64,000 bases of DNA. Origin: Minisyncoccota bacterium. GTDB lineage: Bacteria > Patescibacteriota > Minisyncoccia > Phycocordibacterales > DATDWN01. The notes beneath the pieces are model-generated. The model saw nothing but the letters and a program-made list of their open reading frames with translations. It made no database searches and was not told where the DNA came from. Within the stretch, counting starts at the first letter, position 1; each line of letters opens with the position of its first letter. The position numbers were made by a program, and so were the translations under genes. This document shows, piece after piece, positions 1-64,000 of this stretch. The stretch covers positions 65,813 to 129,812 of the forward strand of contig JBAZZC010000001.1 in the NCBI GenBank assembly GCA_041658985.1. Reading direction: 5' to 3'.

Positions 1-264
1 TATTAAAGCAACACAAAGCCATACATTTTTTCTTAGTATCATTTCTTCTTTTTTTGTTTTTTTAATTATTGAAACAGTTGCACCTAAATTGCGCAAAGAC
101 GTAATCATGCAAAGATAGTCCGTTCCAGAACCATCAAATAAAATGACCTGCGAACCAACATTGTATCTAAAAACACTTCTCCATTGGTGCACTAAGTCTC
201 TATCCGTTACATCAAACGTATCATGAAAAATCGTATTGTTTACATAAAATCGGTGAAACCGCAT
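1..264 (-). CDS. rsmE: 16S rRNA (uracil1498-N3)-methyltransferase RsmE, N-terminal part (gene continues beyond window start)
   Basis: Reverse-complement translation from ATG (rc of 262-264) gives MRFHRFYVNNTIFHDTFDVTDRDLVHQWRSVFRYNVGSQVILFDGSGTDY..., matching the RsmE N-terminal PUA-like domain pattern; truncated by window edge. Confidence 0.55.
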   Translation of the reverse strand, partial: MRFHRFYVNNTIFHDTFDVTDRDLVHQWRSVFRYNVGSQVILFDGSGTDYLCMITSLRNLGATVSIIKKTKKEEMILRKNVWLCVALI

Positions 265-348
265 AATAAAACATTATACCAGACTTGACATTTTTGTCAT
301 TGTTGGCAATATGTTGAACAGATTAGTCCCCCAACAAGGAGAGCACAC

Positions 349-705
349 ATGCCGGTAGTAAAAGTGTGGTGTCTTCCAGCAGATCTTTCGGAAGACACCC
401 TGCGAGCAATCCACAAAAGCATCGTCACAGCCACCATGTCCGTGAAGGAGTTTGGGGTTACTGACGAGAAGTCAATGACCACACTGTTCCCGAAGGATAT
501 GATGGTCTACGGTCTTGGAACCGAAATCGTCATCGAGGTCCTGTCGAGAAGGTCCAGTAGGGTTCAATCGATAACGAGAGCCCGTCTGGCTATGGTTCTG
601 GTATCGGCCGTGTGCGAGTTCTTCCCCAAGGCCATGGTGGAATGTCTCGTTCTTCCATTCAGTGAGGAAGACGGCTTCTACCACCTGGACGCACCGAGGT
701 GTTGA
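349..705 (+). CDS. hypothetical protein encoded in a GC-rich island (island A)
   Basis: 118-aa ORF with balanced amino-acid composition; strong SD (aaggagag) 8 nt upstream of ATG; TTGACA at 283-288; composition visibly G+C-rich relative to flanks; followed by hairpin terminator. Confidence 0.45.
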   Translation: MPVVKVWCLPADLSEDTLRAIHKSIVTATMSVKEFGVTDEKSMTTLFPKDMMVYGLGTEIVIEVLSRRSSRVQSITRARLAMVLVSAVCEFFPKAMVECLVLPFSEEDGFYHLDAPRC

Positions 706-732
706 GAATTCGCAACCCGCCCGTCACTGGAG

Positions 733-760
733 ACCGCCCCGTCTCGACGAGGCGGTTTTC
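733..760 (+). terminator. rho-independent terminator-like GC hairpin (accgcc-N12-ggcggt) followed by TTTTCC
   Basis: stem ccgcc/ggcgg with gacga loop core, T-run; same motif family as the intragenic CCGCC-GAnGA-GGCGG elements. Confidence 0.5.
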
Positions 761-950
761 CATATCAAAATTAAAATTTTACTATTTTTGAATATTTGTT
801 ATACTCAAAACAGTTATAGAATCTCGTTGAAGTCGTATCTTTTTTGGAGCATCCGCAGGGAGCAAGCCGGTCTTGTCAACAACCCGAGCACACAGCGAGG
901 GCTCTTGACAAGTTGCGACTGAGGACTAGAACGAACTTTTCGCTGGAAAA

Positions 951-1580
951 GTGAGTGTCTCTAAAAAAGATACGACAAAAAAGAGACTTTATAATCTAAC
1001 AAAAAATTTTATGCTTATACCTACAGTTATTGAAAAATCCCAATTCGGTGAACGGGCATACGACATATACTCGCGACTTTTGCGTGAAAATATTATTTTC
1101 CTGGGCGGACCGATAGATGACGACACAGCAAACATTGTTATTGCTCAAATGCTTTTTTTGCAATCAGAAAATCCTAAAAAAGATATTTCCATTTATATAA
1201 ACTCTCCGGGTGGATACATTCATTCTGGTTTGGCTATTTTGGACACGATGAATATTTTGAAAAATGATATTTCAACAGTCTGTGTTGGTATCGCCGCTTC
1301 AATGGCCTCGGTAATTCTGTCAGCTGGAACAAAAGGCAAAAGATTTATTCTGCCAAACGCAGAAGTGATGATACATCAACCACATGGTGGAACAGAGGGC
1401 CAGGCATCTGATATTGAGATATCGGCAAAACATATTCTAAAACAACGTGACTTGCTTAATAAAATGCTTGCTAAAAATACGGGTAAGCCACTAGCTCAAA
1501 TAGAAAAAGATGTTGACCGTGACTTTTTTATGACGTCTGAAGAGGCAAAACGATATGGAATAGTAGACAAAATCCTATAA
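951..1580 (+). CDS. clpP: ATP-dependent Clp protease proteolytic subunit ClpP (likely true start ATG at 1011)
   Basis: LIPTVIE...[12 protein letters not shown]...IFLGGPIDD...INSPGG...catalytic Ser context [19 protein letters not shown]: classic ClpP motifs. Confidence 0.92.
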
Positions 1581-1747
1581 AAGAGCTATAATACCAGTAT
1601 TATTTATTTTAATTAGATAACTGGTTGTTTTTGTTTTTCTGTTAATATTTCCGTTCAAATCCAGATTCCTTAAAAAATTTTAGAGATACAAACTTACTTA
1701 TGATTGATACAGACTACATATTGAAAGAACTCTATATTTAGAACCCG

Positions 1748-1764
1748 CCTGCCGGCGAGGCAGG
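1748..1764 (+). repeat. intergenic copy of the short GC palindrome family (CCTGCC-GGCGA-GGCAGG)
   Basis: perfect 6-bp stem, 5-nt loop, immediately upstream of rny. Confidence 0.4.
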
Positions 1765-1792
1765 AAACGAAAGCGACGGTTGTTTGCGAAAC

Positions 1793-3322
1793 ATGTCATT
1801 AAAAATAGTCCTGCTGTTACTTTCCGTAGCCTCACTTATATCAATAGTGATTGGCTATTACTTGCGTCTCATCGTTTCTCTTGGTCAAAAAGGTTCAATG
1901 GAACTAGACCTCAAGAAAATGATGCTTGAGGCAGAGAAGAAAGAAAAAGCAATCGTTGATGAAGCAGAAAAAAAAGCAGAAGAGTTACTGAAGGTAGCTA
2001 GGTTAGAAATAAAACAAAGAGAAGAAGACAATAAAAAAACAGAAGAAAGACTCATTAAAAAAGATGAGCTTCTTCTAGGTAGACAAACCGAAATAGATAA
2101 AGAGGTAGAAGAGATTAAGAAAAGGATTGAGGAAATAAAGATATTAAGAGACAAGGCGTTAGCTACGACAGAGCAAAAAAAAGAAGAGCTAAGTAAAATC
2201 GCCAAACTCACCCCCGAAGAAGCCAAACAAGAAATTTTAAAAACAGTTGAGAAAGAAAATGAGGAAGATATTTTAGTCCGAATGAAGAAACTGGAAATGG
2301 ACGGCGAGGAAAGATTGGAAGAAAAAGCTAAAGGGATTTTAACTTCTTCAATTCAGCGTCTATCAAATTCAGTTTCATCGGACATGCTTACAACCCATGT
2401 CGTAATTCCAAATGACGAAATAAAAGGAAAAATTATTGGAAAAGAAGGTAGAAACATAAAAGCTTTTGAAAGATGTACTGGGGTTGAGGTTATCGTTGAC
2501 GATACGCCCGGCTCTATTACCATCTCTTCTTTTGACCCCGTCCGTCGCCAAATAGCAAAATCAGCCTTAGAAAAACTTATTGTTGACGGTAGAATTCAAC
2601 CAGCAAAAATTGAGGAAATGGTCCAAAAAGCAGAACAAGAAATCGCTAAAATTATAAAAGAAAAAGGTGAAGAAGCGGTGTATGAAACTGGAGTGTTGGG
2701 CCTCGACCCTCGTATTATTTCTATTCTCGGAAGACTCCACTTCAGAACAAGTTATGGGCAAAATGTTTTAGCCCACTCTATAGAAATGGCCCACATTGCC
2801 GGTATGCTTGCCGAGGAAATAGGTGCAAATGTCCAAGTGGCAAAAGCCGGGGCGTTGGTGCACGACATAGGAAAAGCCCTAGACCATGAGGTTGTTGGTA
2901 CACACATTGAAATTGGTCGAAGAATTCTCCAAAAGTTCGGCGCAGATGAAAATATAATAAAAGCTATGCAAGCTCATCATGAGGAATATCCTTATGAAAC
3001 ACTTGAATCAATGATTGTTCAGTCAGCAGACGCTATATCAGGTGGCCGACCTGGAGCTCGTCGAGACAGTATAGAAAACTATCTAAAACGACTAAAAGAC
3101 CTTGAGGCCGTGGCCAATTCATTTAAGGGTGTTGAGAAATCATATGCCCTACAGGCTGGTCGTGAAATAAGAATTTTTGTCACCCCTAGTGAAACCACGG
3201 ACCTTGAAGCTAAAAAAATGGCTAGAGATATCGCCCTTCGCATAGAAAGTGAACTAAAATATCCGGGTGAAATAAAGGTGACAGTCATTCGCGAGTCTAG
3301 AACCATTGAGTTTGCAAGGTAA
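1793..3322 (+). CDS. rny: ribonuclease Y (alt TTG start at 1784)
   Basis: N-terminal TM helix, long coiled coil, KH domain (IIGKEGRNIKAFE) and HD domain (HSIEMAHIAGMLAEE...LVHDIGKA). Confidence 0.93.
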   Translation: MSLKIVLLLLSVASLISIVIGYYLRLIVSLGQKGSMELDLKKMMLEAEKKEKAIVDEAEKKAEELLKVARLEIKQREEDNKKTEERLIKKDELLLGRQTEIDKEVEEIKKRIEEIKILRDKALATTEQKKEELSKIAKLTPEEAKQEILKTVEKENEEDILVRMKKLEMDGEERLEEKAKGILTSSIQRLSNSVSSDMLTTHVVIPNDEIKGKIIGKEGRNIKAFERCTGVEVIVDDTPGSITISSFDPVRRQIAKSALEKLIVDGRIQPAKIEEMVQKAEQEIAKIIKEKGEEAVYETGVLGLDPRIISILGRLHFRTSYGQNVLAHSIEMAHIAGMLAEEIGANVQVAKAGALVHDIGKALDHEVVGTHIEIGRRILQKFGADENIIKAMQAHHEEYPYETLESMIVQSADAISGGRPGARRDSIENYLKRLKDLEAVANSFKGVEKSYALQAGREIRIFVTPSETTDLEAKKMARDIALRIESELKYPGEIKVTVIRESRTIEFAR

Positions 3323-3339
3323 AAAGTACTCGAAACTTA

Positions 3340-3510
3340 TTTTTTGAGACACGCATAAAGCCCTGCTGGGCTTTTGCTATGCTCGTCAATCAAGAAAACA
3401 ATCTTTCTCAATACTGGCCCTTTCGCAAACTCGGGCTTCGCCCTCAAACAGTGCTTCGGGCTGGCGTACTTCGTCGTTGTTTTCTAATTGACTGTGCAAT
3501 GTCTCAAAAA
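3340..3510. repeat. ~170-bp intergenic repeat element, copy 1 (family also at 11051-11222 and 34254-34424)
   Basis: begins TTTTTGAGACACGCATAAA, core gctatgctcgtcaatcaagaaaacaatct...ttcgcaaactcg...cttcgtcgttgttttctaattgactgtgcaatgtct; ~85-90% identity to other copies by eye; inverted 16-17 bp arms (gtcaatcaagaaaacaa / ttgttttctaattgac). Confidence 0.8.
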
Positions 3511-3691
3511 ACAAGTTTCTCATTCTAACGAGAAAGAAATTTTGTATTTTATACACATCATCTTTAATCCACAGTCAATATGTTGCTTTAAAAAACCGTT
3601 GGTATATACTATTATTCATAGTAGATAGTTTGGACTTTCTGTTCGAAGGTTCCAAAAAATAAAATTATTATTAATTAATTACATTATTAAT

Positions 3692-3964
3692 ATGAATAAA
3701 GCATCTATCGTAGACGCAGTACACGACAAATTAGGTGGAACAAAAGTCCAAGCAGAAGAAGTCGTAGATTTAGTGATTGATTCAATCGTCGGAACACTCA
3801 AGAAAGGTGGTGAAGTTTCAATCGCTGGTCTTGGAATCTTCTCAACAAAGACACGAGCAGCACGACAGGCTCGAAACCCACGAACAGGAGAATCAATATC
3901 TGTTCCATCAATGAAAGTTCCAAAATTCCGTGCAGCTAAGGCCCTTAAAGAAGCTGTGAAATAG
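3692..3964 (+). CDS. hup: DNA-binding protein HU
   Basis: MNKASIVDAV...GGEVSIAGLGIFSTKTRAARQARNPRTGESISVPSMKVPKFRAAKALKEAV: HU/IHF family signature. Confidence 0.93.
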   Translation: MNKASIVDAVHDKLGGTKVQAEEVVDLVIDSIVGTLKKGGEVSIAGLGIFSTKTRAARQARNPRTGESISVPSMKVPKFRAAKALKEAVK

Positions 3965-4120
3965 TCGCCTGGTCTTTTTGTCCGATTTTTTCGTTGCTCG
4001 TTTTGTTCGCTCCCGCAGAGTACTAAATGTACACTTTGGTCACAAACAAAACTCCGCACTTCAAACTCGAACAAAAATCCTCAGGCTTGCATTTAAAAAA
4101 TTATTTGCGCGAATCAAAAA

Positions 4121-4142
4121 ACACCCGCTTGGGTGTTTTTTG
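4121..4142. terminator. bidirectional rho-independent terminator (acaccc-gctt-gggtgt flanked by A-run and T-run)
   Basis: perfect 6-bp GC-rich stem, A5 upstream and T6 downstream; lies between convergent hup and DUF3850 genes. Confidence 0.7.
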
Positions 4143-4143
4143 A

Positions 4144-4404
4144 TTATTTTATAGATATTATTTGGAAACCATATTTTTCAATATCTTCTTCTGACCACGA
4201 ATGCATATCTTTTGTTTTTAAAACAAATGTGATTTCTTTTTCAATTTCTCTACCAGTATATTTTCTGATATTCGGGTCCCACTCTTTTAAAACCAAAACA
4301 TCCCCCGCTTTACATTCCCAATCAGCCAAACGCAAATCAAAATTTTTTTCACCAGAAATAATCTTATCAAAATATTCTGGCCATGCTTTCTTTTCTATCT
4401 TCAT
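4144..4404 (-). CDS. DUF3850 (ASCH-like) domain protein
   Basis: MKIEKKAWPEYFDKIISGEKNFDLRLADW...VLVLKEWDP...YTGREIEKEITFVLK resembles DUF3850 family consensus. Confidence 0.65.
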   Translation of the reverse strand: MKIEKKAWPEYFDKIISGEKNFDLRLADWECKAGDVLVLKEWDPNIRKYTGREIEKEITFVLKTKDMHSWSEEDIEKYGFQIISIK

Positions 4405-4406
4405 AG

Positions 4407-4477
4407 TGCGGGTAGGGAGAATCGAACTCCCCTCTCAGTCTTGGAAGGACCGCATTCTACCACTAAACCATACCCGC
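4407..4477 (-). tRNA. tRNA-Gly (anticodon TCC)
   Basis: rc reads GCGGGTATGGTTTAGTGGTAGAATGCGGTCCTTCCAAGACTGAGAGGGGAGTTCGATTCTCCCTACCCGCA: 7-bp acceptor stem, D/T arms, anticodon loop CTTCCAA. Confidence 0.85.
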
Positions 4478-4535
4478 AATGGAATTTATACTACCAGAAA
4501 ATTAGTACCTAAGCAAAAAATGATATAATTCTGAA

Positions 4536-5639
4536 ATGTTACAAAAAATTTTATCAATGTTAGTCTTGGTAACTATTTTAGTTTTTGGCTTTTGGTCAGT
4601 ACAAACTTCGGTCGCCCCAATTCAAAATGAATACAAAGAAGCGGTGGCAACTACAACCCCGACGCTCCGACCTAATACATCGGAGGTCGGGGCTCCGACC
4701 ACAAGCGTCGGAGCAACCAAATCAAAACCCGTTGTAATAACAAAACAGATTGAGATACCTGAAATAATTACGATTCCGACAATAGAACCAGCACCAGATT
4801 TTGAAAAAATTAATGCATACACTCGTCTGGCCACAGTGAACATTCTCTGTCAGACAAAAGCCAGTGACTTCTCCCCTATTTCTGGTACGGGTATGATAAT
4901 AAGCCAGGATGGTTTGATTTTAACCAATGCCCATGTGGCCCAATATTTTTTGTTGCGTGATTTGTATGTGAAAAATTTTATTGAATGTGTTATTCGAACC
5001 GGCAGTCCTGCCTATCCAAAATATCATGCTGAATTAGTTTATATTTCTCCAGCTTGGGTAGAAGACAATAAAGCCGAGATAAAATTACAAAACCCATTAG
5101 GGACCGGTGAAAAAGACTTTGCCTTTTTACGAATTACTGATGCCATTGATGGCTCTAGATTACCTGCTTTTTCTTTTGTCTCAACCGATGTACGAGAAAA
5201 AATAAATGTAAACGAACCAGTTGTTCTTGTTTCCTATCCTGCTGGATTTCTTGGTGGGCTATCAATCATTCAAAACTTAAACATCACAAGTGCTGTTACA
5301 ACGATTCAAGATGTTTTCACTTTCAAAGAAAACACCATTGATGTAATCGCTGTTGGTGGGACGGTTGTATCACAAAAGGGTGCTTCCGGCGGTGCAGTAA
5401 TAGATAAAAACTCGAAACTCTTGGGAATAATCGCCACAAGTTCAGATGGTGCTGTGACAAGTAGTCGTGGACTAAACGCTATCACACTGGCCTATATAAA
5501 CAGAACACTACAAAGTGAGACTGGGTTTACACTCTCTGAATTCTTATCAAAAGATTTGGCTGGTTATGCAAAAACTTTTCAAGAAAACATTGCTCCGGGA
5601 CTTACAAAAATACTTACCGACGAGATAATAAAACAATAA
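4536..5639 (+). CDS. trypsin-like serine protease (S1C/HtrA-like catalytic domain) with N-terminal TM anchor
   Basis: GTGMIISQDGLILTNAHV (His motif), GASGGAV (GxSGG Ser motif), N-terminal hydrophobic helix. Confidence 0.8.
   Translation: MLQKILSMLVLVTILVFGFWSVQTSVAPIQNEYKEAVATTTPTLRPNTSEVGAPTTSVGATKSKPVVITKQIEIPEIITIPTIEPAPDFEKINAYTRLATVNILCQTKASDFSPISGTGMIISQDGLILTNAHVAQYFLLRDLYVKNFIECVIRTGSPAYPKYHAELVYISPAWVEDNKAEIKLQNPLGTGEKDFAFLRITDAIDGSRLPAFSFVSTDVREKINVNEPVVLVSYPAGFLGGLSIIQNLNITSAVTTIQDVFTFKENTIDVIAVGGTVVSQKGASGGAVIDKNSKLLGIIATSSDGAVTSSRGLNAITLAYINRTLQSETGFTLSEFLSKDLAGYAKTFQENIAPGLTKILTDEIIKQ
4665..4713. repeat. in-frame intragenic GC-rich palindromic element (family 2), copy in protease gene
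   Basis: ccccgacgctccgacct...ggaggtcggggctccgacc...gcgtcgg; second copy 46029-46083 ~85% identical; both translate to TPTLRP.T.EVG.PT..VG in host proteins. Confidence 0.75.
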
Positions 5640-5729
5640 ACGAACAATTTTTACTTTTTAAGTTAGAATTTAAAATGAATTTTTAATTTTGAAATTAATC
5701 ATTGAAAATTAAGTAAAAAATTAAAAATT

Positions 5730-6035
5730 TTAAATTAAAAATTTACTTTCAGACGATATCTGAACAATCATTTGAAAGTTATCCTCTTTTACAGTTTTGT
5801 TTGGTTTTTTTAAGCCACATTTTACACATTTGTGAATAATAATATATTCCTTTCCTTTTTTTTCTACCATAATTGGCTCCATCATTCCCCCACAGTTCTC
5901 TGTCCTATCCCCTGGAAAAACATCAACATGTTTTGACCATAAACATTGTGGGCAGTGGTTTGTGTAACCGTTACCTTCTACAGAAAAACCACACTTCTCG
6001 CAAGTAAAGTTCTCGATTTTGCGTATAAAAATCAT
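5730..6035 (-). CDS. zinc-ribbon protein, RNHCP-domain-like
   Basis: CEKCG...YTNHCPQCLWSKHVD...CVKCG: two CxxC pairs and NHCP motif. Confidence 0.5.
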   Translation of the reverse strand: MIFIRKIENFTCEKCGFSVEGNGYTNHCPQCLWSKHVDVFPGDRTENCGGMMEPIMVEKKGKEYIIIHKCVKCGLKKPNKTVKEDNFQMIVQISSESKFLI

Positions 6036-6202
6036 TATGTAAATATATCATGGTATTATGTAATTTCGGAAAAAGGCAAGAACTTGGGCGGGCCGTATAA
6101 GACCCTCTTTTTTTCTTTCCATCTCATCTAACATTTCAACATTCTCAAGAATGTGAGAATGTCATTTTAGCAACTTTTTTAGGTAAGTGGTATAATTATA
6201 GG

Positions 6203-6880
6203 ATGAAAAAAGTATACATTGTTTTAATATTAATAATCGTGGGGCTGGGAATATCGTTTGCATTTAATGGCCAACCAAAGAAAGATGATGTTGGGATTGC
6301 AAATCCTGCATCGGTATTTTGTGTGGAGCAGGGTGGGCGGTTGGATATTAGGACTGATACGAATGGTGGGCAAACAGGATTTTGTGTTTTTGAAGGTGGT
6401 CCTGAATGTGAAGAGTGGGCTTTTTTCCGAGGTGAGTGTAGAATAGATGAGCCAACAAATACTGGAATTGCTTGCACGGAAGAAGCGAAGATTTGTCCGG
6501 ATGGCTCTGCGGTCGGGCGTATCGGACGAAATTGCGAATTTGCTCCGTGCCCCAATACACCAATATCTGGACAAGGAACTGTTTCAGGTAAGGTGACTCT
6601 TAGCCCGACTTGTCCGGTAGAACGCATACCTCCTGACCCTAATTGCGCTCCAAAACCATATGCCATTTCTATAAATATTTTGAAAGCTGGCGGTATTGGA
6701 ATAATTAAAACAATTAAAAGTGACGTAAATGGGGCGTTTAGTATAAATCTTGATTCTGGAACATTTATTCTACGGGCAAGTGGTGGCGCGGTACTGCCGA
6801 GATGCGCTGATGTATCGGTGAAAGTAGTAAATGGACAAACGACCACGGCCAATATTTCTTGTGATACGGGGATACGATAA
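6203..6880 (+). CDS. secreted DUF333 (putative hemolysin-like) domain protein
   Basis: signal peptide/TM MKKVYIVLILIIVGLGISFAF; NPASVFCVEQGGRL...GFCVFEGG...C pattern typical of DUF333; region moderately GC-enriched. Confidence 0.55.
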   Translation: MKKVYIVLILIIVGLGISFAFNGQPKKDDVGIANPASVFCVEQGGRLDIRTDTNGGQTGFCVFEGGPECEEWAFFRGECRIDEPTNTGIACTEEAKICPDGSAVGRIGRNCEFAPCPNTPISGQGTVSGKVTLSPTCPVERIPPDPNCAPKPYAISINILKAGGIGIIKTIKSDVNGAFSINLDSGTFILRASGGAVLPRCADVSVKVVNGQTTTANISCDTGIR

Positions 6881-6949
6881 AACATTTCTCTTTCTCCTCT
6901 ATTATTTTTGGAACTATTGGTGCAATAATTGGAATTTATTTTGAGCTAC

Positions 6950-6978
6950 TTGACAAAGAGTGAGTAACTTGTTACAAT
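6950..6978 (+). promoter_or_regulatory. consensus sigma70-type promoter (TTGACA-17-TACAAT) upstream of GC-rich island B
   Basis: TTGACA 6950-6955, 17-nt spacer, TACAAT 6973-6978. Confidence 0.5.
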
Positions 6979-6996
6979 ACACACAGACCAGGTATA

Positions 6997-7401
6997 GTGC
7001 TACATGCGTGGCCAACTATAACTTGGGCAACTGGAGGACTCGTCGTGGAAAGAATATTCCGATTCGAAAGGTGCCCCTGCGGGAAGAGCGTCGCGCACGG
7101 ATACTTCGTGGCCTACAACCCCAATGGTGGCGGAGTTCTGATACTCCCCATCAAGGTCGATTCCATCATGGCCGGCTGTGCTCTGATGGCACGAATGGCT
7201 TACATTTTCCGCGACCAGGACATCTCTGCGCTGGAACAGCAGCTCCACGACGTCGGCCTTCCCGAAACCAGGAGGAGTGCCGACGAGGACATCGAGAACA
7301 TCGAGGCACAGATCCAGGGCATGTGGAGACTTCTGGATCTGGCAGTCGAGGCCACCGGGGGTCTCACGGTCACGATGCGACACGTCGTCGTGAGGCCCTA
7401 G
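6997..7401 (+). CDS. hypothetical protein in GC-rich island B (frame choice uncertain; overlapping ORFs in other frames)
   Basis: 134-aa ORF with natural-looking composition; G+C-rich region produces competing ORFs 6960-7490(+) and 7000-7422(-); + strand favoured by upstream promoter. Confidence 0.35.
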   Translation: MLHAWPTITWATGGLVVERIFRFERCPCGKSVAHGYFVAYNPNGGGVLILPIKVDSIMAGCALMARMAYIFRDQDISALEQQLHDVGLPETRRSADEDIENIEAQIQGMWRLLDLAVEATGGLTVTMRHVVVRP

Positions 7402-7709
7402 GCCAGCAACACGCGCTCCCACCAGTTCCGTCCAAAGACACCAAGACGCCGACCCTCCTTCCTGGGGGGCCGGCGTTCACTTTTATATAAAACATTCTAC
7501 CAATTTTAAATTGCTTAGTTTCAAAAAAATTAACTGTCGGGGTGCCGAGTGAAAAGTCGTGAACCGACTTCGCAAGACCTTGAATATTTTGTACTCAAAA
7601 TGTGAAAGGTGTACTCCACGTAAGGAGGCAAACTCGGGCCGCATAAATTTTTACTAAAAAATTTCCACAGAAACATAACATGTTTCTGGAAGTTGTTTTC
7701 AACACTTCG

Positions 7710-7780
7710 TCGGGGTGCCGAGAATCGAACTCGGGCCGCATGATCCCAAATCATGAATACTACCGCTATACTACACCCCG
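7710..7780 (-). tRNA. tRNA-Pro (anticodon TGG)
   Basis: rc reads CGGGGTGTAGTATAGCGGTAGTATTCATGATTTGGGATCATGCGGCCCGAGTTCGATTCTCGGCACCCCGA; anticodon loop TTTGGGA. Confidence 0.8.
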
Positions 7781-7802
7781 ACGAATTTTTTAAAACAACT
7801 TC

Positions 7803-7839
7803 CCCAAATCATGAATACTACCGCTATACTACACCCCGA
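7803..7839 (-). repeat. 37-bp direct duplicate of the 5' half of tRNA-Pro; further tRNA fragments at 7538-7551 (3' end) and 7633-7647 (T-arm)
   Basis: cccaaatcatgaatactaccgctatactacaccccga identical to 7745-7781; gtcggggtgccgag repeated at 7538-7551; aactcgggccgcat repeated at 7633-7646. Confidence 0.8.
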
Positions 7840-7897
7840 AATTTTATAAATAAGACATCCAGCAGTTTAACACAAAAAACAAAAATGACAAAAATTT

Positions 7898-8338
7898 TTA
7901 TAAGACAACATCATCTAGGATAGAAACTCGCCATGGTTTTTTGTTTTCATCCATGTAAACGATGGCAACATCAAACTGCCAATCAATATCATCCGAAACA
8001 TTTTTGTCTAAAAGATAAGATTGAATTGCCCTACCAAGTCTTTTTAACTTCCACGGATGCATATTATCCTCTGGCCGATAATCATCTGTTACACGTGTAA
8101 CATTCTGGTCCGCCTCATCGGCGGACCCGCCGAGGAGGCGGGAAACACTTTTCACCTCCACAAAATGTATCTTATTCCCCTTTTTAGCCACAATATCAAG
8201 TTCTCCCCACTTTCTTAAGTAATTTCTGTCAATAATTGAGTAACCATTTTCCTTCAGGTATGTACTTACTGCATCCTCTCCAATTTTTCCAATTATCTGT
8301 TTTTCAGTTGGTGGTTTCTGTTCTTTTTTACCAAACAT
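7898..8338 (-). CDS. yraN: YraN/UPF0102 family endonuclease-like protein carrying an in-frame palindromic insertion
   Basis: GEDAVSTYLKENGYSIIDRNYLRKWGELDIVAKKGNKIHFVEVKS matches YraN family; segment RLLGGSADEADQ is encoded by two GC hairpins. Confidence 0.7.
   Translation of the reverse strand: MFGKKEQKPPTEKQIIGKIGEDAVSTYLKENGYSIIDRNYLRKWGELDIVAKKGNKIHFVEVKSVSRLLGGSADEADQNVTRVTDDYRPEDNMHPWKLKRLGRAIQSYLLDKNVSDDIDWQFDVAIVYMDENKKPWRVSILDDVVL
8108..8142. repeat. two adjacent short GC palindromes (family 1: CCGCC-GAnGA-GGCGG) inserted in-frame in yraN
   Basis: gtccgcc-tcatc-ggcggac then cccgcc-gagga-ggcggg; related copies at 28425-28444, 46534-46550, 1748-1764, 733-756. Confidence 0.75.
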
Positions 8339-8709
8339 CCCATTAGAGTTAATGATAATGTGTTAATTAGTAAATTAGTGAGAATATTACTATAAAAAAC
8401 CGTCTTTCAATAAATAAACTAGAACTCTAACGGGACAGGTCTCTAAATTATAATATAAAAGACCAAATGTTTCATGATTAACATATTCCACCATTTCACG
8501 TGAAACATCAGTCAGTTTTTCTCAAAAACAGACACTTTGAGGACATGTCTTATTAAAAATGTGTATAGTTCAGGCCATAATTCTAAAGCGACAAATAAAG
8601 GCCATGTGTTTTTATATCAGTCATGGACCTGTCTTTAATACACATGTCCCCAGACTTATCCACAATTTGCTGATAAAACAAAAAGAGCAGAAGCTCTTTT
8701 TTGTCTTTG

Positions 8710-8780
8710 TGCGGGTACCGGGAATCGAACCCGAATCTCGTCCTTGGCAAGGACGTGTTCTACCACTAAACCATACCCGC
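8710..8780 (-). tRNA. tRNA-Gly (anticodon GCC)
   Basis: rc GCGGGTATGGTTTAGTGGTAGAACACGTCCTTGCCAAGGACGAGATTCGGGTTCGATTCCCGGTACCCGCA; anticodon loop TTGCCAA. Confidence 0.85.
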
Positions 8781-8839
8781 ATTGTTTATTTTCCTATTAT
8801 ACACAATAAATATTCTGACTCAAAATACTATTCAGATTT

Positions 8840-8914
8840 TGGTGCACCCGGAGGGACTTGAACCCCCAAAAACAGCTTCGAAGGCTGGCATGATATCCAT
8901 TTCATCACGGGTGC
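8840..8914 (-). tRNA. tRNA-Arg (anticodon TCG), CCA encoded
   Basis: rc GCACCCGTGATGAAATGGATATCATGCCAGCCTTCGAAGCTGTTTTTGGGGGTTCAAGTCCCTCCGGGTGCACCA; cloverleaf with anticodon loop CTTCGAA. Confidence 0.7.
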
Positions 8915-8989
8915 TTCGTGTGTTCATAAGTATATATTTTATTGCAATATGTTGCAATAAAATTCGAATTTAGTTAAAATATTCGAAGT

Positions 8990-9442
8990 ATGGAAAAATT
9001 AATATGTAGTAAATGTAAGCTCTTAAAATCGGTAGGAGATTTTAATTATAAATTTAAATCAAAGGGAATCTACCAGCGCCAATGCAAGATTTGTACAAGA
9101 AATAACGTTAAAAATCACTATATTAATAATAAAAAATACTATCTTGATAAATCACGAAAGAGAAATTTGAAGCTAAGAACAGAGATAAATGAGTATTTAT
9201 TAAACTATTTTAAGAATCACAATTGTATAGACTGTGGTGAATCGGACCCAGTAGTGTTAGAATTTGATCACAGAGATCGAGAACAAAAAGACATGTCTGT
9301 TTCCAGTTTTATGAAGGCAATGAGATTAGATAGGGTAAAAAACGAAATTGAGAAATGTGATGTACGTTGTGCCAATTGCCACAGAAAGAAAACGGCAAAA
9401 CAATTTAATTGGTTTAAATTAATTAATACAAAAAATGAATAA
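8990..9442 (+). CDS. HNH endonuclease-like zinc-finger protein
   Basis: N-terminal CxxC...CxxC, C-terminal CDVRCANCHRKK (HNH-like His-Asn-His context). Confidence 0.5.
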   Translation: MEKLICSKCKLLKSVGDFNYKFKSKGIYQRQCKICTRNNVKNHYINNKKYYLDKSRKRNLKLRTEINEYLLNYFKNHNCIDCGESDPVVLEFDHRDREQKDMSVSSFMKAMRLDRVKNEIEKCDVRCANCHRKKTAKQFNWFKLINTKNE

Positions 9443-11048
9443 TTTCTCAATCCCAAAAGAAGTTACACATGTAACACAAACGCTAGAAAAAGCTGGTTTT
9501 GAGGCTTTTCTTGTGGGTGGGTGTGTTAGAGATTTAATAAGACAGCAATTGGAAATTGGTCAGATGGATGCAATTCAAGGCGGAAATAGAAATAGACGAG
9601 GAGGCGTACATGGGTACGGTGACGAGAATATTTCTATTTCCAACGCAGAAGTGCGCCATATGCCCAATTTTCAACCAAAAGATTGGGATGTAGCGACTAA
9701 TGCCAAGCCAGATGAAATTATAGCCTTATTTAGCAAGACTTTTTATGAAAACGAATTTGGTACAGTTGGGGTTGTAAACGAGCAAACAGACAATGAGACA
9801 CTAAAAGTGATTGAGGTAACTCCATATCGCATAGAATCAAAATATTCTGACGGAAGACACCCGGATAGTGTTGTTTTTAGCCAAAAAATTGATGACGACC
9901 TAAAAAGACGTGACTTTACAATCAATTCTCTGGCCTATTCTGTTTCTGCCTCATCAGCAGACGGGTCACAGGGAACAATTGTTGATTTATACGATGGCCA
10001 GAAAGATATACAAAACAAGGTCTTACGCACAGTGGGTGAGCCAGTAGACCGTTTCACAGAGGATGGTCTACGTATTTTGAGAGCAATAAGACTAAGTACA
10101 GAACTTGGATTTGAAATAGACCCAGATACGGAAAAGGCTATATTTGAGAATTCAAACCTCTTGGAAAACATATCCATGGAACGCATTAGGGATGAATTTA
10201 CAAGGATAATTATGTCAGAGAAACCAATGGACGGCCTACTTGCTATGAAAAAGTTGGGAATTATGAAGTATGTAGTTCCAGAACTTGAAGAAACCTATGG
10301 GGTTGAACAAAACCAAGCCCACGCCTACGACGTCTGGGAACATCTACTTCGTTCTGTACAACATTCAGCCGATAAAAATTTTCCTCTGGAAATTCGTTTG
10401 GCGGCTCTATTACACGATATTTCTAAGCCAGAGAATCGTCGTAGAAGCAAGGACAAAGACAAGTGGACTTTCTATGGCCACGAAGTTGTCGGGGCAAAAA
10501 CAGCAAAAAAAATCCTAACAAATCTAAAATATTCAACAAAAATAATTGAAAAAACTGTAATTCTCGTCAGGTGGCACATGTTCTTCTCCGACACAGAGCA
10601 AATTTCGCTCTCTGCGGTCCGTAGAATGATTGTAAATGTTGGAAGCTCTTCCATATGGGATTTGATGAATGTGCGCATCTGCGACCGTATAGGCACTGGT
10701 AGGCCTAAGGAAGACCCATATCGTCTGCGTAAATACCACGCAATGATAGAAGAAGCCCTTCGAGACCCAATTTCTGTTGGAATGTTAAAAATTGATGGTA
10801 AAGGATTAATGGATGTTACACATGTAACACCAGGGCCAAAGATTGGTTTTACTTTACATGCACTTCTTGAAGAGGTTTTAGAAGACCCAAAGAAAAATAC
10901 AGCTGAATATCTAGAAAAAAGGGCCAGTGAGCTTATTTTACTTCCTGAAAATGAATTAAGGGCACTCGGAGAACAAGGAAAGATGTCAAAGGAAGAAGCA
11001 GATGAGGAGGAAATCAAAAAGATAAGAGGAAAACACTACGTAAAATAG
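9435..11048 (+). CDS. cca: CCA-adding tRNA nucleotidyltransferase with HD domain; contains ~40-aa in-frame insertion
   Basis: GFEAFLVGGCVRDL...DWDVATNAKPDEI (pol-beta NTase head), HD motif HLLRSVQH...LLHDISKP; insertion between VRDLIR and PKDWD. Confidence 0.88.
   Translation: MNNFSIPKEVTHVTQTLEKAGFEAFLVGGCVRDLIRQQLEIGQMDAIQGGNRNRRGGVHGYGDENISISNAEVRHMPNFQPKDWDVATNAKPDEIIALFSKTFYENEFGTVGVVNEQTDNETLKVIEVTPYRIESKYSDGRHPDSVVFSQKIDDDLKRRDFTINSLAYSVSASSADGSQGTIVDLYDGQKDIQNKVLRTVGEPVDRFTEDGLRILRAIRLSTELGFEIDPDTEKAIFENSNLLENISMERIRDEFTRIIMSEKPMDGLLAMKKLGIMKYVVPELEETYGVEQNQAHAYDVWEHLLRSVQHSADKNFPLEIRLAALLHDISKPENRRRSKDKDKWTFYGHEVVGAKTAKKILTNLKYSTKIIEKTVILVRWHMFFSDTEQISLSAVRRMIVNVGSSSIWDLMNVRICDRIGTGRPKEDPYRLRKYHAMIEEALRDPISVGMLKIDGKGLMDVTHVTPGPKIGFTLHALLEEVLEDPKKNTAEYLEKRASELILLPENELRALGEQGKMSKEEADEEEIKKIRGKHYVK
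9545..9676. repeat. ~130-bp palindromic element inserted in-frame in cca
   Basis: terminal inverted repeats gcaattggaaattgg / cccaattttcaacc and inner 13-14 bp inverted repeat ggaaatagaaatag / tatttctatttcc; encodes QQLEIGQMDAIQGGNRNRRGGVHGYGDENISISNAEVRHMPNFQ absent from canonical CCA enzymes. Confidence 0.65.
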
Positions 11049-11050
11049 CA

Positions 11051-11222
11051 TTTTTGAGACACGTATAAATCGTTGGTACAATTTTACTATGCTCGTCAAT
11101 CAAGAAAACAATCTTCCTCGACACTGGCACTTTCGCAAACTCGTCGCTTCGCTCCTCAAACAATGCTTCGTGCTGGCGTGCCTCGTCGTTGTTTTCTAAT
11201 TGACTGTGCAATGTCTTAAAAA
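11051..11222. repeat. ~170-bp intergenic repeat element, copy 2
   Basis: TTTTTGAGACACGTATAAATCGTTGGTAC...gctcgtcaatcaagaaaacaatcttcc...ttgttttctaattgactgtgcaatgtcttaaaaa; antisense small ORF (MHSQLENNDE...) shared with copy 3. Confidence 0.8.
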
Positions 11223-11755
11223 TGCTATTTTACGTAGTAATAAAGAAAGGTGGAAAATAAAAAACCGCCCAATAACCAGGGACCATTGCTACTCAATAGT
11301 CACTAATGATTGGGCGGTTGGGGAGAAGAGTCATCCAGCTATCCAAATAAGCCAGTTATAATAACGAAGCTCAAAATATAGTAGATAGTTGTAGGTTCGA
11401 TTAAGGCTGGACCTACCGAAAACCAGATGGTCTTCTAAAGAGAGGAGTCGCGAACTCCAAAAAAGAAATGCATTTCAAAACAAGGAACAAATTTTTGTAG
11501 AAATTCCGTCCGACGAGATATCGGACATCCAATCTACGTCTGATATAAGTTTATATTTTTTTAAAAGACATGTAAAGGACATTCCTAATCAAAAGGTGGA
11601 TAACTCCAAAACAAAATATTTTTAAAGTCCAATGTCAAGTTAATTGTGCCTTATTTTTCTAAAGAAAAAGCCGGGTCGTAAAACTCGGCTACCCTTGACC
11701 TCCAGGGTGAGGAGCTCTCTTTTGTGGAGAAGAGCAGGAATCCATGAGTACGATA

Positions 11756-12397
11756 TCACGTGGCAGAAGTCACTTTTGGGATAAAGTCTTGGAGGATTTG
11801 CCCCCAATTCTTTCCCCAAATCTTCTGCTCACCATCAACACCAACCTCGATATGACCAACTCGGTTAGTGCAAACAACTCGCACACCGTTGTTTTCTGTG
11901 CTTGACCGCTTGAAGCAATCAAACATAGCAGCGGCTGGATGGTCGTGATGATTCATGTCCGTCACCACCGCCACGTTCTTGACCCCGACAGACAGAGCCA
12001 GGAGAGCGATAGTTGTTCCGAGGGGCATCTCTTGCCCGACAAACCTTTCGCCTCTTGGTCCCTGCTGTCGCTTTGATGCTGGGACCATAAGATCGGTCAT
12101 CACAACATCAAAGTTGGCCTGCTTTTCCAGTTCCTTTGGAAGAACTGTGTACAACAGGTTATAGTACCTGTGAGAATCCTCTTCGGAAGTACCTCGTCCG
12201 GGGTAGAAATCACCCGGAAAACCAGCCTCCACAAGAAGCCGACGCAGAGTCCTTTTTCCAGCCTCGCAGTTCTCAGTCGGTGCCAGGGCGTCCTGCGCAT
12301 CGTCGTATGTCCCAACAATGGTCAACTCGTGACCAGCGAGGGAAATAGTGGCCGAGGTACGGTTGGCTTCGGTGTCATCAAATACTAGGATTTTCAT
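11756..12397 (-). CDS. hypothetical protein with receiver(REC)-like N-terminus, GC-rich island C
   Basis: MKILVFDDTEANR... and FDVVMTDLMVP (phosphoacceptor-like Asp context); strong SD gagaaggagagag before ATG; G+C-rich codon usage unlike neighbours. Confidence 0.45.
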   Translation of the reverse strand: MKILVFDDTEANRTSATISLAGHELTIVGTYDDAQDALAPTENCEAGKRTLRRLLVEAGFPGDFYPGRGTSEEDSHRYYNLLYTVLPKELEKQANFDVVMTDLMVPASKRQQGPRGERFVGQEMPLGTTIALLALSVGVKNVAVVTDMNHHDHPAAAMFDCFKRSSTENNGVRVVCTNRVGHIEVGVDGEQKIWGKNWGQILQDFIPKVTSAT

Positions 12398-12562
12398 GGC
12401 TCTCTCCTTCTCAAAAAACTGTCTACGAGATGTCTCACTCCATCATAGAGAAGAGTACATTCGTAATCTGACATAAGCTTAGCATAAGTTAATGTTTGTG
12501 TCAAGCATTTATTACAGAAATATGGCCAAAATAAAAGACCAAATAAATATTGTCGGGACAGC

Positions 12563-12591
12563 TTGACACAAATATACCTTTGGAATATAAT
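12563..12591 (+). promoter_or_regulatory. consensus promoter TTGACA-17-TATAAT for TrmB-like gene 12600
   Basis: TTGACA 12563-12568, 17-nt spacer, TATAAT 12586-12591, ATG at 12600. Confidence 0.6.
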
Positions 12592-12599
12592 GGGTTTGT

Positions 12600-13388
12600 A
12601 TGAAAAATAATATAAATGTGGACCAAGAAAACCTTCAAGAATCGTTAATTAAATCTGGCCTGTCTGAAAATGAAAGTAAGGTATTTTTGGTATTATTAGA
12701 ACTTGGCCGTGGAACGGTAACACAAATCATGAGAAAAGCTGGGCTAAACAGAACAACAGGATATGATGTTTTAGATAATTTGGTCAGAAAAGATCTCGCT
12801 AGTATTTCTGGTAAGGAACCAAAGGAGGAATATCTGGCCGAATCTCCAGATAAACTTGTTTTATTGATTGAAAAAGAAATAAATGAAAAAAATACACGAC
12901 TTCAAAATATTAAAAAGTTGCTACCAGAAATGAAATCTATTCATAATATAGCTGGAAGACCGAAAGTAAGATTCTACGAGGGGATAGATGGTTTGAAAGA
13001 TGTTTATGAAGACACCTTAACTTCCCACGAAGAGATAAGGGCATATGCAACTGTTGATGATATGCACATGACTATGCCTTCATACTTTTCTACATATTAC
13101 AAAAGAAGAGTAGAAAAAAATATTTCCATCAGAGCAATTATGCCGTCTACCCCCACAGTAAAAGCACGAGCAAGTAGAGACTTAGAGGAAAAAAGACAAT
13201 CTAAACTCATTCCAGTTGATAAATATTATTTTTCTCCAGAAATAAACATTTACGACAACAAAGTAATGATTGCCTCGTGGCGCGAAAAACTCGGGATTAT
13301 TATTGAAAGTGCAGAAATCGCAGATGCAATGAAAAAAACTTATGAGCTAGCGTGGATTGGTGCTGAAGAGGAAAGTAAAAAATTATAA
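12600..13388 (+). CDS. TrmB-family winged-helix transcriptional regulator (paralogue 1 of 3)
   Basis: SENESKVFLVLLELGRGTVTQIMRKAGLNRTTGYDVLDNLVRKDLAS matches TrmB N-terminal wHTH; similar length/architecture to 18383 and 29994 genes. Confidence 0.65.
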   Translation: MKNNINVDQENLQESLIKSGLSENESKVFLVLLELGRGTVTQIMRKAGLNRTTGYDVLDNLVRKDLASISGKEPKEEYLAESPDKLVLLIEKEINEKNTRLQNIKKLLPEMKSIHNIAGRPKVRFYEGIDGLKDVYEDTLTSHEEIRAYATVDDMHMTMPSYFSTYYKRRVEKNISIRAIMPSTPTVKARASRDLEEKRQSKLIPVDKYYFSPEINIYDNKVMIASWREKLGIIIESAEIADAMKKTYELAWIGAEEESKKL

Positions 13389-13423
13389 TATCTCCAATAG
13401 AATAGGGCAGTGGCTAGAACTTA

Positions 13424-16400
13424 TTACTTAATGTCCAGACCGTTATCTTTGATAATCTGTTGAATCTCTGGATCTTGAAGAATGTCTCTATGAATTTTAA
13501 ACGTATTAAGTATTTTCTCAACAGCAGGAATCTCTTTGCGAGAAAGCCGTATGATTATTCCCGCTCTGCCTGCACTCTTAACCTCTGGACTCTCTATAAC
13601 CTCTTCTGAAACAGAGAATTCGTCCACCATTCTCTTTGCCTCTCTAACATGACCCTGGGAAAGTGCACCTACTATTCCCTTTTTGGTGGCCTCTTTAATT
13701 TCTGGGGTTTGTAAAAATTCTTTTGGAACTTTAAACATCTCGAGTATTTTCACTGCATTTTTTATGTGTCCAGCGGATATATATGCAACAACTCGACGAG
13801 TTACATATTTTTTAATTTCCGGGTCTTGTATAGCTTCCTCAGAGACTCCAAGTCGGGTGACAACATCTTCGATTCTTTCATCATTCCCTTCTGACGGATA
13901 CTGACTAATCGCTTTTTGAACTGCTTTGTGAACTGATTCTTGTGGAATTTTAAACCTTTCAACCATTGTACCTACAAAAACCAAATCATACCATTTAAAT
14001 GAAAGTTTGGTATCCATCACGGTTACTGCTTCTCTTTGAATTTCTGTGTCTTGAAAGATTTCGTCTGAAATACCCAGCTTATCAACTGCTACAGATATCC
14101 AACCCATATCAACATGAAGATTGCTGATGATAAGCTCTTTAATTATTTTATCAGTATCTTCTTTCGAAACACCAAATGATTTTACTACGTCCTGACCAGT
14201 AGGAAATTCTTTTTGAGCAAAAAACAACTTAATGAGTTCTCCAGCAGCCCCTTGAACCTTGGGACCGCGCATAAATTCTTCTGAAACTTTGAACATATCG
14301 GCTAGTTTTCTAGCACTAACCGGGCTTTTTCTAGTGAGAGACAAACGCTGAATAATCTCTTCCTGAACCGCTTCCTGCACTTCTGGACTCTGTAACGTTT
14401 CTTCAGAAATCTTAATTACACTGACTAATAATTTAATGCTCTCATCAAAATCGTGTACAGAAGATAAGCGAGAATCAACATTTAGCTGCCTAATAATCCA
14501 ACTCTTGACTGATTCCTGTATCTCGGGACTCTGCAACACTTCTTGCGAGACCTTAAACTGTTTTACTGTTTTTATAGCTTGATCAATATTACCACTAGAT
14601 AAATCCTTAATTATCTTCCTCTTGGCAACTTCTTGAATTTCCGGACTACTTAAAATACTGTCTGGCAACTGAAAATTATCAATTAATATTTGGAGTTTGA
14701 TGTTATTTCCCGAGGAATCGCATGAAATAATGGCATTTTTGACTATTTCATAAACAACACTCTCTTGAACTTTAAATACTCTTATTACCTCCTTTGCCCT
14801 ATCGAAAGATACCTCTGATAAACTCTGGCTAATGACCTTTCTAGCATGTTCCTGAATTTGATTATTTTGAAGTATCACATCTGAAACTTCCATATCACGA
14901 AGCAATGCTACGGTTTTGACACGAAGCTCAGAAGAAGAACAGCCCAAGATATATTTTTTAATTATGGCGTCCTTGGCCTCCTGAGGAACCCTAAATGCCT
15001 TTATTAGTTCTTTGGCAACAAGGAATTTATCAAAAAGTAGATTTTTTGTGATTTTATCCCTAACAGCTTCTTGAATCTTTGGACTATGTAACACTTCATC
15101 TGAAACATCTAGATTACTAAAAATACTTTCGAAGGTACTAAAACTAGTCTCTGAAGAAAGTTTATCTAAAATAAGTGTATTAATGGCTTCTTGAATTTTC
15201 GGATTTTGAGCAACATTCATTCCAAATAGTTTTATCACCTGCCCAGCTTCTACCACACGACCATTTCGAATGAGGTTAAAAGCACAATAAGTAGTAGCTT
15301 CTTGGATTTCTGGGCTTTGTAAAATATCATTTGAAACTTTAAACTTTTCAAATATAAAACTCACATTGTCTACAAGCCACCGGTCAGACAACATCTTTAA
15401 AACAAATGGTTTGACAGCTTCTTGAACTACTGGGTCTTGCAAGATTTCATCTGAAATATTATACAAAACAATTATATTTTTAATTTCAAAACAATTACTG
15501 TATGATAACATATCTATCAATCCTAATTTAACGATTTTTTGAAATTCAGAAGTCTGAAAGAACTCTATTGGAACAGTAAAACGCTTTTGTATTTCAATAG
15601 CCCTAGAATCACGACTTTTTGTAAAACTGTGTATAATCGCTCGCTTAGCAACTTCTTGAACTATCTCTTCTGAAAGATTTAAATTTTTTATTTTTCTAAT
15701 AGCACTATCTGTTTCACCCTCAGCCAATAAATCGACAATTTCATCAATTCTTTTTTTGTTTTCTATAAAAAACTCCTCAAGTTCCCTCCTTTTCTTTATT
15801 TTTTCGGCAATGTTTGGAAATGATTCTTCTAGTTTAAATAGCTTTACAAGAAAAATCTCTCTCTCACCCTCTTTTTCATTTGATAATTGATCTTTAATGT
15901 GCCTTTCAATCATGCTTCTGCAGTAATTCTTAAAACCAGCTCCTGATTCCTTGGACAAGCTAAGTTTGTGCATGAGAGAAGACACTAAACCCTCTTTTTC
16001 ACCCTCACAAAGCTTAGAAACAATTGAAAAAAATTCCTCATATTGACCTGACATTTTTTTACCAGATTCTAAAAATGTTCTGAGTGAAAAAAAGACCGTC
16101 TGACGAGCATCATCATCTCCCAGATCTTTCAAATATCTCGTATCACCCTCACTTGCAAAATATGATGCAAGAGCTATTAATTCTGCTTCAGATAGGTTTT
16201 CTTTTTTTGTTTTATTTATACTAAGTGCTTTAGAAATTTTTGAAAAAGCAGGATTTTTTTGTCTACTTTTTAATTTTATAAATGGAAATAATTTATCCAA
16301 AAATACGTCCAACCCTCCTAAATAATCACAAGCAATTACAATTCTTTCACTATCCTGATTAGTAATTGATATATCTAATATATTATTACTTGTAAGTAGA

Positions 16401-17524
16401 GAAGAGATTGTTTCAAGTTCAGTCTTATTATTAGACAACACAGCGTTTTCTATATTTCTTGCCAAGATTTTACCAAAGTCTACATCATTTAAATATCCTT
16501 TTTTATGCAAATCTATCGCAGATTTAAAATGATGTACAGCTTCACCAGAAGATTTTTTTACATCTTCAAAGTATGAGAGAATTTTACTAATTGCACTTTT
16601 TAATCTTATTTGAAGTCTTACCCGAAAAGATTCTCCTTGAGAATTACCACCAAACTTATCGTATGTTTGAATAATTTTTCCAACCTCTTCTATTTCTTTA
16701 CAGACAGATTCAGGATCCCAGTCATTACCTCCTAATAAAACAGACTCCCTAGCAAATACTGTCATTATTTTTTTGAGATTAGATAAATCTTTTTCTGTTT
16801 CTTCTCTTTCTTTTTCTAATCCTGCCTCTTGACCACTTCTTATTTCTTCAGTTTTTTTCTCTTCTATCCACACATCTTCTAATAAAGGAGATAACCTCAC
16901 CAATACCAATTTTCGCCCAGATATTTGGTTTGTTATCTCATATAATTCAGACGCATGAACAACCGACTCAGACGCACCTTGGGGAATATCCAATCCACTC
17001 AATTGAAGTGAGGTGATTTCTTCTGGAGAAATTTGTCCATCCTGAAGAATTTTTATTAATTCCTCATTTGAATGAATAAGATGTTCTAACCTTTCTTCTA
17101 ATACCTTGCGAGAAATTTGGACTATTTTTTTTGCTTCTTTTGGATCACTAAGTTTTTTAGTAATGTTGTCTATTTCTTTTTTTATCTCTTGTTGAACACT
17201 TTGCCAAATAGAGACATCTTTAGAGATATTTTCCTCAATTTCTTTTTTCTTTCCTTCTAACTCCGCAACTTCTCTTGTAATTGTTTCATAAAGAGCCTTG
17301 GCCTTTTCTACTGCAGGAGCAGTGGCTTCAGTGATTTTATTCGCCTCGGCAAAAAGACCACGAAGCTCGTCTGCTTGTCTACCAATTTGAGTAGCAAGAT
17401 AATTAATATTCTCTATATCAGTTGCTGGTTTTGATTCCGTGTCTGGATCTGGCACAAGGCTTAAAGGTGTGTTTGTGGGTAATGTTGGTTGTTCACTATT
17501 TGGATCGGTTTTCATCTTTATCAT
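13424..17524 (-). CDS. giant (1366 aa) repeat protein: N-terminal coiled coil plus >=13 tandem ~38-aa repeats ending LQ(S/D)PEIQEA
   Basis: recurring ...FKVS.E.LQSPEIQEAV... units through C-terminal ~900 aa; start 16 nt after xth stop, so likely co-transcribed. Confidence 0.75.
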   Translation of the reverse strand: MIKMKTDPNSEQPTLPTNTPLSLVPDPDTESKPATDIENINYLATQIGRQADELRGLFAEANKITEATAPAVEKAKALYETITREVAELEGKKKEIEENISKDVSIWQSVQQEIKKEIDNITKKLSDPKEAKKIVQISRKVLEERLEHLIHSNEELIKILQDGQISPEEITSLQLSGLDIPQGASESVVHASELYEITNQISGRKLVLVRLSPLLEDVWIEEKKTEEIRSGQEAGLEKEREETEKDLSNLKKIMTVFARESVLLGGNDWDPESVCKEIEEVGKIIQTYDKFGGNSQGESFRVRLQIRLKSAISKILSYFEDVKKSSGEAVHHFKSAIDLHKKGYLNDVDFGKILARNIENAVLSNNKTELETISSLLTSNNILDISITNQDSERIVIACDYLGGLDVFLDKLFPFIKLKSRQKNPAFSKISKALSINKTKKENLSEAELIALASYFASEGDTRYLKDLGDDDARQTVFFSLRTFLESGKKMSGQYEEFFSIVSKLCEGEKEGLVSSLMHKLSLSKESGAGFKNYCRSMIERHIKDQLSNEKEGEREIFLVKLFKLEESFPNIAEKIKKRRELEEFFIENKKRIDEIVDLLAEGETDSAIRKIKNLNLSEEIVQEVAKRAIIHSFTKSRDSRAIEIQKRFTVPIEFFQTSEFQKIVKLGLIDMLSYSNCFEIKNIIVLYNISDEILQDPVVQEAVKPFVLKMLSDRWLVDNVSFIFEKFKVSNDILQSPEIQEATTYCAFNLIRNGRVVEAGQVIKLFGMNVAQNPKIQEAINTLILDKLSSETSFSTFESIFSNLDVSDEVLHSPKIQEAVRDKITKNLLFDKFLVAKELIKAFRVPQEAKDAIIKKYILGCSSSELRVKTVALLRDMEVSDVILQNNQIQEHARKVISQSLSEVSFDRAKEVIRVFKVQESVVYEIVKNAIISCDSSGNNIKLQILIDNFQLPDSILSSPEIQEVAKRKIIKDLSSGNIDQAIKTVKQFKVSQEVLQSPEIQESVKSWIIRQLNVDSRLSSVHDFDESIKLLVSVIKISEETLQSPEVQEAVQEEIIQRLSLTRKSPVSARKLADMFKVSEEFMRGPKVQGAAGELIKLFFAQKEFPTGQDVVKSFGVSKEDTDKIIKELIISNLHVDMGWISVAVDKLGISDEIFQDTEIQREAVTVMDTKLSFKWYDLVFVGTMVERFKIPQESVHKAVQKAISQYPSEGNDERIEDVVTRLGVSEEAIQDPEIKKYVTRRVVAYISAGHIKNAVKILEMFKVPKEFLQTPEIKEATKKGIVGALSQGHVREAKRMVDEFSVSEEVIESPEVKSAGRAGIIIRLSRKEIPAVEKILNTFKIHRDILQDPEIQQIIKDNGLDIK

Positions 17525-17539
17525 TCTACCACCACTTAA

Positions 17540-18337
17540 TTATAATCCAATTTCTATTTGTATTGGACAATGGTCGGAACCGAGAATATCTGCCAAAATG
17601 CGAGAGCTTTTTATTTTTGGTAACAAACCCTTACTTGCGAAGAAGTAGTCAATGCGCCAACCGACATTGTTTGCACGAGCATTGGCCCACGGAGCCCACC
17701 AGGTGTAATGGCCCTTGCCTTTTGTAAACTCTCGAAAGGTATCAACAAATCCGGCTGATATCATTTTGTCCATACCAATTCTTTCTTCTTTTGTGTATCC
17801 ATGCTTACCTTCGTTTGGTTTGGGGTTGGCCAAGTCATCTTCTGTGTGTGCTACATTCATGTCCCCACAAAAGACAACTGACTTGGTTTTTTGGAGACTT
17901 CCAACATACTCTAAAAAAGCTGGGTCCCACTGCTTGTAACGAAGGGGGAGACGACTTAAATCCTCTTTAGAATTTGGTGTATAAACATTTACAACGTATA
18001 GGTCCTTAAATTCGGCTGTTATAACACGTCCTTCCGTGTTTGGATTGCCATAACCGTCGTCTTTTATTTTATATTTCTTGCAGATTTCTTCTGAAAACCC
18101 TAGCACCACACTAATTGGTTTCTCTTTTGTAAAAATTGCAGTTCCAGCATAACCAGCCTTTTCTGCTGAGTTCCAGTATTCCTCATATTCCGGCAAGTCA
18201 ACTTCACTTTGATGTTGTTTTGCTTTGGTTTCTTGCAAACAAATAACATCTGGCTTGTATTTTTCTACAAAAGGCACAAAAAGCCCTTTGTTATGTACTG
18301 CTCTAATTCCATTTACGTTCCAAGAAATAATTTTCAT
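17540..18337 (-). CDS. xth: exodeoxyribonuclease III (Xth/APE1 family)
   Basis: MKIISWNVNGIRA...DVICLQETK...C-terminal SDHCPI motif. Confidence 0.9.
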   Translation of the reverse strand: MKIISWNVNGIRAVHNKGLFVPFVEKYKPDVICLQETKAKQHQSEVDLPEYEEYWNSAEKAGYAGTAIFTKEKPISVVLGFSEEICKKYKIKDDGYGNPNTEGRVITAEFKDLYVVNVYTPNSKEDLSRLPLRYKQWDPAFLEYVGSLQKTKSVVFCGDMNVAHTEDDLANPKPNEGKHGYTKEERIGMDKMISAGFVDTFREFTKGKGHYTWWAPWANARANNVGWRIDYFFASKGLLPKIKSSRILADILGSDHCPIQIEIGL

Positions 18338-18382
18338 ACAAGAATTTTAACATTTTGATAAGATAACTGCTATAATTTATAT

Positions 18383-19153
18383 ATGATAAATTTTACTAAC
18401 AATCAAATAGAGCCTTTACTTGAACTTGGCCTAACAAAAATTCAAAGCTTAATATATCTGACCCTACTCAATAATGGGATCATGTCCATACTAGAAATAT
18501 CTAAGGTGGTCAGAATAAATCGTCAGCAGATATATCAAAATTCAGAAATCCTACTAAGTCTTGGTTTTATCGAAATGGCCAGGAAAAACAAAAGGAAGTA
18601 TATTGCCTGTAATCCAAACAAATTATTAAGAATAGGAAGAGAAAAAATAACCAACGCAGAAAGTATTTTCGAAAACATAAAAAGTTCACTGCCATTATAT
18701 GAATCAATGGTACCAGAAGAAAAGTGGGGAGTTACAATTAAATATTATGATGGACTAAATAAGGTAAAAGAAGCTTATGAAGAAGAGCTAGATAACTGTA
18801 AAGAAGTTGAAGTATTGTCTCTGGTAGGTTCGGTTGAAGACATTTATAAATTTTTTCCTGAATCATACTGGAAAAAATGGAATAAAAAATTTAAAGATCA
18901 AAAATCATCAAGCCGGATGCTCGTACATAAATCAGAGAGTGCAAAAGAAAGTTCTTTTTTTGATAAAGAATACAACAGAGAAACACGATATCTAGAAGTT
19001 TTTCCTCTTAAAATAAACATTGATATATTTAACGATAAACTCTTGTTAGTCTCTTTCTATGACAAAACAGCGATTTGGATTGAAAGTAGGGTTATATCAG
19101 ATTCATACAGAATAATGTTTGAGACACTTTGGTCAAACAGCAAAAATTTCTAG
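18383..19153 (+). CDS. TrmB-family transcriptional regulator (paralogue 2)
   Basis: N-terminal wHTH LGLTKIQSLIYLTLLNNGIMSILEISKVVRINRQQIYQNSEILLSLGFIE. Confidence 0.55.
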   Translation: MINFTNNQIEPLLELGLTKIQSLIYLTLLNNGIMSILEISKVVRINRQQIYQNSEILLSLGFIEMARKNKRKYIACNPNKLLRIGREKITNAESIFENIKSSLPLYESMVPEEKWGVTIKYYDGLNKVKEAYEEELDNCKEVEVLSLVGSVEDIYKFFPESYWKKWNKKFKDQKSSSRMLVHKSESAKESSFFDKEYNRETRYLEVFPLKINIDIFNDKLLLVSFYDKTAIWIESRVISDSYRIMFETLWSNSKNF

Positions 19154-19310
19154 TTTTGTTGTATTTAGTCACACAACACAAATAAATGAAATCGCAGCCA
19201 GAAATAAGTGCCGTTTTGTATTTATAATTATTTAGTGTCTATTGTGTATTAAATAATCATACACTACCATATACTTATGAACGGAAATTATTCCAAGAAA
19301 GGGGGAGGCA

Positions 19311-19523
19311 ATGCCTCCGAGTGGGTACAGCAAGAAAGCAGTCGAAGGCGCTCTGCAATTCACCGAAGCTTGTTTCGAAGACCTTCTTGAGGAGGTCAGG
19401 TCGGGCAAGCACAAGGACATCGAGACGGCTCTCCGATTCGAGTTGAAGATCATCAGGAAAGCCCTGATGAAACTTCACATCACCCACGACGGTAACATTG
19501 TCGACAGGGAACCGATGGAGTAA
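19311..19523 (+). CDS. small hypothetical protein (70 aa), GC-rich island D
   Basis: strong SD aagggggagg; G+C-rich; followed by perfect hairpin terminator. Confidence 0.4.
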   Translation: MPPSGYSKKAVEGALQFTEACFEDLLEEVRSGKHKDIETALRFELKIIRKALMKLHITHDGNIVDREPME

Positions 19524-19528
19524 GACTG

Positions 19529-19557
19529 GTGGGCCATCTTACGATGGCCCACTTTTT
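19529..19557 (+). terminator. rho-independent terminator (gtgggccatc-ttac-gatggcccac + TTTTT)
   Basis: 10-bp perfect stem and T-run. Confidence 0.75.
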
Positions 19558-19653
19558 AAAATTTATTCTTTATCACGAAATTTTTTATAAAAAGAAATCC
19601 GCCCCAACGCAGAGCGAACTCTTTGTTAGAAGCGGGTTGTTTGGGCGACACAG

Positions 19654-20262
19654 TCAGATCGCCACGGCGTGACCGAGAAACATGGGGTCACACACATTCG
19701 TGTCCGGCAGTTCAAAGCCGTTGGAGGTGAAAATCCGAATCACCTCGTCAATTGCGAAAAGGGTAACTGTCAGACCCCCCACGCTTTCGATTTGCCTCGT
19801 TACCCCCACATTACTGTAGGGAAGGGAGAAGAGGCCCACCGCCCCCTTTTTCAGGCTCAACCGAAGTGAGCTGACAGCTACACCCAAGTCCTGTGGGGGA
19901 AGATGCATGAGTACCGCGGTCAGAAAGAAGGCATCGAAACGACTCGGGTAGTGAAAGCCAATCGTTCTGACTTCATCCACCTCAAACGCATGCCCTGGAA
20001 ACTTCCCTCGGCAGTGTTCGATCGACTTCTCCGAGGGGTCAATTCCGAGGTAACGGGTAAAACCGACTCGTTCCAGAAGCGGAACTGCCCGCCCGAACCC
20101 ACATCCGACGTCAACAACTTCTGGGTCTTCAGGCAAAGCCAGGAAAGCCGACATGATGAAGTCGTCTAGGAAGGCTCGCCGTTCCTCCAGATCACCTCGA
20201 CGAACCCTATCGTCAAAATGCTGGACGGCTTGTCTTTCTTGCTCTGATAAGGTACACAGCAT
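19654..20262 (-). CDS. class I SAM-dependent methyltransferase, GC-rich island D
   Basis: motif I VVDVGCGFGRAV, acidic motif II region; G+C-rich codon usage. Confidence 0.7.
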   Translation of the reverse strand: MLCTLSEQERQAVQHFDDRVRRGDLEERRAFLDDFIMSAFLALPEDPEVVDVGCGFGRAVPLLERVGFTRYLGIDPSEKSIEHCRGKFPGHAFEVDEVRTIGFHYPSRFDAFFLTAVLMHLPPQDLGVAVSSLRLSLKKGAVGLFSLPYSNVGVTRQIESVGGLTVTLFAIDEVIRIFTSNGFELPDTNVCDPMFLGHAVAI

Positions 20263-20351
20263 GAAATTACCTCTCTATATTTTTGAGGGAATACCTCTCT
20301 GGTCTCAAAATATCACAAAAAATAGTTTTGTCAACTTTTGTTATGAAATAA

Positions 20352-21268
20352 TTAAGGCTTATTGTGAAACCTCTTATGTATGTCTCTTAAATGCTTATCC
20401 GTCACATGAGTATATATTTGCGTAGTGATAATACTTGAATGCCCAAGTAGAGCCTGGACTGAACGAATATCTGCACCATTGCCGAGTAAATCTGTGGCAA
20501 AGCAGTGTCTTAGCATGTGTGGAGTAACTCTTTTTGAAATACCGGCCTTAATTGCGTACTGTTTTACAATTCTTTCAACAGTCCTTTTGTGAAGGGGATT
20601 GGCTTGTTTGTTAACCACCTCTTTACCCACATGAACAAAAAGGCCGTCACTCATATCTTTGCGTGCTTTTAGATATTCTTTCACACTTTTTTTTGCTTCA
20701 TCGGAAATGAAAACCACACGCACTTTTCCGCCTTTTCCCCGAACAGATAATTCGTCGGAGTTTAAGTTGATATCCGAGGTTAAGGAACAAAGCTCCGAAA
20801 CACGAAGTCCGGTCGAAAACAATAGCTCCAAAATAGCCTTGTCACGCAAACTTTTTATGTCTGTGCCGTTTGGGGCATTGAGAAGTCGCTGTAACTCTAT
20901 ATGAGTAATGAGGTCAAGTGTTCGCTCTCCTGTTTTAGCAAGTTCAATCCGCTCAGAGGGAAGAGTTTTGATTTCTTGTCGTGCAAGATACTTGAGAAAA
21001 GCACGAATGGCGATAAGATAATAATTCTGAGTTTTTTTGGATAAGGTATCCTGCTTGGTTTTGTCGTGTCCTGTCAGTTGTCTGTTTAACCAAAGACGAA
21101 ATTGGCGGACTGTTTCGTCTTAATCTCTGTTGGGTTGTCTGTTTTTATAAAACTCAAAAAACGAGTCAGATAATGGTCATAATTTTCTACGGTTTTCATA
21201 GAACGACCACGCTCTATCTCTATATATTCCAAAAACTGCTGTTTGAGTTGCTTTAGACCTTGTGCCAT
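20352..21268 (-). pseudogene. XerC/XerD-type tyrosine recombinase, frameshifted (N-terminal core-binding part 21086-21268, catalytic domain 20352-20849)
   Basis: N-term LEYIEIERGRSMKTVENYDHYLTRFLSF (core-binding); C-term ...LGHSSIITTQIYTHV with conserved R, H-R-H and Tyr; middle ~80 aa not in either frame. Confidence 0.7.
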
Positions 21269-21577
21269 TTATCCGCACACCAATTTTGGCATTGTGTTTT
21301 TGTTGCTTGTTAAGTATTTATCACAAGGTGCTATTCTAATAGCTTAAAATTAAACCGCAGACATTGTGAAAACACGATGCAACTATGCCAAATTTGGTGT
21401 TCGGATTAATTATAACACGAACCAGTGTCGCACAATATAGATTGTTCAACTTAAAAAGTCGAATAATCTACGAATATTTTGCAACATTATCATGTCGCAA
21501 AATATTCGATCCAAACTATATGAAGAAGGGGTCCCACGAGAGGACCCCTTGAAACCCAAACAACACGTTCCCAGAAC

Positions 21578-21907
21578 CTACATCCTGAAATCCTTCAGAA
21601 CTGGCCCATGGAAATTCGTGTCTTTGGCACAAAATGGACAACTGGAGACTTGGAAGTACTTCCCATCCCAACTGGCTGGCACCTCCGCACCTGCCATATT
21701 GGTCAGTTCTGTCCTTCCGTCGAGAGAAATGGGGAAGACGCTGTGGTGACCTACACAGAAAACATTGATCACCTCCATCTTAGCTTCACCACGAAGAGGG
21801 GCAGTCAGTGCTTCCAAGTCTTCCGAGTTCAGATTTGCGTCATGAACTCGTCTCCGCGCATCGACACTACCAAACAGTTTCTCCGTGATTTTTTTTTCTT
21901 TGTCCAT
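21578..21907 (-). CDS. hypothetical protein (109 aa) with CPFC motif
   Basis: ORF abutting upstream gene 21910-22401; moderately GC-enriched. Confidence 0.4.
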   Translation of the reverse strand: MDKEKKITEKLFGSVDARRRVHDANLNSEDLEALTAPLRGEAKMEVINVFCVGHHSVFPISLDGRTELTNMAGAEVPASWDGKYFQVSSCPFCAKDTNFHGPVLKDFRM

Positions 21908-21909
21908 GG

Positions 21910-22401
21910 CTAATTCCCTAAGAACTTGACCACTTCGGTCGCTAGTTTCTTACTATAGTGTACAAATTGTTCTTTGTCAACTTTTCTATCAAGTCCTCCC
22001 TCCGGGACTAAAAATATTATATCAGCTTTATGTTCATCTTTTTTTGGGTTTAATGTGCAGTCAATAGTTACCATTTTCATGCTTCCATTGTCTCCAGTTT
22101 CAAACCATGCATCTATTCCTTGAAATACATCAAGAGGAGACTTTACAGACGTGTAGAATCTTAAATCTTTAGCGTCAATTCCTAATTCTTCAAAAACATA
22201 ATAATGAACGGTATTAGCAAAATCGCGTCCAGGATCAGTTGGATCTGAAGGTTGCATTTTTCTGAGCTGATTTATGATAACAGGGACTGATACAAACTTA
22301 AAACTTCCCTCATTTATGTGGGTCATTTCTTCGTAACGACTTTTGCCGAATAATTCCTCCTCAACGATTCCACCAGTTACACCAGATCTTTCAAATCTCA
22401 T
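21910..22401 (-). CDS. hypothetical protein (163 aa)
   Basis: clean ORF, no recognised motif. Confidence 0.5.
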   Translation of the reverse strand: MRFERSGVTGGIVEEELFGKSRYEEMTHINEGSFKFVSVPVIINQLRKMQPSDPTDPGRDFANTVHYYVFEELGIDAKDLRFYTSVKSPLDVFQGIDAWFETGDNGSMKMVTIDCTLNPKKDEHKADIIFLVPEGGLDRKVDKEQFVHYSKKLATEVVKFLGN

Positions 22402-22541
22402 ATATTTAATTTAGTTATTTAAACAGTTATATTATACCTTGGTTACAGATTTTTACACAAATATGTCTTGTTTTTTGGCCTTTTATGCAAACAAATCAAC
22501 ATCTTGCAAAGCGTTGGGTTTTGTGATATGCTACTCAGGCA

Positions 22542-22808
22542 ATGTTAACAAAGACAAAAAAATCAAAAATCGTTAAAGATGTTCAGGTACACGACACAGA
22601 CACTGGTTCTCCAGAGGTTCAGATTGCTATTTTGAGTAAAAGAATAGATGAATTAGCCGTACACCTAAAGAAAAACAACAAAGATAACCACTCTAGACGC
22701 GGACTTTTGCAAATGGTTGCCGACAGAAAGGCTCACATGAAGTATCTTGAGAAAAAATCTCCAAAGCGTTACAACGCTCTAACCAAAAAGCTGGGTTTGA
22801 AAAAATAA
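22542..22808 (+). CDS. rpsO: 30S ribosomal protein S15
   Basis: 88 aa, ...HSRRGLLQMVADRKAHMKYLEK... S15 signature, located upstream of pnp. Confidence 0.9.
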   Translation: MLTKTKKSKIVKDVQVHDTDTGSPEVQIAILSKRIDELAVHLKKNNKDNHSRRGLLQMVADRKAHMKYLEKKSPKRYNALTKKLGLKK

Positions 22809-22809
22809 A

Positions 22810-23000
22810 GCCTCCTCGTTAATAATTTCTTTATCATCATATCTCTCGCTGGGCACGGATATTTTTCTGCTGAAAAATTCCTCGTGCTTTTACGAAGTGA
22901 TAACATCACTTCTCACCTCTCGTCTCGCAAGGCCCGTCTCGAGACATGATTCAACGAAATTATTAACTCGTTGTTAGTAGTGCAATGTCTTGAAAAAGTT
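22810..23000. repeat. degenerate copy of the ~170-bp intergenic repeat family
   Basis: 3' end cgttgttagtagtgcaatgtcttgaaaaag matches family terminus; rest diverged. Confidence 0.35.
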
Positions 23001-23096
23001 GTGATTCGGAGAGACGGCAATACTTGTGGTATAATTTTACTGTCGATTTTTTTATATTTTAGTTTTATTATTATTTTTTAATATTTATATACATTT

Positions 23097-23633
23097 ATGA
23101 GTGTAATTAAACACAAAAATCAGCGGGTTGGTATTTTTATTGATACACAAAACTTATACCACTGCGCTAAAAACATTTATGGTGCGAAAGTAAACTTTGA
23201 CCAGGTGGTCAAAGACGGTTTAGCAGGAAGGTCTCTTACTAGGGCTGTGGCCTATGTCATCACCACAGAGGCAGGAGATGAGAAAAATTTTTTTGAGGCC
23301 CTGGGGAAAATGGGTATTGAAACAAAAACAAAAAACCTCCAAATATTTTCAGGTGGGGCAAAGAAAGGGGATTGGGATGTTGGACTGGCAGTTGATGTAA
23401 TCAAACTTGCCCCAAAACTTGATGCTATTATTCTTGTAACCGGTGATGGAGACTTTATACCGTTGGTTGAATATCTTCAAAACGTAGGTTGTCAGGTTGA
23501 GGTTATGTCATTTGGCAAAGCCACATCTGCAAAACTCATAGAAGCCAGCGACGACTTCATTGATTTAGATGAAAATCCTCGCAAATATTTAATTGGTTTT
23601 GGTATAAATAGACGTAGTCGCAGAACCACATAA
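23097..23633 (+). CDS. NYN/LabA-like domain protein
   Basis: RVGIFIDTQNLYH...ILVTGDGDF pattern typical of NYN (LabA/YacP-like) nuclease fold. Confidence 0.6.
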   Translation: MSVIKHKNQRVGIFIDTQNLYHCAKNIYGAKVNFDQVVKDGLAGRSLTRAVAYVITTEAGDEKNFFEALGKMGIETKTKNLQIFSGGAKKGDWDVGLAVDVIKLAPKLDAIILVTGDGDFIPLVEYLQNVGCQVEVMSFGKATSAKLIEASDDFIDLDENPRKYLIGFGINRRSRRTT

Positions 23634-23638
23634 ACAAA

Positions 23639-24520
23639 ATGGATCCTGAAAAAGAAACAAAAGAAGAGGAAACTCAAGAAGTAAAACCTTCTATTAAATC
23701 ACTCCGCACATATCAAGGAGACGTTGAGGAAGCTGTTCAAAAAAACCACTATTCGGCTTCTTCAATTTTAGCCGCCGAACAAAACCGAAGAGACCAAACT
23801 TCGTCTGAACTTGAAATGCCAGATGACTCCAGTGCAAGAAATAAATTCTTTATTATTTTGGGTAGTATAATGTTGCTTCTTGGAATTATCACCTTTGTTT
23901 CAATTTTCTATTTGAAGTCCAAGGATGAGGTTGTGACCCAACAAAAAACAAAAGCCCTGATAAGTTTCTCGGAAGAAAAACTAGAGCCTGTACTTGCTTC
24001 CACTAGAGAAAGAATCAGTTCGGATATTCTTTCAGAAAAAAAGTCCTTTAATCTTCCTGTAAATTCGGTTCTATATATAAACACAGTAAACGCTTCCAGT
24101 ACACCGGCCAAGATAGAAGACGTTTTGTTGCTTATCGCTCCCCAAATACCTACGGCCCTAGCAAGGTCTTTTGATGGAGAATATATGTTGGGAATATATT
24201 CGTTTGATACAAACGAGCCTTTTATTATTTTGACCACAAATGATTTCGCAAATAGTTTTGGTGGAATGCTTAAGTGGGAAAAATATATGGTTTCTGACTT
24301 GGGAAAAATATTTTCAATTCCTCAAGGCACCACTCTGTCGAACAAAGGATTCATTGACAAAACTCTAAAAAACAAGGACCTTCGTATTTTACAAAATGAG
24401 AATGGTAAAACCATGCTACTCTATTCTTTTATAGACAAAGAAACTCTTGTCATCACTACCAACGAAAATATTTTAAATGCTCTTATTGGTAAATATAATA
24501 TAAGTAAGCAGGTTAGATAA
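23639..24520 (+). CDS. membrane-anchored hypothetical protein (single TM, 293 aa)
   Basis: hydrophobic helix FFIILGSIMLLLGIITFVSIFYL. Confidence 0.5.
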   Translation: MDPEKETKEEETQEVKPSIKSLRTYQGDVEEAVQKNHYSASSILAAEQNRRDQTSSELEMPDDSSARNKFFIILGSIMLLLGIITFVSIFYLKSKDEVVTQQKTKALISFSEEKLEPVLASTRERISSDILSEKKSFNLPVNSVLYINTVNASSTPAKIEDVLLLIAPQIPTALARSFDGEYMLGIYSFDTNEPFIILTTNDFANSFGGMLKWEKYMVSDLGKIFSIPQGTTLSNKGFIDKTLKNKDLRILQNENGKTMLLYSFIDKETLVITTNENILNALIGKYNISKQVR

Positions 24521-24553
24521 CCCGTTTACATAGGGGTTTTATTTTGTTACGAT

Positions 24554-24925
24554 GTGGTCTATATGGAACTAAACACACAACATTTTAAAGACTTATTATT
24601 AAAAGAAGCTGAGGTTTTAGAGGGTCAACTTGCCTCTATTGGCAGAAAAAACCCAGACCAAAAAGGAGACTGGGAAGCAGTAAGTACTAACCTTGACGAC
24701 GACAATGCTGATGAGTTTGATGTGGCTGACGACATAGCTCAGTTTGAAGAAAACAGCTCAGAGTTAAACCAGTTAGAAACACAGCTAAATGACGTAAAGA
24801 GCGCTCTCAAGAAAATAGAGGGGGGGAAATATGGTATTTGTGAAGTTGGTGGAGAGCAAATTGAAGAAGATAGGTTGGAAGCGAATCCTTCAGCCAAAAC
24901 CTGCAAGGCCCACATGAACGCCTAA
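24554..24925 (+). CDS. DksA/TraR-family zinc-finger protein (YteA-like)
   Basis: acidic coiled-coil N-terminus, C-terminal GKYGICEVGGEQIEEDRLEANPSAKTCKAH. Confidence 0.5.
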   Translation: MVYMELNTQHFKDLLLKEAEVLEGQLASIGRKNPDQKGDWEAVSTNLDDDNADEFDVADDIAQFEENSSELNQLETQLNDVKSALKKIEGGKYGICEVGGEQIEEDRLEANPSAKTCKAHMNA

Positions 24926-24935
24926 CAATACCGAC

Positions 24936-27047
24936 ATGACCAACAAAATATACACGACTGATTTCGGTGGCAGAGAATTAAAAGTTGAATTTAGTGACCT
25001 GGTAGACCAAGCGCATGGTTCGTGTCTTGTTCAATATGGAGATACTGTTGTTTTAGCAACTGCAGTCATGTCTAAAAAAGCCAAAGATGGAACTGATTTT
25101 TTTCCTTTGACTGTTGATTTTGAAGAAAAATTTTACGCTACCGGAAAAATTTTAGGCTCACGTTTTCAAAAAAGAGAGGGACGACCAACGGACGACGCTA
25201 TTTTATCTGGAAGAATAGTAGATAGAACAATAAGACCACTCTTTGATAATTGGATTCGTAATGAAATTCAAGTTGTCGTAACGGTACTTTCTATCGGTGA
25301 GGATGACCCTGATATTTTGGCTGTACTAGCCGCTTCTGTGGCCTTAGGCACTTCTCACATTCCGTGGAATGGGCCTGTTGGGGCTATAAGAATAGGCAAA
25401 AATGGTGAATTTATTGTAAACCCAACATACACGCAGAGAAATACAGAGAGCTATCAGATGGACCTTTTGGTTTGTATAAAAGATGACAAGGTCAATATGA
25501 TTGAAATTGGAAGTTCCGAAGTTCCAGAGGAAGAAATTTTGAAAGCCATGGACTTAGCAAAAACAGAATTAGCTAAATTGCAAAAATTCCAGGAAAAAAT
25601 ATTTGCTGAACTCGGAAAAGAAAAAGTAAAAATACCAAAACCAGAAGTTTCAAAAGAGACGTTTGCCCTGTTTAAAGAAAAAGTACAACCAGTTTTTATG
25701 GAAAGAGTTTTCTCTGGCAATCCAGGTAAGGAAGACCTCTCTTACCTAGCAACACTCTGGGCTGAGGAAGCTAAAGTAATAGAAAATGAGAACGAATACG
25801 GTTTAGCCATGGATTATTTGCAAGAAAAAATTGACTTAGCTATTCATGAAGAAATAATAAAAAACAAAAAGAGACCAGATAACAGAAAGATGGATGAGCT
25901 CCGACCACTTCTGGCAAAAGTTGGAGGTATTTCAAAAATATTACATGGCACAGGAATTTTTTATAGAGGAGGAACACACGTCTTGTCTGTTTTGACACTT
26001 GGCGCTCCGGGAGACGCACAGCTTATAGACAACATGGAGCCACAGGAAAGCCACAAAAGATTTATGCTTCACTACAACTTCCCTCCATATTCCGTAGGTG
26101 AGGTGGGAAGAATGGGTGGAACCAACCGCCGAATGATTGGCCATGGTGCTTTAGCAGAAAAAGCCCTTTTGCCTGTTCTACCAAACAAAGAAACTTTTCC
26201 TTACACAATTCGCCTGGTGGCAGAATCAATGGCCTCAAACGGCTCTACATCAATGGCTTCTGTCTGTGCTGGATGTTTGGCTTTGATGGATGGTGGCGTG
26301 CCTATCGCTCGTCCTGTTGCTGGAATCGCTTCTGGACTTATGATGTTAGACGAAAAAAACTATGTTGTCTTAACCGACATCCAAGGACCAGAAGACCACC
26401 ATGGAGACATGGATTTCAAGGTGGCTGGGACAGAAATTGGTGTTACAGCTGTCCAAATGGATGTTAAGGTTGCTGGAATTCCAATTCATATTCTCAAAGA
26501 CGCTTTTGAGAAAGCAAAATCAGCTAGATTACAAATCTTGAAAGTCATGACAGACACAATCGCAACTCCTCGAGAGAAAATTTCAGAATACGCGCCACAC
26601 ATTGTTTCAATAAAAGTAAAACAAGACCAGATAGGACTTGTTATCGGAACGGGGGGTAAAACAATTAAAGAAATAAAAGAAAAAACCGGAGTTGACGCAA
26701 TTGATATAGATGATGATGGAACTGTATTTATTACAGGCAAGGGAGATACCTGCGAACAAGCCAAAAAAATTATTGAAGAAATGACGCACGAGTTTCTAGT
26801 GGGAGACAGAGCTCGCGCCGAAGTTGTAAAAATCGCCGAGTTCGGCGCATTTGTTCGTTTGGCTGGAAGTAACACGGAGGGTTTAGTTCACATTTCAGAA
26901 ATCGTTCCACGAAGACTTCAGTCGGCTAGTGAAGTTATGAAAGTTGGTGATATTGTTCCAGTTGTCATAAAAGAAATTGACGAACGTGGACGGCTGAAAC
27001 TTTCAATTAAAGATATTGCCCCTCAGTGGTTTGATGAAAAGAAATAA
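24936..27047 (+). CDS. pnp: polyribonucleotide nucleotidyltransferase (PNPase)
   Basis: two RNase PH domains (FFPLTVDFEEKFYATGKI..., GGTNRRMIGHGALAEKAL), KH (IGLVIGTGGKTIKEIKE) and S1 domains. Confidence 0.95.
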   Translation: MTNKIYTTDFGGRELKVEFSDLVDQAHGSCLVQYGDTVVLATAVMSKKAKDGTDFFPLTVDFEEKFYATGKILGSRFQKREGRPTDDAILSGRIVDRTIRPLFDNWIRNEIQVVVTVLSIGEDDPDILAVLAASVALGTSHIPWNGPVGAIRIGKNGEFIVNPTYTQRNTESYQMDLLVCIKDDKVNMIEIGSSEVPEEEILKAMDLAKTELAKLQKFQEKIFAELGKEKVKIPKPEVSKETFALFKEKVQPVFMERVFSGNPGKEDLSYLATLWAEEAKVIENENEYGLAMDYLQEKIDLAIHEEIIKNKKRPDNRKMDELRPLLAKVGGISKILHGTGIFYRGGTHVLSVLTLGAPGDAQLIDNMEPQESHKRFMLHYNFPPYSVGEVGRMGGTNRRMIGHGALAEKALLPVLPNKETFPYTIRLVAESMASNGSTSMASVCAGCLALMDGGVPIARPVAGIASGLMMLDEKNYVVLTDIQGPEDHHGDMDFKVAGTEIGVTAVQMDVKVAGIPIHILKDAFEKAKSARLQILKVMTDTIATPREKISEYAPHIVSIKVKQDQIGLVIGTGGKTIKEIKEKTGVDAIDIDDDGTVFITGKGDTCEQAKKIIEEMTHEFLVGDRARAEVVKIAEFGAFVRLAGSNTEGLVHISEIVPRRLQSASEVMKVGDIVPVVIKEIDERGRLKLSIKDIAPQWFDEKK

Positions 27048-27048
27048 T

Positions 27049-27288
27049 ATGAATTATGTTACATCAATTTTTAGCATCCTAGCAATTATTATCTCTATTT
27101 TAGCTTGGCGAAAAAACCGTGCAGTTTATGAAATAGTCTCTAAAGATGATAAATTTGGTTATGAAAAAATCAATGAATTATTAAAGACAGGTAAATACAC
27201 AATCTTACATATCAAAGAGGACCCCTTAAACCATATGAGATTAATATATATTTTGGGTAAAATTCAAAAAGGGTCTTGGTTAGAATAA
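27049..27288 (+). CDS. small membrane protein (80 aa), hypothetical
   Basis: one TM helix SIFSILAIIISILAW; start chosen at ATG after pnp stop. Confidence 0.3.
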   Translation: MNYVTSIFSILAIIISILAWRKNRAVYEIVSKDDKFGYEKINELLKTGKYTILHIKEDPLNHMRLIYILGKIQKGSWLE

Positions 27289-27297
27289 GATTATTTC

Positions 27298-27330
27298 ATG
27301 GCTGTTTCAAAAATTTACAGTGCACAGATG
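27298..27330 (+). repeat. 33-bp duplicate of comM 5' end (30/33 identical to 27906-27938)
   Basis: atggctgtttcaaaaatttacagtgcacagatg vs atggctgtttcaaaaatctacagcgcacagaca. Confidence 0.8.
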
Positions 27331-27458
27331 ATACCTCTTAACGCATAAATTAGTTAACGTTTCGTTTGCTTGACTTTTTAAGACTACTTACTGTACAATA
27401 TTAGAGATTATGGGCTTCGGCCTCTGAGAAACCGTGTCGCAAGGCGCGGTTTCGTCGT

Positions 27459-27857
27459 TTACAAAACCCCTTTGACCATATTTGAAACTTTATCTGAAAG
27501 TAGGTTGTAATCCTTTTCATTAACAGTACCAATTTTTCTAAATAATCTTTTTGAACTTATGGAGCGAATTTGAGACAGGCAGGTATTATATGATTTTTCG
27601 TCCTCACCTGATACAAGAAAATAATACTTATTATTTTTATCTTGATTGGTTGTTGGCACAACCAGTGCCATATTTTTGTTAAATTTTCTTATAACAACAG
27701 CTGGTCTGAGAAAAAGTTCGTGTTTACCATCTATTTCAACTCCAACATTTACACCTGTAATACACCACCAGACCTCTCTCTCATAAAAAATAATTGGTTC
27801 TTCTTTTTTATCTGTCTGTTTTTTCTCCTCATTCCAGCTATTAAAATCTTTTTCCAT
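27459..27857 (-). CDS. MazF/PemK-like endoribonuclease toxin (orphan, N-terminally extended)
   Basis: REVWWCITGVNVGVEIDGKHELFLRPAVVIRKF...ALVVPTT resembles PemK/MazF fold signature; no antitoxin ORF upstream. Confidence 0.55.
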   Translation of the reverse strand: MEKDFNSWNEEKKQTDKKEEPIIFYEREVWWCITGVNVGVEIDGKHELFLRPAVVIRKFNKNMALVVPTTNQDKNNKYYFLVSGEDEKSYNTCLSQIRSISSKRLFRKIGTVNEKDYNLLSDKVSNMVKGVL

Positions 27858-27905
27858 ATTTATATTGTACTATAAAAGTTTTTGGTGTGGTAGAATTATT
27901 TTATT

Positions 27906-29489
27906 ATGGCTGTTTCAAAAATCTACAGCGCACAGACAACGCATCTTACTGCACAAATTATTGATATTGAGGTTGATTTGTCCAAGGGACTTCACTCGTT
28001 TTCTATCGTTGGTCTAGGAGACAAGTCAATTGAGGAATCAAAAGACAGGGTTGGGGCAGCGATAAAAAATTCTGGTTTCAAATCACCAAAAAATAAAAAT
28101 CAAAAAATTGTAGTATCACTCGCTCCGGCGGACATAAAGAAAGAGGGTCCGCTTTTTGATTTACCGATTGCTATTGCATATCTTCTGGCCTCGGAAGACA
28201 TAAAAGCAGATACAAAAAATAGAATCTTTGTTGGAGAGCTGTCTTTAGATGGCGAACTTAGGCCAATAAAAGGCGCTCTACCTATTACCCAAAAAGCCAA
28301 GAAAGAAGGCTTCAAAGAGATATTTTTGCCAAAAGAGAACGCCGAGGAAGCTGTAAATATAGAAGGTATTACTGTTTATGGCGCAGGGAGTTTGTTAGAG
28401 GTTTTGCAACACATAAATACAAAACGGTCCGCCTCATCGGCGGATGAACTTGGGGATACTGGAATAATTCACAAAGAGATCCCCAAGTTCAAAAAAATAA
28501 AGAAAAAGAAAATCGCACGAGAAATTGATATTGATTTTGCTGATATAAAAGGTCAAGAGTCGGCAAAAAGGGGATTAGAAATCGCTGCGGCCGGTGGACA
28601 TAATATAATAATGTATGGACCTCCGGGGACAGGCAAAACAATGCTCGCAAAAGCATTTACACATTTACTTCCACAACTTTCGTTTGATGACATGTTAGAA
28701 GTTACTTCTATTTATTCTATTGGTGGAATGTTGTCAGAGGGTTTGATAGAACATCCACCTTTTCGCTCACCACACCACACCGCCTCTTATGTCTCTCTCG
28801 TCGGTGGTGGAAGTAATTTAAAACCCGGAGAAGTCACGCTCGCACATAAGGGAGTGTTATTCATGGATGAGTTTCCTGAGTTTGATAAAAAGGTTTTGGA
28901 AAGTTTACGTCAACCTTTGGAAGATAGGGTGGTAACTATTTCTCGTGCAAAGGGAAGCGCAAGATACCCAGCACATTTTATTTTAATTGCCACAATGAAC
29001 CCGTGTCCATGTGGAAATTATGGAGTGAAAGGTAAGGAGTGTATTTGTTCTGCACAGAATATAGAAAAATATAAAAGAAAAATGTCTGGACCGATTGTAG
29101 ACAGAATAGATATGTGGGTAGAAGTTTCAAAAGTTGAACACGAAAAATTAACTGATAGCAGGGAAATGCACGAGGGAACAAATGTTATGAAGCCTCGTGT
29201 AGAAAGGGCCAGAAAAATAGCGGAGCAAAGATATAAAAAGCTAGGACTCAAAACAAAAACAAATGCCGAGCTCTCTCCAAAAGATTTAGTCAAACACATT
29301 GTCTTGTCGGATAAAGTGAAAGAAGTTTTGAATAAATCAGCAAAACAATTAGACCTCTCCGCCCGTTCATATCACAGAATAATAAAACTAGCCCGCACAA
29401 TTGCGGACTTGGGTGGTTCAGAGAATATTTCCGAAAATCATATTATGGAAGCGATTAACTACCGTCCCAAAAAATATCAAAATATATAA
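27906..29489 (+). CDS. comM: YifB/ComM-family Mg-chelatase-like AAA+ ATPase
   Basis: Lon-like N-domain, Walker A GPPGTGKT, Walker B LFMDEF, C-terminal Mg-chelatase domain; contains in-frame palindrome at 28425-28444. Confidence 0.9.
   Translation: MAVSKIYSAQTTHLTAQIIDIEVDLSKGLHSFSIVGLGDKSIEESKDRVGAAIKNSGFKSPKNKNQKIVVSLAPADIKKEGPLFDLPIAIAYLLASEDIKADTKNRIFVGELSLDGELRPIKGALPITQKAKKEGFKEIFLPKENAEEAVNIEGITVYGAGSLLEVLQHINTKRSASSADELGDTGIIHKEIPKFKKIKKKKIAREIDIDFADIKGQESAKRGLEIAAAGGHNIIMYGPPGTGKTMLAKAFTHLLPQLSFDDMLEVTSIYSIGGMLSEGLIEHPPFRSPHHTASYVSLVGGGSNLKPGEVTLAHKGVLFMDEFPEFDKKVLESLRQPLEDRVVTISRAKGSARYPAHFILIATMNPCPCGNYGVKGKECICSAQNIEKYKRKMSGPIVDRIDMWVEVSKVEHEKLTDSREMHEGTNVMKPRVERARKIAEQRYKKLGLKTKTNAELSPKDLVKHIVLSDKVKEVLNKSAKQLDLSARSYHRIIKLARTIADLGGSENISENHIMEAINYRPKKYQNI
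28425..28444. repeat. in-frame short GC palindrome (family 1) within comM
   Basis: ggtccgcc-tcatc-ggcggat encoding RSASSADE. Confidence 0.7.
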
Positions 29490-29493
29490 TTTG

Positions 29494-29522
29494 TTGACAA
29501 GACAACAATATAAGTATATAAT
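29494..29522 (+). promoter_or_regulatory. perfect consensus promoter TTGACA-17-TATAAT driving GC-rich ORF 29547
   Basis: TTGACA 29494-29499, 17-nt spacer, TATAAT 29517-29522; SD aggaaagagagg before ATG 29547. Confidence 0.6.
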
Positions 29523-29546
29523 ATTGGCAGGAAAGAGAGGTTAGAT

Positions 29547-29903
29547 ATGGTGACTCAGATTTCACTCCATGGTTTCTGGCCACTGAGTTTTGCTATCGCA
29601 ACACTCAGTGCAATCGGCACCCTCTATGGAATTTGGGGGTTGTCGATGTGGTGGAGGGGGAAGGTATCATTCATCGTCGCGGCCGCCAGCACTGGTTTGG
29701 TTTGCTACAACATCAACCCAATCACCCTGAAGCTGTACTCGCAAGCGCAGGCAGAGCTGGGGACATTCTGGCTGTGGGTCCTGTATGCCACCAGCATTGC
29801 CCTCTGGGCAACCAGTGTCCTGACAGTTCTCATCTTGAGAATGTTCGTCATCGACATGTGGGGCGACTGGCGCCGATACCGAGCGCGCCGGCAATCCGCC
29901 TAA
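29547..29903 (+). CDS. small integral membrane protein (3-4 TM), GC-rich island F
   Basis: hydrophobic helices FWPLSFAIATLSAIGTLYGIWGL, VSFIVAAASTGLVCY, FWLWVLYATSIALWATSVLTVLIL; strongly G+C-rich third positions. Confidence 0.55.
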   Translation: MVTQISLHGFWPLSFAIATLSAIGTLYGIWGLSMWWRGKVSFIVAAASTGLVCYNINPITLKLYSQAQAELGTFWLWVLYATSIALWATSVLTVLILRMFVIDMWGDWRRYRARRQSA

Positions 29904-29993
29904 ACTCACGCCCCCGCGTGGCCAAAGAGCCATCGGGGCTTTTTGGTTAAAAATTTTTATTTGGTTTGACACGTATGGTATAATACGCACAAT

Positions 29994-30749
29994 ATGATAG
30001 AAAAATATCTTGAAGATGCCGGGTTGAGTGACAAAGAGGTGAAGATTTATCTTCAATTAATCCAGATGGAGAACGCTTCTGTTGTTGATTTGGCAAATAA
30101 AACAAAAATCAAAAGACCGACTGTCTACACCATTCTAGATTCGTTAGCTAAAAAAGGTCTAGTGAGTGAAATAGATGAAAATAAAAAAGCCAAGTATGTG
30201 GCCGAACCACCAGAGAGACTAAAATTATTTATAGAAAGAAAAGAAACTTTCTTGGGTGAATTAAAAAATCGTTTTGTAAATGATATTATTCCTCAAATAA
30301 AAAGTTTTCAAAAGGAAACGGGAGAGAAACCAACGGTAAAATTCTTTTCTGGTAAAGAAGGAATCCTTAGTACCAATGAAGATGTTTACGACGGAAACCC
30401 TGATGGTTCTCCAATTTATATAATATATTCCAAAGACCTTCTTGATGAGGTTTTTAAATCTACAGAAACAGACAAATACAAAAATACAAGAACCAGTGCG
30501 GGAATTAAAGCAAAAACCCTCTATAATTGGTCAAAAGGTGAAAAAAAATCGGATGAATTAGCAGAAAGAATACGGGTTGATGAAAAAAAATATCCTTTCT
30601 TTGCTGATATAAGTATATATAAAGATAAGGTCAGAATTAGCGTATTAGGTAAAGAGCTATCAGGAATATATATAAAGAGTAAAGACTTTGCCGAAACATT
30701 TAAAAGCTTATTCAATCTAGCTTTTGATAATCTGAAAAACAAACAATAA
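29994..30749 (+). CDS. TrmB-family transcriptional regulator (paralogue 3)
   Basis: AGLSDKEVKIYLQLIQMENASVVDLANKTKIKRPTVYTILDSLAKKGLVSE wHTH. Confidence 0.6.
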   Translation: MIEKYLEDAGLSDKEVKIYLQLIQMENASVVDLANKTKIKRPTVYTILDSLAKKGLVSEIDENKKAKYVAEPPERLKLFIERKETFLGELKNRFVNDIIPQIKSFQKETGEKPTVKFFSGKEGILSTNEDVYDGNPDGSPIYIIYSKDLLDEVFKSTETDKYKNTRTSAGIKAKTLYNWSKGEKKSDELAERIRVDEKKYPFFADISIYKDKVRISVLGKELSGIYIKSKDFAETFKSLFNLAFDNLKNKQ

Positions 30750-30758
30750 ACACAAATG

Positions 30759-30797
30759 ATGAAGGCCCGGCCGGATGTTACTCCGGCCAGGCCCTGT
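30759..30797 (+). terminator. rho-independent terminator (ggcccggccgga-tgttac-tccggccaggcc + TGTTTGT)
   Basis: 12-bp GC stem after TrmB-like gene stop. Confidence 0.6.
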
Positions 30798-31383
30798 TTG
30801 TCGGGTCTCCCACAAAGGATGACCCTCGCTGCGTGCCCAACAACCCAGTGGGTTGTGGGGCACCTTGTAGCTAGTCGCCCATTTTCCTAAAACTCCTTCC
30901 AAAAACAGTGCCGAACGACTGACTGACCAATTAACTACGCTGGACTAAAACCCACTGGCCCTACTTGGGATGCCCTATTGCACCCCAAGTTCGCCCGCCC
31001 GGCTCTAGTCCCACATATCGCCTCCCTTATTAGTTGAGGTTGACGTCTCTAGGGGTAGTATACACCCTACAATTTTTTTGTCAAATATTGATTTCAAAAC
31101 AGATAAACTCCATGTCAATTTATTTTTAATCTAGTCAGTCTCAATTATAAAGCAAAGAGTGATAAATGGCCTTATTTAAGACTATATTCGTTGTTAGTAA
31201 AAATGACTTGTCAGTTTAGCTTGACAAAAAAAGGGTATTGGTATATACTATCTCTAGAATCAAGTTAACAATAAGTCAGACTGCTTTGACAATAAATAGT
31301 TTTCACTTCCACTTTGGCTGGCCCGGATCGCACACATTACTTGCGAGGGGCCCCAAAGTGGGAGTGAAAACTCAACAAATGGG

Positions 31384-31704
31384 GTGGATATGAACAAGGT
31401 CATCGTCGGCGTCGTGCTGGTGCTGGTTCTGACGGTGTTCGTTGGTGGGTGTGAGCTCAACTCAGTGGTGGTTCGTCACTACTGCGATAAAGAGGTTTCG
31501 TACAACCTCTGGAAGAAAGATTCGCAGTACTGGCTGAACCTCCACGTCGGCTCGGTTGGCGAAAGGGCTTGTGCCGTAAATCCAGACATGCCTCGAGCCA
31601 TCAACTTGCGACAGTACGTTTCCTCGGGCGAGGAAGCGGACAAGTTGATTGAGAGGCACCGGCGTGCCTACGCCGAGAGACTTACCAGACCGAAAGTGAA
31701 CTGA
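31384..31704 (+). CDS. putative lipoprotein (106 aa) in GC-rich island G
   Basis: signal peptide with lipobox VFVGGC; G+C-rich. Confidence 0.45.
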   Translation: MDMNKVIVGVVLVLVLTVFVGGCELNSVVVRHYCDKEVSYNLWKKDSQYWLNLHVGSVGERACAVNPDMPRAINLRQYVSSGEEADKLIERHRRAYAERLTRPKVN

Positions 31705-31838
31705 CCTCCCCGGTCGTCGTCGCCCCGTGTAGACCAATCCCAAGTCTACCGAGTTAGAAACTGGGACAATAATACTTCGGGGAAGTACCGAAGCGCCTAA
31801 CAAGCGGTCACTGTTCGTCTTCTGGAGCGTCATCCCAG

Positions 31839-31900
31839 AACTGTATCGAGATGTGTATCTCGACTGATGAGTCCTTCAATAAGTTCAGGACGAAACAGTT
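31839..31900 (+). ncRNA. type III hammerhead self-cleaving ribozyme
   Basis: AACUGUA^UCGAGAU-gugu-AUCUCGA-CUGAUGA-GUCC-uucaauaaguuca-GGAC-GAAA-CAGUU: helix III 6 bp (31839-44/31895-900), helix I 7 bp hairpin, helix II 4 bp, full catalytic core, GUA cleavage triplet. Confidence 0.8.
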
Positions 31901-32630
31901 GGTTCCTTAAAAACAATTTTCCGAAACACCTGCCTCCTTCTTGGTTCACTAATATTAAGTGATTCAAGAAGGGGGTAGGTATGCTACGGGCAGATACCAG
32001 AACCTCCATAATGGTGTGATTTGATAGGTACACCTGTAAGAGGTGTAAGTAACAGATGATCCACATGGCATAGTGGGTAACGGGGTAAGGCTCTCCGTGT
32101 CATCGTGTTACCACATCAAATGGGTATAGTGCCACGCCAAAACTGGCGGGGGACACTATATCAACTGGAGTACTCCAGACTGCCCAATTAGAGCTTCGGA
32201 AGGTTGTAGCTACCAAACCTTGCCCTGAGGAACCAATGTTCCTCGGGGTTCCTTAAAAGCAAATCACGTTGTGGTTTCCTTTTAAGGGAAGAGAGGAACA
32301 CGAGGATAAACAAACACCTAAGTTGACCTCCTCTTGTATGTGAATCTCTTCCCGTCATGCCGTTGTCTAGGTCAGTGCAGAGACCAGAGGACAAGAAGGG
32401 TGAAATACTCCGCCTTTAAGTGATAAACCCTCCACTGGCCCAAAAGGTCAGAAGGCGGATGGTGAGTTAAGTGACTCATCATTGGGGATTAAAATACGGG
32501 TGGCCACCATGTTCTACAAAACAAGGAGGTCGGCCAAGCCCGCAAAAAACACCCCGAACTGCACACGTTCTTTGGAGCACAGGCTCCACGATTAAGGCTT
32601 CCAAGCTACCATCGTGGAGCCTTTTTCGTA
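31846..32630 (+). ncRNA. candidate ~785-nt structured non-coding RNA with hammerhead-processed 5' end and hairpin terminator
   Basis: no convincing ORF on either strand; G+C-rich with many local hairpins (e.g. gaggaacc-aatg-ttcctc); bounded by ribozyme cleavage site and terminator 32578-32630. Confidence 0.3.
32578..32630 (+). terminator. rho-independent terminator, copy 1 of an identical 52-bp repeat
   Basis: ggctccacgat-N18-atcgtggagcc + TTTTTCGTA; identical copy 32951-33003. Confidence 0.75.
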
Positions 32631-32736
32631 TCTAAAATGTGTCCCCAGGAGAACTTGACTTTTACCACCTGTCTGTGTTATAATACAAGTAGGAGGTGGG
32701 GCACTACTAACAAAACCCACCGAAGGGAGTTAACAA

Positions 32737-32937
32737 ATGGCAAAGAAGAAGTACCGAAAGCCCCCGAAGGGCTCGGGGGCGGAGTTCCTCGCAAGACTCG
32801 ACTGCCATGCGTCGACGAGGCGGGTGGCAGACGTCGGTCTCGGCCGGGGAGTGACCAGGCGGATTCCTCGTCGTGAAAATCTCGACGAACGAGCGGGTGA
32901 TTTCGGGGATGATGAGAAGAAAGAGAGGTACAATTGA
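32737..32937 (+). CDS. small basic protein (66 aa), hypothetical; bracketed by identical terminators
   Basis: MAKKKYRKPPKGSG...; SD gaagggag; G+C-rich. Confidence 0.4.
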   Translation: MAKKKYRKPPKGSGAEFLARLDCHASTRRVADVGLGRGVTRRIPRRENLDERAGDFGDDEKKERYN

Positions 32938-32950
32938 TGTTCCTTGGGGC

Positions 32951-33003
32951 AACAGGCTCCACGATTAAGGCTTCCAAGCTACCATCGTGGAGCCTTTTTC
33001 GTA
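32951..33003 (+). terminator. rho-independent terminator, copy 2 of 52-bp repeat
   Basis: identical to 32579-32630. Confidence 0.75.
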
Positions 33004-33010
33004 TAAAAAT

Positions 33011-34036
33011 TTAAAATGGATTTTTTGCTCCTCTAATTTCAAAGTGAAGATGTATACCCGTCGGACCCTTCACTCTACCCGTCTTACCCATTTTACCTAT
33101 AACCTGACCTTGTTCTACATAATCCCCGGCACTAACTAATATTGAATTTAGATGACCATAAACTGTCTGGGTACCATTTCCGTGTTTGATAATAATATAG
33201 TTACCATACCCACCATTCCAACCGGTTCTTGCAATCTGTACTTGGCCAGAAGCTGAAGCTAAGATATTTGTGTTAAGAGCTGCCGAAATGTCCACCGCAT
33301 ATCTGTCATGTAGTCCCTGTGTTTTAATTCCACCAATAAGTGGTCGCATGTAATAACCCTCGTAAACCGGATATAACGGAGCTGGTTTAGATATAACACT
33401 ACCACCAAAAGAAACAGGAATAACCTCACCATCGGGCACAACTATTATGTCTCCAACGGCCAATTTGGCATTTTTTGTTAAGTTGTTATATTGCAAAACC
33501 TCTTCCAAATCACCCTTATAAAGCCTGGTTATGCTTTGAAGCGTGTCCCCAGATTTTACTCTGTGTTGTATACCCGAAATAGGTAAAATAACCAGAGTTT
33601 GGCCCTCTGATATTGTATTTCCCTTTATATCGTTACCCCATCTAATAGTGTTAGATGAAACCCCAAACATTTTAGCTATGGCTGGTAGAGTATCTCCCTT
33701 GTGAACAACGTACAAACTAATCTGGTCTTCGCTTACCGTTTTTGTGTCAGCCGGCTTTTGTATCTCTGGTAAAAGAGAGGTCCCGTCAACAATAGTCGCC
33801 TCTTCTTTTGTGGTTGAAGACATTTGGCTCGGAGAGAGAGTGGCTTGAAGTAAAGCCATGTTTTGTGAATTTAGTTGTTGTACTTCCTCAGCCTGAACGT
33901 TGGTTGAAAATAAGTCAGAAAAAAAAGAAAAAACACCGGCTTCTGTGTGCAACGGCATTAAAAGTAATCCCAAAAGAGCAATGCTCAAGAGACTAGGTGT
34001 TATTATGTTCACCACATGTTTCTCCGATCCCACCAA
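33011..34036 (-). CDS. LysM-domain M23 family metallopeptidase
   Basis: two LysM repeats (YVVHKGDTLPAIAKMFGVS..., HRVKSGDTLQSITRLY), M23 motifs GYGNYIIIKHGNGTQTVYGHL and IHLHFEIR; N-terminal signal/TM. Confidence 0.88.
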   Translation of the reverse strand: MVGSEKHVVNIITPSLLSIALLGLLLMPLHTEAGVFSFFSDLFSTNVQAEEVQQLNSQNMALLQATLSPSQMSSTTKEEATIVDGTSLLPEIQKPADTKTVSEDQISLYVVHKGDTLPAIAKMFGVSSNTIRWGNDIKGNTISEGQTLVILPISGIQHRVKSGDTLQSITRLYKGDLEEVLQYNNLTKNAKLAVGDIIVVPDGEVIPVSFGGSVISKPAPLYPVYEGYYMRPLIGGIKTQGLHDRYAVDISAALNTNILASASGQVQIARTGWNGGYGNYIIIKHGNGTQTVYGHLNSILVSAGDYVEQGQVIGKMGKTGRVKGPTGIHLHFEIRGAKNPF

Positions 34037-34253
34037 ACGCCAACTCTGGGGCTTGGTGCTTTTAAGACCGGACCCAAACTGTGGATCCTGTTGTGAGCTT
34101 TTAATAAGCTAAAAATTAAAATAAATTCTGCTTTTCTGTAATAAAATACGGCTCTACTAGACCATATCTTAAAACTTTAGTTCGGTACATAATCTAGTAT
34201 ATACCCTTTAATCCTTGGGTCAATCTAAGTTATAAACAGCCATCTCATCACTG

Positions 34254-34424
34254 TTTTTTCAAGACACGTATAAATCGTTGGTACGATTTTACTATGCTCG
34301 TCAATCAAGAAAACAATCTTCCTCAGTACTGGCCCTTTCGCAAACTCGCTTCGCTCAAACAGTGCTTCGGGCTGGCGTACTTCGTCGTTGTTTTCTAATT
34401 GACTGTGCAATGTCTTGAAAAAAC
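34254..34424. repeat. ~170-bp intergenic repeat element, copy 3
   Basis: TTTTTTCAAGACACGTATAAATCGTTGGTACG...ttgttttctaattgactgtgcaatgtcttgaaaaa. Confidence 0.8.
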
Positions 34425-34471
34425 AGTGATTTCGCCTCAAACAACAGATCTTGCCATGATATAATCACTAG

Positions 34472-36394
34472 ATGCAAAATTATCTGGAAGACCTGAATAA
34501 GGAACAAAAAATGGCGGTTTTGGCTACGGAGGGACCAGTTTTAATTGTGGCCGGAGCAGGAGCAGGCAAGACCAAAACCTTGACCCACAGAATTCTTCAC
34601 CTCATCTCAAGCGGAGTCAGCCCGGAAAGAATTTTAGCCATTACCTTTACGAACAAAGCGGCCAAGGAGATGAGGGAAAGGGTGTTGAAGCTTTTAAGAC
34701 ACAGCTCCAGAACACCTTTTGTTAGTACTTTCCACGCTCTTGGGGTACAAATCATAAAAGAAAATGCAGAATTACTGAAACTTCCAAGACACTTTAATAT
34801 CTTTGATAAAGCTGATTCAAAAAAAGCACTAAAAGACGCAATTGTTTATCTTGGTATGGACCCAAAAGACCACCTAGAAAAAATTCAACATATTATATCT
34901 GGTGAAAAAAGTCGGGGGGTTGATATAAAAGAATATTTGGAAAGAGAAAGTTACGACCAAACATCTGAACTAACAAAAAAGGTCTGGGTAAAATATGATG
35001 ACACGTTAAAAAAAGAACATGCTCTGGACTTTGACGACTTACTACTTAAAACCCTAAAACTTTTAAAAAAACACCAGGATATTTTAGAAAAATATCAAGA
35101 AAGATTTTTATACATCCACGTTGATGAATACCAAGACACAAATAAGGTACAAAACAGTATTGTTGAGTTATTGGCAGATAAATATAAAAACATCTGCGTT
35201 GTTGGTGACACAGACCAAAACATTTACAGCTGGCGAGGAGCTGAGATCAAAAACATGCTTCATTTTGAAAAACAATATCCAGATGTAAAAACTTTTTTTC
35301 TTGAACAAAATTATCGTTCCACAAAAAACATCTTAGCGGTAGCCAATGAAATTATTAAAAAAAACAATTTCCGTATACCAAAAAAACTTTTCACCGAAAA
35401 CCCAGAAGGGGAAAAGGTTGGCTTATTTAAAGCACGAAATGAGAATGATGAAGCCCATTTTATTGCCATGAAAGCAAAGGATTTAATTTCTGGTGGAACA
35501 AAGGATGATAATATTGCTGTTCTATACCGAGCCAACTTTCAGTCCAGGGTACTTGAAGACGCCTTTCTTTCTCATGGTGTACCATATCAAATGCTCGGAA
35601 CAAAATTTTTTGAGAGAAAAGAAATAAAAGATGTTGTTAGTTTTATAAAGGCATCTCTTAACCCAGAAAACTGGAGTGATTTTGTGCGTATAGTAAATAT
35701 TCCACCAAGAGGAATAGGAAAAACGACCGTCCAAAAAATAATTTCTGGTCAGGAAACAGAATTACCAGAAAACACCAGAGCCAAAATAAACAATTTTAGA
35801 AAAATGTTGGAAGAGTTTAAAAATATTTTAGTCACAGAGAAGCCAAGTGATTCAATAAAATATATTATCAAAAAATCCGGCATAAAAGAGATGTATGATA
35901 CAGGAAAAGAAGATGATGTAGAGAGGTTAGAAAATATTATGGAACTTGTCTCTCTAGCTAAAGAATATGATGTGCATCCGCCAGAAGAAGCTATAGAAAA
36001 ATTTTTGACAGACACAGCTCTAGTCTCCGACCAAGACTCCCTAGATGGAGAAAAAAGGGGGGTTAAGCTTATGACCGTTCATTCATCAAAGGGGTTAGAG
36101 TTTGATTATGTTTTTATTTCTGGATTAGAAAGCGACCTTTTTCCACACAAAAGAAGTTACGAGGGAAAAAGACCAAACGAGGACAAAGAGGAAGAAAGAA
36201 GGCTGTTTTACGTGGCTTTGACTCGCGCAGCAAAGAAACTTTTTTTGACATGGGCCAATACCCGTACTATATTTGGAACGATAGAAGTTAATTCGCCATC
36301 TGAATTCATAGATGATATTCCCGAGAAATATACCGAGGATGAATCATTTCTGGGAGAGTTGGAGAAAGAACCTCTGTTTAGTATAGATTTTTAA
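34472..36394 (+). CDS. pcrA: ATP-dependent DNA helicase UvrD/PcrA family
   Basis: LNKEQKMAVLATEGPVLIVAGAGAGKTKTLTHRI (motif I), VDEYQDTN (motif II), later helicase motifs through VHSSKGLEFD. Confidence 0.92.
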   Translation: MQNYLEDLNKEQKMAVLATEGPVLIVAGAGAGKTKTLTHRILHLISSGVSPERILAITFTNKAAKEMRERVLKLLRHSSRTPFVSTFHALGVQIIKENAELLKLPRHFNIFDKADSKKALKDAIVYLGMDPKDHLEKIQHIISGEKSRGVDIKEYLERESYDQTSELTKKVWVKYDDTLKKEHALDFDDLLLKTLKLLKKHQDILEKYQERFLYIHVDEYQDTNKVQNSIVELLADKYKNICVVGDTDQNIYSWRGAEIKNMLHFEKQYPDVKTFFLEQNYRSTKNILAVANEIIKKNNFRIPKKLFTENPEGEKVGLFKARNENDEAHFIAMKAKDLISGGTKDDNIAVLYRANFQSRVLEDAFLSHGVPYQMLGTKFFERKEIKDVVSFIKASLNPENWSDFVRIVNIPPRGIGKTTVQKIISGQETELPENTRAKINNFRKMLEEFKNILVTEKPSDSIKYIIKKSGIKEMYDTGKEDDVERLENIMELVSLAKEYDVHPPEEAIEKFLTDTALVSDQDSLDGEKRGVKLMTVHSSKGLEFDYVFISGLESDLFPHKRSYEGKRPNEDKEEERRLFYVALTRAAKKLFLTWANTRTIFGTIEVNSPSEFIDDIPEKYTEDESFLGELEKEPLFSIDF

Positions 36395-36404
36395 ACACAA
36401 AATA

Positions 36405-37202
36405 GTGAAAAAAAAGAAATCTCTAGGTCAACATTTTCTTAAATCAAAAGCCGTTTTAACGTCCATCCGTGATGTAAGTGATATAACAGCAGAAGATATC
36501 GTTTTGGAAATCGGACCGGGGGAGGGGGTTTTAACCGAAATCTTGCTACTCTTCGCAGCAAAAATTGTGGCAATAGAAAAGGATTCGCGACTCATCCCAT
36601 ATTTACAAAATAAGTTCTCAGAACAAATAAAGTCTGGAAAATTTGAGCTGTTGGAAAAAGATATTTTAGACTTTGACCCAGAAATTTTTGAGTTTTACGA
36701 CCTCCCATACAAAGTTGTAGCCAACATTCCATACTATATTACTGGTCAAATACTCCGAATGTTTTTGCAGTCCAAAAAACAACCAGAGTCAATGACCCTC
36801 CTGGTTCAGAAAGAAGTAGCCGAAAGAATTGTGGCTAAGGATAAAAAAGAAAGTTTACTGTCTCTTTCCGTAAAAATATATGGGGAGCCGAAAATTGTAA
36901 GGGTTGTTGGTCGGGGAGCATTTTCACCACAACCTACTGTTGACTCGGCTGTTTTATCTATTAAAAACATTTCCAGAAAAAAACTTTTGGCGGTTAAACC
37001 GCCAAATGAAGAAAAATTCTTTAAAATGTTACGTGCTGGTTTTGCCCACAAAAGAAAACAGCTACTCCCAAATCTGTGTAGTCTGTACAAAAAAGATAAT
37101 TTAATAAAATTTTTTAAGAGTTGCAAAATAGACTTAAAAACCCGAGCAGAAGACTTGCCTCTAGAGACTTGGTTGAAACTTTATAATACAATAAACAGAT
37201 GA
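36405..37202 (+). CDS. rsmA: 16S rRNA (adenine1518/1519-N6)-dimethyltransferase RsmA/KsgA
   Basis: LGQHFLKSKAVLTSI...VLEIGPGEGVLTEIL; NIPYYIT motif. Confidence 0.9.
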   Translation: MKKKKSLGQHFLKSKAVLTSIRDVSDITAEDIVLEIGPGEGVLTEILLLFAAKIVAIEKDSRLIPYLQNKFSEQIKSGKFELLEKDILDFDPEIFEFYDLPYKVVANIPYYITGQILRMFLQSKKQPESMTLLVQKEVAERIVAKDKKESLLSLSVKIYGEPKIVRVVGRGAFSPQPTVDSAVLSIKNISRKKLLAVKPPNEEKFFKMLRAGFAHKRKQLLPNLCSLYKKDNLIKFFKSCKIDLKTRAEDLPLETWLKLYNTINR

Positions 37203-37311
37203 TCCCGTTAGAAGTCACGGGAATCTAAACATGAAGGTAAATTATCAACAAAGTAATTCAGGTAGAGTAGTCATCTCGCGAAAGTGGGTGATTCCCTACT
37301 TCTAACGGGAT
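37202..37311 (+). repeat. ~110-bp element with 15-bp terminal inverted repeats ATCCCGTTAGAAGTC overlapping the start codon of the downstream gene (copy A; copy B 56308-56411)
   Basis: atcccgttagaagtc ... acttctaacgggat; ATG of 37310 CDS lies in 3' arm. Confidence 0.7.
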
Positions 37312-38953
37312 GATAGAAAGATTTTTGGATGACATAAAAAGTCAAAAAATAACCGTGGGACAATGGCTACTTGGTTTCGCCGGAATAATGTTTATCCGTT
37401 TCTTTTTAGAAGCCTTATCCAATCCGACAACCTCTGGAGTTATTGCTTCGGACCCATACACTCTTGTTCATTACTTGCTATTTTTTATTACAGTAATGAT
37501 GGGCACAGCCTGCATTGTTGGATTTTTTAGTAAGGATTTTTTAAGTGCGGGAAAATTAATTTTGTTTGCCCTGCCTCTTTCTTGGCTAGCTCCAATTTTG
37601 GATATTGTGATTAGTCTAGGAAAGGGATATAGGATGTCCTATGTTTTTGATAGTCATCAAACCCTCCTTGTTGATTTCTTTAAATTTTTTAGTTTTCAGC
37701 CGATGCAATGGGCCACATATGGTATGCGTGTTGAAATAATAATTATTTTACTTGGTATTGGTTGGTATGTATGGTTAAAGAGAAAAACAGTCTTACCTAT
37801 AATTTTGGCGGTATTTAGCACATATTTTTTAATCTTTTTGATTGGTTCGGTTCCTGGGTTACTCTACACATTCACCCATATAAACAATGGAGTAGATTCA
37901 AACTCTTTGAGTGTATTTGGTTACATAAATAATTTGCTAATAGATTCAAACATTTTACATAACACCCTGCACGAAACCACTTTTTCTGTAACACCTCTTA
38001 GATTTTTTGAGTTAGGGTTTAATAAATTAATGTCTCAAATACTTTTTATCCTATCTTTTGTTTTTGTATCTATCTTGTTTTGGAAAATTGAAACAAAAAA
38101 ATTTAAAGCTGTTGTAAAAAACGCCCGTTTGGGTCGTATCTTTTTTTATTTGTCTTTACTCTTTTTAGGAATGGGTGGGGCATATACTTTGGGTTTCAAA
38201 TTAACCTCGTGGGTAGACATTTTGGGTGTTGTCTGTTTAGTGATTTCCTGGGTTGGTTTGTGGCTATACGCTGTACAAATTAACGACATAGCTGACATAG
38301 ACATAGACAAAATATCAAACAAAGAAAGACCACTGGTACAAGGGGTGATGACGACGAGCGACATGAAGGAGGTTGGTTTGATTTGGTTGGTTATCGCACT
38401 CTCTGGTTCGTGGTCGGCTGGATTTTATCCATTTTATATGTGTATTGTTGGTCTTTTTGTTTCACACATATATTCCGCAGAGCCATTTTGTTTAAAACGT
38501 ATTCCGGTATTATCAACTTTTCTTATAAGCATAGCCTCTCTTGTAACAATCCTTGCTGGTTTCTTTTTTGTCTCATGGGACAAAACATTTCAAACATTTC
38601 CATTGCTTCTGGCCCTAGGAACGCTTGTTGTATTTACATTGGAAATAAACATCAAAGATATGAAGGATATTGAGGGAGATAAAGCCAACGGAATAAAGAC
38701 TTTGCCGGTAATATTTGGAAAAAATGGCCCTCGGGTTGTGGGGTTATGTTTTGCCTTGAGCATACTTTCGGTTCCGCTGTTTTTGTCTTTTTATATTTTA
38801 TATATTATTTCTATCCCAGTTGCCATAATTAGCTATAGACTGATTACAAGAACTCCCTACCGTGAAAAACCCATATTTATCCTTCACTTTATTTATCTTC
38901 TTCTAATAGTATTACTTTTTATGGTTTCACCGTGGTTGGTTAATTTTTTGTAA
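37310..38953 (+). CDS. polytopic membrane protein with C-terminal UbiA-family prenyltransferase domain
   Basis: >=12 predicted TM helices; NDIADIDID (NDxxDxxxD) and KERPL motifs at 322-345. Confidence 0.6.
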   Translation: MIERFLDDIKSQKITVGQWLLGFAGIMFIRFFLEALSNPTTSGVIASDPYTLVHYLLFFITVMMGTACIVGFFSKDFLSAGKLILFALPLSWLAPILDIVISLGKGYRMSYVFDSHQTLLVDFFKFFSFQPMQWATYGMRVEIIIILLGIGWYVWLKRKTVLPIILAVFSTYFLIFLIGSVPGLLYTFTHINNGVDSNSLSVFGYINNLLIDSNILHNTLHETTFSVTPLRFFELGFNKLMSQILFILSFVFVSILFWKIETKKFKAVVKNARLGRIFFYLSLLFLGMGGAYTLGFKLTSWVDILGVVCLVISWVGLWLYAVQINDIADIDIDKISNKERPLVQGVMTTSDMKEVGLIWLVIALSGSWSAGFYPFYMCIVGLFVSHIYSAEPFCLKRIPVLSTFLISIASLVTILAGFFFVSWDKTFQTFPLLLALGTLVVFTLEINIKDMKDIEGDKANGIKTLPVIFGKNGPRVVGLCFALSILSVPLFLSFYILYIISIPVAIISYRLITRTPYREKPIFILHFIYLLLIVLLFMVSPWLVNFL

Positions 38954-39049
38954 TTTAAAACACCTGTCCTGTTAGAGTTAAAGCTTGTTTAAATAACGCA
39001 AAAAATATTTTTAAAATTAATTGTGAAGAACTCTAATAGGATGATATAA

Positions 39050-39192
39050 TTAATCCGCACACTAAATTTAGCATCGTTGCCTTGTGTTGTTACAACACAT
39101 AAGTTCAATCACTAAGTAATTGATACACTAGTTTGTATTAAACACGTAACAGGCAACAAAAAACACAATGCTAAAATTAGTGTGCGGATAAA
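39050..39192. promoter_or_regulatory. large inverted repeat (24-bp arms TAATCCGCACACTAAATTTAGCAT) with nested palindromes upstream of the T4SS-like cluster
   Basis: taatccgcacactaaatttagcat (39050-39073) vs atgctaaaattagtgtgcggataa (39168-39191); internal tgtgttg-tta-caacaca. Confidence 0.4.
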
Positions 39193-40007
39193 TGCCAAAC
39201 AACAGGATTTTATTTGTTTTAATTATTTGTTTCGGAGTTGTTGCTTCCGTTTATCTACTTGCAAGAAATTCCGCTAGCCCACAGACAATCGGGGACACAA
39301 CCGATGTTTCTGTAAACCCCTACATCAATCTAGATAAAAACACAAACAATGATTGGAAAAAAATTCTAGTAAACCTTGATTCAAGTAATAGCACCACTAC
39401 CATCCTGACAAATGAAGACCCAGGTGTATTTAATGAAACAACACTAACAGCACAAATGTCTCGCGATTTTCTTTCCCAGTATTTGTCGGCGATAAAAAAT
39501 GGACCAGTCACCCCAGAAGAGGCAGCAAAAATCGCAGAAACCACTCTCTTAATACCAGAATACACAAAAGGTGTTCGAGTAAAATATAACATCAAGAATC
39601 TGCATGTAATCAATAATACCAATACAAACACAATAGAAGTGTATGGAAATACGCTAAATCAAAGCCTGAAAGACAAATCTTCTCAGGTAAAAGAAAACCC
39701 AATAGAAATATTTAATAATGCCATAACCAGTGCAAGTGAAACAAAATTGGCTAAACTAGACCAAATTATTTTTCTAAACAAAAGTCTCCTAACTGACCTG
39801 CTCACAATGAATGTGCCTAAAAGTGCTATTGAGGTACATCTTGCCCTTCTTAATGTTACTAGTAGTCTTTTATCAGACCTAGAAGCAATGAGGTTGGTTT
39901 TTATAGACCCTGTTGCGGGCTTGATTGGAATTAGTCAATATCAAACAGATACTTTTTTGTTAAAAACAGCACTAACAAACATGAACACATACCTAATGCA
40001 AAACTAA
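39192..40007 (+). CDS. membrane-anchored hypothetical protein (first gene of T4SS-like cluster)
   Basis: N-terminal TM ILFVLIICFGVVASVYLL; Asn/Thr-rich. Confidence 0.5.
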   Translation: MPNNRILFVLIICFGVVASVYLLARNSASPQTIGDTTDVSVNPYINLDKNTNNDWKKILVNLDSSNSTTTILTNEDPGVFNETTLTAQMSRDFLSQYLSAIKNGPVTPEEAAKIAETTLLIPEYTKGVRVKYNIKNLHVINNTNTNTIEVYGNTLNQSLKDKSSQVKENPIEIFNNAITSASETKLAKLDQIIFLNKSLLTDLLTMNVPKSAIEVHLALLNVTSSLLSDLEAMRLVFIDPVAGLIGISQYQTDTFLLKTALTNMNTYLMQN

Positions 40008-40065
40008 AGACTTTTCAACAAAAATCCTAGTATTTAATAGATTAATTAATGTATAATAGACGTAA

Positions 40066-43000
40066 ATGAAAAAACTCTTTATAGCAATCATGATCGTTTC
40101 CCTTCTCTCAATTTCTGTCCCCCAAAAAGTAGAGGCCCAGTACATTGATATCATGAATCTTGCTAAGGAGTTTCCCCTTGATACGATCGCTACAGTTATT
40201 GGAAAAATAATGTTAAAAAAGTTAACTGCTCAAACAGTTAACTGGATAAATTCTGGGTTTAAAGGAAAACCGGCCTTTATTACAGACTCTAACCAGTTTT
40301 TTCTTGATATAGGAGATAACACTGCTTCACAATTTCTTTCGGAAACACAATTAAATAAACTGTGTAGTCCATTTAAAGCTGAAGTGAGATTGGCTTTGGT
40401 AAAGAATTACATACAGGAAGATAATTATACCTGTACATTAGACACTTTGAAAAACAACTATGATGCTTTCATAAGCGATTTTTCCAAAGGTGGTTGGACT
40501 GGCTGGTTTGAAATGACCCAAACCAGTGCTGGTAATCCATACAGCGCTTACCTTGCAGCAGAGAGTAAGTTGCTTACAACGGTTCAAAATAACAAGGCAA
40601 GGAAAGAAACCCAACTTGATCAGAGTGGCGGACTTTTGTCATTAGAAAAATGCAAGGAGGGAATGGAAATGACTATGGAAAAAGCAAAGCGGTTAACGGG
40701 AGCAAATTTTTCTGATATTTTAACTCCTGGATTTCTAGAATCTCAAGGTTTACCAGAACTCGGAGAATGTGCCGAAAGTGAAAAAGAAACGGTCACTCCG
40801 GGAATTGCTATAGACAAAGCCTTGGGTGATTCTCTTGGTTCTGGATGGAGACAACTTCAGGCCGCCGATGAAATAAATGAAATTCTTACTGCTCTGGTTA
40901 GCCAATTTATGAGCAAAGTCTTTGGAGATAAAGGTGGACTGGCTGGTGTAAGTAAATCATCAAACAGTAGTCCATCCTTCACATCCCAGTTGGAAAATGA
41001 ACCGGAACCACCACCGATAGACCCAGGTCAATTACAAATTACTCCTACAACAATGGTTTGTCTAACCAACGAAGATACTGGGGAACAAACTTGTGAAATA
41101 AAACCAGGAATAATAAAAGGGCCAGAGTGGCTTGAAAATATAGTTCCTATTGACGGTGAAACCGGAAAAGGGCCTGGCACTCCAGGCGAAATACCTCCCG
41201 GCTTAAGTGGTATATGTGATAGTATCGCATCAGAAAGAGGAAAATTTCCAGCGGGGACTATCTCCAGAGAAAACATACGAACAATTATAGAAAATGCCGC
41301 CGGAAGCAATAATGCTTCAGGCTGGGGAATGTTAGAAAAAAAGAGTGGAGCAAATTGTACTGGTGTTTCATGCGATATTGTCTTCCATGGCCCCACTTGT
41401 TACATATATGATGTATTAGGTTCAGCAACCGGCTCTGGTGATTTGGGTGGACCGGCAACTCCGCAATGTAATTTTGCTGGAGGAAATATGGACCGAAGCC
41501 GATGGGTTGGGGTGGGTAGTGATACAAGAGGCAGTGGTCCTTGTGCTGTCGTGATTCCTGAGGGCGGAACCCCCCCAGGAGGAAAAAGTCCTTGTCTCAC
41601 TACTGGTAATATTTACGCTTCGTTCCTTAGAGAGGCCCTAACCTTTACTTTGGAAAAAAATCAAGCTCTGGCAAATTCTCTAAATAATAAAGAAAATTCG
41701 CTTAAGTTTTTAGCCTTGGTGGTTGAAGAATTAAAAATTTTTGGTGTCAATGCCACTGAAAAAGTTTTAAATGGAAACAACAATCCATCATCAGGAGATT
41801 TAATCGCTATATGGAAAACAGGCGATACAACAATGGAACGCTATGATGCAATTATAGGCGTTAATGCTGGTGACAGGACAATCGCTTCAGCCGTAACTTC
41901 AGAACAATTTGTTGGATTTATTCCACTCAACTGTACGATTTCTGGCGGTGGAACCAACTGCGGATGTCCAACCACTCCACCACCTCCTGCCCCAATTGTT
42001 CCAACTGTTAATCTGTCTGTTTCTCCTTCATCTATCGTTCCAGGGTCTTCGTCTATCATAACCTGGTCTTCTAACAACGCCACATCATGTACCTCATCTG
42101 GAGCTTGGACAGGAACGAGAGCAATTTCTGGCTCACAAACAGTTTCACCAACTGTTACCTCCACATACACCATATCATGTTCAGGAACTGGTGGAACAAA
42201 AAGTCAATCCGTGCAATTAACTGTTTCAACAGGCACTCCGCCAATATCTCCAATAACTCTTCCGAGTGACTATTTCACCTTCGTTGTTATTCCCGATACA
42301 CAGGGATATACCGCTTATGATTCGGTTAATTATAAAGGTTTTACAAATATCACAAATTGGATTGTAAAAAACTTCAGTGGTCTAAAAATTAAAGCGGCTG
42401 CACAAGTTGGTGACCTAATTAGTGAGTCATATCAAGCATACCAATGGGTAAACGCAAGTAATGCTATGAAGATTTTGGATGATGCAAAAGTTCCGTATGG
42501 AATTCTTGCGGGTAACCACGATTTCAGCACAACCACCCCACAAACAACAGATGTTTTTGCAAGATATTTCCCAGTATCAAGATATAATAAAAACTTTTGG
42601 TGGGGAGGAAGCTCGGACTCAAACAACAGTAATAGTTATATATTATTTAGTGGTGGTGGAGAAAATTATGTTCTTATTAGTATGCGCTATACCACACCAA
42701 GCAATAGGGTAGCAGATGCTACTTGGGCAAACTCAATAATAAAAAAATACCCTTCAAGCAAAATTATTCTTTCAACTCACGCATACTTAAACTATCAGGG
42801 TTTACGACAATACCAAGATCAAACCAACGGAGGACCTATTACTTCTTACGAAAACCTCTGGACGGATATTGTTTATCCGAATTCCAATGTTTTCATGGTA
42901 ATTTCTGGACATGATATGCCAAAAGGTGAAGCCTCTCGTATTGATAAAAATATAACTGGAAAAAATGTTTATCAACTTCTTTCTAATTACCAATCAAATG

Positions 43001-43236
43001 GCGCTGGTGGACAAGGTCGTTTGCGAAAAATGACCTTTGCTCCATCTCAAAATAAAATATATATCCAAACACTTGCAACCTCTCTCGCCACAACTACTTG
43101 TATTGACGGTACTATTGGAAAAAATATGAAATATCGTGTGGATGGTTGTTACGAAACCGATTCAAACAGCGAGTTTATTTTGGACCTAAATACTGGCACA
43201 GTCAATCCAGGACCATTTGAATTAAAATTACCATGA
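40066..43236 (+). CDS. large secreted protein: signal peptide, Ig-like/PKD-like domain, C-terminal calcineurin-like metallophosphoesterase domain
   Basis: SP MKKLFIAIMIVSLLSISVPQKVEA; beta-rich segment TVNLSVSPSSIVPGSSSIITWSS...TYTISCSG; phosphoesterase motifs VVIPDTQGY, GDLISE, GNHDF, STHAYL, ISGHDMP. Confidence 0.7.
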   Translation: MKKLFIAIMIVSLLSISVPQKVEAQYIDIMNLAKEFPLDTIATVIGKIMLKKLTAQTVNWINSGFKGKPAFITDSNQFFLDIGDNTASQFLSETQLNKLCSPFKAEVRLALVKNYIQEDNYTCTLDTLKNNYDAFISDFSKGGWTGWFEMTQTSAGNPYSAYLAAESKLLTTVQNNKARKETQLDQSGGLLSLEKCKEGMEMTMEKAKRLTGANFSDILTPGFLESQGLPELGECAESEKETVTPGIAIDKALGDSLGSGWRQLQAADEINEILTALVSQFMSKVFGDKGGLAGVSKSSNSSPSFTSQLENEPEPPPIDPGQLQITPTTMVCLTNEDTGEQTCEIKPGIIKGPEWLENIVPIDGETGKGPGTPGEIPPGLSGICDSIASERGKFPAGTISRENIRTIIENAAGSNNASGWGMLEKKSGANCTGVSCDIVFHGPTCYIYDVLGSATGSGDLGGPATPQCNFAGGNMDRSRWVGVGSDTRGSGPCAVVIPEGGTPPGGKSPCLTTGNIYASFLREALTFTLEKNQALANSLNNKENSLKFLALVVEELKIFGVNATEKVLNGNNNPSSGDLIAIWKTGDTTMERYDAIIGVNAGDRTIASAVTSEQFVGFIPLNCTISGGGTNCGCPTTPPPPAPIVPTVNLSVSPSSIVPGSSSIITWSSNNATSCTSSGAWTGTRAISGSQTVSPTVTSTYTISCSGTGGTKSQSVQLTVSTGTPPISPITLPSDYFTFVVIPDTQGYTAYDSVNYKGFTNITNWIVKNFSGLKIKAAAQVGDLISESYQAYQWVNASNAMKILDDAKVPYGILAGNHDFSTTTPQTTDVFARYFPVSRYNKNFWWGGSSDSNNSNSYILFSGGGENYVLISMRYTTPSNRVADATWANSIIKKYPSSKIILSTHAYLNYQGLRQYQDQTNGGPITSYENLWTDIVYPNSNVFMVISGHDMPKGEASRIDKNITGKNVYQLLSNYQSNGAGGQGRLRKMTFAPSQNKIYIQTLATSLATTTCIDGTIGKNMKYRVDGCYETDSNSEFILDLNTGTVNPGPFELKLP

Positions 43237-45350
43237 TTAGAATGCGAAAATTTTTACCACACATCCTAATACTTTTTGTCTTAGTGATTTTATTTATTCC
43301 AACTCATTTTGCACATGCTTGGGGATGGCCCGACTTAAACCCAATAACATATATTGTTGAATTTCTTTCAATGGCCTTAATTCAACTCGTAAGTTGGCTT
43401 ACTGGAATTGCTGGAATGTTTTTGAATTTTGTATTGAAGTATACCATCATAGATATGTCTGAACACCTAAAAACTCTAACGGGAATAAACATCGCCTGGA
43501 AAGTTGTCCGTGATTTGATAAATATTGTTTTTATATTTCTCCTTGTCTATGAGGGAATAAAGATGATTATAGGGTTAAGTGATATAGACAAAATCAGAAA
43601 ATTCGTTAGTATGATTGTTTTAGCATCGCTTCTTGTAAATTTCAGTTTATTTTTTACAAAAGTACTGATAGATGCATCAAATATAGTAACTATAAATATT
43701 TACCAGTCTATTCTTGGTCCTGACGCCAACACAAAAGACTATGGCCTGTCAGACCCCGTTATGAAAGCCATAGGGTTACAGGGTATATGGGACAGGAACG
43801 GAGAAGCAAACCCCGCTTCAGATCAAGGAGTGGCGGGGGTGCTTATTTTTGGGATTGGTTCAATCTCAATATTGTTAGTTGCAGCTTTTGTTTTTTTTGC
43901 TGTAGCTATCATATTTGTTGTTAGATACATAACTTTGATTGTCCTTTTAATGCTCTCACCCGTAGCCTATATGGGAATGGCTCTACCTTTCTTAAAAAAA
44001 TATGCTGATGACTGGTGGAATTCCCTGAATAGTCAGCTACTTTTTCCTCCCATTTACATGATAATGACTTGGGTTGTGTTAACTCTCATGTCAAGTGATG
44101 GTTTTATTCCCCAAAAAAGTTTTAAGGACTTGCTTCTTGGTGGTGGAGCAAAACCACAACCCGAAACTATGGGAATTGCCTTGAATTTTGCCATCATCAT
44201 AGGTCTCCTCGTTTTTTCTCTTATAATCGCAAAAAGCACCTCCACCAAAGGCTCAAAGTACATCGGGGATGCTACGGGCAAACTAACCGCCTTTGCCGGT
44301 GGAGCAGTAATGGGTGGAACGGCTAGACTTAGTAGGGCAACTTTGGGAAGAGCTGGAAATAACTGGGCAAATGATGAGGCCTTAAAAGAAAGAGCAGCTC
44401 AGGGTGGCTTCAAAGGTAGTGTTGCCCGTATGCAACTAGCCGCAGGAAACCAAATGGCCAAGAGGAGTTTTGATGTCAGAGCTGTAAAAGTAGCCGGGGT
44501 ATCGGCTGGAAGTCTGGCTGATTTTGGTAAAGTAGACAGCAAAAAAGAGAACTTTAAGGCAATACGGGAGGAGCAGACGAAGAAAGCGGAAGAAAAAATG
44601 AAACAGTACAAACCAAACGACGCTGCTTATGCAGAAGCAAAGAGAAAAGATGATGCAGCCAAAAAGCCTCTTGAAGAAGAACTAAAATCCTGGGAGGGTG
44701 TTGAGGGCGACCGGGCCGTACAAGCAAGGAAGAGAATCAATAAAGATATTCAGAGGGTTGCCCATTACGAAAAAGACCTCAACGATACATATAGGAGAAG
44801 AGTAGAACAAGCTGCTACTAGAGAAGAACACGGAATAAGTGAGGAAGAAAAAGCAAAAATAAAAGAGATACAAGATAAACAGGCGGCCGGTGAGAGAACC
44901 ACACAAAAGGAAGACGAAACCGTTAGAAAACTTATTGAAAAACACGAAAAGATTAAGAAGGAGGAAGACAGATTACAAGAAATAAAAGAGAGACAGGCGG
45001 CCGGTGGAAAGATTACATGGGGAGAACAAGCGGATCTTCTTGGCCTGCGTGATTGGAACTCAAAAGAGGCTGTCTGGCGAAAGGTGGCTGGTACGTTTGG
45101 AACAGCAACTCATGTGGTAGGGATGACTTCTTTACCAAAAACAAGAGAAGATAGAAAGGCGCTCGCACGTAAAATGAGGGCTGTTCCTAAGGAAAAGACT
45201 AAAGCAGAAAAAGCCCTAGAAGCAATGACTGCTGCCGCAAAAGAAGAAGCTGAGAAAGGGGGAGGGGCAGCTGGAGCAGCTTCAACTACCACACCAGGCC
45301 CAACACCACCACCAGGAGCTTCAGGTGGAACACCAGGAGCCACGACATAA
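43233..45350 (+). CDS. VirB6/TrbL-like polytopic membrane protein with charged coiled-coil and Gly/Pro/Thr-rich C-terminal tail
   Basis: 6-8 TM helices in first 330 aa, then KE-rich region and GGGAAGAASTTTPGPTPPPGASGGTPGATT tail; position upstream of VirB4-like genes. Confidence 0.4.
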   Translation: MIRMRKFLPHILILFVLVILFIPTHFAHAWGWPDLNPITYIVEFLSMALIQLVSWLTGIAGMFLNFVLKYTIIDMSEHLKTLTGINIAWKVVRDLINIVFIFLLVYEGIKMIIGLSDIDKIRKFVSMIVLASLLVNFSLFFTKVLIDASNIVTINIYQSILGPDANTKDYGLSDPVMKAIGLQGIWDRNGEANPASDQGVAGVLIFGIGSISILLVAAFVFFAVAIIFVVRYITLIVLLMLSPVAYMGMALPFLKKYADDWWNSLNSQLLFPPIYMIMTWVVLTLMSSDGFIPQKSFKDLLLGGGAKPQPETMGIALNFAIIIGLLVFSLIIAKSTSTKGSKYIGDATGKLTAFAGGAVMGGTARLSRATLGRAGNNWANDEALKERAAQGGFKGSVARMQLAAGNQMAKRSFDVRAVKVAGVSAGSLADFGKVDSKKENFKAIREEQTKKAEEKMKQYKPNDAAYAEAKRKDDAAKKPLEEELKSWEGVEGDRAVQARKRINKDIQRVAHYEKDLNDTYRRRVEQAATREEHGISEEEKAKIKEIQDKQAAGERTTQKEDETVRKLIEKHEKIKKEEDRLQEIKERQAAGGKITWGEQADLLGLRDWNSKEAVWRKVAGTFGTATHVVGMTSLPKTREDRKALARKMRAVPKEKTKAEKALEAMTAAAKEEAEKGGGAAGAASTTTPGPTPPPGASGGTPGATT

Positions 45351-45355
45351 ATACC

Positions 45356-46159
45356 ATGAATGACCAGGAAATAGACAATTTTATAAATACTTTATCCAAA
45401 CCCGTGAAAGAGTTTATCTTTGCTGGTGTCTGGGAAGAAAGAACAGCAGAGATTGCAAAAAAATATTCACTAAATGATACACAGGTAAATGATTTAGTAG
45501 ATACTGTGCTTTTTGTCCTTACTGGCCTGGAAAGTCCCGAAGCCCTTTTAGAAACAATTATTGCAGAGCTGGGTATCTCGAGACTCCTAGCTGAACAAAT
45601 AATGGATGACCTGGAAATAAGAGTTTTTGAATACGCCGTCAAAAGCATAGAGAAGAAAACGGACAGTAGCCAGCAGTTAGCATCTAGTAGCCAGGAAGAA
45701 ATTCAAAGTCAAAACAACCAAAACAAAACACCAGAAAAAGATATTCCAGAAATACGACCGAAAAATTTACCAGAAATAGAAGCAAACATTTTACCAATGA
45801 CTGAGCCCGGAGAAAAGGTGCGTATCGTGGAACAACCAATTAACACTGTCAAACCAGAAACAAAACCCCAGGAAACCCCAGGGGAAGCCCCTGGGCAAAC
45901 TTCGCGACCTTCTGAAATTATTTACAAAGCTGTGCCTGAACCCATTCCTGTACCACAATACACAGAAGCACCGGTTGAAAATAAAGTAATGCCTGCCCTA
46001 GAGACTGAAGCTAAACCATCTGAGCCAACCCCGACGCTCCGACCTAGTACGTTGGAGGTCGGGGAGCCGACTGAAAACGTCGGCTCAAAACCACCAGAAC
46101 CAGTACCACCTCCTGTAAAAAAATATGCTGTAGACCCATACCGAGAACCACTGGAATAA
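45356..46159 (+). CDS. hypothetical acidic/Pro-rich protein, carries family-2 palindromic insert
   Basis: ORF; PTPTLRPSTLEVGEPTENVGS segment encoded by palindromic element. Confidence 0.5.
   Translation: MNDQEIDNFINTLSKPVKEFIFAGVWEERTAEIAKKYSLNDTQVNDLVDTVLFVLTGLESPEALLETIIAELGISRLLAEQIMDDLEIRVFEYAVKSIEKKTDSSQQLASSSQEEIQSQNNQNKTPEKDIPEIRPKNLPEIEANILPMTEPGEKVRIVEQPINTVKPETKPQETPGEAPGQTSRPSEIIYKAVPEPIPVPQYTEAPVENKVMPALETEAKPSEPTPTLRPSTLEVGEPTENVGSKPPEPVPPPVKKYAVDPYREPLE
46029..46083. repeat. in-frame intragenic palindromic element (family 2), copy 2
   Basis: ccccgacgctccgacctagtacgttggaggtcggggagccgactgaaaacgtcgg. Confidence 0.75.
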
Positions 46160-46236
46160 ATGCCTGTATAATGTATAAGGTATAATGTATTTGAGTCCAT
46201 ACATAATACTTTATACATAATACTTTATACATAATC

Positions 46237-46683
46237 ATGCGTTATCAAGTACCACAATTTATTGAAATAGAAGACAAAATCATTGGCCCACTGACCATAA
46301 AACAATTCACATATATTGTTGGTGGTGCCGGAATGGTTTTTATTTTTTACACATTTTTACCTATATACATAGCCATATTACTCATAGCAGTTGTTGTTCC
46401 TCTTTCTTTGGCTTTGGCTTTTTATAAAATAAATAACAAACCATTTATTGATTTTCTAGAATCTGCTTTTATCTACTATACAAAACAAAATCTTTACATT
46501 TGGAAAAAAGAACCAAAATCGCCTCCACGGCGATCCGCCGACGAGGCGGAAAAATTATCCGAATTAAGTGAGATATATGTTCCTCGTTTGTCTGATAGTA
46601 AATTGAAAGAGTTGTCCTGGACACTCGATATAAACGAAAACTTAAATCCACTTACGGGAGAAGACGGAAAAACGACAAGGTAG
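46237..46683 (+). CDS. small two-TM protein, VirB3/PrgI-like by position and topology
   Basis: two adjacent hydrophobic helices (AGMVFIFYTFLPIYIAILLIAVVVPLSLALAF); precedes VirB4-like genes; contains family-1 palindrome 46534-46550. Confidence 0.4.
   Translation: MRYQVPQFIEIEDKIIGPLTIKQFTYIVGGAGMVFIFYTFLPIYIAILLIAVVVPLSLALAFYKINNKPFIDFLESAFIYYTKQNLYIWKKEPKSPPRRSADEAEKLSELSEIYVPRLSDSKLKELSWTLDINENLNPLTGEDGKTTR
46534..46550. repeat. in-frame short GC palindrome (family 1)
   Basis: tccgcc-gacga-ggcgga encoding RRSADEAE. Confidence 0.7.
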
Positions 46684-46780
46684 AAAACCGGTATAAAGTA
46701 TTACGTATAATGTATGAGAAGCAGAAATAATCTTACTATCTATCCTTTATACCTTATACATTATACGTTATACTAGTACT

Positions 46781-47419
46781 ATGGTAGTTTCTTCAAAAGC
46801 AACACAAGAGTTTGTTCCAATAAAAGAGGTGCGTGATGGCATCCTTGTTTTGAAAGATGGCTCAATGCGAGGAGTTGTTTTAGCATCTTCTTTAAACTTT
46901 TCTCTTAAATCAGACGACGAACGAAATGCTATTTTGATGCAATTTCAGAATTTTCTTAATTCCTTAGATTTTCCTGTACAAATCTCTATAGAGTCAAGAA
47001 GGTTAGATATAAGGCCATATATTGCACTTCTGGAGGAAAGGTACAAAGAACAAGTCAACGACCTGATGAAAATCCAAACTCAAGAATATATTGGGTTTGT
47101 TAAAAAGTTTACTGAAGACAACAACATCATGACAAAAAGTTTTTTTGTTATCGTATCATACGACCCAGCACTAATTAGTATCAAGGGAAGTGGACTGGGC
47201 AGACTACTAAAAAAGAAGACAACCGCAGAAGAACTGGAAAATAAACGGGTTAGTTTTGATGAAAACAGAACACAATTAGAACAACGTGTGTCTGTGGTAG
47301 AACAAGGTCTTTCCCAGTGTGGAATACGAGTAATACGATTAAAAACAGAAGAGGTGATAGAATTATTTTATAAAATATTTAATCCAGGAGACACAGAAAA
47401 ACCAATTAAAGTAAATTAA
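46781..47419 (+). CDS. VirB4 N-terminal-domain-like protein (split VirB4, part 1)
   Basis: EFVPIKEVRDGILVLKDGSMRGVVLASSLNFSLKSDDERNAIL resembles the N-terminal region of VirB4/TrbE ATPases; directly precedes ATPase gene. Confidence 0.45.
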   Translation: MVVSSKATQEFVPIKEVRDGILVLKDGSMRGVVLASSLNFSLKSDDERNAILMQFQNFLNSLDFPVQISIESRRLDIRPYIALLEERYKEQVNDLMKIQTQEYIGFVKKFTEDNNIMTKSFFVIVSYDPALISIKGSGLGRLLKKKTTAEELENKRVSFDENRTQLEQRVSVVEQGLSQCGIRVIRLKTEEVIELFYKIFNPGDTEKPIKVN

Positions 47420-47423
47420 TTTT

Positions 47424-49235
47424 ATGGGAATACTTGATTTTTTAAAACCCAAGAAAACCGAACCAGAAATATCTACCATTCTCCCTCAAGAGATATATGA
47501 TTCTAATTCGCTAGAATTGAAAGACATTATCGCTCCCAGTGCTCTTAAAATAACTCCGAAGGAAATCAATTTGGGAGAAAAAGTCTTACGAAGTTTTTTT
47601 GTTATATCTTACCCGCGATACTTGGGAGAGAACTGGTTTGCTCCGATTATCAACCTAGACAAAGTTTTTGACGTTGCGATTTTTATATCACCGATTGAAA
47701 CTTCCCAGGTTCTTCGAACCTTTCAAAAAAAAGTGGCGGAGGTACAAAGCCAAATCAACACCCGAGAATCAAAGGGGTTGGTTAGAAACCCAATGCTTGA
47801 CACGGCCTATCAAGACCTAGAAAACCTGCGAGACCAACTCCAACAAGCACAGGAAAAACTCTTTGATGTTGGTCTCTACATCACCATATACGCCGAATCA
47901 AGCGCCGAACTTGATAAAATTGAGTCGGAAATCAAGTCAATACTAGAATCCAAAATGGTTTACGTTAAACCAGCTCTATTTCAACAAGAACAAGGGTTTA
48001 AAACAACTATTCCTCTTGGAACAGATGAATTAAAGGTTTATAGTAAGCTAAATTCATCTCCACTCTCATCTCTTTTTCCTTTTGTTTCGTTTGACCTGAC
48101 ATCAGACCGCGGAATATTGTACGGAATAAACAGGCATAACTCCTCCTTAATCTTATTTGATAGATTTAGTCTAGAAAACTATAATTCAATCACTTTTGCA
48201 AAGTCAGGTTCTGGAAAATCGTTTATGACTAAACTGGAAATCTTACGTACTTTAATGTTTGATTCCGACGTTATTGTGATTGACCCAGAAAAAGAATACG
48301 AGTACTTGGCAGAAGCGACAGGGGGCAGATATTTCAACATTTCTTTAAACTCGGAACACCATATAAATCCATTTGAATTAGCCCCTCCAGGTGAAGGTGA
48401 GTCTTTTGCAAACGTTCTTCGTCAAAATACTATTAATCTTGTCGGTCTGTTTCGTATCATGATGGGTGGGCTAAGCCAAGAAGAAGATGCTATTATTGAC
48501 CGAGCTATTTCAGAAACCTATGCCCTGAAAGACATCACCGCTGATTCTAATTTTGAAAATGTTGAACCTCCACTTATGTCTGATTTTGAGCTTGTTCTCT
48601 CTGGTATGGAGGGGGGAGATTCGTTGGCCCAGCGACTGACAAAATATACTCGTGGAACATGGTCCGGCTTTATAAACAGACCAAGTAATGTTGACATAAA
48701 CCAAAAGTTCATTGTTTTTTCTTTACGAGACATGGAGGATGAACTAAAACCAGTTGCAATGTATATCGTCACACACTATATATGGAACATGATTAGAAAA
48801 AAACTAAAAAAACGCCTCTTAGTAATTGACGAGGCTTGGTGGATGATGAAGTCCCCCGACACCGCTTCGTTTTTACTCTCTATGGCAAAAAGAGGGCGAA
48901 AATATTTTTTGGGTTTGGCTACAATTACCCAAGATGTTGATGATTTTATGAAATCAGAATATGGTGCTTCCATTATACGCAACTCTTCCATCCAAATACT
49001 TCTCAAACAATCACCTTCGTCAGTAGACCAGCTCCAAGAGGTTTTTAAACTCACAGATGAAGAAAAATACCTACTACTTGAATCTGATGTTGGCGAGGGG
49101 ATTTTCTTTGCTGGACTAAAACATGTGGCGATAAAAATCAAGGCATCCTACACAGAGGAGCAAATAATTACATCCGACCCATCACAAGTCTTGGCCATCA
49201 AAGCTGCAAGAAGAGAGTTGGAACAAAGTAGTTAA
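47424..49235 (+). CDS. virB4: VirB4/TraC-family type IV secretion ATPase (part 2, ATPase domain)
   Basis: Walker A FAKSGSGKSF, Walker B LLVIDEAWWMM, VirB4-like C-terminal motifs. Confidence 0.8.
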   Translation: MGILDFLKPKKTEPEISTILPQEIYDSNSLELKDIIAPSALKITPKEINLGEKVLRSFFVISYPRYLGENWFAPIINLDKVFDVAIFISPIETSQVLRTFQKKVAEVQSQINTRESKGLVRNPMLDTAYQDLENLRDQLQQAQEKLFDVGLYITIYAESSAELDKIESEIKSILESKMVYVKPALFQQEQGFKTTIPLGTDELKVYSKLNSSPLSSLFPFVSFDLTSDRGILYGINRHNSSLILFDRFSLENYNSITFAKSGSGKSFMTKLEILRTLMFDSDVIVIDPEKEYEYLAEATGGRYFNISLNSEHHINPFELAPPGEGESFANVLRQNTINLVGLFRIMMGGLSQEEDAIIDRAISETYALKDITADSNFENVEPPLMSDFELVLSGMEGGDSLAQRLTKYTRGTWSGFINRPSNVDINQKFIVFSLRDMEDELKPVAMYIVTHYIWNMIRKKLKKRLLVIDEAWWMMKSPDTASFLLSMAKRGRKYFLGLATITQDVDDFMKSEYGASIIRNSSIQILLKQSPSSVDQLQEVFKLTDEEKYLLLESDVGEGIFFAGLKHVAIKIKASYTEEQIITSDPSQVLAIKAARRELEQSS

Positions 49236-49262
49236 TGGTAGCAAACAAACAAAAATAAGACC

Positions 49263-49961
49263 GTGAAAGAAACTACCAAAATAAATAGTTTACAAAATAT
49301 TCAAGACGGCTTTGAAAATGTTCCTGTTGTTAAAAATTTTAATGACATCCATCATGAAGTAAAAGAATCAAAAACAACAATAAAAGAGAGTGCTAAAATG
49401 ATAAAAAGTGAAACATCTCAGCAAATATTAGGTGGTATTCGTAGTGAAGGAACAAAGATTAAGAATAAACTCGAAACCTCTAGTGGAATACCCCTAACAG
49501 AAATTCAAGATAAATTTACTAAAGTTGGTCGTTTGATGAAAGACTCGGCGGCAAGATTTGAAAAAAGAAACAGGGTTACAGAAATAACTATTGTACTGAT
49601 GATTATGGTGGCTTTGTTTTATGATCTACTTCAGTTTCTTCTTGATTTGATACCTTTTGTTGGATGGATACTTTCTGGCCTTATTGGTATCTTTTCTTGG
49701 CTTACTTTTTATACTTGGACATCAATAAAAGGATGGGGTATGTCTGATTCTATTAAAAAGATTATAGTATCAAAAATTCTCCCGGCCATTGGTTGTGTGG
49801 GGGTCTTAAATATCGGACCAGAAATAACTGCCGGTGTTATTTTTACCATATTAATAGTTAAGGGGGAGGATGTTCTTTATAATAAATCTAAAGGTAGATT
49901 GGACAAAGAAGTATTGATTGAGGGCTCTAAGACATTGAATTATTTAAAGAAGTTGGTCTAA
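49263..49961 (+). CDS. membrane protein, hypothetical (T4SS-like cluster)
   Basis: soluble N-half, C-half with 3 TM helices. Confidence 0.45.
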   Translation: MKETTKINSLQNIQDGFENVPVVKNFNDIHHEVKESKTTIKESAKMIKSETSQQILGGIRSEGTKIKNKLETSSGIPLTEIQDKFTKVGRLMKDSAARFEKRNRVTEITIVLMIMVALFYDLLQFLLDLIPFVGWILSGLIGIFSWLTFYTWTSIKGWGMSDSIKKIIVSKILPAIGCVGVLNIGPEITAGVIFTILIVKGEDVLYNKSKGRLDKEVLIEGSKTLNYLKKLV

Positions 49962-49976
49962 TAAACAATTTTTATT

Positions 49977-51029
49977 GTGTATAAATACGTAGTGAAAGAC
50001 TGTTTGTGTGTTACAATAAAGTCAATGAGGCTATCTGTTTTTATTTTATCGTTTCTTTGTATCTTTGGGTTTTTTGGTGTTGCAAATGCACAGCTTGGTT
50101 TACCACAAACAGGAGTAAATGTTGAATTAGTTCCAGAAAATCCAGGACCAAACGAGACGGTTTATGTTTCCCTTGTAAGTTATGCAACAAATATAAACTC
50201 CGCAAATATCACATGGAAAGTGAACAGCAAAACGCAAAAATCAGGAATGGGAGAAAAAACATTTAGTTTTACCACCGGGGAAATAAACACAACCACCACA
50301 TTAGAAATTGTAATAGAAACACAGGAGGGGGAAACTATAGAAAAAACGTTTAGAATAAAACCGGTTGGTGTTGATTTGATTTGGGAAAGTGAGGGTTTTA
50401 TGCCGCCTTTTTACAAAGGTAAATCTCTCTTTAGTCACCAAAACAAGATAACCGTAATAGCTCTACCACACATAACATCTGCTGATGGAACACAAATTGG
50501 AGCTAAAAACTTAATTTATACATGGAAAAAAAATGGTTCAACAATAGAAAGTGTTTCAGGTTTTGGTAAAAACATTTATTCTTTTGTTTCTTCTTTAATT
50601 TCAAGACCTTTTGAAATAAGCGTAGAGGTTACAACCACTGATAACTCCGGGGTTGGCTATGCAACTTTAAACCTTGCTCCATCAGAGCCTCTTATTGTTT
50701 TTTATAAAAAGAATCCAATATACGGTATAGAATTTCAAAAGGCTCTTTCTGGGGCAGAAGAACTCAAAAATTCAAAAGAGATAACCGTAGTCGGTGTTCC
50801 TTTGTTTTTTGGAATAACAAATTTAAACTCGAATGACTTGTCATTTAAATGGTTTGTTAACGGTTCCCCAATAAATAATGACCCAACACAGTCAATACAG
50901 GTTTTCAGACAACAAGAGGGAACGAGTGGTATATCAAACATTTCACTTTCAATAGAAAATAGTAAAAAAATACTGCAGTATGCTTCAAGTAATTTTAATT
51001 TAATATTCGGTGAAAATAGTAGCCAGTAG
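49977..51029 (+). CDS. secreted hypothetical protein (T4SS-like cluster)
   Basis: signal peptide MRLSVFILSFLCIFGFFGVANA; beta-rich. Confidence 0.5.
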   Translation: MYKYVVKDCLCVTIKSMRLSVFILSFLCIFGFFGVANAQLGLPQTGVNVELVPENPGPNETVYVSLVSYATNINSANITWKVNSKTQKSGMGEKTFSFTTGEINTTTTLEIVIETQEGETIEKTFRIKPVGVDLIWESEGFMPPFYKGKSLFSHQNKITVIALPHITSADGTQIGAKNLIYTWKKNGSTIESVSGFGKNIYSFVSSLISRPFEISVEVTTTDNSGVGYATLNLAPSEPLIVFYKKNPIYGIEFQKALSGAEELKNSKEITVVGVPLFFGITNLNSNDLSFKWFVNGSPINNDPTQSIQVFRQQEGTSGISNISLSIENSKKILQYASSNFNLIFGENSSQ

Positions 51030-51063
51030 CCAGTAGCTAGGAGCTAGGAAAATGTAAAGAATT

Positions 51064-51906
51064 ATGAAAACAAAACTTCAAAAAATAATCCTCTCAACAA
51101 TCATAGTAGTTATGTTGTTTTCTGGTTTTACAGTAGCACATGCTATAAATGACTACACTATTATTGCTCCGCTCCCAAAAATAAGTGGCCCTATGAAACT
51201 AGGGGATTATCTTCCCGCCGCTTTTAACTTATCTATAGGCATAGCCGCCGCTTTGGCTTTTCTTGTAATTACTTGGGGAGGTATTACTTATGCTACGTCA
51301 GATGCTATTTCAGGAAAACAACAAGGCAAAGAGTGGATAACAAACGCTATTTGGGGATTGGTCTTGGTTATTGGAGCATGGATAATCTTATCCACAATAA
51401 ATCCACAAATTCTCAGGCTTGATTTGATTCTCAAAAACCCATCAGTAAAAACCGGAGAGACCTTAATAAATGACGGAGTACCTCTAAATAAAGAGCAGTT
51501 GGCTAACGATACTGCTATTAGAAACAGTTTAAATGGGGTTATTAACGTAAACTCCCCTGCCTGTGTAACTGGGGCCACGCGAGGGTGTACAAACGTAAAC
51601 GGTCTTCCTGGTAATGCTATTACGGGACTGGTTAGTTTAAATAGTGATTGTGGTTGTAATATCACAATAACAGGAGGAACGGAGGGTGGACATAAAACTC
51701 ATGGGGTCGGTAAGCCTATAGTTGACCTAAGACCAGACGTCTACCTAAATAAATATCTCACTGGAAGCACAGACTTACCACAAGACGGAACATCTAAAAT
51801 TGTAAATCTTCCAAACGGACAACGAGCCTCATTTACCTATGAAGCCTTAGGGGGTAACACTGGTGGAACATCAACAGGAAAACACTGGCATGTAGTAATT
51901 GAATAA
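51064..51906 (+). CDS. pilin-like (TrbC/VirB2-like) protein with C-terminal extension
   Basis: signal peptide ending AHA, two hydrophobic helices (LSIGIAAALAFLVITWGGITYA; AIWGLVLVIGAWIILSTI) typical of VirB2 pilins, then ~150-aa extra domain. Confidence 0.4.
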   Translation: MKTKLQKIILSTIIVVMLFSGFTVAHAINDYTIIAPLPKISGPMKLGDYLPAAFNLSIGIAAALAFLVITWGGITYATSDAISGKQQGKEWITNAIWGLVLVIGAWIILSTINPQILRLDLILKNPSVKTGETLINDGVPLNKEQLANDTAIRNSLNGVINVNSPACVTGATRGCTNVNGLPGNAITGLVSLNSDCGCNITITGGTEGGHKTHGVGKPIVDLRPDVYLNKYLTGSTDLPQDGTSKIVNLPNGQRASFTYEALGGNTGGTSTGKHWHVVIE

Positions 51907-51957
51907 TATGTCAAAAAAACTTTTTATTATTATAATATCTGTAGTCCTTGCTTTCTT

Positions 51958-53127
51958 TTGATTAGCCTCATTGGTTACTATTTTATTCTTCAGAGTAATC
52001 AAGGTGAGCCAGGTAGTGGTAGTAGTATTTTTCAAAACTTCTTTCCCTTCGGAGGAAACGCCTCCGTGGAAACACCGATTGTAGAGGAGCCTCCTGTAAC
52101 ACCACCGACAATAAACATCACAAACTACACACAAAAGCTACGTAAATTATCCACGGAGCCAGTAGCTGGAGCCGGAGTTTTAGATGTTAAAGCTGGAACA
52201 ATTGTTAGGTATATAGAAAGAGCAACGGGACACATTTTTGAAACAGAACTTTTTTCACCAAACCAAAACCGCATCTCAAACACCACCATACCTTTTGTCT
52301 ATGATGCCGTTTGGGGAAACAAAAACAATTCTCTTGTTGCTAGATATTTAAAAGATGACAATCAAACAATTGATACTTATGGGCTTTTAATCAAAGAAGT
52401 CGCCACTTCTACAGGAGGTGTTGTTTCGGCCATAAAATTTCCAGAAAACTTGAGTGATGTTTCTGTTTTTGGAAGCAGTGTTTTTTCTCTGGAGCAAAAA
52501 GCTGGTTCTTCGGTGGGATATGTTTCAAATTTTGATGGTAGTAAAAGAGTTCAGATATGGAATTCTCCCATCAAAGAACTTCTGTCTCAATATGTTAATA
52601 CAAAGACGGTTGCCCTAACAACAAAACCCCATCAAGAGGTGAAAGGATTTTTGTTTTTTGTGGACACAGGAAACGCCCAGATTAAAACAATCCTTGGAAA
52701 TATTTTAGGACTTTCCACTTTAGTGAATGACTTAGCCACACAAGTTCTCTATCTTGACCAAGAGGACACACCTAAAATGTTTGTGTTTGATACAAAAAAC
52801 AAATCATCCGTTACTGTCACCCCAACAACATTTCCAGAAAAATGTGTTTGGAGTAAAAAAGATAGAAATGTTTTTTATTGCGCCGTACCAGAAAGACTTG
52901 TTGATAGAGAGAGTTTGACCTCTTGGTATAGAGGGTCTCTCTCTTTAGCGGACAACCTTTGGAAATATGACGTAAAAAACAATACCTCTAGTATGATTAA
53001 GGGTTTGTTTACTGAAAGTGGTGAGCAAATTGATGTTATAAAACCAATTTTATCGGAAAACGAGCAATACCTGATTTTTATAAACAAGAGAGACAACTCT
53101 TTATGGAGTTTAGACCTAACAAAATAA
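51958..53127 (+). CDS. membrane-anchored hypothetical protein (last gene of T4SS-like cluster)
   Basis: N-terminal TM; beta-rich ectodomain. Confidence 0.5.
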   Translation: MISLIGYYFILQSNQGEPGSGSSIFQNFFPFGGNASVETPIVEEPPVTPPTINITNYTQKLRKLSTEPVAGAGVLDVKAGTIVRYIERATGHIFETELFSPNQNRISNTTIPFVYDAVWGNKNNSLVARYLKDDNQTIDTYGLLIKEVATSTGGVVSAIKFPENLSDVSVFGSSVFSLEQKAGSSVGYVSNFDGSKRVQIWNSPIKELLSQYVNTKTVALTTKPHQEVKGFLFFVDTGNAQIKTILGNILGLSTLVNDLATQVLYLDQEDTPKMFVFDTKNKSSVTVTPTTFPEKCVWSKKDRNVFYCAVPERLVDRESLTSWYRGSLSLADNLWKYDVKNNTSSMIKGLFTESGEQIDVIKPILSENEQYLIFINKRDNSLWSLDLTK

Positions 53128-53140
53128 TTTTCAATTTTTT

Positions 53141-53863
53141 CTATACTACCGTAATATCTTTGTGATATTTCTTTTTAATATATATCTCCTGAACAATAGC
53201 AAAAACATTACTTGTAATAAAATATATAGCAATGGCTCCTGATATTGTATAAGCAATAAAAGTCATCAGTATCGGAAAAAAATATTTCATTTGTACGGCC
53301 ATGGCCTTGGCAATATCTCCTTGTGTTCCTGTTGTTTGTGTATTAGTGCCAGTTGTGTGACTTATCTGAAAGTAGGTTGTAATTCCCGCCAAAAGAGCCA
53401 AAATCATACTTTTCTCAGAGATGTTTATAAGACCGAGAAACATCATGTTTATAGCAATCGGCCCGCCAATAAACGAGTAGAGTAAAGCCGTGTTTATTTT
53501 AGGAAGACCAGATTTAATAAAGACTTGATATAAACCAATTAGAATGGGCAATTGAATTAATAGAACAAAAATCCCTGCAAACGGGTTAATACCTCGTTCC
53601 TTGTAATACTCCATTATTTTTTTTGACTGTTCGCTTTTGTCGTTTTTGTATTTTTCTTTTATTTGTTGTAAATCTTTTTCTGTACTTTTCATCTCTATTT
53701 GAGCCTTTGATGCTTTGATTGAGAGGGGAAGAATGATTATTTTTATGATAATTGTAAAGATAACAATTATGACTCCAGCATCAAAAAAAGGGAAAAGGTT
53801 CATCAAAAAAATAAATCCGTTATAAAACGGTTGAAATATAATTGTGTTGTATAGATAGGACAT
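53141..53863 (-). CDS. yidC: membrane protein insertase YidC (short form)
   Basis: FYNGFIFLMNLFP, 5 TM helices, INPFAGIFVLLIQLPILIGLYQVF; synteny with rnpA/rpmH. Confidence 0.88.
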   Translation of the reverse strand: MSYLYNTIIFQPFYNGFIFLMNLFPFFDAGVIIVIFTIIIKIIILPLSIKASKAQIEMKSTEKDLQQIKEKYKNDKSEQSKKIMEYYKERGINPFAGIFVLLIQLPILIGLYQVFIKSGLPKINTALLYSFIGGPIAINMMFLGLINISEKSMILALLAGITTYFQISHTTGTNTQTTGTQGDIAKAMAVQMKYFFPILMTFIAYTISGAIAIYFITSNVFAIVQEIYIKKKYHKDITVV

Positions 53864-53870
53864 GAAGATG

Positions 53871-53960
53871 GTTATAAAGTTTATAAGGTAAAAAGTTTAT
53901 AAAGTTTAGGGTTGTTTGTGTTTATTTTATGAACTTTATAGACTTTATGAACTTTCAACT
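53871..53960. repeat. AT-rich inverted-repeat module R1 (arms of tandem 9-bp units AGTYTATAAAG / CTTTATRRACT)
   Basis: gttataaagtttataaggtaaaaagtttataaagttt ... ttttatgaactttatagactttatgaactttc; related modules at 54325-54413, 54561-54647, 57515-57597. Confidence 0.7.
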
Positions 53961-54307
53961 TATGATAACACACCAGACATAGAAAGTAACTCTGTAACAT
54001 CTTTCTCTAGTGTAGAAAAGGTGAGAAGTTCTGGTGTTTTTTTAAAAGAAAAAAGACAAAAGTAACCTGGTTTTATTTTTTTTAGATTTTTTAAAATTAT
54101 AGAATATCCTCTTCTTCTGTATTTGTTTCTGTCTACTGCTTTTTGACACACCTTCTTTGACACAGAAAAGGAAAACTTGCTGTCTGAAGCCCCGCCAGAG
54201 GAAATTGGCGCCACACACAAAACTAAGTTGGGGGAGTGAAATCGCCTCCCATTTTTAAGAATATTAGCAAATTCTTTTCTTAATATTCTCCTTCTTTTTG
54301 GGAGCAT
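53960..54307 (-). CDS. rnpA: ribonuclease P protein component
   Basis: basic 115-aa protein RRRILRKEFANILKNGRRFHSPNLVLCV...; between rpmH and yidC. Confidence 0.8.
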   Translation of the reverse strand: MLPKRRRILRKEFANILKNGRRFHSPNLVLCVAPISSGGASDSKFSFSVSKKVCQKAVDRNKYRRRGYSIILKNLKKIKPGYFCLFSFKKTPELLTFSTLEKDVTELLSMSGVLS

Positions 54308-54324
54308 AATTGAGTCAAAAGTTA

Positions 54325-54413
54325 AAAGTTTATAAAGTCTATAAAGAAAATCATTAAATTAGGTCATTTTTGACTACATTTTCAACCTTATGGACTTTAT
54401 GGACTTTCGACTT
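54325..54413. repeat. AT-rich inverted-repeat module R2
   Basis: aaaagtttataaagtctataaag ... ccttatggactttatggactttcgactt. Confidence 0.7.
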
Positions 54414-54415
54414 GT

Positions 54416-54553
54416 CTAGACTGTACTCAGTTTAGCTCTTCCTTTTCGTCTTCGTCTCAAAATGGTATTTCTGCCAGTTTTTGACTTATTACGCACCAAA
54501 AATCCATGTGATTTGGCTCGTTTTCTCTTTTTTGGTTGATATGTTTTTGACAT
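54416..54553 (-). CDS. rpmH: 50S ribosomal protein L34
   Basis: rc translation [45 protein letters not shown] (45 aa) matches L34; not in the >=60-aa ORF track. Confidence 0.9.
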
Positions 54554-54560
54554 AATGAAT

Positions 54561-54647
54561 AGTTATAAAGTTTATAAAGTTAAAAGTCTATAAAGTCAAG
54601 GCTGTTTTGTACTTACTTTACGAACTTTATGGACTTTATGGACTTTC
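54561..54647. repeat. AT-rich inverted-repeat module R3 (in rpmH-dnaA divergent region)
   Basis: agttataaagtttataaagttaaaagtctataaagtc ... ctttacgaactttatggactttatggactttc. Confidence 0.7.
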
Positions 54648-54739
54648 TACTGTTGTACACAACTTATACACATATTATTAACACATTGGCCGTTTTTTAA
54701 CAAGTACTATATTTCCTTATTACCTATATAATAAGAAAC

Positions 54740-56083
54740 ATGTCGACAAACAACAAAAAACTTTGGGACGGTGTGTTGGTAGAAATGGAACTAAGTCTCT
54801 CTAAGCCGAATTTTAATACGTGGTTTAAGGATACTTTTATAATAAGACAGGAAGAAGGGGCTATATATCTCGGAGTTCCAAACACTTTTGTACAAGACTG
54901 GCTTGGAAGTAAGTTCCACAACACCATACTAAAGGCTCTGCGAACCATTTCTCCAAGTATTCAGGCTCTTCATTATGTGGTCTCAAAAGAAAACATTGAA
55001 GAAAAAATTATTGTTGAAAAAACCCCACAAATGAACAAGGAGTTGCCAATGGCGGATATATATATAAACAAAGACGACAACCTTAATCCACGTTATACAT
55101 TTGAATCTTTTGTTGTTGGTCCGTTTAATGAATTGGCCCATGCTGCTAGCCAAGCCATAATTAAAAAACCAGGAATTGTTTATAATCCGCTTTTTATTTA
55201 TGGAGGAACTGGTCATGGAAAAACACATCTTATTCAGGCCATAGGAAATTATATTAAAAACACTGGCAACAAAAAGGTTTTTTACACTACCTCGGAAAAA
55301 TTTGGCCAAGAATATATAAACGCCCTTCAACTCAATAAACCAAATTTTTTCAAAGAAAAATATAGAAAATATGACGTTTTAATTATGGACGACATTCAGT
55401 TTTTCTCGGGAAAAATGAAGATTCAGGAGGAGATTTTCCACCTTTTTAATCATTTATACGACAACAATAAACAAATTATCTTTTCCTCAGATAAACATCC
55501 AGGATTAATCCAAGATTTGGAGGACCGCCTTAAGTCACGCTTTAGTGCTGGAATGATTGTTGATATTCCTGCCCCAGACAATGAGTCGCGTGCAGCCATC
55601 ATAAGAACAAAGTCCTCTCTGTGCCCCTATGTCCTGTCCAAAGAAATTATTGATTATTTGGCCTATTCCGTCGTTGGAAACATCAGAGAGCTTGAGGGAA
55701 TTGTTAATTCTATCGCTTGCCAAACCCAACTCAAAAACCGCGAGCTGTCTCTCGTTGAAGTAAAAAATCTTGTAAAAAACAACACTAAACCAAAAAAACT
55801 TGTTTCATCAAAAGAAATAATAAAAACTGTTGCTGAATTTTATAACATTGAAGAACACTTGATTTACGACAAAACCCGAAAAAAGGAAATAATAAAACCA
55901 CGACAAATAATAATGTACCTTCTCCGTGAAGATTTTAATATTTCTTACCCCGCCATAGGAGAGAAGCTTGGGGGCAGAGACCATACAACAGTTATGCATT
56001 CTTGTGAAAAAATAAAAAATGATATGAAATTGGATGAAATGTTGCTACAGGAAATTAATCAGCTTCGCTCTATCTTTGTTTAA
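54740..56083 (+). CDS. dnaA: chromosomal replication initiator DnaA
   Basis: Walker A GGTGHGKTHL, DnaA box-binding C-terminal domain; followed by dnaN. Confidence 0.95.
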   Translation: MSTNNKKLWDGVLVEMELSLSKPNFNTWFKDTFIIRQEEGAIYLGVPNTFVQDWLGSKFHNTILKALRTISPSIQALHYVVSKENIEEKIIVEKTPQMNKELPMADIYINKDDNLNPRYTFESFVVGPFNELAHAASQAIIKKPGIVYNPLFIYGGTGHGKTHLIQAIGNYIKNTGNKKVFYTTSEKFGQEYINALQLNKPNFFKEKYRKYDVLIMDDIQFFSGKMKIQEEIFHLFNHLYDNNKQIIFSSDKHPGLIQDLEDRLKSRFSAGMIVDIPAPDNESRAAIIRTKSSLCPYVLSKEIIDYLAYSVVGNIRELEGIVNSIACQTQLKNRELSLVEVKNLVKNNTKPKKLVSSKEIIKTVAEFYNIEEHLIYDKTRKKEIIKPRQIIMYLLREDFNISYPAIGEKLGGRDHTTVMHSCEKIKNDMKLDEMLLQEINQLRSIFV

Positions 56084-56388
56084 ACTCGGGTGTATATTGT
56101 GTAGATAACAAGGGTAAAAGGTGTTGAGATGATGGTTATTTGAAAGGAGAAGTTAAAAATTAAATTTATTTATCCACAGTTTTAAAAAGTTTATTAACAT
56201 AACAAACACACAAAAGGTGGCTAAAAATAATAGTTTTGTAAGAATTTGTTGGTAAAAATGAGGGTATAATAGTAAAGTATTTAAAAAAATAAAAAATAAG
56301 GAAATGAATCCCGTTAGAAGTCTGCGAGGATTCAAACAACAGGAAAAGTTTATTAGAAAATTAATTTAAGTCGGGTCAAAAGGAAAAT
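56084..56388. other. putative oriC (dnaA-dnaN intergenic region) with DnaA boxes and AT-rich unwinding region
   Basis: perfect TTATCCACA at 56171-56179, variant tgtagataa at 56099-56107, long AT tracts. Confidence 0.45.
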
Positions 56389-56411
56389 ATGACCCCACTT
56401 CTAAACGGGAT
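56308..56411 (+). repeat. ~105-bp element with terminal inverted repeats ATCCCGTTAGAAGTC (copy B) overlapping dnaN start
   Basis: atcccgttagaagtc ... cacttctaaacgggat; dnaN ATG candidates at 56389 and 56410 both inside 3' arm. Confidence 0.7.
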
Positions 56412-57507
56412 GAATATAGAATGTATAAAGGAAAAACTATCTTACGCTATTTCAAAAGCTGAAAGAATAACAGGAAAGAACATCACCCTTCCTGTTTTAA
56501 GTTGTGTTTTATTGGAAGCACACGACTCTACTCTAACCATAAAAGCAACAAATTTAGACCTTGGGATAGAAATATCCCTTCCTGTGAAGGTAATAAAACC
56601 AGGAAAGGTGGCCGTGTCTGGTTCGGTTTTGTATAATTTTATCTCAAACCTAACAGATAAAAACATTGTTCTAGAAGTTGTTAATGAAAATCTTAAAATA
56701 TCAACAAAACACAATCACTCAACAATAAAAGCTTTTCCAACAGAAGACTTTCCAAATATTCCTAAAATCTCAAAAGAAAAGACATTTACTTTTAATGTCC
56801 CAGGTCTTTTAAAGGGCTTCAAATCGGTAATGTATAGTTCTTCTGTTTCAACAATAAGACCGGTTTTATCAAGCGTGTTTCTTTTTTCCGAAGAAGATGG
56901 GGTTGTTTTTGTTGCTACAGACTCTTTTCGTTTGGCTGAAAAAAGAATTGGTGTAAAAAAACACAAAGAGTTTAATCAAATTTTAATTCCCTTTAAAAAC
57001 GCCGGGGAAATAATAAGAACCCTGGAAGACATTAAAGATGATGTTGAGGTTTGTCTCAATGAAAACCAAATATCTTTTTCTTATGAAGGTCTTTATATTA
57101 CCTCACGAGTTATAGACGGAGTCTTTCCCGATTACAAACAAATAATTCCAAAAGAGATAAAAACAGAGGTAATTGTTTTAAAACAAGACTTAATTACCGC
57201 ACTTCGCATCTCTAATGTTTTTTCTGATAAATTTAGCCAAGTAACTTTTCGTATAAACCCAAAGGAAAAAGTTTTCGAAATAACAACTAAAAACGCAGAA
57301 GTTGGAGAAAACATAAACAACATTGATGCTGTTGTAAAAGGAGATGAGTTGATTATTAGTTTTAATTACAAGTATATAATTGACTGTTTTCAATCAATTG
57401 ATTCTGACAGCGTCTCGCTTTCTTTTTCTGACACAAACAAACCAGTGATTATCCAAGGGGTGGGGGACAAAAGTTTTCTCTATTTAGTTATGCCTATGAA
57501 TAAATAG
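56389..57507 (+). CDS. dnaN: DNA polymerase III beta sliding clamp (alt start 56410)
   Basis: three-domain beta-clamp length and conserved segments (LKATNLDLGIE..., VATDSFRLAEK...). Confidence 0.92.
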   Translation: MTPLLNGMNIECIKEKLSYAISKAERITGKNITLPVLSCVLLEAHDSTLTIKATNLDLGIEISLPVKVIKPGKVAVSGSVLYNFISNLTDKNIVLEVVNENLKISTKHNHSTIKAFPTEDFPNIPKISKEKTFTFNVPGLLKGFKSVMYSSSVSTIRPVLSSVFLFSEEDGVVFVATDSFRLAEKRIGVKKHKEFNQILIPFKNAGEIIRTLEDIKDDVEVCLNENQISFSYEGLYITSRVIDGVFPDYKQIIPKEIKTEVIVLKQDLITALRISNVFSDKFSQVTFRINPKEKVFEITTKNAEVGENINNIDAVVKGDELIISFNYKYIIDCFQSIDSDSVSLSFSDTNKPVIIQGVGDKSFLYLVMPMNK

Positions 57508-57514
57508 GGTAGTA

Positions 57515-57597
57515 AAAAGTTCATAAAGTTATAAAGTCCATAAAGTAGATACAGAAGCATTTACTTTATAAACTTTACAAACTTTCAACTTTATAAC
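57515..57597. repeat. AT-rich inverted-repeat module R4 (after dnaN)
   Basis: aaaagttcataaagttataaagtccataaagt ... ctttataaactttacaaactttcaactttataac. Confidence 0.7.
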
Positions 57598-57605
57598 TCA
57601 ATTTT

Positions 57606-57863
57606 ATGTTTAATATAAAAAATTATTTAGAGAAATTTTCTAGGAGGCTATATTCTTCCGAAGAACAAAAGAAAAAAATCCTAGAAATTATAGAAAAGCA
57701 TACCCAAATAATACTTTCTTTAGAAGAGATGGAAATAAAAAATTATATAATCCATTTAAAAACCTCTCCAGCTGTTTTAAATAAAATTTTTATATATAAA
57801 AGTAAAATACTGGAAGACGTCACCCTACAAGTTAAAGATTTAAAAATTATTGATATTAAATAG
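57606..57863 (+). CDS. small hypothetical protein (85 aa); position after dnaN suggests a possible DUF721/DciA-like protein but not supported by motif
   Basis: clean ORF; synteny only. Confidence 0.35.
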   Translation: MFNIKNYLEKFSRRLYSSEEQKKKILEIIEKHTQIILSLEEMEIKNYIIHLKTSPAVLNKIFIYKSKILEDVTLQVKDLKIIDIK

Positions 57864-57866
57864 TTT

Positions 57867-60029
57867 CTACTGTAGTCCTTGAGATACTGCCCACAACCTG
57901 ACAGAATACTCCCACCTATCAAACTGTGGGTCAAACGTGGGGTTTACCGGGGTTGTTCCTCTTGGGTCATCTTTATTTAGCCAATATAAAATTGAATGGA
58001 CACCACCAGAAAGGACCTCTTGTATAGAGTTGTATGGGATATTTGGGTCAATAACCGGATTTTGTATAATATTTGAAATTCCTCCTTGCCACTTAGCCCT
58101 TAAAACAGGTTTTAGGTCGTAAGAATCTTCTCTTGCTGGTTTTGTAAATGTCTCATTCGGAACGGTTTTTAAGGCTTCATCCATGAAAGCTCGCCACATT
58201 GGTGCCACAATTAATCCAGAGACCTTTTTTGCCATTGGGGTGTTGTCGTTGTTTCCGGCCCAAGTTCCTACAACCAAACTTGGTGTGTATCCTATGGTCC
58301 AAGCGTCTTTGTAGTTATTTGTTGTTCCCGTTTTTACTGCCACCTCACGCTCTCCAAAATAAACAACCGAATTTGCTCCGTATAAAGGGGTTCTTGCTAC
58401 ATTATCAGACAAAATATCACTTATTTTTCTTGCAATTTCAACATCCAAAACACGGTTTGGTTTTGGGCTCAGTTCTTCTAAAATATTTCCCTTAGCATCC
58501 TCAACTCTTAATATGCTAGTATACGAAACTCTTGTTCCTTCGGTTGCAAAAACCCCATAGGCCGAGGTCATATCAAGCAAGGAAACCTCACCACCACCAA
58601 GAACCAAGGTTAGTCCGTACATGTTTGCGTCGCCAAGACTTTCTATGCCCATATTTGTGGCAAGGTCAATAGATTCTTTTATACCAGCCAGATAGAGCAC
58701 TTTTACTGACGGGACGTTTATGGACTGTGCCAGAGCCTCTCGCATAGTCATTGGTCCTCGGAATTTGTCGTCATAATTTTGTGGAGCGTAGCAGGTGCCG
58801 TCTGTGGTGGTGGTGAAATTGTCCAGGGGACATTTTACTGAAAACTGTGTGGGTAAATCAAATAGGGCTGTTTCTGGGGTGTATCCTTTTATAAAAGCTT
58901 CTGCATAAACAAAAGGTTTAAAAGTTGACCCCGGCTGTCTGTGTGCCGTGGTTACATTAAAGTTCCCATCAATTTTTGTGTCAAAATAATCTCGTGAACC
59001 AACCATAGTCAGGATTCCACCTGTTTTTGGGTCTAAGGCCACAAAAGCATCGTTTGAACCGTTGAAGTTTTGCTCATTTATTTCAGCGTACTTTTTTGCA
59101 ATCTCCTCAGCCTTTGTCTGCAGGTCATAATTTAATGTGGTTGTTACCCTCAGACCCCCCTGTTCCAAGACATCAAGCCCATATTTGTTTTCTAAATAAT
59201 CTTTTACAAACATTACAAAATGAGGAGCCTTAATACCCTTATCTTGTTTTGGAAGAAATTCTACTTTTTCATCCATCGCCTTTTTATACTCATCTTCGTT
59301 TATTCTTTCATCACGAAGCATTTCCTTAAGGACCACATTTTTTCTTTCTTCTAATTTATCTTTGTGTGTTCCGTAGGGAGAATAATATGACGGAGCTTGG
59401 GGGAGGGAAGCTAAATAAGCTGACTCAGCAACACTTATTTCTTTAGCTGTTTTTCCAAAGAAAGCCTCGCTGGCTTCTTCTACCCCATATAAACTACCCC
59501 CGTATGAAATTTCATTAAGGTATATGCTGAAAATTTGGTCTTTGCTCAAAACCTTTTCAAGCTTCAAAGAAAGGACAAGTTCTTTTAATTTTCTAGTTGC
59601 TGTTTTATCTCCAGTTAGAATAGAATTTTTTACAACCTGTTGGGTGATGGTTGAACCACCTTGACCAAAACTCAAAGAAACCAGGTTTGCCATAAAAGCC
59701 CTCAAGATTGATAGCGGTTTTACTCCGTGGTGTGAGTAGAAGTCCTTATCCTCAATGGCTAGAGTTGCGGATTTTACATTTTGAGAAATGTCCTCAAATG
59801 GTACAACAGTACGTTTGGTGTTTTGATAAACATCATACAAAAGAATTTTACCTGTGTTATCGTATATCTTAGTGGACTGGCTCACTTTTCTGGCCTCTAT
59901 TGTATCAAGTGATGGGATTTGAAAGGTTGAAACCCAAATAAGAGCGATTCCAGCTAGCAATATCCCACAGGAAAACAAAAAAATAAAAATGTTTCGTAAG
60001 CCGTGGCGTTTCAGTAGGCCTTTCTTCAT
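57867..60029 (-). CDS. class A penicillin-binding protein (transglycosylase + transpeptidase), PBP1A-like
   Basis: N-terminal TM, GT51 motifs (ATLAIEDKDFYSHHG, GGSTITQQVVKN), transpeptidase SxxK/SxN/KTG (QPGSTFKP..., KTGTT). Confidence 0.92.
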   Translation of the reverse strand: MKKGLLKRHGLRNIFIFLFSCGILLAGIALIWVSTFQIPSLDTIEARKVSQSTKIYDNTGKILLYDVYQNTKRTVVPFEDISQNVKSATLAIEDKDFYSHHGVKPLSILRAFMANLVSLSFGQGGSTITQQVVKNSILTGDKTATRKLKELVLSLKLEKVLSKDQIFSIYLNEISYGGSLYGVEEASEAFFGKTAKEISVAESAYLASLPQAPSYYSPYGTHKDKLEERKNVVLKEMLRDERINEDEYKKAMDEKVEFLPKQDKGIKAPHFVMFVKDYLENKYGLDVLEQGGLRVTTTLNYDLQTKAEEIAKKYAEINEQNFNGSNDAFVALDPKTGGILTMVGSRDYFDTKIDGNFNVTTAHRQPGSTFKPFVYAEAFIKGYTPETALFDLPTQFSVKCPLDNFTTTTDGTCYAPQNYDDKFRGPMTMREALAQSINVPSVKVLYLAGIKESIDLATNMGIESLGDANMYGLTLVLGGGEVSLLDMTSAYGVFATEGTRVSYTSILRVEDAKGNILEELSPKPNRVLDVEIARKISDILSDNVARTPLYGANSVVYFGEREVAVKTGTTNNYKDAWTIGYTPSLVVGTWAGNNDNTPMAKKVSGLIVAPMWRAFMDEALKTVPNETFTKPAREDSYDLKPVLRAKWQGGISNIIQNPVIDPNIPYNSIQEVLSGGVHSILYWLNKDDPRGTTPVNPTFDPQFDRWEYSVRLWAVSQGLQ

Positions 60030-60072
60030 AATAATTCATATTCTAACACAAATATGGTCTAAGTGTTTGTCT

Positions 60073-60321
60073 CTACCACTCATCCTTATCATCAAACGAA
60101 TCTTCTAGTAGTAGTTCATCTTCCTCATCAGCAAGAGCGTCAAGAGAGTCGGTTGAATCATCATCATGAACCCCGTGCTTTTTTGGTTTTTTATTTCCTA
60201 AAATTAAATCATCACCAAAATCATCTATTTCTCCTTCATCAACTTCTTCCAACTCTTTTTCTTTTGGGTCTAAATCATCATCCATAATGTTTGAATTAAT
60301 TTCTAAACTTTCTACACACAA
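60073..60321 (-). CDS. highly acidic small protein (82 aa), hypothetical
   Basis: D/E-rich ORF. Confidence 0.35.
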   Translation of the reverse strand: MCVESLEINSNIMDDDLDPKEKELEEVDEGEIDDFGDDLILGNKKPKKHGVHDDDSTDSLDALADEEDELLLEDSFDDKDEW

Positions 60322-60415
60322 AACTTATTTTTTGTGTGTTCCACATATTTGTATCAAATTGTGTATTTTTTGCAACAAGGGTGATTTGTGGATAACTATG
60401 TGATAACATGGGTTT

Positions 60416-61381
60416 ATGTTTATTGATGAATTAACTGTTAATATCTGGGCTGGAAAGGGGGGCGATGGGGTGGTTTTGTGGAGACATGAGAAGGGTATAG
60501 ACCACGCTGGGCCCGGGGGTGGAGACGGTGGAAAGGGCGGGGGTGTCTACCTGAAAGGAGTCCAAGACATTGGGCGTCTTTCCGAGTATCGGTTTGTAAA
60601 AGACTTCAAGGCAGAGAATGGTGGTGCCGGACAAGGAAACTGTATGCACGGTAAGGCAGGGGAAGACATAACCATTGAACTTCCAATCGGTAGTGTCGTT
60701 ACCAACACTCAAACTGGAGAATTTATTGAGGTTTTAAATGCCGAGCCGATATTTTTTCTAAAGGGTGGTTGGGGTGGTTTTGGTAACCATCATTTTAAAA
60801 GTTCGGTCAATATGCGACCAAGAGAATCAACCCCAGGAAAACCGGGCCAGGGAGGTGAATTTTTTATTGAGCTAAGATTGGTTGTTGATTTGGGTTTAGT
60901 TGGACTTCCAAATGCCGGAAAATCAAGCTTACTTAACAGTTTAACCAGGGCTAAAGCAAAAGTTGGTAATTATATATTTACAACACTCTCACCAAATCTA
61001 GGTGACCTATATGGTTTTGTCATTGCTGACATTCCTGGGCTGATAGAAGGAGCAAATGAAGGAAAAGGCCTTGGACATAAGTTTTTAAAACATATAGTTC
61101 GAACAAAAATGTTACTACATTACATTTCTTGTGAAAATGAAAACCCCCTTGAGACATATAACGTCATTCATGAGGAGTTAAAAAAACACGACCCCACGCT
61201 TCTAGATAAAACGGAAGTCATTTTGTTTACAAAAGAAGATTTGGTTGATGGAGATAAATTGAAATCAAATTTTAAATTATTTAAAAAAACCCATAAACAC
61301 GTTTTTTCTGTGTCTATTATTGACGACAACTCCGTGAAGAAACTAAGTGACGAATTAGTAAAAATTCTCCGAAACTTGTAA
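60416..61381 (+). CDS. obg: GTPase Obg/CgtA
   Basis: Gly-rich Obg fold N-terminus (AGKGGDGVV...GPGGGDGGKGGGVYL), G1 GLPNAGKSSLLN, G3 DIPG. Confidence 0.92.
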   Translation: MFIDELTVNIWAGKGGDGVVLWRHEKGIDHAGPGGGDGGKGGGVYLKGVQDIGRLSEYRFVKDFKAENGGAGQGNCMHGKAGEDITIELPIGSVVTNTQTGEFIEVLNAEPIFFLKGGWGGFGNHHFKSSVNMRPRESTPGKPGQGGEFFIELRLVVDLGLVGLPNAGKSSLLNSLTRAKAKVGNYIFTTLSPNLGDLYGFVIADIPGLIEGANEGKGLGHKFLKHIVRTKMLLHYISCENENPLETYNVIHEELKKHDPTLLDKTEVILFTKEDLVDGDKLKSNFKLFKKTHKHVFSVSIIDDNSVKKLSDELVKILRNL

Positions 61382-61391
61382 TATTAGGAAC

Positions 61392-63338
61392 ATGAGTGAT
61401 TATAAGATGACAATTGGGTTGGAAATACACGCTGAATTAAAAACTAAAAGCAAAATGTTTTGTGGTTGCATAAATTCTCCCGAAGGAAAATCTCCAAATA
61501 TATATATTTGTCCAGTCTGTATGGGTCACCCGGGCACCTTGCCGGTAATTAACAAAGAAGCGGTTAAAAAAGTTCTTCTTGTTGGGACAGCTCTTGGCGG
61601 AGATGTAGCTGATTTTACGGAATTTGACCGAAAAAATTACTTTTATCCTGATATTCCAAAGGGATATCAAATTAGTCAGTATAAAAATCCTCTAGTACAA
61701 GGCGGAACTTTGAACAGAGTGAAAATAACACGGATTCATCTAGAAGAAGACACTGCTCGCTCAACACATGACACACCAGGAGTTAGTTTGGTTGATTATA
61801 ATCGGGCTGGGGTGCCCCTAATGGAGATGGTAACAGAACCAGTTATCCACAACAGCGAAGGAGCGATGAGGTTTGCCAAGGAATTTCAGCTTCTTTTACA
61901 ATATCTTGGTGTGTCCGATGCTAATATGGAAAAAGGGGAGATGCGTGTTGAGGTTAATATTTCTGTTGCGAAGCATCCAGAAACATTAACCTCCGCAGAA
62001 GGTCGCCGAAATGACGCAGAGGGTCGCAGACAGGATACATCCGAGCTTTTATATGAAGACCTCACATACAAAATTCGTGGAATACTGTTTGAGGTAAGAA
62101 AAAGACTGGGTTTGGGGCATAAGGAGCAAATTTATCACAATGCTTTAGAAATAGAGTTTAAGAAAGCTAACTTAAGTTTTGAGAGTAAAAAAAATATTTC
62201 TATATTGTATGAAGGTAAGAGTGTGGGCATATATCAACCGGACTTTATCATTGAGAATCAAATTATTATCGAACTGAAGGCATTACCGGAAATTGCTAGA
62301 CCGCAAACAGAACAACTTTGGTCGTATCTCAAGGGGTGTGAATATAAATTAGCACTACTGGTTAACTACGGTTCAAAGGACCTTGAAATAAAAAGGGTGG
62401 TTTACGATACGGCCAGAGAATCGAAATCCATTCAGCGTTTTTCTGCGTCAGGTCTGCGAGAGTCTGCGGTGCCATTTGGTACAAAAGTAGAAATAAAAAA
62501 TATCAACTCTTTTCGTGCTGTAGGTAAGGCCATTGATTTTGAATTTAATAGGCAGACTGCTCTTTTAGAGAGAGGTGAAAAAGTTGTACAGGAAACCAGG
62601 GGTTGGGATGAAAATAAAGAGTTAACTTTTTCTCAACGACTAAAGGAATCGGCTCACGATTATAGATACTTTGAGGACCCAGATTTGCCGAAAATAATTA
62701 TTTCAGAAATCCCAGAATTTTTACCAGCTGAATTGAAAAAACTTTTAGTTGAACTGCCGGAAGAAAAAAGAAAAAGACTAACAAATGATTTTGGTTTGAA
62801 ATCAGAAGATGTGGAGATGTATGTGGGGGACAGAGAAGTGGGAAAATTTTTTGAAACAGTCGCACAAAGTTTGTTGGAATCTATTCCGCGTTTTTCTGCG
62901 TCTAGTCTGCGAGAGTCTGCGGTGACAACAGCATCTAATTACATCACATCTGACATCGTTGGTCTGTCAAAATCAGTAGGTAAAAATTTTACATTTGGAA
63001 AAATAAACAAGGAGGGTTTTATTGGTTTGATGGTTATGATTGGTAAAGGCGAATTGTCTTCTAGGGGAGCCAAGGATATCTTAAAAATAATGTTTGAAGA
63101 AGGAGGTGACCCAAGTGCATTAGCTAATCAGAAAGGACTAATCCAAAAAAATAATTTATCAGAAATAAAATCTCTGGCGGAAAAAATAATTAGGGAAAAC
63201 CCAAAGGTTGTCGAGGAATATAAAAATGGAAAAGAGTCACTACTTCAGTTTTTTGTAGGGCAAGGAATGAAGGAATCAAAAGGTAGTATTAATCCTGAAC
63301 TGTTTAAAAAAGCTGTTTTAGAGCTATTGACAAAATAA
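61392..63338 (+). CDS. gatB: Asp-tRNA(Asn)/Glu-tRNA(Gln) amidotransferase subunit B, with ~160-aa in-frame insertion
   Basis: TIGLEIHAEL...FCGC...CPVCMGHPGTLP, DYRYFEDPDLP, C-terminal YqeY-like domain; 648 aa vs ~480 typical. Confidence 0.88.
   Translation: MSDYKMTIGLEIHAELKTKSKMFCGCINSPEGKSPNIYICPVCMGHPGTLPVINKEAVKKVLLVGTALGGDVADFTEFDRKNYFYPDIPKGYQISQYKNPLVQGGTLNRVKITRIHLEEDTARSTHDTPGVSLVDYNRAGVPLMEMVTEPVIHNSEGAMRFAKEFQLLLQYLGVSDANMEKGEMRVEVNISVAKHPETLTSAEGRRNDAEGRRQDTSELLYEDLTYKIRGILFEVRKRLGLGHKEQIYHNALEIEFKKANLSFESKKNISILYEGKSVGIYQPDFIIENQIIIELKALPEIARPQTEQLWSYLKGCEYKLALLVNYGSKDLEIKRVVYDTARESKSIQRFSASGLRESAVPFGTKVEIKNINSFRAVGKAIDFEFNRQTALLERGEKVVQETRGWDENKELTFSQRLKESAHDYRYFEDPDLPKIIISEIPEFLPAELKKLLVELPEEKRKRLTNDFGLKSEDVEMYVGDREVGKFFETVAQSLLESIPRFSASSLRESAVTTASNYITSDIVGLSKSVGKNFTFGKINKEGFIGLMVMIGKGELSSRGAKDILKIMFEEGGDPSALANQKGLIQKNNLSEIKSLAEKIIRENPKVVEEYKNGKESLLQFFVGQGMKESKGSINPELFKKAVLELLTK
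61984..62473 (+). other. in-frame insertion in gatB encoding a GxxExxY-family PD-(D/E)XK nuclease-like domain, ending in a 36-bp repeat
   Basis: KIRGILFEVRKRLGLGHKEQIYHNALEIEFKKANLSFESKKNISILYEGKSVGIYQPDFIIENQIIIELKAL fits GxxExxY consensus (PD..E.K); insert lies between conserved GatB segments VEVNISV and GTKVEIKNINSF. Confidence 0.6.
62436..62471 (+). repeat. 36-bp direct repeat (copy 1; copy 2 at 62889-62924, 34/36 identical), both in-frame in gatB
   Basis: cgtttttctgcgtcaggtctgcgagagtctgcggtg vs cgtttttctgcgtctagtctgcgagagtctgcggtg; encode RFSASGLRESAV / RFSASSLRESAV. Confidence 0.8.
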
Positions 63339-63349
63339 GTTTTTAATTT

Positions 63350-63598
63350 CTATTGGGTGTTCTCTAGGTGCCTTACAATCAGTTTTCTGACCTCCTTTTT
63401 TGGTGTCCTTGGCACACCCGTTCCAGTTTCAATGTCCATAATCACTTTCTCCAAATCTTCTATTTTATAGACCCTATAATTATTCATTGGGTGGCGGTGA
63501 GCCTTTAGCTTTCCATTCTTATCCCAATTACGCAAAGTTAAAGGAGAGACGTTTAAAATCTTTGAAGCTTGTCTAATTGTTATATATTGATTAGCCAT
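63350..63598 (-). CDS. excisionase/MerR-like helix-turn-helix DNA-binding protein
   Basis: ITIRQASKILNVSPLTLRNWDKNGKLKAHRHPMNNYRVY resembles Xis/MerR-type HTH. Confidence 0.5.
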   Translation of the reverse strand: MANQYITIRQASKILNVSPLTLRNWDKNGKLKAHRHPMNNYRVYKIEDLEKVIMDIETGTGVPRTPKKEVRKLIVRHLENTQ

Positions 63599-64000
63599 AC
63601 TGTTTCTACCATTATAAACCTTACTAATGGTTACTAATCATTATATAAAGTTTATAATTCATTATCAACCTCTGGTGTTCATAACTATTAGAAGTAAAAA
63701 AGTACAAAACACACATTTTACTTCTAAAATTTCTAATTTTTAATTTCTAATTTCTAAATATGGGCATAAATAAAAAATGTTTGATATTAACCATGTTTAC
63801 TCGTTGTAAAAACTTCTTTACGTTGTGTTTTTAGGTTTGTTTAGAAATTGAAAATTGGGAATTAAAAATTGCCTGTATATTCGGGTTTCTCGGCTATCCG
63901 AGATTGCCGAGATGTTTTTATTTATCCACACATTTTTGCTGTTTTGGTGTGTGTCCTAATTGTATAATTTCATCAATGGGTTCTGAACTATTTTTTGAAA

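Follow-up and report, generated by a model that had tools for sequence, protein, structure and literature searches.

A MazF-family gene and a convergent small RNA gene in a compact cassette at the 5' end of comM in a Minisyncoccota bacterium

MazF is the textbook type II toxin and, to our knowledge, has always been described with a protein antitoxin. A stretch of 64,000 nucleotides from a Minisyncoccota bacterium (here called the window; GenBank assembly GCA_041658985.1, contig JBAZZC010000001.1, positions 65,813 to 129,812) carries, just ahead of comM, a mazF-like gene with no such partner in sight, which raises the questions of what stands in for the antitoxin and how the gene came to lie there. 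Here, we report that the region 27353-27887 is, as read from its sequence, a compact two-gene module inserted at the 5' end of comM, and that its second gene is a conserved, previously undescribed gene for a predicted 55-nt small RNA. The module may be a mobile toxin-antitoxin system with an RNA antitoxin. We hold that reading with middling confidence; that the RNA acts as antitoxin, and how the module moves, are inferred.

The toxin gene (27459..27857, minus strand) is predicted to encode a 132-aa MazF/PemK-family endoribonuclease on the basis of Pfam, profile, and structure matches. The protein matches Pfam PemK_toxin (PF02452) over residues 29 to 125 with an E value of 1.4e-10 and a score of 41.8 bits (cutoff, 23.1), which agrees with an earlier sequence-only reading that placed a minus-strand MazF/PemK-like gene inside the cassette. 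Since the match starts at residue 29, about 25 aa extend N terminally, as that reading had also noted, yet the extension is a typical family trait: of 296 homologues, almost all have ~132 aa and align from residue 1. The NCBIfam MazF equivalog model gave only 23 bits (cutoff, 120), and the protein is thus not an orthologue of Escherichia coli MazF. The family profile searched against PDB sequences retrieved MazF-mt1, E. coli MazF, and EndoA (E value, ~3e-4), and Foldseek was run with an AlphaFold model of the protein (pLDDT, 84) and matched MazF-mt1, E. coli MazF, MoxT, and YdcE (probability, 1.0; TM score, 0.6 to 0.7), the best 50 PDB matches all being MazF, MoxT, or YdcE. The suspected fold similarity was thereby borne out, and the modelled protein has the SH3-like barrel of the MazF/Kid/CcdB fold.

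All of 39 family members carry R51, and at least 90% of them carry P52 and T70. These residues align with the HRPAVV and CTTQ motifs, R51/P52 corresponding to E. coli MazF R29 and T70 to T52, which we take to be the catalytic Arg and Thr. The protein would be toxic and would act as a sequence-specific RNase. An N-terminal helix (residues 5 to 16) and an invariant beta1-beta2 loop (G35, N37, G39, E41, and G44) distinguish the family from canonical MazF. The likely mazF -10 box, TACAAT (27864..27869, minus strand; read from the sequence), lies 6 nt before the ATG, so that the mRNA would apparently be leaderless; in other loci, TAGAAT or TACAAT precedes the mazF start codon by 6 to 9 nt. The family is large: among 1.84 billion cluster representatives, a profile search found 286 at an E value of ≤1e-30 and 1853 at ≤1e-10.

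The cassette lies at the 5' end of an intact comM gene (27906..29489, plus strand), whose 527-aa product is a ComM/YifB Mg-chelatase-like AAA ATPase (TIGR00368, 2e-169; Pfam ChlI, Mg_chelatase, and Mg_chelatase_C) with homologues of the same length at 92 to 89% identity. The sequence-only reading described a duplication of the first 33 bp of comM with 30/33 identity. The duplication is real, but the 33-mers at 27298-27330 and 27906-27938 are identical at 29/33 positions (no further site in the 64-kb window reaches 26/33), and the repeat is longer than 33 bp, at about 75 nt, spanning the extended -10 element of comM (TGgTAGAAT) and codons 1 to 18. A repeat search of the region returned a repeat of 63 nt with 79% identity (27290-27352 versus 27898-27960); the gapped alignment has 60/77 identical columns (27277/27888 to 27352/27960), and the local-alignment score is 67, versus ~21 for shuffles (z, ~22). 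The right copy (27888..27960, plus strand; extended -10 at 27888-27896 and the first 18 comM codons) is the functional one. The left copy (27277..27352, plus strand) is decayed, with a -10 copy, TAGAAT, at 27281-27286 and comM codons 1 to 18, and forms a dead 16-codon stub open reading frame (ORF; 27298-27348).

In a relative whose comM is 89% identical (L055), the pnp stop codon is followed by 26 nt and then the comM ATG, with neither cassette nor duplication; the cassette is thus an insertion. The proposal that it had entered at the start of comM with target duplication, for which the comM loci of relatives were to be inspected, therefore stands: L055 is an empty site, and the comM 5' duplication was found in none of the relatives L051, L054, and L055. 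Other genes occupy the pnp-comM interval in L051 and L054. The GC content of the inserted segment is below that of its flanks. Between pnp and the cassette, outside the module, the ORF list holds a 79-aa orphan ORF (27049..27288, plus strand; GC content, 0.28, versus 0.37 to 0.45 in the flanks) that is missing from the empty-site relative and has a single homologue, at 60% identity, among 5.8 billion proteins.

Facing mazF is a predicted small RNA of ~55 nt (27406..27461, plus strand), called from a covariance model, RNAalifold, and pair counts. Its promoter (27370..27399, plus strand) consists of TTGACT, an 18-nt spacer, and TACAAT, with 10/12 matches in a promoter scan. The RNA comprises a 5' tail (GAUUAU, 27406-27411), hairpin 1 (GGGC-UUCG-GCCU, 27412-27423), a CUGA linker, and hairpin 2, the terminator (27428-27453), followed by a U-rich tail that overlaps the mazF stop codon (27459-27461); it runs convergent to mazF and ends on that codon. 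Covariance model R1 scored 67 bits (E value, 6e-18) and had no other match in the window, which places a structured RNA in 27330-27460, the interval in which the sequence-only reading had advised a search for one. The predicted fold energy is -24.2 kcal/mol on the RNA strand (z, -3.6) versus -14.6 kcal/mol on the opposite strand. A promoter of the form TTGACN, 16 to 18 nt, TAnnnT stands at equal distance from the element in 29/29 distinct loci, with the +1 position at the first conserved base, and it is this conservation that suggests transcription.

In the terminator stem, 6/9 pairs show compensatory changes, and 97.5% of all cells are paired; covariation scores 0.40, versus 0.115 in shuffles (0/500 reach 0.40) and ≤0.087 with the partners slid. 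G-U pairs are present in the element, and A-C pairs are absent. Hairpin 1 is invariant within the main family, so that covariation cannot prove it, and is compensated in the distant member L056 (UGCC-ACUA-GGCA). The window copy has a weak U-tail after hairpin 2, where a terminator scan gave no call. Rfam returned nothing relevant for 27000-28000 at E values up to 10 and only tRNAs for the whole window at gathering score, and no tRNA or tmRNA was found near the cassette. With a promoter-driven 55-nt RNA facing it, mazF is not really the orphan it had been taken for, and the accompanying suggestion of a small-RNA antitoxin fits this conserved gene, which would then hold that role.

The pair recurs in CPR bacteria. 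When loci were approached from the protein, the RNA element lay directly downstream of mazF and facing it in 8/8 distinct family proteins with fetched contigs; covariance scores were 67 to 77 bits in five of these loci and 36, 49, and 15 bits for proteins at 55%, 49%, and 47% identity, respectively. A search from the RNA side for an exact 20-base core pattern yielded 10 stretches from genomes and 27 from metagenomes, which gave ~29 distinct CPR loci after exclusion of 3 chance matches in GC-rich genes. The RNA faces a full-length mazF in 21 of them and a damaged mazF in 5, has no mazF beside it in 1 (L023), and is cut off by a contig end in the rest. Because the exact core was required, the invariance of core bases in this set is partly circular; since these loci were found via the RNA, the finding of intact RNAs beside damaged toxin genes is biased as well. 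The evidence independent of the core pattern is confined to the 8 protein-first loci and to read-through peptides (21/275 family proteins read through the RNA element, in all three frames, as SEAEAHN, RRPKPI, and GGRSP). Among the protein-first loci, those with proteins of ~62% identity or more all keep the same core. The first 24 nt of the RNA are constant while the promoter spacer and terminator stem drift, and the 5' tail varies in the most distant members (L011, the first copy in L025, and L056). Viral contigs did not contain the motif, no meaningful match came from the PADLOC defence models, and the literature searched held no description of a module of mazF and a convergent small RNA.

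A protein antitoxin was also sought. The ORF list contains no MazE, PemI, or similar ORF in the window cassette, and no neighbouring ORF outside the mazF footprint is common to more than 3/30 loci, in agreement with the earlier observation that no antitoxin ORF is recognisable. Several candidates were tried and rejected. ORFs that appeared conserved all lie inside the mazF footprint, and a 77-aa antisense frame (27642-27875) is a codon-aligned reverse frame that looks like an effect of scarce Leu and Ser codons. Peptides from the AUG of the RNA (MGFGL...) would be 5 to 37 aa long and are unconserved, the AUG being lost in L057; that family proteins read through the element in all three frames is a further sign that it is noncoding. 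A RelB/DinJ-like identity for an ORF upstream of mazF in L011 found no Pfam support.

The small RNA is probably the antitoxin, in place of the usual protein one. A MazF-family endoribonuclease made from an apparently leaderless mRNA would be opposed by a strongly promoted 55-nt RNA whose terminator abuts the mazF stop codon. Most likely, the RNA would act in a type III-like manner, its 5' tail, cUUCGg hairpin, and linker binding the MazF protein in the way of a pseudo-substrate or an inhibitor; the conserved RNA 5' region is what points to such binding and inhibition. The RNA could also contribute in a type I-like way, by antisense pairing at the 3' end of the mazF mRNA, which would have to read through the RNA gene.

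The module would combine features of known classes. With type II systems (MazEF, PemIK, and Kis-Kid) it shares the toxin family (PF02452), the predicted fold, equivalents of the catalytic Arg and Thr, and the habit of a small accessory module at variable loci. Unlike them, it has neither a MazE/PemI-type gene nor a conserved protein partner, its mazF is monocistronic and apparently leaderless and encodes an extra N-terminal helix, and a convergent small RNA gene is its only conserved partner. As in type III systems (ToxIN, CptIN, and TenpIN), the sequence suggests an endoribonuclease toxin paired with a structured RNA and no protein antitoxin; ToxN is structurally related to the Kid/MazF fold, and the conserved RNA sequence in the cassette suggests direct recognition by the protein. 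Type III antitoxins are ~34- to 36-nt tandem repeats that lie upstream on the strand of the toxin, with a terminator between, and are cut out by the toxin. The cassette RNA, in contrast, is a single-copy element with a promoter of its own, downstream of the toxin and on the other strand (no tandem repeats came up in the repeat search of the region), and the toxin is a Pfam MazF rather than ToxN or AbiQ, with no Rfam match for the RNA. We know of no type III system with a single-copy, convergent RNA.

Alternatively, the RNA might never touch the protein and act purely in cis, in a type I-like manner, by pairing with the 3' end of the mazF mRNA or through transcription collision, with degradation or lower expression as the outcome. 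The geometry is suited to this: the genes converge, the 3' end of the RNA overlaps the mazF stop codon in nearly every locus (RNA positions ~50 to 56 cover that codon and the 3' region of mazF), and at some loci the whole RNA gene is contained in the mazF ORF, so that full complementarity is certain there. On the mazF strand, no U-run follows the hairpin, which makes transcriptional read-through likely. Bacillus subtilis txpA/RatA and bsrG/SR4 and the Enterococcus par pair Fst/RNA II are likewise convergent, with 3' ends that overlap or share a terminator, and the cassette RNA resembles their RNAs in being short, strongly promoted, convergent, and 3' overlapping. Antisense pairing is preserved automatically, however, and so leaves the conservation of the RNA 5' part unexplained, namely, the constant first 24 nt amid a drifting spacer and stem; the persistence of the core across diverging protein-first loci also speaks against it. 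This toxin is a predicted soluble 132-aa RNase of MazF fold, unlike the small hydrophobic peptides of known type I systems, and we know of no type I toxin that is a MazF. By eye, the 5' ends of the RNA and of mazF show no pairing of the par type. On balance, we consider action in cis alone unlikely. A further comparison is offered by aMEF, an RNA antisense to the E. coli mazEF locus that modulates the system; it is reported to act on a complete MazE-MazF pair, to stimulate expression, and to have a poorly conserved promoter (PMC8749433). The cassette is alike in having an RNA antisense to the mazF locus and differs in that MazE is absent and both promoter and RNA are strongly conserved.

Less probable again is that the module is no toxin-antitoxin system, the MazF-like protein being a processing or binding partner of a regulatory RNA that acts elsewhere, or the RNA functioning alone. 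The very strong conservation of the RNA 5' part would suit such a role, as would the N-terminal helix and invariant beta1-beta2 loop unlike those of canonical MazF, and L023, with the RNA and no mazF, means that the RNA could have a role of its own. Yet the distribution is patchy, the contexts differ, mazF pseudogenes are frequent, the site is empty in a close relative, and some copies are on conjugative-like elements, all of which fit an accessory selfish module better than a housekeeping one. Nor was a conserved complementary target found in the sequence at hand. We also asked whether the RNA mimics or pairs with rRNA, tRNA, or anything else in that sequence and rejected both ideas, the matches being chance 10- to 11-mers in coding regions and copies of the module.

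The preferred toxin-antitoxin reading also holds that the module is mobile. Neighbouring genes differ at nearly every module locus, and these contexts suggest a small cassette, selfish or stabilising, in Paceibacterota and their CPR relatives. The empty site in L055, the low GC content of the inserted segment, and the PrgI-family, relaxase, and DUF87 genes next to L041 and L056 agree with this. Gene ends are duplicated beside the module: the 5' end of comM in the window, the 3' end of the 5S rRNA gene in both L006 and L040, and the 5' end of a neighbouring ORF in L027. Flanking repeats are not a universal trait (found in only 3 to 4 of ~23 loci with sufficient flank), and tRNA adjacency, seen in some loci only, is not a general target. 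Between the repeats lie only mazF and the RNA gene, with no integrase, transposase, or recombinase gene in the module. With no such gene, and with flanking repeats missing from most loci, mobility is read from context alone.

The cassette might instead be what is left of a larger integrative element that attached at the 5' end of comM, the repeats being attL and attR and the module its stability system, an origin that we think improbable. Direct repeats of a gene end flank the insert, L055 provides the empty site, and in other bacteria comM is known as a hot spot of integration; related modules (L041 and L056) adjoin PrgI-family, relaxase, and DUF87 genes. However, neither an integrase gene nor a remnant of one lies between the repeats, and the 535 bp there are fully explained by the two genes. 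Inserts that are just as minimal, beside the 5S rRNA gene and at another gene's 5' end, carry duplications that differ in length (24 to 75 nt) and sequence, which argues against a single site-specific recombinase. Such an origin concerns the mode of arrival only and is compatible with an RNA-antitoxin function. The AbaR-type islands of Acinetobacter, which are large and transposon borne, make short target duplications, and disrupt comM, are similar in bringing foreign DNA, flanked by a duplication, to comM; here, by contrast, the insert is 0.5 kb, the duplication is ~75 nt, and comM and its promoter are intact.

A solitary MazF whose downstream element is only a 3' untranslated region with a bidirectional terminator, or a DNA site, is very improbable: hairpin 2 could terminate both genes and hairpin 1 is, in the main family, beyond proof by covariation, but a near-consensus promoter stands on the opposite strand at a fixed distance in 29/29 loci, G-U pairs and folding energies favour the anti-mazF strand, and the UUCG and GNRA tetraloops read correctly on that strand only.

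At its broadest, the finding could be a large undescribed class of CPR toxin-antitoxin systems, in which a MazF RNase would be neutralised by a directly binding, single-copy, convergent 55-nt RNA and the pair would travel as a recombinase-free selfish cassette of ~0.6 kb that enters gene ends and duplicates 24 to 75 nt; we offer this tentatively, as a possibility that we rate below an even chance. CPR bacteria cannot be grown alone, and their RNA biology is almost unknown; the small RNA, if the reading is true, would be among the very few candidate regulatory RNAs known in them. The recurring gene-end duplication around a recombinase-free 0.6-kb insert is a separate puzzle of DNA movement in reduced genomes. 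If true, the system would also be a simple one of two parts, testable in E. coli, and if a small RNA is the only conserved partner of a large MazF subfamily, the boundary between toxin-antitoxin types I, II, and III would be blurred.

Two plus-strand genes of the window, pnp (polynucleotide phosphorylase; 24936-27047) and comM/YifB (27906-29489), enclose an orphan 79-aa open reading frame (ORF; 27049-27288), a degenerate duplicate of the comM start (27277-27352), intergenic DNA of higher GC content, and a 132-aa ORF on the minus strand (27459-27857). A sequence-only reading had called the 132-aa product MazF/PemK-like, and all methods agreed: Pfam (PemK_toxin; E, 1.4e-10), a profile of 39 family members matching the PDB sequences of MazF-mt1, E. 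coli MazF, and EndoA, and fold comparison, in which the top 50 matches of the predicted structure (AlphaFold; pLDDT, 84) were all MazF-type structures (Foldseek; probability, 1.0). R51 and T70, equivalents of catalytic Arg29 and Thr52 in E. coli MazF, were conserved. The reported N-terminal extension was present but not peculiar to this protein, being a helix (residues 5-16) throughout the family. A profile search against 1.84 billion cluster representatives returned 286 members at E ≤1e-30 and 1,853 at E ≤1e-10, aligned from residue 1; named members were all Paceibacterota, Pacebacteria, Parcubacteria, Azambacteria, or Sungbacteria.

ORFs of ≥30 aa within ~1 kb of the module were clustered across 30 loci. 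Apart from mazF, the widely common clusters all consisted of frames that overlap mazF or the RNA described below, and none outside that footprint was common to more than 3 of the 30 loci, so the toxin indeed lacks a conserved protein partner. Homologues lay in differing contexts (3′ of a DNA polymerase III subunit-like AAA+ gene, ftsX, a 5S rRNA gene, or a bPH_2 gene; 5′ of rpsT), and one block was always kept in the aligned DNA downstream of mazF. On the strand opposite mazF, it consisted of a TTGACA-type −35, a 16- to 18-nt spacer, and a TATAAT-type −10; GAUUAUGGGCUUCGGCCUCYGAGA, 5 to 7 nt past the −10; a GC-rich hairpin whose sequence differs between loci; and UCGUUGUUU, ending on or beside the mazF stop codon. 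The window copy has its predicted promoter at 27370-27399 and RNA at 27406-27461. DnaA-box-like motifs (TTATCCACA, ≤1 mismatch) occurred ≤72 nt upstream of the RNA −35 in 8/29 modules (L025, L027, L028, L036, L037, L038, L041, and L042), versus ~0.9 expected, and upstream of mazF in four loci (L003, L005, L016, and L025); the window copy had none.

The RNA element was present for 8/8 distinct family proteins with fetched contigs, including those of 55%, 49%, and 47% identity, where it carried an insertion, a changed 5′ tail, and a compensated first hairpin, respectively. A search from the RNA side, requiring an exact match to a 20-base core pattern, hit 10 stretches across 185,579 species genomes and a further 27 in the metagenome collection; viral contigs gave no match. 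Three matches (L019/L050 and L047) were rejected as chance, lying inside GC-rich coding regions, and the remainder collapsed to ~29 distinct CPR loci. A full-length convergent mazF was found in 21 of these (down to 41 to 46% identity to the window protein), a truncated or frameshifted one in 5, and none in 1 (L023); the others were cut by contig ends. Core invariance within this set is partly circular, because the search demanded the exact core; independent evidence comes from the protein-first loci and from read-through proteins. Without a normal stop, 21 of 275 family proteins, distant cluster representatives among them, continue through the element, each of the three reading frames being represented (SEAEAHN, RRPKPI, and GGRSP), and the element is therefore conserved at the nucleotide level, not as protein. 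In L023 (2762-2816), the RNA and promoter lie downstream of efp, with a small hydrophobic ORF converging on the RNA; the corresponding position in L017 holds an intact module, and the L023 RNA may be an orphaned antitoxin. Two tandem modules occur in L025 (2572-3580; the first divergent, the second with an N-terminally truncated mazF), and two RNA-like elements follow a single mazF in L056 (2154-2400).

Two hairpins were predicted (RNAalifold), with standard pairs in 97.5% of pair cells (25 distinct sequences); the non-Watson-Crick cells were G-U or U-U, never A-C. Two-sided changes occurred in 6/9 terminator-stem pairs, and the covariation score was 0.40, versus 0.115 in shuffles (0/500 reached it) and ≤0.087 with partners slid. 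The first hairpin (GGGC-UUCG-GCCU) is invariant in the main family, hence covariation says nothing there; in L056, it was replaced by UGCC-ACUA-GGCA. Only on the anti-mazF strand do the tetraloops take their proper UUCG and GCAA form, and predicted folding energy in the window was −24.2 kcal/mol for the RNA strand versus −14.6 kcal/mol for the opposite strand (same direction in L005 and L008). No Rfam family matched. A peptide from the RNA's AUG was rejected; the ORF (5 to 37 aa) was not conserved, and L057 lacked the AUG.

The 33-bp duplication of the comM start reported earlier was present, at 29/33 rather than 30/33 identity, and belongs to a longer repeat of ~75 nt (60/77 aligned columns identical) spanning the comM extended −10 box and codons 1 to 18. 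The left copy is cut short by a stop codon following codon 16. Elsewhere in the 64 kb, nothing approached the 33-mer match. The window comM was 89 to 92% identical to Zambryskibacteria homologues, to which its sequence places the genome close. In relative L055, the pnp stop was followed by 26 nt (3974-4001) and the comM ATG. No duplicate of the comM start was present in this empty site, in L051, or in L054 (best scores, 21 to 25 versus 67 to 68 for the window). The cassette at comM, with a GC content of 0.28 to 0.33 versus 0.37 to 0.45 in the flanks, is a real insertion, as had been proposed. What lies between pnp and comM differs from one close relative to another, with three unrelated genes in L051 (1395-4001; Pur_ac_phosph_N, a sigma-70 family gene, and DUF5667) and others upstream of comM in L054 (1188-2673; DUF5678 and Asp_protease_2), and the interval is apparently a local hot spot of gene acquisition. 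The low-GC 79-aa ORF directly 3′ of pnp had a single homologue among 5.8 billion proteins (60% identity; unrelated context, L059) and was absent from L055. As −10-like hexamers lie only 6 to 9 nt 5′ of the ATGs of mazF (27864-27869, minus strand) and comM (27888-27896, plus strand), neither with a Shine-Dalgarno sequence, the mRNAs are suggested to be leaderless and to diverge from a shared 48-nt interval. A GC-rich island (29547-29950; 0.52 to 0.58 versus ~0.38 around) between the comM stop and a TrmB-like gene, with a 118-aa membrane-like ORF without a Pfam match, looks like a second small insertion, since L051 has only 33 nt there.

Duplicated ends of neighbouring genes flanked three other modules: ~36 nt of the 5S rRNA gene 3′ end in L006 and L040, and 24 nt of the adjacent gene's 5′ end (MGAPKYAGL...) in L027. 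Most loci had no flanking repeat, and the module encodes no recombinase. The genes next to the module change from locus to locus in nearly all cases. L041, whose module is the nearest to that of the window (78% identity at the protein level), has a PrgI-family gene beside it, and the L056 module has relaxase, DUF87, and RadC genes around it. As guesses at how the module moves, illegitimate recombination facilitated by homology, following DNA uptake, and a circular intermediate entering by a single crossover would each leave such duplications. A tRNA-Lys gene adjoins the module of L011 (3570-3672 and 3705-3894); it is preceded by two identical partial copies (26 nt each) of its own 5′ end, and an 18-nt copy of its 3′ end lies 172 nt downstream, signs that integration has occurred there repeatedly. 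In L006 (Azambacteria; 1-2716), the 23S rRNA gene harbours ORFs for LAGLIDADG homing endonucleases, just upstream of the module-bearing 5S gene.

Firmicutes have convergent type I systems in which a short RNA converges on the toxin gene, and the layout here is similar, a predicted strongly promoted short RNA overlapping the toxin gene 3′ end; unlike in type I, the toxin belongs to an RNase family rather than being a membrane peptide. Toxin class and conserved structured RNA recall type III, but here the RNA is single copy, is encoded opposite the toxin gene, and has a promoter to itself. Given these departures, we favor a reading in which the RNA inhibits the MazF-like protein directly and antisense effects add a further layer of control. 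Pure antisense control, the closest rival, fits the 3′ overlap and leaves the conserved 24-nt 5′ part of the RNA unexplained. Next, and on a par, come a function unrelated to toxin-antitoxin action and, as regards how the cassette arrived, a remnant of a larger island, against which no recombinase gene lies between the repeats. The weakest is that the block only terminates transcription or belongs to a 3′ UTR: its second hairpin could serve both genes, but the opposite-strand promoter stood at a constant distance in 29/29 distinct loci. From sequence, we give a toxin-antitoxin module with an RNA antitoxin roughly an even chance, about two thirds of that resting on direct binding. A full-text literature search found no description of a MazF and convergent small RNA module; the nearest described is an antisense RNA that tunes a full toxin-antitoxin pair, mazEF of E. 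coli (PMC8749433). MazF-family toxins and RNA antitoxins as a concept are already known; the combination of MazF with a small RNA in this architecture is not.

Follow-up and report, generated by a model that had tools for sequence, protein, structure and literature searches.

The main question raised by this locus was whether a GC-rich, gene-poor stretch just 3′ of a regulator gene is a recently inserted foreign module or a resident of its chromosome, and which transcripts it would produce. In 300-nt windows over positions 30650–33050, the GC content reached 0.45–0.56, versus 0.38 for the whole 64,000-nt stretch of DNA analyzed (hereafter, the window; part of a Candidatus Paceibacterota MAG contig), in agreement with an earlier note on this DNA that had described about 2.2 kb as G+C-rich. 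Upstream of it, on the plus strand, lies a gene for a TrmB/TrmBL2-like DNA-binding protein (29994–30749; Pfam TrmB, PF01978, 2.4e-16). The protein has the N-terminal winged helix, the coiled-coil helix and the C-terminal PLD-like domain of the TrmB family; its AF2 model (pLDDT 90.6) gave TrmBL2 as the best PDB fold match over the full length (Foldseek, E 1e-12), its C-terminal domain matched PLD3 (Foldseek, E 2e-4), and PDB profile matches were to TrmB and TrmBL2. Searches against defence-system and phage-protein libraries returned generic winged-helix matches only.

Among the related loci (L numbers), no protein gene other than this TrmB-like gene accompanied the locus throughout; it was located directly upstream in all relatives. 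Every relative fetched carried a 2–4 kb GC-rich, gene-poor stretch 3′ of a TrmB/TrmBL2-like gene, down to about 50% protein identity, and the synteny held in all 13 distinct loci, down to 49–56% TrmB amino acid identity, including L008, L010, L042, L043 and L044, in which the other flanking genes differ. Judged from this synteny, the locus appears to be kept beside one regulator gene across many Paceibacterota and not to be a one-off foreign insert. The best explanation, which builds on the observed anatomy, conservation, covariation and synteny and to which we give a probability of about 0.6, is that 30750–33003 would be this bacterium's version of a lineage-wide locus of the Paceibacterota, in which self-cutting hammerheads would split a strongly promoted transcript into messages for small proteins and large folded RNAs.

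To the earlier note, the stretch had instead looked like a compact foreign module. One origin of this kind would be a foreign or mobile island acquired recently, such as a phage or plasmid remnant. Such an origin would fit the GC and GC3 far above the genome background (the small ORFs had a GC3 of 0.66–0.70 versus 0.25–0.33 in neighbouring genes), the orphan cargo ORFs, the mosaic identity between relatives (L004 and L019 share a 95%-identical patch amid 72–82% flanks), and a neighbouring GC-rich 118-aa cassette (29494–29950) that is an indel relative to L004. The cargo of the locus is indeed exchangeable and compositionally odd. However, the framework occupies the same TrmB-adjacent position in the 13 distinct loci, and the GC elevation is common to all copies. 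Further, a BLAST comparison of the island with phage and plasmid records gave no match; a 20-mer from the conserved 3′ UTR found nothing in viral contigs and only one chance Stygiolobus match in species-representative genomes; scans of viral contigs for the leader hairpin, a B3′ motif and the E palindrome (all described below) returned only AT-rich chance matches unlike the window RNA; the small island proteins had no match in the PHROG and PADLOC libraries; and no integrase, transposase or phage gene lies within 10 kb on either side. The foreign-island view of the framework is thus largely refuted, and we regard such an origin as very unlikely. The GC3 of the small ORFs, on the other hand, counts against the lineage-wide reading, as RNA structure alone leaves it unexplained.

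The framework common to all relatives consisted of two back-to-back consensus promoters, a leftward structured RNA of about 300 nt starting with a Shine-Dalgarno sequence and a mini-ORF of 3–4 codons, and a rightward transcript with a conserved hairpin first. Past this leader hairpin the relatives vary, carrying a small lipoprotein, other mini-proteins or large structured RNA modules; in one relative the cargo includes a Ro60-like gene. The two promoters, of the sigma-70 type, would fire in opposite directions. The leftward one (TTGACA-16-TATACT, minus strand, 31057–31084) matched the consensus at 11/12 positions and had the same position in 9 of 10 islands. Its predicted product is a GC-rich RNA of about 300 nt running from 31050 to 30750 on the minus strand (fold z = -7.1), whose 3′ end, placed by a terminator scan, is a hairpin plus U-tract (30795–30762) that abuts the TrmB stop codon and would serve the TrmB-like gene as well. 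The layout of this RNA was the same in nine islands, with patchy sequence conservation. Near its 5′ end the mini-ORF AUG-UGG-GAC-UAG (31005–31016, minus strand) stands 4–6 nt 3′ of a GGGAGG Shine-Dalgarno, and it was kept in 9/9 islands as AUG-NNN-GAC-(NNN)-stop, the variants being MWD, MHD, MQD, MHDE and MNDY, each closed by a stop codon, with all three stop codons occurring; it is presumably translated. A strong Shine-Dalgarno and/or a very short ORF at the 5′ extreme of an RNA also marks the cat/erm leader mini-ORFs and the STAB-SD stabilisers. The leftward RNA shares both traits, while it differs from them in that the ORF is only 3–4 codons long, always includes an Asp codon and is followed by no gene, and in that the RNA stops at a terminator facing the TrmB-like gene.

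The promoter of the rightward transcript (TTGACA-17-TATACT, plus strand, 31221–31249; 11/12 match) was conserved in 9 of 10 islands, and its -35 hexamer forms the right half of an inverted repeat, TGTCAR-N6-TTGACA. The TrmB-like protein may control the locus, and a TrmBL2-like protein with divergent promoters makes a defined regulator–RNA pairing that would be testable in vitro though the organisms are uncultured. The conserved 5′ leader hairpin (31298–31372, plus strand) has 20-nt arms that are 95% complementary. In an alignment of nine sequences it had 25 pairs, six of them with compensatory changes, and one U.G pair invariant in 9/9, which fits an RNA on the plus strand; used as a search pattern, the hairpin recovered 10 metagenome loci. 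All features listed in the earlier note were found where it had placed them; it had overlooked the two divergent promoters, the minus-strand RNA and this hairpin.

The first ORF of the rightward transcript encodes a small lipoprotein of 104 aa with a signal peptide and the lipobox VGGC (31390–31704, plus strand), the lipobox mini-protein that had been placed at 31384–31704; the likely start is ATG 31390 (MNKV...), which matches its homologues. Such homologues occur in L002, L019, L006, L011 and L008 and share YCD.EVSY.LWKQ...LHVG...INLSQ.VSSPEEADKL. When an N-terminal signal peptide ending in [LVI][ASTVI][GAS]C was used as the test pattern, VFVGGC was found in the window and FVGC, FGGC, LVGC and LIGC in four homologues, L019 being atypical. 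The protein family comprised 31 representative clusters among 1.84 billion proteins, and a separate protein search gave one homologue; the protein had no match in Pfam, PHROG or PADLOC, and its AF2 model (pLDDT 74) no significant PDB fold match. The following 3′ UTR (31705–31837, plus strand) contains three small hairpins and a further hairpin abutting stem III of a hammerhead, and its conservation in L002 and L019 exceeds that of the lipoprotein ORF. It also showed compensatory changes, CUUCGG/CCGAAG versus CUUUGG/CCAAAG, and CUGG..CCAG versus CCAG..CUGG.

The hammerhead is of type III (31838–31901, plus strand; Rfam RF00008, 40.6 bits, E 1.3e-6), with the predicted cut between A31845 and U31846. 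Its score is below the Rfam gathering score of 48.5; a scan of the whole window at the gathering threshold listed four tRNAs only, and the copies in relatives scored 24.5–44.9 bits. The window copy has the canonical core CUGAUGA...GAAA (CUGAUGAG...CGAAAC at 31864–31896; C3–A9, G12–A14 and the A15.1–U16.1 pair), which was invariant in 13 of 14 related copies, the exception being L006-a with U3; its NUH cleavage triplet is GUA (31843–31845), and the relatives have GUC, GUU, UUC or CUC. The core and the triplet together predict U31846 as the new 5′ end, which bears out the claim that the downstream RNA begins at a ribozyme cleavage site. In the 14 related copies, 90% of the cells were paired and 13 of 18 pairs had compensatory changes, with 0/500 shuffles as good and slid controls at 32–52%. 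In detail, helix I was 100% paired with 6/7 pairs covarying, two pairs covaried in helix II, and 5/6 did so in helix III; the three helices surround the core, with loops closing helices I and II and helix III left open. The window hammerhead is predicted to be self-cleaving.

In total, 15 hammerheads were found in 8 of the 13 distinct loci, with 0–3 per locus: one in the window, two each in L006, L008 and L042, and three each in L011 and L044, all on the same strand. Since L004, L019, L014 and L017 have none, the locus can do without the ribozyme. The copies are without exception type III and have a UGUGUA-like loop-1 motif in common, and among relatives the motif GUUCYUUAAAA trails nearly every hammerhead unit. 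What follows the ribozyme unit is either a set of structured RNA modules or an RBS and ORF; in L043 and L044, the unit lies directly upstream of an RBS and ORF or of the Ro60-like gene. This varied content after one ribozyme unit suggests that the locus is an array of ribozyme- and hairpin-delimited cassettes reshuffled by recombination. Consistently, the block order was ORF-3′UTR-HHR-A-E-B3′ in the window, ORF-3′UTR-E-B3′-A-E without a hammerhead in L019, A-E-B′-E-B3′ without a lipoprotein gene in L004, and HHR-...-E-lipoprotein ORF in L006, L008 and L011.

To our knowledge, little has been established on what hammerheads do in bacteria, and their published context is prophages. Here, they recurrently punctuate a chromosomal locus that is conserved in CPR bacteria, organisms that are poorly understood and have tiny genomes. 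RiboJ is reportedly an engineered insulator, in which self-cleavage of a hammerhead strips off the RNA in front of it, so that the remainder has a defined, structured 5′ end. The locus likewise places a putatively self-cleaving hammerhead upstream of a unit; RiboJ is engineered, whereas the locus is a candidate for the natural, repeated use of the same principle. In the lineage-wide reading proposed above, the rightward transcript would carry, in order, the 5′ hairpin, the lipoprotein ORF, the 3′ UTR, the hammerhead, a 785-nt ORF-free RNA and an intrinsic terminator, and self-cutting after A31845 would release two products. One would be a lipoprotein mRNA with a 2′,3′-cyclic phosphate end behind several hairpins, and the other an RNA with a 5′-hydroxyl, the ribozyme fold first and then modules A, E and B3′. 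The ribozyme would thus act as both natural insulator and processing site, so that every unit behind it would start with a structured 5′ end at a defined position and have a fate uncoupled from that of the upstream message; the locus may be a natural test case for ribozymes as transcript insulators. Clustered same-strand hammerheads that flank genes in bacterial prophages were proposed to cut transcripts into gene-length RNAs (Perreault et al., 2011; PMC3088659). In relatives with two or three hammerheads, the locus is similar to them in having several on the same strand between genes of one unit, with inconstant cargo genes; the window has one. In contrast to those clusters, neither a phage DNA match nor phage genes nearby were found, there is no adjacent integrase, and the locus is chromosomal, located beside one regulator gene across a phylum-level lineage; further, several of its units are large ORF-free structured RNAs, and its ribozymes are all type III with the common loop 1 and 3′ tail. 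As a side observation, a Phage_integrase gene lies about 5 kb upstream of TrmB in L011.

The region downstream of the cleavage site (31846–32630) folded with -313.6 kcal/mol versus -228 ± 7 for shuffles (z = -11.6). In line with the earlier note, it contained no credible ORF, and no conserved one either; stop-free runs reached 84 codons at most, and reading UGA as sense opened no long plus-strand frame in it. A frameshifted gene was considered and rejected: Pfam had no match for the ORF fragments, no ORF was common to the relatives, and none of these had an intact long ORF across the whole stretch. Three modules were recognized on the plus strand. Module A (31902–32215) has homologous regions in L004, L019, L008, L011 and L014; it has GUUCCUUAAAA at its start, followed by a long hairpin closed by ACCUGCC/GGGUAGGU. 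Module E (32216–32290; ten copies in seven islands) consists of a variable hairpin and then an invariant stem, CCUUAAAAG/CUUUUAAGG, around another variable hairpin. Together, A and E had 68 pairs, 93% paired, 25 of them with compensatory changes. Module B3′ (32291–32578, conserved core 32361–32575), in an alignment with its counterparts in L019 and L006 and both copies of L004, had 63 pairs, 88.5% paired, 24 with compensatory changes, and slid controls gave 37–48%. For A+E and for B3′ alike, 0/500 shuffles were as good; these alignments held only 5–6 sequences, and the paired fractions are inflated, since the tested structures were derived from the same alignments. The 3- and 4-nt indels of L006 in B3′ also argue against coding.

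A cmscan of 29400–33200 against Rfam 15 at E <= 10 listed the hammerhead and chance miRNA/snoRNA matches only. Large RNAs already described, ribozymes of other classes and group II introns were set aside, having no Rfam match in the window or in nine related loci. The 785-nt RNA resembles OLE, GOLLD, ROOL, raiA and HEARO in spanning hundreds of nucleotides, in being multi-domain and GC-rich in an AT-rich genome, and in its strong promoters and covariation-supported helices. It differs from them in lacking an Rfam match at that threshold and in that its modules vary in order and copy number, can flank ORFs and are ribozyme-capped. Beside the ribozymes, at least four new covariation-supported RNA elements (the leader hairpin, A, E and B3′) would be added, together with a ribozyme-bounded module of about 800 nt in relatives and the structured RNA with the conserved 3-codon mini-ORF; the locus would thus extend the short list of bacterial ncRNAs, large-RNA families included, to which no function is assigned.

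The earlier note had proposed that the main product may be a processed structured RNA, possibly a long ncRNA. For the stretch downstream of the ribozyme, that proposal is supported, in that the modules recur with compensatory changes and no common ORF; the 3′ half of the RNA, however, is laid out as an expression cassette without an ORF. Module E lies just upstream of the lipoprotein ORF in L006, L008 and L011, and in L006 the ORF stands between E and B3′, while only about 70 nt occupy that position in the window. In some relatives, A+E thus stand as the 5′ UTR and B3′ as the 3′ UTR of a lipoprotein gene. The 785-nt RNA of the window could be a cassette deprived of its ORF instead of a dedicated ncRNA, that is, a remnant shell without a function of its own, whose ORF was deleted or moved upstream. 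The window lipoprotein ORF is indeed upstream of the ribozyme, and L004 and L019 have short non-homologous ORFs after E. However, the ORF-less versions in the window, L004 and L019 differ by 18–28% and yet keep their pairing through compensatory changes, L004 has extra module copies and not decay products, and the fold z-score is extreme. We consider a remnant unlikely. As pairing is kept in this way, the 785-nt RNA is taken as a stable stand-alone structured RNA; it is presumably transcribed and stable, and may have a function in trans.

The 785-nt RNA ends at an intrinsic terminator (32579–32630, plus strand; 98% identical in L004) with a 12-bp stem, an inner hairpin and a U-tract, and an identical terminator follows at 32952–33003 on the same strand; a repeat comparison placed these identical 52-nt hairpins, already recognized by the earlier note, within a 67-nt direct repeat. 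Between them, a third promoter (TTGACT-18-TATAAT with TG, plus strand, 32655–32684; 11/12 match), with a 5′ UTR hairpin and an RBS behind it (up to 32736), would drive a separate small-ORF slot closed by the second terminator copy. In the window, the slot holds the expected 66-aa basic ORF (32737–32937, plus strand), whose product had no homologue but itself among 5.8 billion proteins. L004 keeps the promoter, 5′ UTR and terminator flanks around an unrelated 65-aa Cys-rich ORF, so that co-occurrence of the 66-aa protein with the RNA, which the earlier note had proposed to test, was not observed.

This clean ORF swap between conserved flanks, and the block order permuted between the window, L004 and L019, could also point to a DNA-level, integron-like system with the E inverted repeat (CCTTAAAAG...CTTTTAAGG) or the repeated terminators as cassette recombination sites. 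The E palindrome has invariant arms around a variable center in 10 copies, and a 16-nt direct repeat, GGTTCCTTAAAA(A/G)CAA, brackets module A. Like integron cassette arrays, the locus has one strong promoter and short, mostly orphan, exchangeable cassettes, some ORF-less; the imperfect palindromes between integron cassettes may have a counterpart in E. However, it has no integrase and no attC consensus: none of the locus tables showed a tyrosine-recombinase (IntI) gene next to TrmB or the island, and E has no attC core and carries invariant U.G pairs, which fit a plus-strand RNA helix. The separators are best explained as RNA elements (ribozymes, hairpins). In addition, given that GUUCYUUAAAA stands behind almost all hammerheads, the direct repeat may represent an RNA motif that recurs, and ordinary homologous recombination between repeats suffices for the shuffling. 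An integron-like system is therefore highly improbable.

Hammerhead cleavage leaves 5′-OH and 2′,3′-cyclic phosphate ends, which are substrates of RtcB-type ligases. Ribozyme-bounded units might thus be excised and ligated into retrozyme- or viroid-like circular RNAs, with the window as a one-ribozyme derivative. L006, L008, L011, L042 and L044 have 2–3 same-strand hammerheads 420–1250 nt apart (L044 also a 3.1-kb interval), the L008 unit folds with z = -6.2, and the block order of L004 versus L019 is circularly permuted. Retrozymes and viroid-like circular RNAs also carry hammerheads (PMC5680766, PMC7761336), and in the relatives type III hammerheads similarly bound highly structured units of 400–1000 nt. 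However, the units of the locus are DNA-encoded at a fixed bacterial chromosomal site without LTR-like repeats, circles or retrotransposition are not in evidence for them, the surroundings of the loci showed neither a ligase nor a reverse transcriptase, the window copy has a single hammerhead and a 3′ terminator, and clustered bacterial hammerheads gave no detectable circles (Perreault et al., PMC3088659). We hold such excision and ligation of the units to be most improbable. A broader idea, quite unlikely in our view, is that the locus encodes functional RNAs, large and modular, that would form a new class confined to Paceibacterota, with units excised by flanking hammerheads and, in the loci with 2–3 ribozymes, circularized by an RtcB-type ligase or the reverse ribozyme reaction. 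If so, the modules would owe their permuted, mosaic order and their duplications to the exchange of RNA units or of the DNA copies of these, and the locus would be the counterpart, in bacteria and anchored in the chromosome, of retrozymes. The Ro60-like cargo of one relative hints, within this idea, at a role in RNA quality control or in an RNP. Finally, a 17-nt complementarity between the hammerhead core and 32473–32489 was discounted as a side effect of a B3′ hairpin that is conserved and also occurs in loci without a hammerhead.

The window agrees without difference with a section of NCBI contig JBAYKJ010000002.1, which belongs to a Candidatus Paceibacterota MAG. Relatives of the GC-rich island downstream of the TrmB-like gene (29994–30749) were gathered by synteny, that is, TrmB-like orthologues of 75–99% identity were traced to their contigs. 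On every one of these contigs the gene was followed by 2–3.6 kb containing at most a few called genes, a stretch that showed piecewise homology to the window island. A degenerate pattern of the leader hairpin led to ten metagenome loci, and three distant TrmB-like orthologues (52–56% identity) were added, giving 13 distinct locus versions in total. Wherever a version included sufficient flanking sequence, the TrmB-like gene was its immediate upstream neighbour, even where the neighbouring M23 peptidase, ComM and UvrD genes were missing or rearranged. GC was above the surroundings in all locus versions; in the window it was 0.45–0.56 across 30650–33050 vs. 0.38 overall, in agreement with the G+C-rich composition described in an earlier note on this DNA. 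No match to the island was found among phage, plasmid or viral-contig sequences. The TrmB linkage, the GC raised throughout and the absence of such a mobile-element match indicate that the island is a conserved, vertically anchored locus and no one-off insertion, so the earlier view of it as a compact foreign module was abandoned.

A consensus scan detected four near-perfect sigma-70 promoters within 4 kb. One (29494–29522) lies ahead of a separate membrane ORF, GC-rich and 118 aa long, and another (32655–32684) ahead of a 66-aa ORF, while the remaining two are divergent: 31084–31057 (−) is directed at a GC-rich stretch of about 300 nt, and 31221–31249 (+) is followed by a 75-nt hairpin (31298–31372) and the lipoprotein ORF. 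This divergent pair was found at fixed spacing in 9/10 islands. The rightward leader hairpin was present in nine, with compensatory changes and an invariant U·G pair consistent with a plus-strand RNA. The inverted repeat TGTCAR-N6-TTGACA (31210–31226), which overlaps the −35 element of the rightward promoter, was kept in eight islands with a variable spacer (among them L002, L004, L006, L008, L010 and L011). TrmBL2 is an archaeal DNA-binding chromatin protein; the model of the TrmB-like protein (pLDDT 90.6) matched TrmBL2 over its full length, and its C-terminal domain is PLD-like. The repeat is a candidate operator for this adjacent protein, although it may alternatively represent two back-to-back −35 hexamers.

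The leftward stretch was strongly folded (z = −7.1) and closed with a hairpin and U-tract at the TrmB stop codon. Sequence likeness between the leftward RNAs of different islands was only patchy, while all nine opened with GGAGG and then AUG-NNN-GAC-(NNN)-stop, the variants being MWD, MHD, MQD, MHDE and MNDY. Conserved as it is, and with UAG, UAA and UGA all used as stops, this sequence pattern suggests that the mini-ORF is translated or that ribosomes are loaded here. The window copy, the three-codon AUG UGG GAC UAG (31016→31005, −) within the RNA 31050→30750, sits behind a strong Shine-Dalgarno at the 5′ end of this structured RNA, with no gene downstream.

The lipobox mini-protein of the earlier note was recovered as an ORF of 104/106 aa, 31390(31384)–31704. 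Its one close homologue lay on a 1-kb metagenome contig (L002), whose alignment to the window reached from the minus-strand RNA into hammerhead stem III, of which it covered the first strand; here the promoters, leader hairpin and 3′ UTR were better conserved than the ORF and carried compensatory changes. The family to which the lipoprotein belongs is real but rare: its six members encoded at these loci have in common a signal peptide, a lipobox and a conserved mature domain, and a profile search across 1.84 billion proteins gave 31 representative clusters. A model (pLDDT 74) predicted a four-stranded sheet and a helix, without significant match in the PDB. GC3 of the small ORFs was 0.66–0.70 vs. 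0.25–0.33 in adjacent housekeeping genes, which RNA structure alone cannot sufficiently explain.

The hammerhead cap noted earlier was identified as a type III ribozyme (31838–31901) whose core is canonical and whose cleavage triplet is GUA. Its Rfam score of 40.6 bits (E 1.3e-6) falls short of the gathering score (48.5); cleavage is predicted to create a new 5′ end at 31846. By Rfam and a core-motif scan, 15 type III hammerheads were found in 8/13 loci (0–3 per locus), every copy on the rightward strand. In a 14-copy alignment, 90% of cells were paired and 13/18 pairs showed compensatory changes, a result reached by 0/500 shuffles, and slid partners lowered pairing to 32–52%. Helix I was 100% paired, with 6/7 pairs covarying. 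One L006 copy (7698–7750), with U for C at core position 3 (UUGAUGAG) and no compensating A8, is possibly weakened or inactive. Nearly all hammerheads had a small hairpin on the 5′ side and GUUCYUUAAAA on the 3′ side, behind which a large structured RNA was located in the window, L006, L008, L010 and L011, and an RBS with a 79-aa ORF in L043. In the distant relative L044 (TrmB 52% identical), a Ro60/TROVE-vWA gene (614 aa) began 110 nt downstream of the hammerhead, the two together lying at 6811–8819, and two more hammerheads lay beyond the gene at 9946 and 10428. The known ligands of Ro60 proteins include structured and misfolded RNAs. L004, L014, L017 and L019 carried no hammerhead; L019 resembled the window as far as the pre-ribozyme hairpin and then passed directly into module E.

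The 785-nt stretch 31846–32630 indeed lacked an ORF and was strongly folded (z = −11.6 vs. shuffled controls). It divides into three modules. Module A (31902–32215) is homologous to the post-hammerhead regions of L008 and L011 and to regions in L004, L014 and L019. Module E (32216–32290), with ten occurrences across seven islands, comprises a variable hairpin and then an invariant stem CCUUAAAAG/CUUUUAAGG enclosing another variable hairpin. Module B3′ (32291–32578) was aligned to L004 (two copies), L019 and L006. In alignments of 5–6 sequences each, with structures tested on the same alignments that produced them, A plus E gave 68 consensus pairs (93% paired, 25 with compensatory changes) and B3′ 63 pairs (88.5% paired, 24 with compensatory changes), equalled by 0/500 shuffles in either case. 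In the best-conserved part of B3′, indels of 3 and 4 nt separate L006 from the window, ruling out a shared reading frame. No shared ORF was found within the modules among the window, L004 and L019, and ORF fragments of the window RNA had no Pfam match.

The layouts of the loci varied. The window carries leader, lipoprotein ORF, 3′ UTR, hammerhead, A, E, B3′ and terminator; L019 has leader, ORF, 3′ UTR, E, B3′, A, E and terminator; L004, without a lipoprotein gene, has leader, A, E, B′, E, B3′ and terminator. L008 and L011 read hammerhead, an approximately 800-nt module C, hammerhead, A-like module, E and lipoprotein ORF, and L006 reads hammerhead, C, hammerhead, E, lipoprotein ORF and B3′. These arrangements suggest that A plus E can act as a lipoprotein 5′ UTR and B3′ as a 3′ UTR. 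The window RNA, which has the same layout with the ORF missing, could thus be a lipoprotein expression cassette that lacks its ORF; this main alternative was ranked lower because the ORF-less copies retain pairing across 18–28% divergence. With modest confidence, A-E-B3′ is instead considered a stable, stand-alone structured RNA that works via a bound partner. A 565-nt block was 95% identical between L004 (7522–8085) and L019 (5122–5684) amid island sequence of 72–82% identity, which indicates recent inter-lineage recombination in the RNA locus. Module C, absent from the window, is bounded by two hammerheads and 72–81% identical in four lineages (L006 7607–8549, L008 7525–8470, L010 7864–8656 and L011 8045–8848); it opens with a long hairpin, which shows covariation, and the motif GGAGAGCC.GA.AGUCCAGCAAUGGACGA.

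Also in line with the earlier note, the 66-aa basic ORF sits between two identical 52-nt hairpin/U-tract elements (32579–32630 and 32952–33003). No homologue of it was found. L004 kept terminator 1, the promoter, the 5′ UTR hairpin, the RBS region and terminator 2, and encodes an unrelated 65-aa Cys-rich protein in its place, so that the region reads as a promoter-terminator slot with exchangeable cargo.

The anatomy of the locus, its conservation, its association with the TrmB-like gene and the covariation in the ribozyme and the RNA modules are demonstrated; beyond these, a course of expression can be proposed. Both divergent promoters would fire, and the hammerhead would cut the rightward transcript after A31845, giving an upstream lipoprotein mRNA with a terminal 2′,3′-cyclic phosphate and a downstream 5′-OH RNA whose two ends the ribozyme fold and the terminator hairpin would respectively guard. 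The ribozyme may thus serve as a natural insulator between units of one transcript. Engineered ribozyme insulators follow the same logic, a ribozyme separating transcript units. The window hammerhead belongs to a known class, and ribozyme-punctuated transcripts are already known from prophages, whose clustered hammerheads were proposed to separate transcript units, in line with the insulator role (PMC3088659), whereas the present setting is chromosomal and regulator-linked. A full-text search found no literature account of hammerheads in CPR, Patescibacteria or Parcubacteria. What appears to be new is this chromosomal, regulator-linked, phylum-wide hammerhead setting in CPR bacteria, together with the large structured modules without Rfam counterpart, the mini-ORF RNA and the cassette-like reshuffling of the locus.

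Further GC-rich units were observed in the window. That at 29494–29950 is self-contained: the 118-aa membrane-protein ORF (GC3 0.70) has its own 12/12 consensus promoter and terminator. The close relative L004 lacks this unit, and L006 carries a PhdYeFM/PemK toxin-antitoxin pair in its position. Another (6950–7490; GC 0.56, GC3 0.70), adjoining tRNA-Pro, combines an 11/12 promoter with a 134-aa orphan ORF and a hairpin resembling a terminator. Cassettes of this kind, with a small ORF, a strong promoter and high GC3, seem to form a class in this genome. A repeat family of about 170–185 bp (89% identity) occurs at 3340–3513, 11051–11222 and 34247–34430; one of them, located between the genes for the M23 peptidase and UvrD, carries perfect terminal inverted repeats of 20 nt (ATCACTGTTTTTTCAAGACA) and resembles a miniature inverted-repeat element. 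A 72-nt direct repeat (79% identity) links the start of the ComM-like gene with a site about 600 nt upstream (27281–27352 vs. 27891–27960).

Follow-up and report, generated by a model that had tools for sequence, protein, structure and literature searches.

What does a lone hammerhead ribozyme do in a bacterial chromosome? Hammerheads are, to our knowledge, textbook ribozymes whose role in bacteria is largely unknown, and the 64-kb stretch of DNA analyzed here, hereafter called the window, carries one between a lipoprotein gene and a long sequence devoid of open reading frames (ORFs). The host, which the initial annotation had called CPR-like, is a CPR bacterium (Candidatus Paceibacterota). 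The GC-rich island in which the ribozyme had been placed is also real, with 46–50% GC at 31–33 kb versus ~32–44% nearby; neighboring genes in the window encode ComM, TrmB, an M23 peptidase, and UvrD. The features of the locus are collected in Table 1.

Table 1. Features of the hammerhead locus, with positions counted from the first nucleotide of the window.
Feature	Position	Strand	Remarks
TrmB-family winged-helix regulator gene, 251 aa	29994..30749	+	Pfam PF01978, E = 2.4e-16
Candidate divergent structured small RNA, ~290 nt	30762..31084	-	promoter-like site 31084..31057, terminator hairpin 30795..30762
Sigma-70-like promoter of the hammerhead unit	31221..31249	+	TTGACA-17-TATACT, 11/12 consensus positions
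5' leader hairpin, 20-nt arms	31298..31372	+	inverted repeat I3, 95% complementary; conserved in L005
Lipoprotein-like gene, 104 aa	31390..31704	+	signal peptide and VGGC lipobox
Conserved structured element directly before the hammerhead	31729..31838	+	multi-hairpin, two-hairpin motif
Upstream element, hairpin	31729-31749	+	
Upstream element, closing stem	31761-31766/31833-31838	+	
Upstream element, hairpin a	31775-31793	+	loop GGAAGUA
Upstream element, hairpin b	31794-31806	+	
Type III hammerhead ribozyme	31839..31900	+	predicted cut between 31845 and 31846
Helix III	31839-31844 (AACUGU) with 31895-31900 (ACAGUU)	+	6 bp including U16.1-A15.1
Cleavage site	A17 = 31845; predicted cut 31845/31846	+	GUA cleavage triplet
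Helix I	31846-31852 with 31857-31863	+	7 bp, loop GUGU
Core	CUGAUGA 31864-31870; GAA 31892-31894	+	C3-U4-G5-A6-N7-G8-A9 and G12-A13-A14 present
Helix II	GUCC(U) 31871-31875 with (A)GGAC 31887-31891	+	4 bp/13-nt loop or 5 bp/11-nt loop
Leader motif after the hammerhead, GGUUCCUUAAAAA	31901..31913	+	family consensus G[AU]UC[CU]UU, then A-rich run
Long hairpin, ~22 bp, three G-U pairs, A/U-rich loop	31929..31979	+	compensatory changes versus L130, L228
Rest of the structured non-coding RNA	31980..32580	+	multi-branch domain; conserved core ~32206-32295; module C 32340-32580
Intrinsic-terminator-like hairpin	32581..32630	+	12-bp stem, inner 4-bp stem, then UUUUU; homologous copy in L127
Separate small cassette	32637..33009	+	promoter 32655-32684; 66-aa basic ORF 32737-32937; second terminator copy (67-nt direct repeat)

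Identity of the Hammerhead

The plus-strand sequence at 31839-31900 reads as originally given, with all core nucleotides present and all three helices formed. The closing pairs are U31844-A31895 (A15.1-U16.1) and G31871-C31891 (G10.1-C11.1), and position 17 is an A, i.e., a non-G. In the minimum free energy (MFE) fold helix III is open and helices I and II are loop-closed, and the Rfam model as well as our own covariance model align all the helices. The MFE fold of 31836-31903 is exactly the hammerhead three-way junction, its energy being unremarkable by itself (z = -1.1). A search for the core pattern CTGATGAG-N8-38-CGAAAC gives a single match in the 64-kb window, and 100 shuffles give none.

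The cmsearch check proposed in the initial annotation had a mixed outcome: RF00008 (Hammerhead_3) matches the element end to end on the plus strand with 40.6 bits and E = 6e-7, but falls short of the gathering score of 48.5. For this reason a gathering-threshold Rfam scan of the whole window, which returned four tRNAs and nothing else, omits the hammerhead. The initial annotation had taken such a score as grounds for refuting the assignment, and formally it is one, but the test is too strict here, because the family described below covaries strongly and shows a strict bias of strand and position, yet only one of its 31 copies from 11 related loci passes the threshold, and others score 39–45 bits. 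The gathering score of RF00008 is a curation threshold, not a structural feature. Our own covariance model, derived from 64 family members with the window copy among them, gives the latter 64.1 bits. The type III identity holds, given the complete core, the three helices, the end-to-end match to RF00008, and the MFE fold, and the element can be considered, from its sequence, a real and complete type III hammerhead for which self-cleavage and a 5'-OH end are predicted.

Loop I of the window copy is the family-typical GUGU/UGUGUA, and its loop II comprises 11–13 nt, while a tetraloop, GAAA or AAAA, is usual in the family; the window copy shares its UUC...UUCA variant of loop II only with L128 and L178. 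Since loop II is enlarged, the contact between loops I and II needed for fast cleavage is uncertain. A minus-strand candidate for a second hammerhead, near 32473-32489, was rejected, as it has AUGAUGA in place of CUGAUGA and does not match the family model.

Hammerheads at the TrmB-Linked Loci of Paceibacteria

The hammerhead had been described as single, and it is indeed the sole copy in the 64-kb window, in which the 64-copy covariance model finds no second one; it is not isolated, however, as it belongs to a lineage-wide, TrmB-linked set. The TrmB-like protein has 360 homologs, mostly in Paceibacteria, and its gene is a conserved anchor adjoining the hammerhead-bearing operon in related genomes. 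Through this gene 64 syntenic Paceibacteria loci, 627 kb in total, were gathered, and the family model (E < 0.01) recognizes in them at least 86 homologous hammerheads, spread over 34 species-level genomes. All 86 lie on the TrmB strand and downstream of the TrmB gene, with none on the opposite strand and none in the 306 kb upstream. Up to nine are present per locus (24 loci carry 2–9 copies), and at least one is found downstream in 31 of the 37 loci in which TrmB is 40% or more identical and the sequence extends 3 kb or more beyond it.

In the family alignment 97.6% of the cells are paired, and both partners vary in 15 of the 17 pairs. The covariation score of 0.712, compared with 0.218 in shuffles (not one in 500 scores as high) and at most 0.104 in slid controls, was obtained for sequences first chosen by a finder that requires pairing, while the bias of strand and position (86 to 0) is independent of this finder. 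Covariation is strong in all three helices across the family, whereas the core positions show little or no variation among the 64 aligned sequences, and the closing pairs are UA in 64/64 and GC in 63/64 sequences. The orthologous hammerheads of L130 and L228, which have the same RNA downstream, differ by compensatory changes in helices I and II. About 25 other hammerheads sit 27–60 nt before a start codon equipped with a ribosome-binding site. Across the Paceibacteria lineage, hammerheads punctuate a variable, GC-rich operon downstream of the conserved TrmB-like gene.

The Probable Transcription Unit: the Part Upstream of the Ribozyme

Both promoter hexamers of the hammerhead unit are identical in L005, a 62%-identical relative, and the promoter/leader region matches in many loci, a subset of the 64. 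The lipoprotein-like product has no Pfam family; comparison of its ORF with that of L005 gives mismatches by codon phase of 26/25/49, which indicates a coding sequence. Homologs are encoded in L005, L127, L129, L130, and L228, and a word-indexed search of 5.8 billion protein clusters returned only one, on contig L005. This contig ends exactly where the hammerhead would start. A minus-strand ORF of 123 aa (31462-31833), reported by some pipelines, was rejected as a real gene, since it is the plus-strand ORF that shows codon-phase conservation.

The structured element between the lipoprotein gene and the ribozyme is ~90% identical to its counterpart in L005 and better conserved than the lipoprotein ORF. 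It is present in 16 copies in 13 loci, in which hairpin a covaries (UA:8, CG:7, AU:1). The candidate minus-strand small RNA beside the TrmB-like gene folds with z = -6.8 and is partly conserved in L127, L129, L130, L128, and L005. Rfam scans of 30600-33100 by E-value found no family for this RNA, for the upstream motif, or for the large RNA described below, and gave only miRNA and snoRNA matches at chance level. Searched for as an exact 20-mer pattern, the conserved 3' UTR element was found in none of the genome contigs and once, by chance, in the metagenome contigs, inside a phage terminase gene; neither this element, searched for as a 22-mer, nor a motif of the large RNA was found in the viral contigs.

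The Downstream Structured RNA and Its Terminator

The stretch downstream of the hammerhead is free of ORFs, as originally noted, with 9–17 stops per frame. It opens with a leader motif that begins 1–4 nt past 47 of 87 hammerheads, compared with 1.1% of random array positions, and that stands immediately before the ribosome-binding site in L228, L130, and L129. Two other readings of the motifs in this region were rejected: translation of the leader motif into a short peptide (MFFK), since the AUG is missing in many copies, and an integron-like interpretation of the GUUCUUU and GCCUAAC motifs, which do not fit GTTRRRY and have no integrase. A helix of at least 12 bp follows 51 of 87 hammerheads versus 78 of 400 control stretches.

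The fold of 31846-32630 has an energy of -313.6 kcal/mol, with z = -11.6 for the plus strand versus z = -6.4 for the minus strand. Coding potential was rejected, as there is no codon periodicity (69/72/68) and indels are many. RNAalifold applied to the large RNA of three species yields 133 pairs, 39 of them compensatory, and for module C 42 pairs, 16 of them compensatory. Altogether ~735 nt of non-coding structured RNA lie between the hammerhead and the terminator and are kept, with compensatory changes, in three other species. The terminator-like hairpin is likely the 3' end of the hammerhead transcript. The small cassette beyond it is separate, L127 aligning to one terminator copy only and to nothing between the copies. 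The proposal that the ribozyme mediates processing between the lipoprotein gene and a structured non-coding RNA is thus supported as regards the downstream RNA, which is non-coding, structured, and conserved, the cleavage itself being predicted.

Proposed Function and Alternative Explanations

The reading that we favor, with a probability of roughly three in four, is that the hammerhead is functional within a single plus-strand transcript and that its co-transcriptional cut insulates the downstream RNA from the upstream mRNA. The transcript would probably run from the sigma-70-like promoter to the terminator-like hairpin, and the ribozyme would fold during RNA synthesis and cut itself after A31845. 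The upstream product, of ~590 nt, would be the lipoprotein mRNA, ending in a 2',3'-cyclic phosphate just past the conserved multi-hairpin element, and the downstream product, of ~790 nt, a highly structured non-coding RNA with its 5'-OH inside the folded ribozyme. Such a cut would separate the fates of the two RNAs and give the downstream one a defined, context-independent 5' end bearing neither triphosphate nor monophosphate. In the Paceibacteria family as a whole, 1–9 hammerheads, each with the same leader motif, would in this manner head successive small genes or structured RNAs within the GC-rich, fast-changing operon downstream of the TrmB-like regulator gene. It is cleavage in vivo, the boundaries of the transcript, and a benefit in stability or insulation that we infer here. 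The ribozyme is dispensable for the downstream RNA, since the closest relative, L127, joins the upstream element to the RNA with no hammerhead between them.

As no ORF follows the RNA, part of the unit in the window could be a decaying cassette. According to this explanation, the ancestral unit consisted of a hammerhead, a long structured leader, and a lipoprotein gene, the last of which was lost here by rearrangement; the 0.7-kb RNA would then be a relic without a function of its own, although the ribozyme may still cut. In L130 and L228 the same hammerhead and RNA do form the 5' leader of a lipoprotein gene, leading straight into it, and in these two loci and L129 the ribosome-binding site of that gene comes immediately after the hammerhead with its RNA or leader. 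A leader-like GUUCUUUGGAG motif is present in the window too, at 32563, but it adjoins the terminator and no ORF follows; the order of modules varies among the window, L127, and L130, and the content of the operon changes fast between species. A relic would hardly be expected, however, to keep every helix of the large RNA intact and so extreme a fold, to differ from L127, L129, L130, and L228 largely by compensatory changes, and to show zero substitutions in the hammerhead core; moreover, L127 retains two copies of ORF-less modules. We regard decay as unlikely, though of the alternatives it survives best.

It seems improbable, too, that the island is a remnant of a phage or satellite, or another mobile element, with a hammerhead serving the element and not the host. 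Its GC content exceeds the host background of ~37%, known families are absent for most array ORFs, hammerhead clusters are typical of prophages (PMC3088659), and hammerheads of this subtype (loop I GAUGUGUAUC) are found in 40 viral contigs, several having 3–5 copies. High GC is, however, also shown by structured RNA genes in AT-rich genomes. Moreover, the 76 array ORFs include no integrase, capsid, terminase, or other phage gene, nor do the Pfam-scanned neighbors, and the island has no blastn match among 50,697 phage records and none in an RNA motif scan of viral contigs. The operon keeps a constant position relative to the TrmB-like gene down to 41% TrmB identity, which, with a promoter/leader detectable in a subset of the loci, fits a long vertical residence.

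Insulation by a constitutive cut may also be set against a regulated switch, in which a protein or ligand bound to the two-hairpin element would control whether cleavage is blocked by a look-alike of helix III, ACUGUU (31810-31815), that pairs with the 3' strand of the ribozyme. When 31705-31990 is folded, the segment 31808-31819 does compete for the helix III 3' strand, pairing with 31890-31900 and displacing part of the active fold. In the 16 copies of the upstream element, most of which stand directly before a hammerhead, the stems covary and unpaired nucleotides are conserved. The ACUGUUGG segment is, however, equally conserved in copies not followed by a hammerhead (L157; L171 at 12584), so its conservation is independent of the ribozyme. 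Such an element is absent before most family hammerheads, no ligand or protein partner is known, and co-transcriptional folding would favor the local ribozyme fold; a switch is therefore very doubtful.

Least probable of all is a partnership with RNA repair or Ro60, in which an RtcB-type ligase would circularize the cleavage products or Ro60 would have the structured RNAs as Y-RNA-like partners. In its favor, hammerhead products bear exactly the ends that RtcB joins, multi-copy arrays contain units flanked by two hammerheads, and 6 of the 64 loci have a Ro60 (TROVE + vWA) gene within this operon, downstream of TrmB, three of them with hammerheads (directly upstream of the Ro60 gene in L141 and L175, just downstream in L182). 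The window, however, has a single hammerhead and hence no unit excisable at both ends, and tblastn finds no Ro60 gene in it. Neither the Y_RNA nor the YrlA model of Rfam is matched in 31400-33100 at E < 10 (or in the Ro60 loci at E <= 0.05), and the window RNA has no sequence similarity to the RNAs adjoining Ro60 genes.

Comparison with Known Systems

The window hammerhead, which we take to resemble that of sTRSV, shares with the sTRSV/sobemovirus-virusoid subtype of type III hammerheads (RF00008) the catalytic core, the open helix III, the GUA triplet, and a 7-bp helix I with a UGUGUA-type loop. Most Paceibacteria relatives are like this subtype also in helix II, which has 4 bp (GUCC/GGAC) and a GNRA-like loop. 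The loop I motif recurs in IMG/VR records of 366 and 377 nt resembling virusoids. The window copy differs from virusoid hammerheads in its location in a bacterial chromosome instead of a circular RNA replicon and in its enlarged loop II.

The proposed mode of action would be like that of RiboJ, reportedly a synthetic insulator composed of the sTRSV hammerhead and a hairpin (attributed to Lou et al., 2012), cleavage of which is said to remove variable upstream RNA and to standardize the downstream 5' end. Common to both are an sTRSV-type hammerhead, a short leader, and a hairpin, followed by a ribosome-binding site. Unlike the engineered RiboJ, the Paceibacteria modules are natural and repeated, and the window copy heads a non-coding RNA and not a gene; insulation by them would be an analogous effect.

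Clustered hammerheads flanking prophage genes, which cleave in vitro and in E. coli, were described by Perreault et al. in 2011, and a role in the processing of polycistronic RNA was proposed (PMC3088659). As in these clusters, several co-oriented hammerheads of the relatives divide a long transcript into pieces of gene or RNA length, an arrangement seen in the sequence, with the cleavage predicted. In contrast to them, no prophage context is recognizable, the TrmB-adjacent position is conserved across a whole CPR class, the cargo is often a structured non-coding RNA, there are up to nine copies per locus, and a shared leader motif follows the ribozyme; the window has but a single copy. Six related loci are also similar to those of bacterial Ro60 (Rsr) and Y RNA in that their Ro60 genes lie beside structured non-coding RNAs in the same operon, but the ~790-nt RNA of the window is far larger than known Y RNAs. 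Retrozyme-like circular RNAs differ in having two co-oriented hammerheads, while the window unit has one, its 3' end being a terminator.

A literature search returned nothing relevant linking hammerhead or self-cleaving ribozymes with Patescibacteria, CPR, Parcubacteria, or Y RNA/Rsr. Neither the ribozyme class nor its clustering is novel; what is new is the occurrence in CPR, the association with TrmB, and the Ro60 genes found in some loci.

Significance

Because annotation by the Rfam threshold misses nearly all copies, ribozymes in CPR genomes are under-counted. The natural, repeated, and conserved setting described here makes it possible to read the job of a ribozyme from its context, in which it heads genes and structured RNAs in one transcript. 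As a tentative broader view, which we hold to be possible rather than probable, the TrmB-linked locus of Paceibacteria may be a ribozyme-punctuated operon, a fast-shuffling array whose cargoes, be they small secreted proteins, Ro60, or large structured RNAs, are each headed by a portable module of hammerhead and leader motif, often with a long hairpin. Such an array would serve as a natural platform for expression and insulation, and the repeated ribozymes would drive the turnover of cassettes by recombination. RNAs with 5'-OH and 2',3'-cyclic-phosphate ends may then constitute a new class of CPR non-coding RNAs working with Ro60 or RNA-repair enzymes, the ~790-nt RNA of the window being one such functional product. 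That RNA, the two-hairpin motif, and the leader motif are uncatalogued conserved RNA elements of unculturable organisms, and the tie to Ro60 in some genomes leads to testable hypotheses on RNA processing and quality control in reduced genomes.

The hammerhead ribozyme and its family

The hammerhead class has long been known, and the sequence at 31839-31900 (+), AACUGUA/UCGAGAU-GUGU-AUCUCGA-CUGAUGA-GUCCU-(11 nt)-AGGAC-GAAA-CAGUU, is a complete type III hammerhead with all core nucleotides present. RNAfold gives the hammerhead junction as both the minimum-free-energy and the centroid structure; the folding energy by itself is unexceptional (z = -1.1). A search for the bare core pattern CTGATGAG-N8-38-CGAAAC gave a single hit in the window, and 100 dinucleotide-preserving shuffles gave none. 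Rfam Hammerhead_3 aligns with it end to end at 40.6 bits (E = 6e-7, 1.7 kb searched), and because this is under the curated gathering score of 48.5 bits, a gathering scan of the whole window returned four tRNAs only. The initial annotation, which had called a canonical type III hammerhead, made the call depend on that score, and there it formally fails; the comparative data show this demand to be too strict (one of 31 copies from 11 loci passes, and scores of 39-45 bits are seen for other copies), and core, helices, RNAfold junction and a covarying family all agree with the call.

The neighbouring TrmB-like gene has hundreds of homologs, and an alignment of 25 of them was used to retrieve 64 loci from GTDB species representatives, among them Zambryskibacteria, Taylorbacteria, Vogelbacteria, Azambacteria, Liptonbacteria, Lloydbacteria and others. 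In them a finder with strict motif and pairing requirements detected 71 type III hammerheads, without exception on the TrmB strand, and an alignment of 64 of these, the window copy included, gave a covariance model (the family model). It recognizes exactly one copy in the window (64.1 bits) and 86 at E < 0.01 in the 64 loci (627 kb, both strands searched), every one on the + strand and 3' of the TrmB gene, with none in 306 kb scanned upstream. Of the 37 loci whose TrmB is 40% or more identical and whose sequence extends 3 kb or further beyond that gene, 31 carry one to nine copies; the first lies 850-2600 nt from the TrmB stop codon, and successive copies are spaced by a median of ~800 nt. Standard pairs fill 97.6% of the cells of the 64-sequence alignment, a figure inflated because the finder required pairing; both sides change in 15 of 17 pairs, and the covariation score is 0.712 versus 0.218 in shuffles (0/500 reach 0.712) and at most 0.104 in slid controls. 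Neither the range of pair types nor the strand and position bias (86 to 0) depends on that requirement. The hammerhead is thus real and under selection, and its family, which extends across the lineage, escapes standard annotation. The gene order ComM-TrmB-island-M23-UvrD as a whole is common to the closest relatives only; more distant genomes keep TrmB linked to the array but not the rest.

Features of the window and of related loci
Feature	Position	Strand	Remarks
RNase Y	1784-3322
Four tRNA genes	4407-8914	-	amid protein-coding genes
CCA/poly(A)-polymerase family gene	9435-11048
1366-aa ORF	13424-17524	-	no Pfam match at E <= 1e-5
Second TrmB-family paralog	18383-19153		256 aa; family model finds no hammerhead nearby
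NYN-domain gene	23097-23633
PNPase	24936-27047
TrmB-family regulator	29994-30749
GC-rich island	30750-33010		46-50% GC vs roughly 32-44% nearby
Candidate small RNA, ~290 nt	30762-31084	-	GC-rich, ORF-free; promoter-like sigma-70 site 31084..31057; strong terminator hairpin 30795..30762
Strong promoter-like site	31221-31249	+	TTGACA-17-TATACT; both hexamers identical in L005
Leader hairpin	31298-31372	+	20-bp arms
104-aa ORF	31390-31704	+	coding; signal peptide and lipobox
ORF 3' UTR with two-hairpin motif	31729-31838	+	conservation vs L005 exceeds that of the ORF
Two-hairpin motif copies	window 31745-31838; L143:10340-10432; L148:8678-8771; L159:6425-6518; L171:9016-9109; others
Hammerhead, then motif GGUUCCUUAAAAA	directly 3' of the 3' UTR element	+	helix I 7 bp; helix II 4-5 bp with G10.1-C11.1
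Helix III (open)	31839-31844 x 31895-31900	+	U16.1-A15.1 included
Predicted scissile bond	between 31845 and 31846	+	A17 = 31845
Leader motif	31901-31913, 32247-32259, 32563-32573, 32938-32948		module boundaries
Hairpin ~22 bp	31929-31979	+	three G-U pairs
Further structure ~600 nt	between ~22-bp hairpin and terminator	+
Conserved core	~32206-32295		four copies
Module C	32340-32580		also in L127 (twice) and L129
Intrinsic-terminator-like hairpin and U-run	32581-32630	+
67-nt direct repeat	32570-32636, 32943-33009		91% identical; contains terminator hairpin
Separate cassette	promoter 32655-32684; 66-aa ORF 32737-32937		strong promoter, basic ORF, second terminator copy
M23/LysM peptidase	after island	-
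Ro60 genes	L141:~8220-9819, L175:6022-7668, L182:6248-7708, L135:8559-10118, L139:8953-10527, L140:3662-3826

The operon and its structured RNA

The 104-aa ORF is regarded as coding because its mismatches with the related contig L005 are skewed by codon position (26/25/49). Only one homolog of this lipoprotein-like ORF turned up in the protein database; it lies on L005, a 1-kb contig that stops precisely at the hammerhead start; exact-pattern scans of public collections for island elements found nothing useful. Downstream of the predicted cleavage site, 31846-32630 folds at -313.6 kcal/mol (z = -11.6 vs shuffles; opposite strand z = -6.4) and holds 9-17 stop codons in every frame, which bears out the ORF-free structured sequence of the initial annotation, as the GC content does its GC-rich island. 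Compared with L127, substitutions in this stretch are 69/72/68 by codon position, without periodicity, and indels are many; no Rfam family is matched even at E = 10. The loci L130 and L228 (TrmB 75-79% identical) share with the window an orthologous hammerhead and the initial 460 nt behind it, for which RNAalifold gives, hammerhead included, 133 pairs, 39 of them compensatory and covering ribozyme helices I and II and the long hairpin; in module C, 16 of 42 pairs are compensatory. Processing between the lipoprotein gene and the structured RNA, as initially proposed, is supported, and we infer with a probability of roughly three in four that in the cell the hammerhead cleaves itself after A31845 while the transcript is still being made, separating the lipoprotein mRNA from the structured RNA.

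In L228 and L130 the hammerhead and RNA lead without a gap to the leader motif, after which come the ribosome-binding site and the lipoprotein gene, and L129 has the same arrangement with a shorter unit; in these loci the unit forms a 5' leader, about 100-460 nt long, with the ribozyme at its head. The window and L127 show the opposite order, gene then RNA, with no ORF after the RNA, and L127 is without a hammerhead at the gene-RNA junction; modules have evidently been shuffled between species. That the downstream RNA of the window is a relic of such a leader-plus-gene cassette would fit this shuffling, whereas the compensatory pairs speak against it; we consider it rather unlikely. The two 67-nt repeat copies flank the promoter and 66-aa ORF of the separate cassette. 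In the alignment with L127 a single terminator copy is matched and the stretch between the copies is not; the cassette is therefore apparently absent there, and it has the look of a recent insertion or duplication. The first repeat copy contains the break points of two Logan contigs. The minus-strand candidate small RNA, divergent from the hammerhead operon, has a fold z of -6.8, is partly kept in L127, L129, L130, L128 and L005, and matches no Rfam family.

Of 87 family hammerheads, 47 are followed at a distance of 1-4 nt by the leader motif, G[AU]UC[CU]UU plus an A-rich run (1.1% at random array positions); since the motif immediately precedes the ribosome-binding site of the lipoprotein gene in L228, L130 and L129, it probably serves as a common leader in 5' UTRs. 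For about 25 hammerheads, a start codon that has a ribosome-binding site comes 27-60 nt further downstream, and a long sequence-variable hairpin, in many cases continuing into more structured RNA, follows 51 of 87 (control, 78 of 400 stretches).

Comparison with viral and prophage hammerheads

The loop I motif GAUGUGUAUC is also present in 40 IMG/VR contigs. Some of these, with 3-5 co-oriented copies of the same hammerhead subtype (L220:9222-12075, L197:3015-6756, L024:3318-6045), are phage-like, and their arrays resemble the Paceibacteria ones; generic GUCC/GGAC hammerheads are abundant in viral contigs. Two of the IMG/VR entries, L200 (366 nt) and L204 (377 nt), have this subtype (61-62 bits with the family model) and look like plant virusoids; in length they would correspond to those of velvet tobacco mottle virus and Solanum nodiflorum mottle virus. 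Clustered hammerheads flank genes in prophages, with cleavage shown in vitro and in E. coli and processing of long transcripts proposed (Perreault et al. 2011, PMC3088659). Unlike those clusters, the arrays described here belong to a CPR host, keep a fixed place beside the TrmB-like gene throughout a class, include much structured non-coding RNA among their cargo and have a shared leader motif and a Ro60 association; phage genes are absent from 76 array ORFs and from the neighbours scanned by Pfam, and blastn of the island against 50,697 phage records gave no match. The genes around the island are ordinary chromosomal ones (PNPase, MazF-like toxin, ComM, TrmB-family regulator, M23/LysM peptidase, UvrD, KsgA). 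A mobile or phage origin of the island, suggested by the likeness of the arrays, is unlikely. Among the papers searched, none ties hammerheads or other self-cleaving ribozymes to Patescibacteria/CPR.

The two-hairpin motif and Ro60

The two-hairpin motif (16 copies in 13 loci) consists of GUAAU, hairpin a (loop GGAAGYW, strong covariation), hairpin b CGCC..AAGCG and AACUGUUGG; it usually lies ~40 nt before or directly before a hammerhead, occurs without one in L127, L157, L171 and L176, and is not represented in Rfam. A different conserved nested hairpin, CCAAGUG..AUCUCCGAGGAGAU..CACUUGG (L157:~8000-8040, L171:~12640-12690), occupies the expected hammerhead slot, with the two-hairpin motif on one side and the GUUCUUUAAA leader on the other. 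When 31705-31990 is folded, upstream CACUGUUCGUC (31808-31819) pairs with ribozyme GACGAAACAGU (31890-31900), which covers G12-A14 and the 3' strand of helix III, a possible competitor of the active fold. Such pairing could let the motif turn the ribozyme into a regulated switch, but the competing segment is equally kept where no ribozyme follows; we consider this very improbable.

Array-encoded proteins are mostly small and without a Pfam family, except Ro60, whose homologs (TROVE and vWA) lie in the operon 3' of the TrmB-like gene in six loci, directly 3' of a hammerhead in L141 and L175; Y-RNA models have no match in the Ro60 loci. Ribozyme ends feeding an RtcB or Ro60 pathway can be given very little weight for the window, where only one ribozyme is present and a Ro60 gene is lacking.

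Implications of the predicted cleavage

Separation of the lipoprotein mRNA from the structured RNA would leave the mRNA with a terminal 2',3'-cyclic phosphate, preceded by a stable element of several hairpins, and the RNA with a 5' hydroxyl buried inside the folded ribozyme. From established enzymology, RNAs with these termini should be poorly attacked by 5'-end-dependent decay and poorly tailed at the 3' end; given this, and the RNase Y, PNPase and CCA/poly(A)-polymerase family enzyme encoded in the window, cleavage would make each of the two RNAs independent of the other in stability and folding. The downstream unit would also receive a 5' end that does not vary with context, as with the engineered insulator RiboJ. 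Transcript boundaries and the benefit of cleavage are likewise inferred. What is new is not the ribozyme class but a conserved TrmB-linked, ribozyme-punctuated and rapidly shuffling operon of Paceibacteria, and this context, with several uncatalogued RNA elements, is more interesting than the ribozyme itself.
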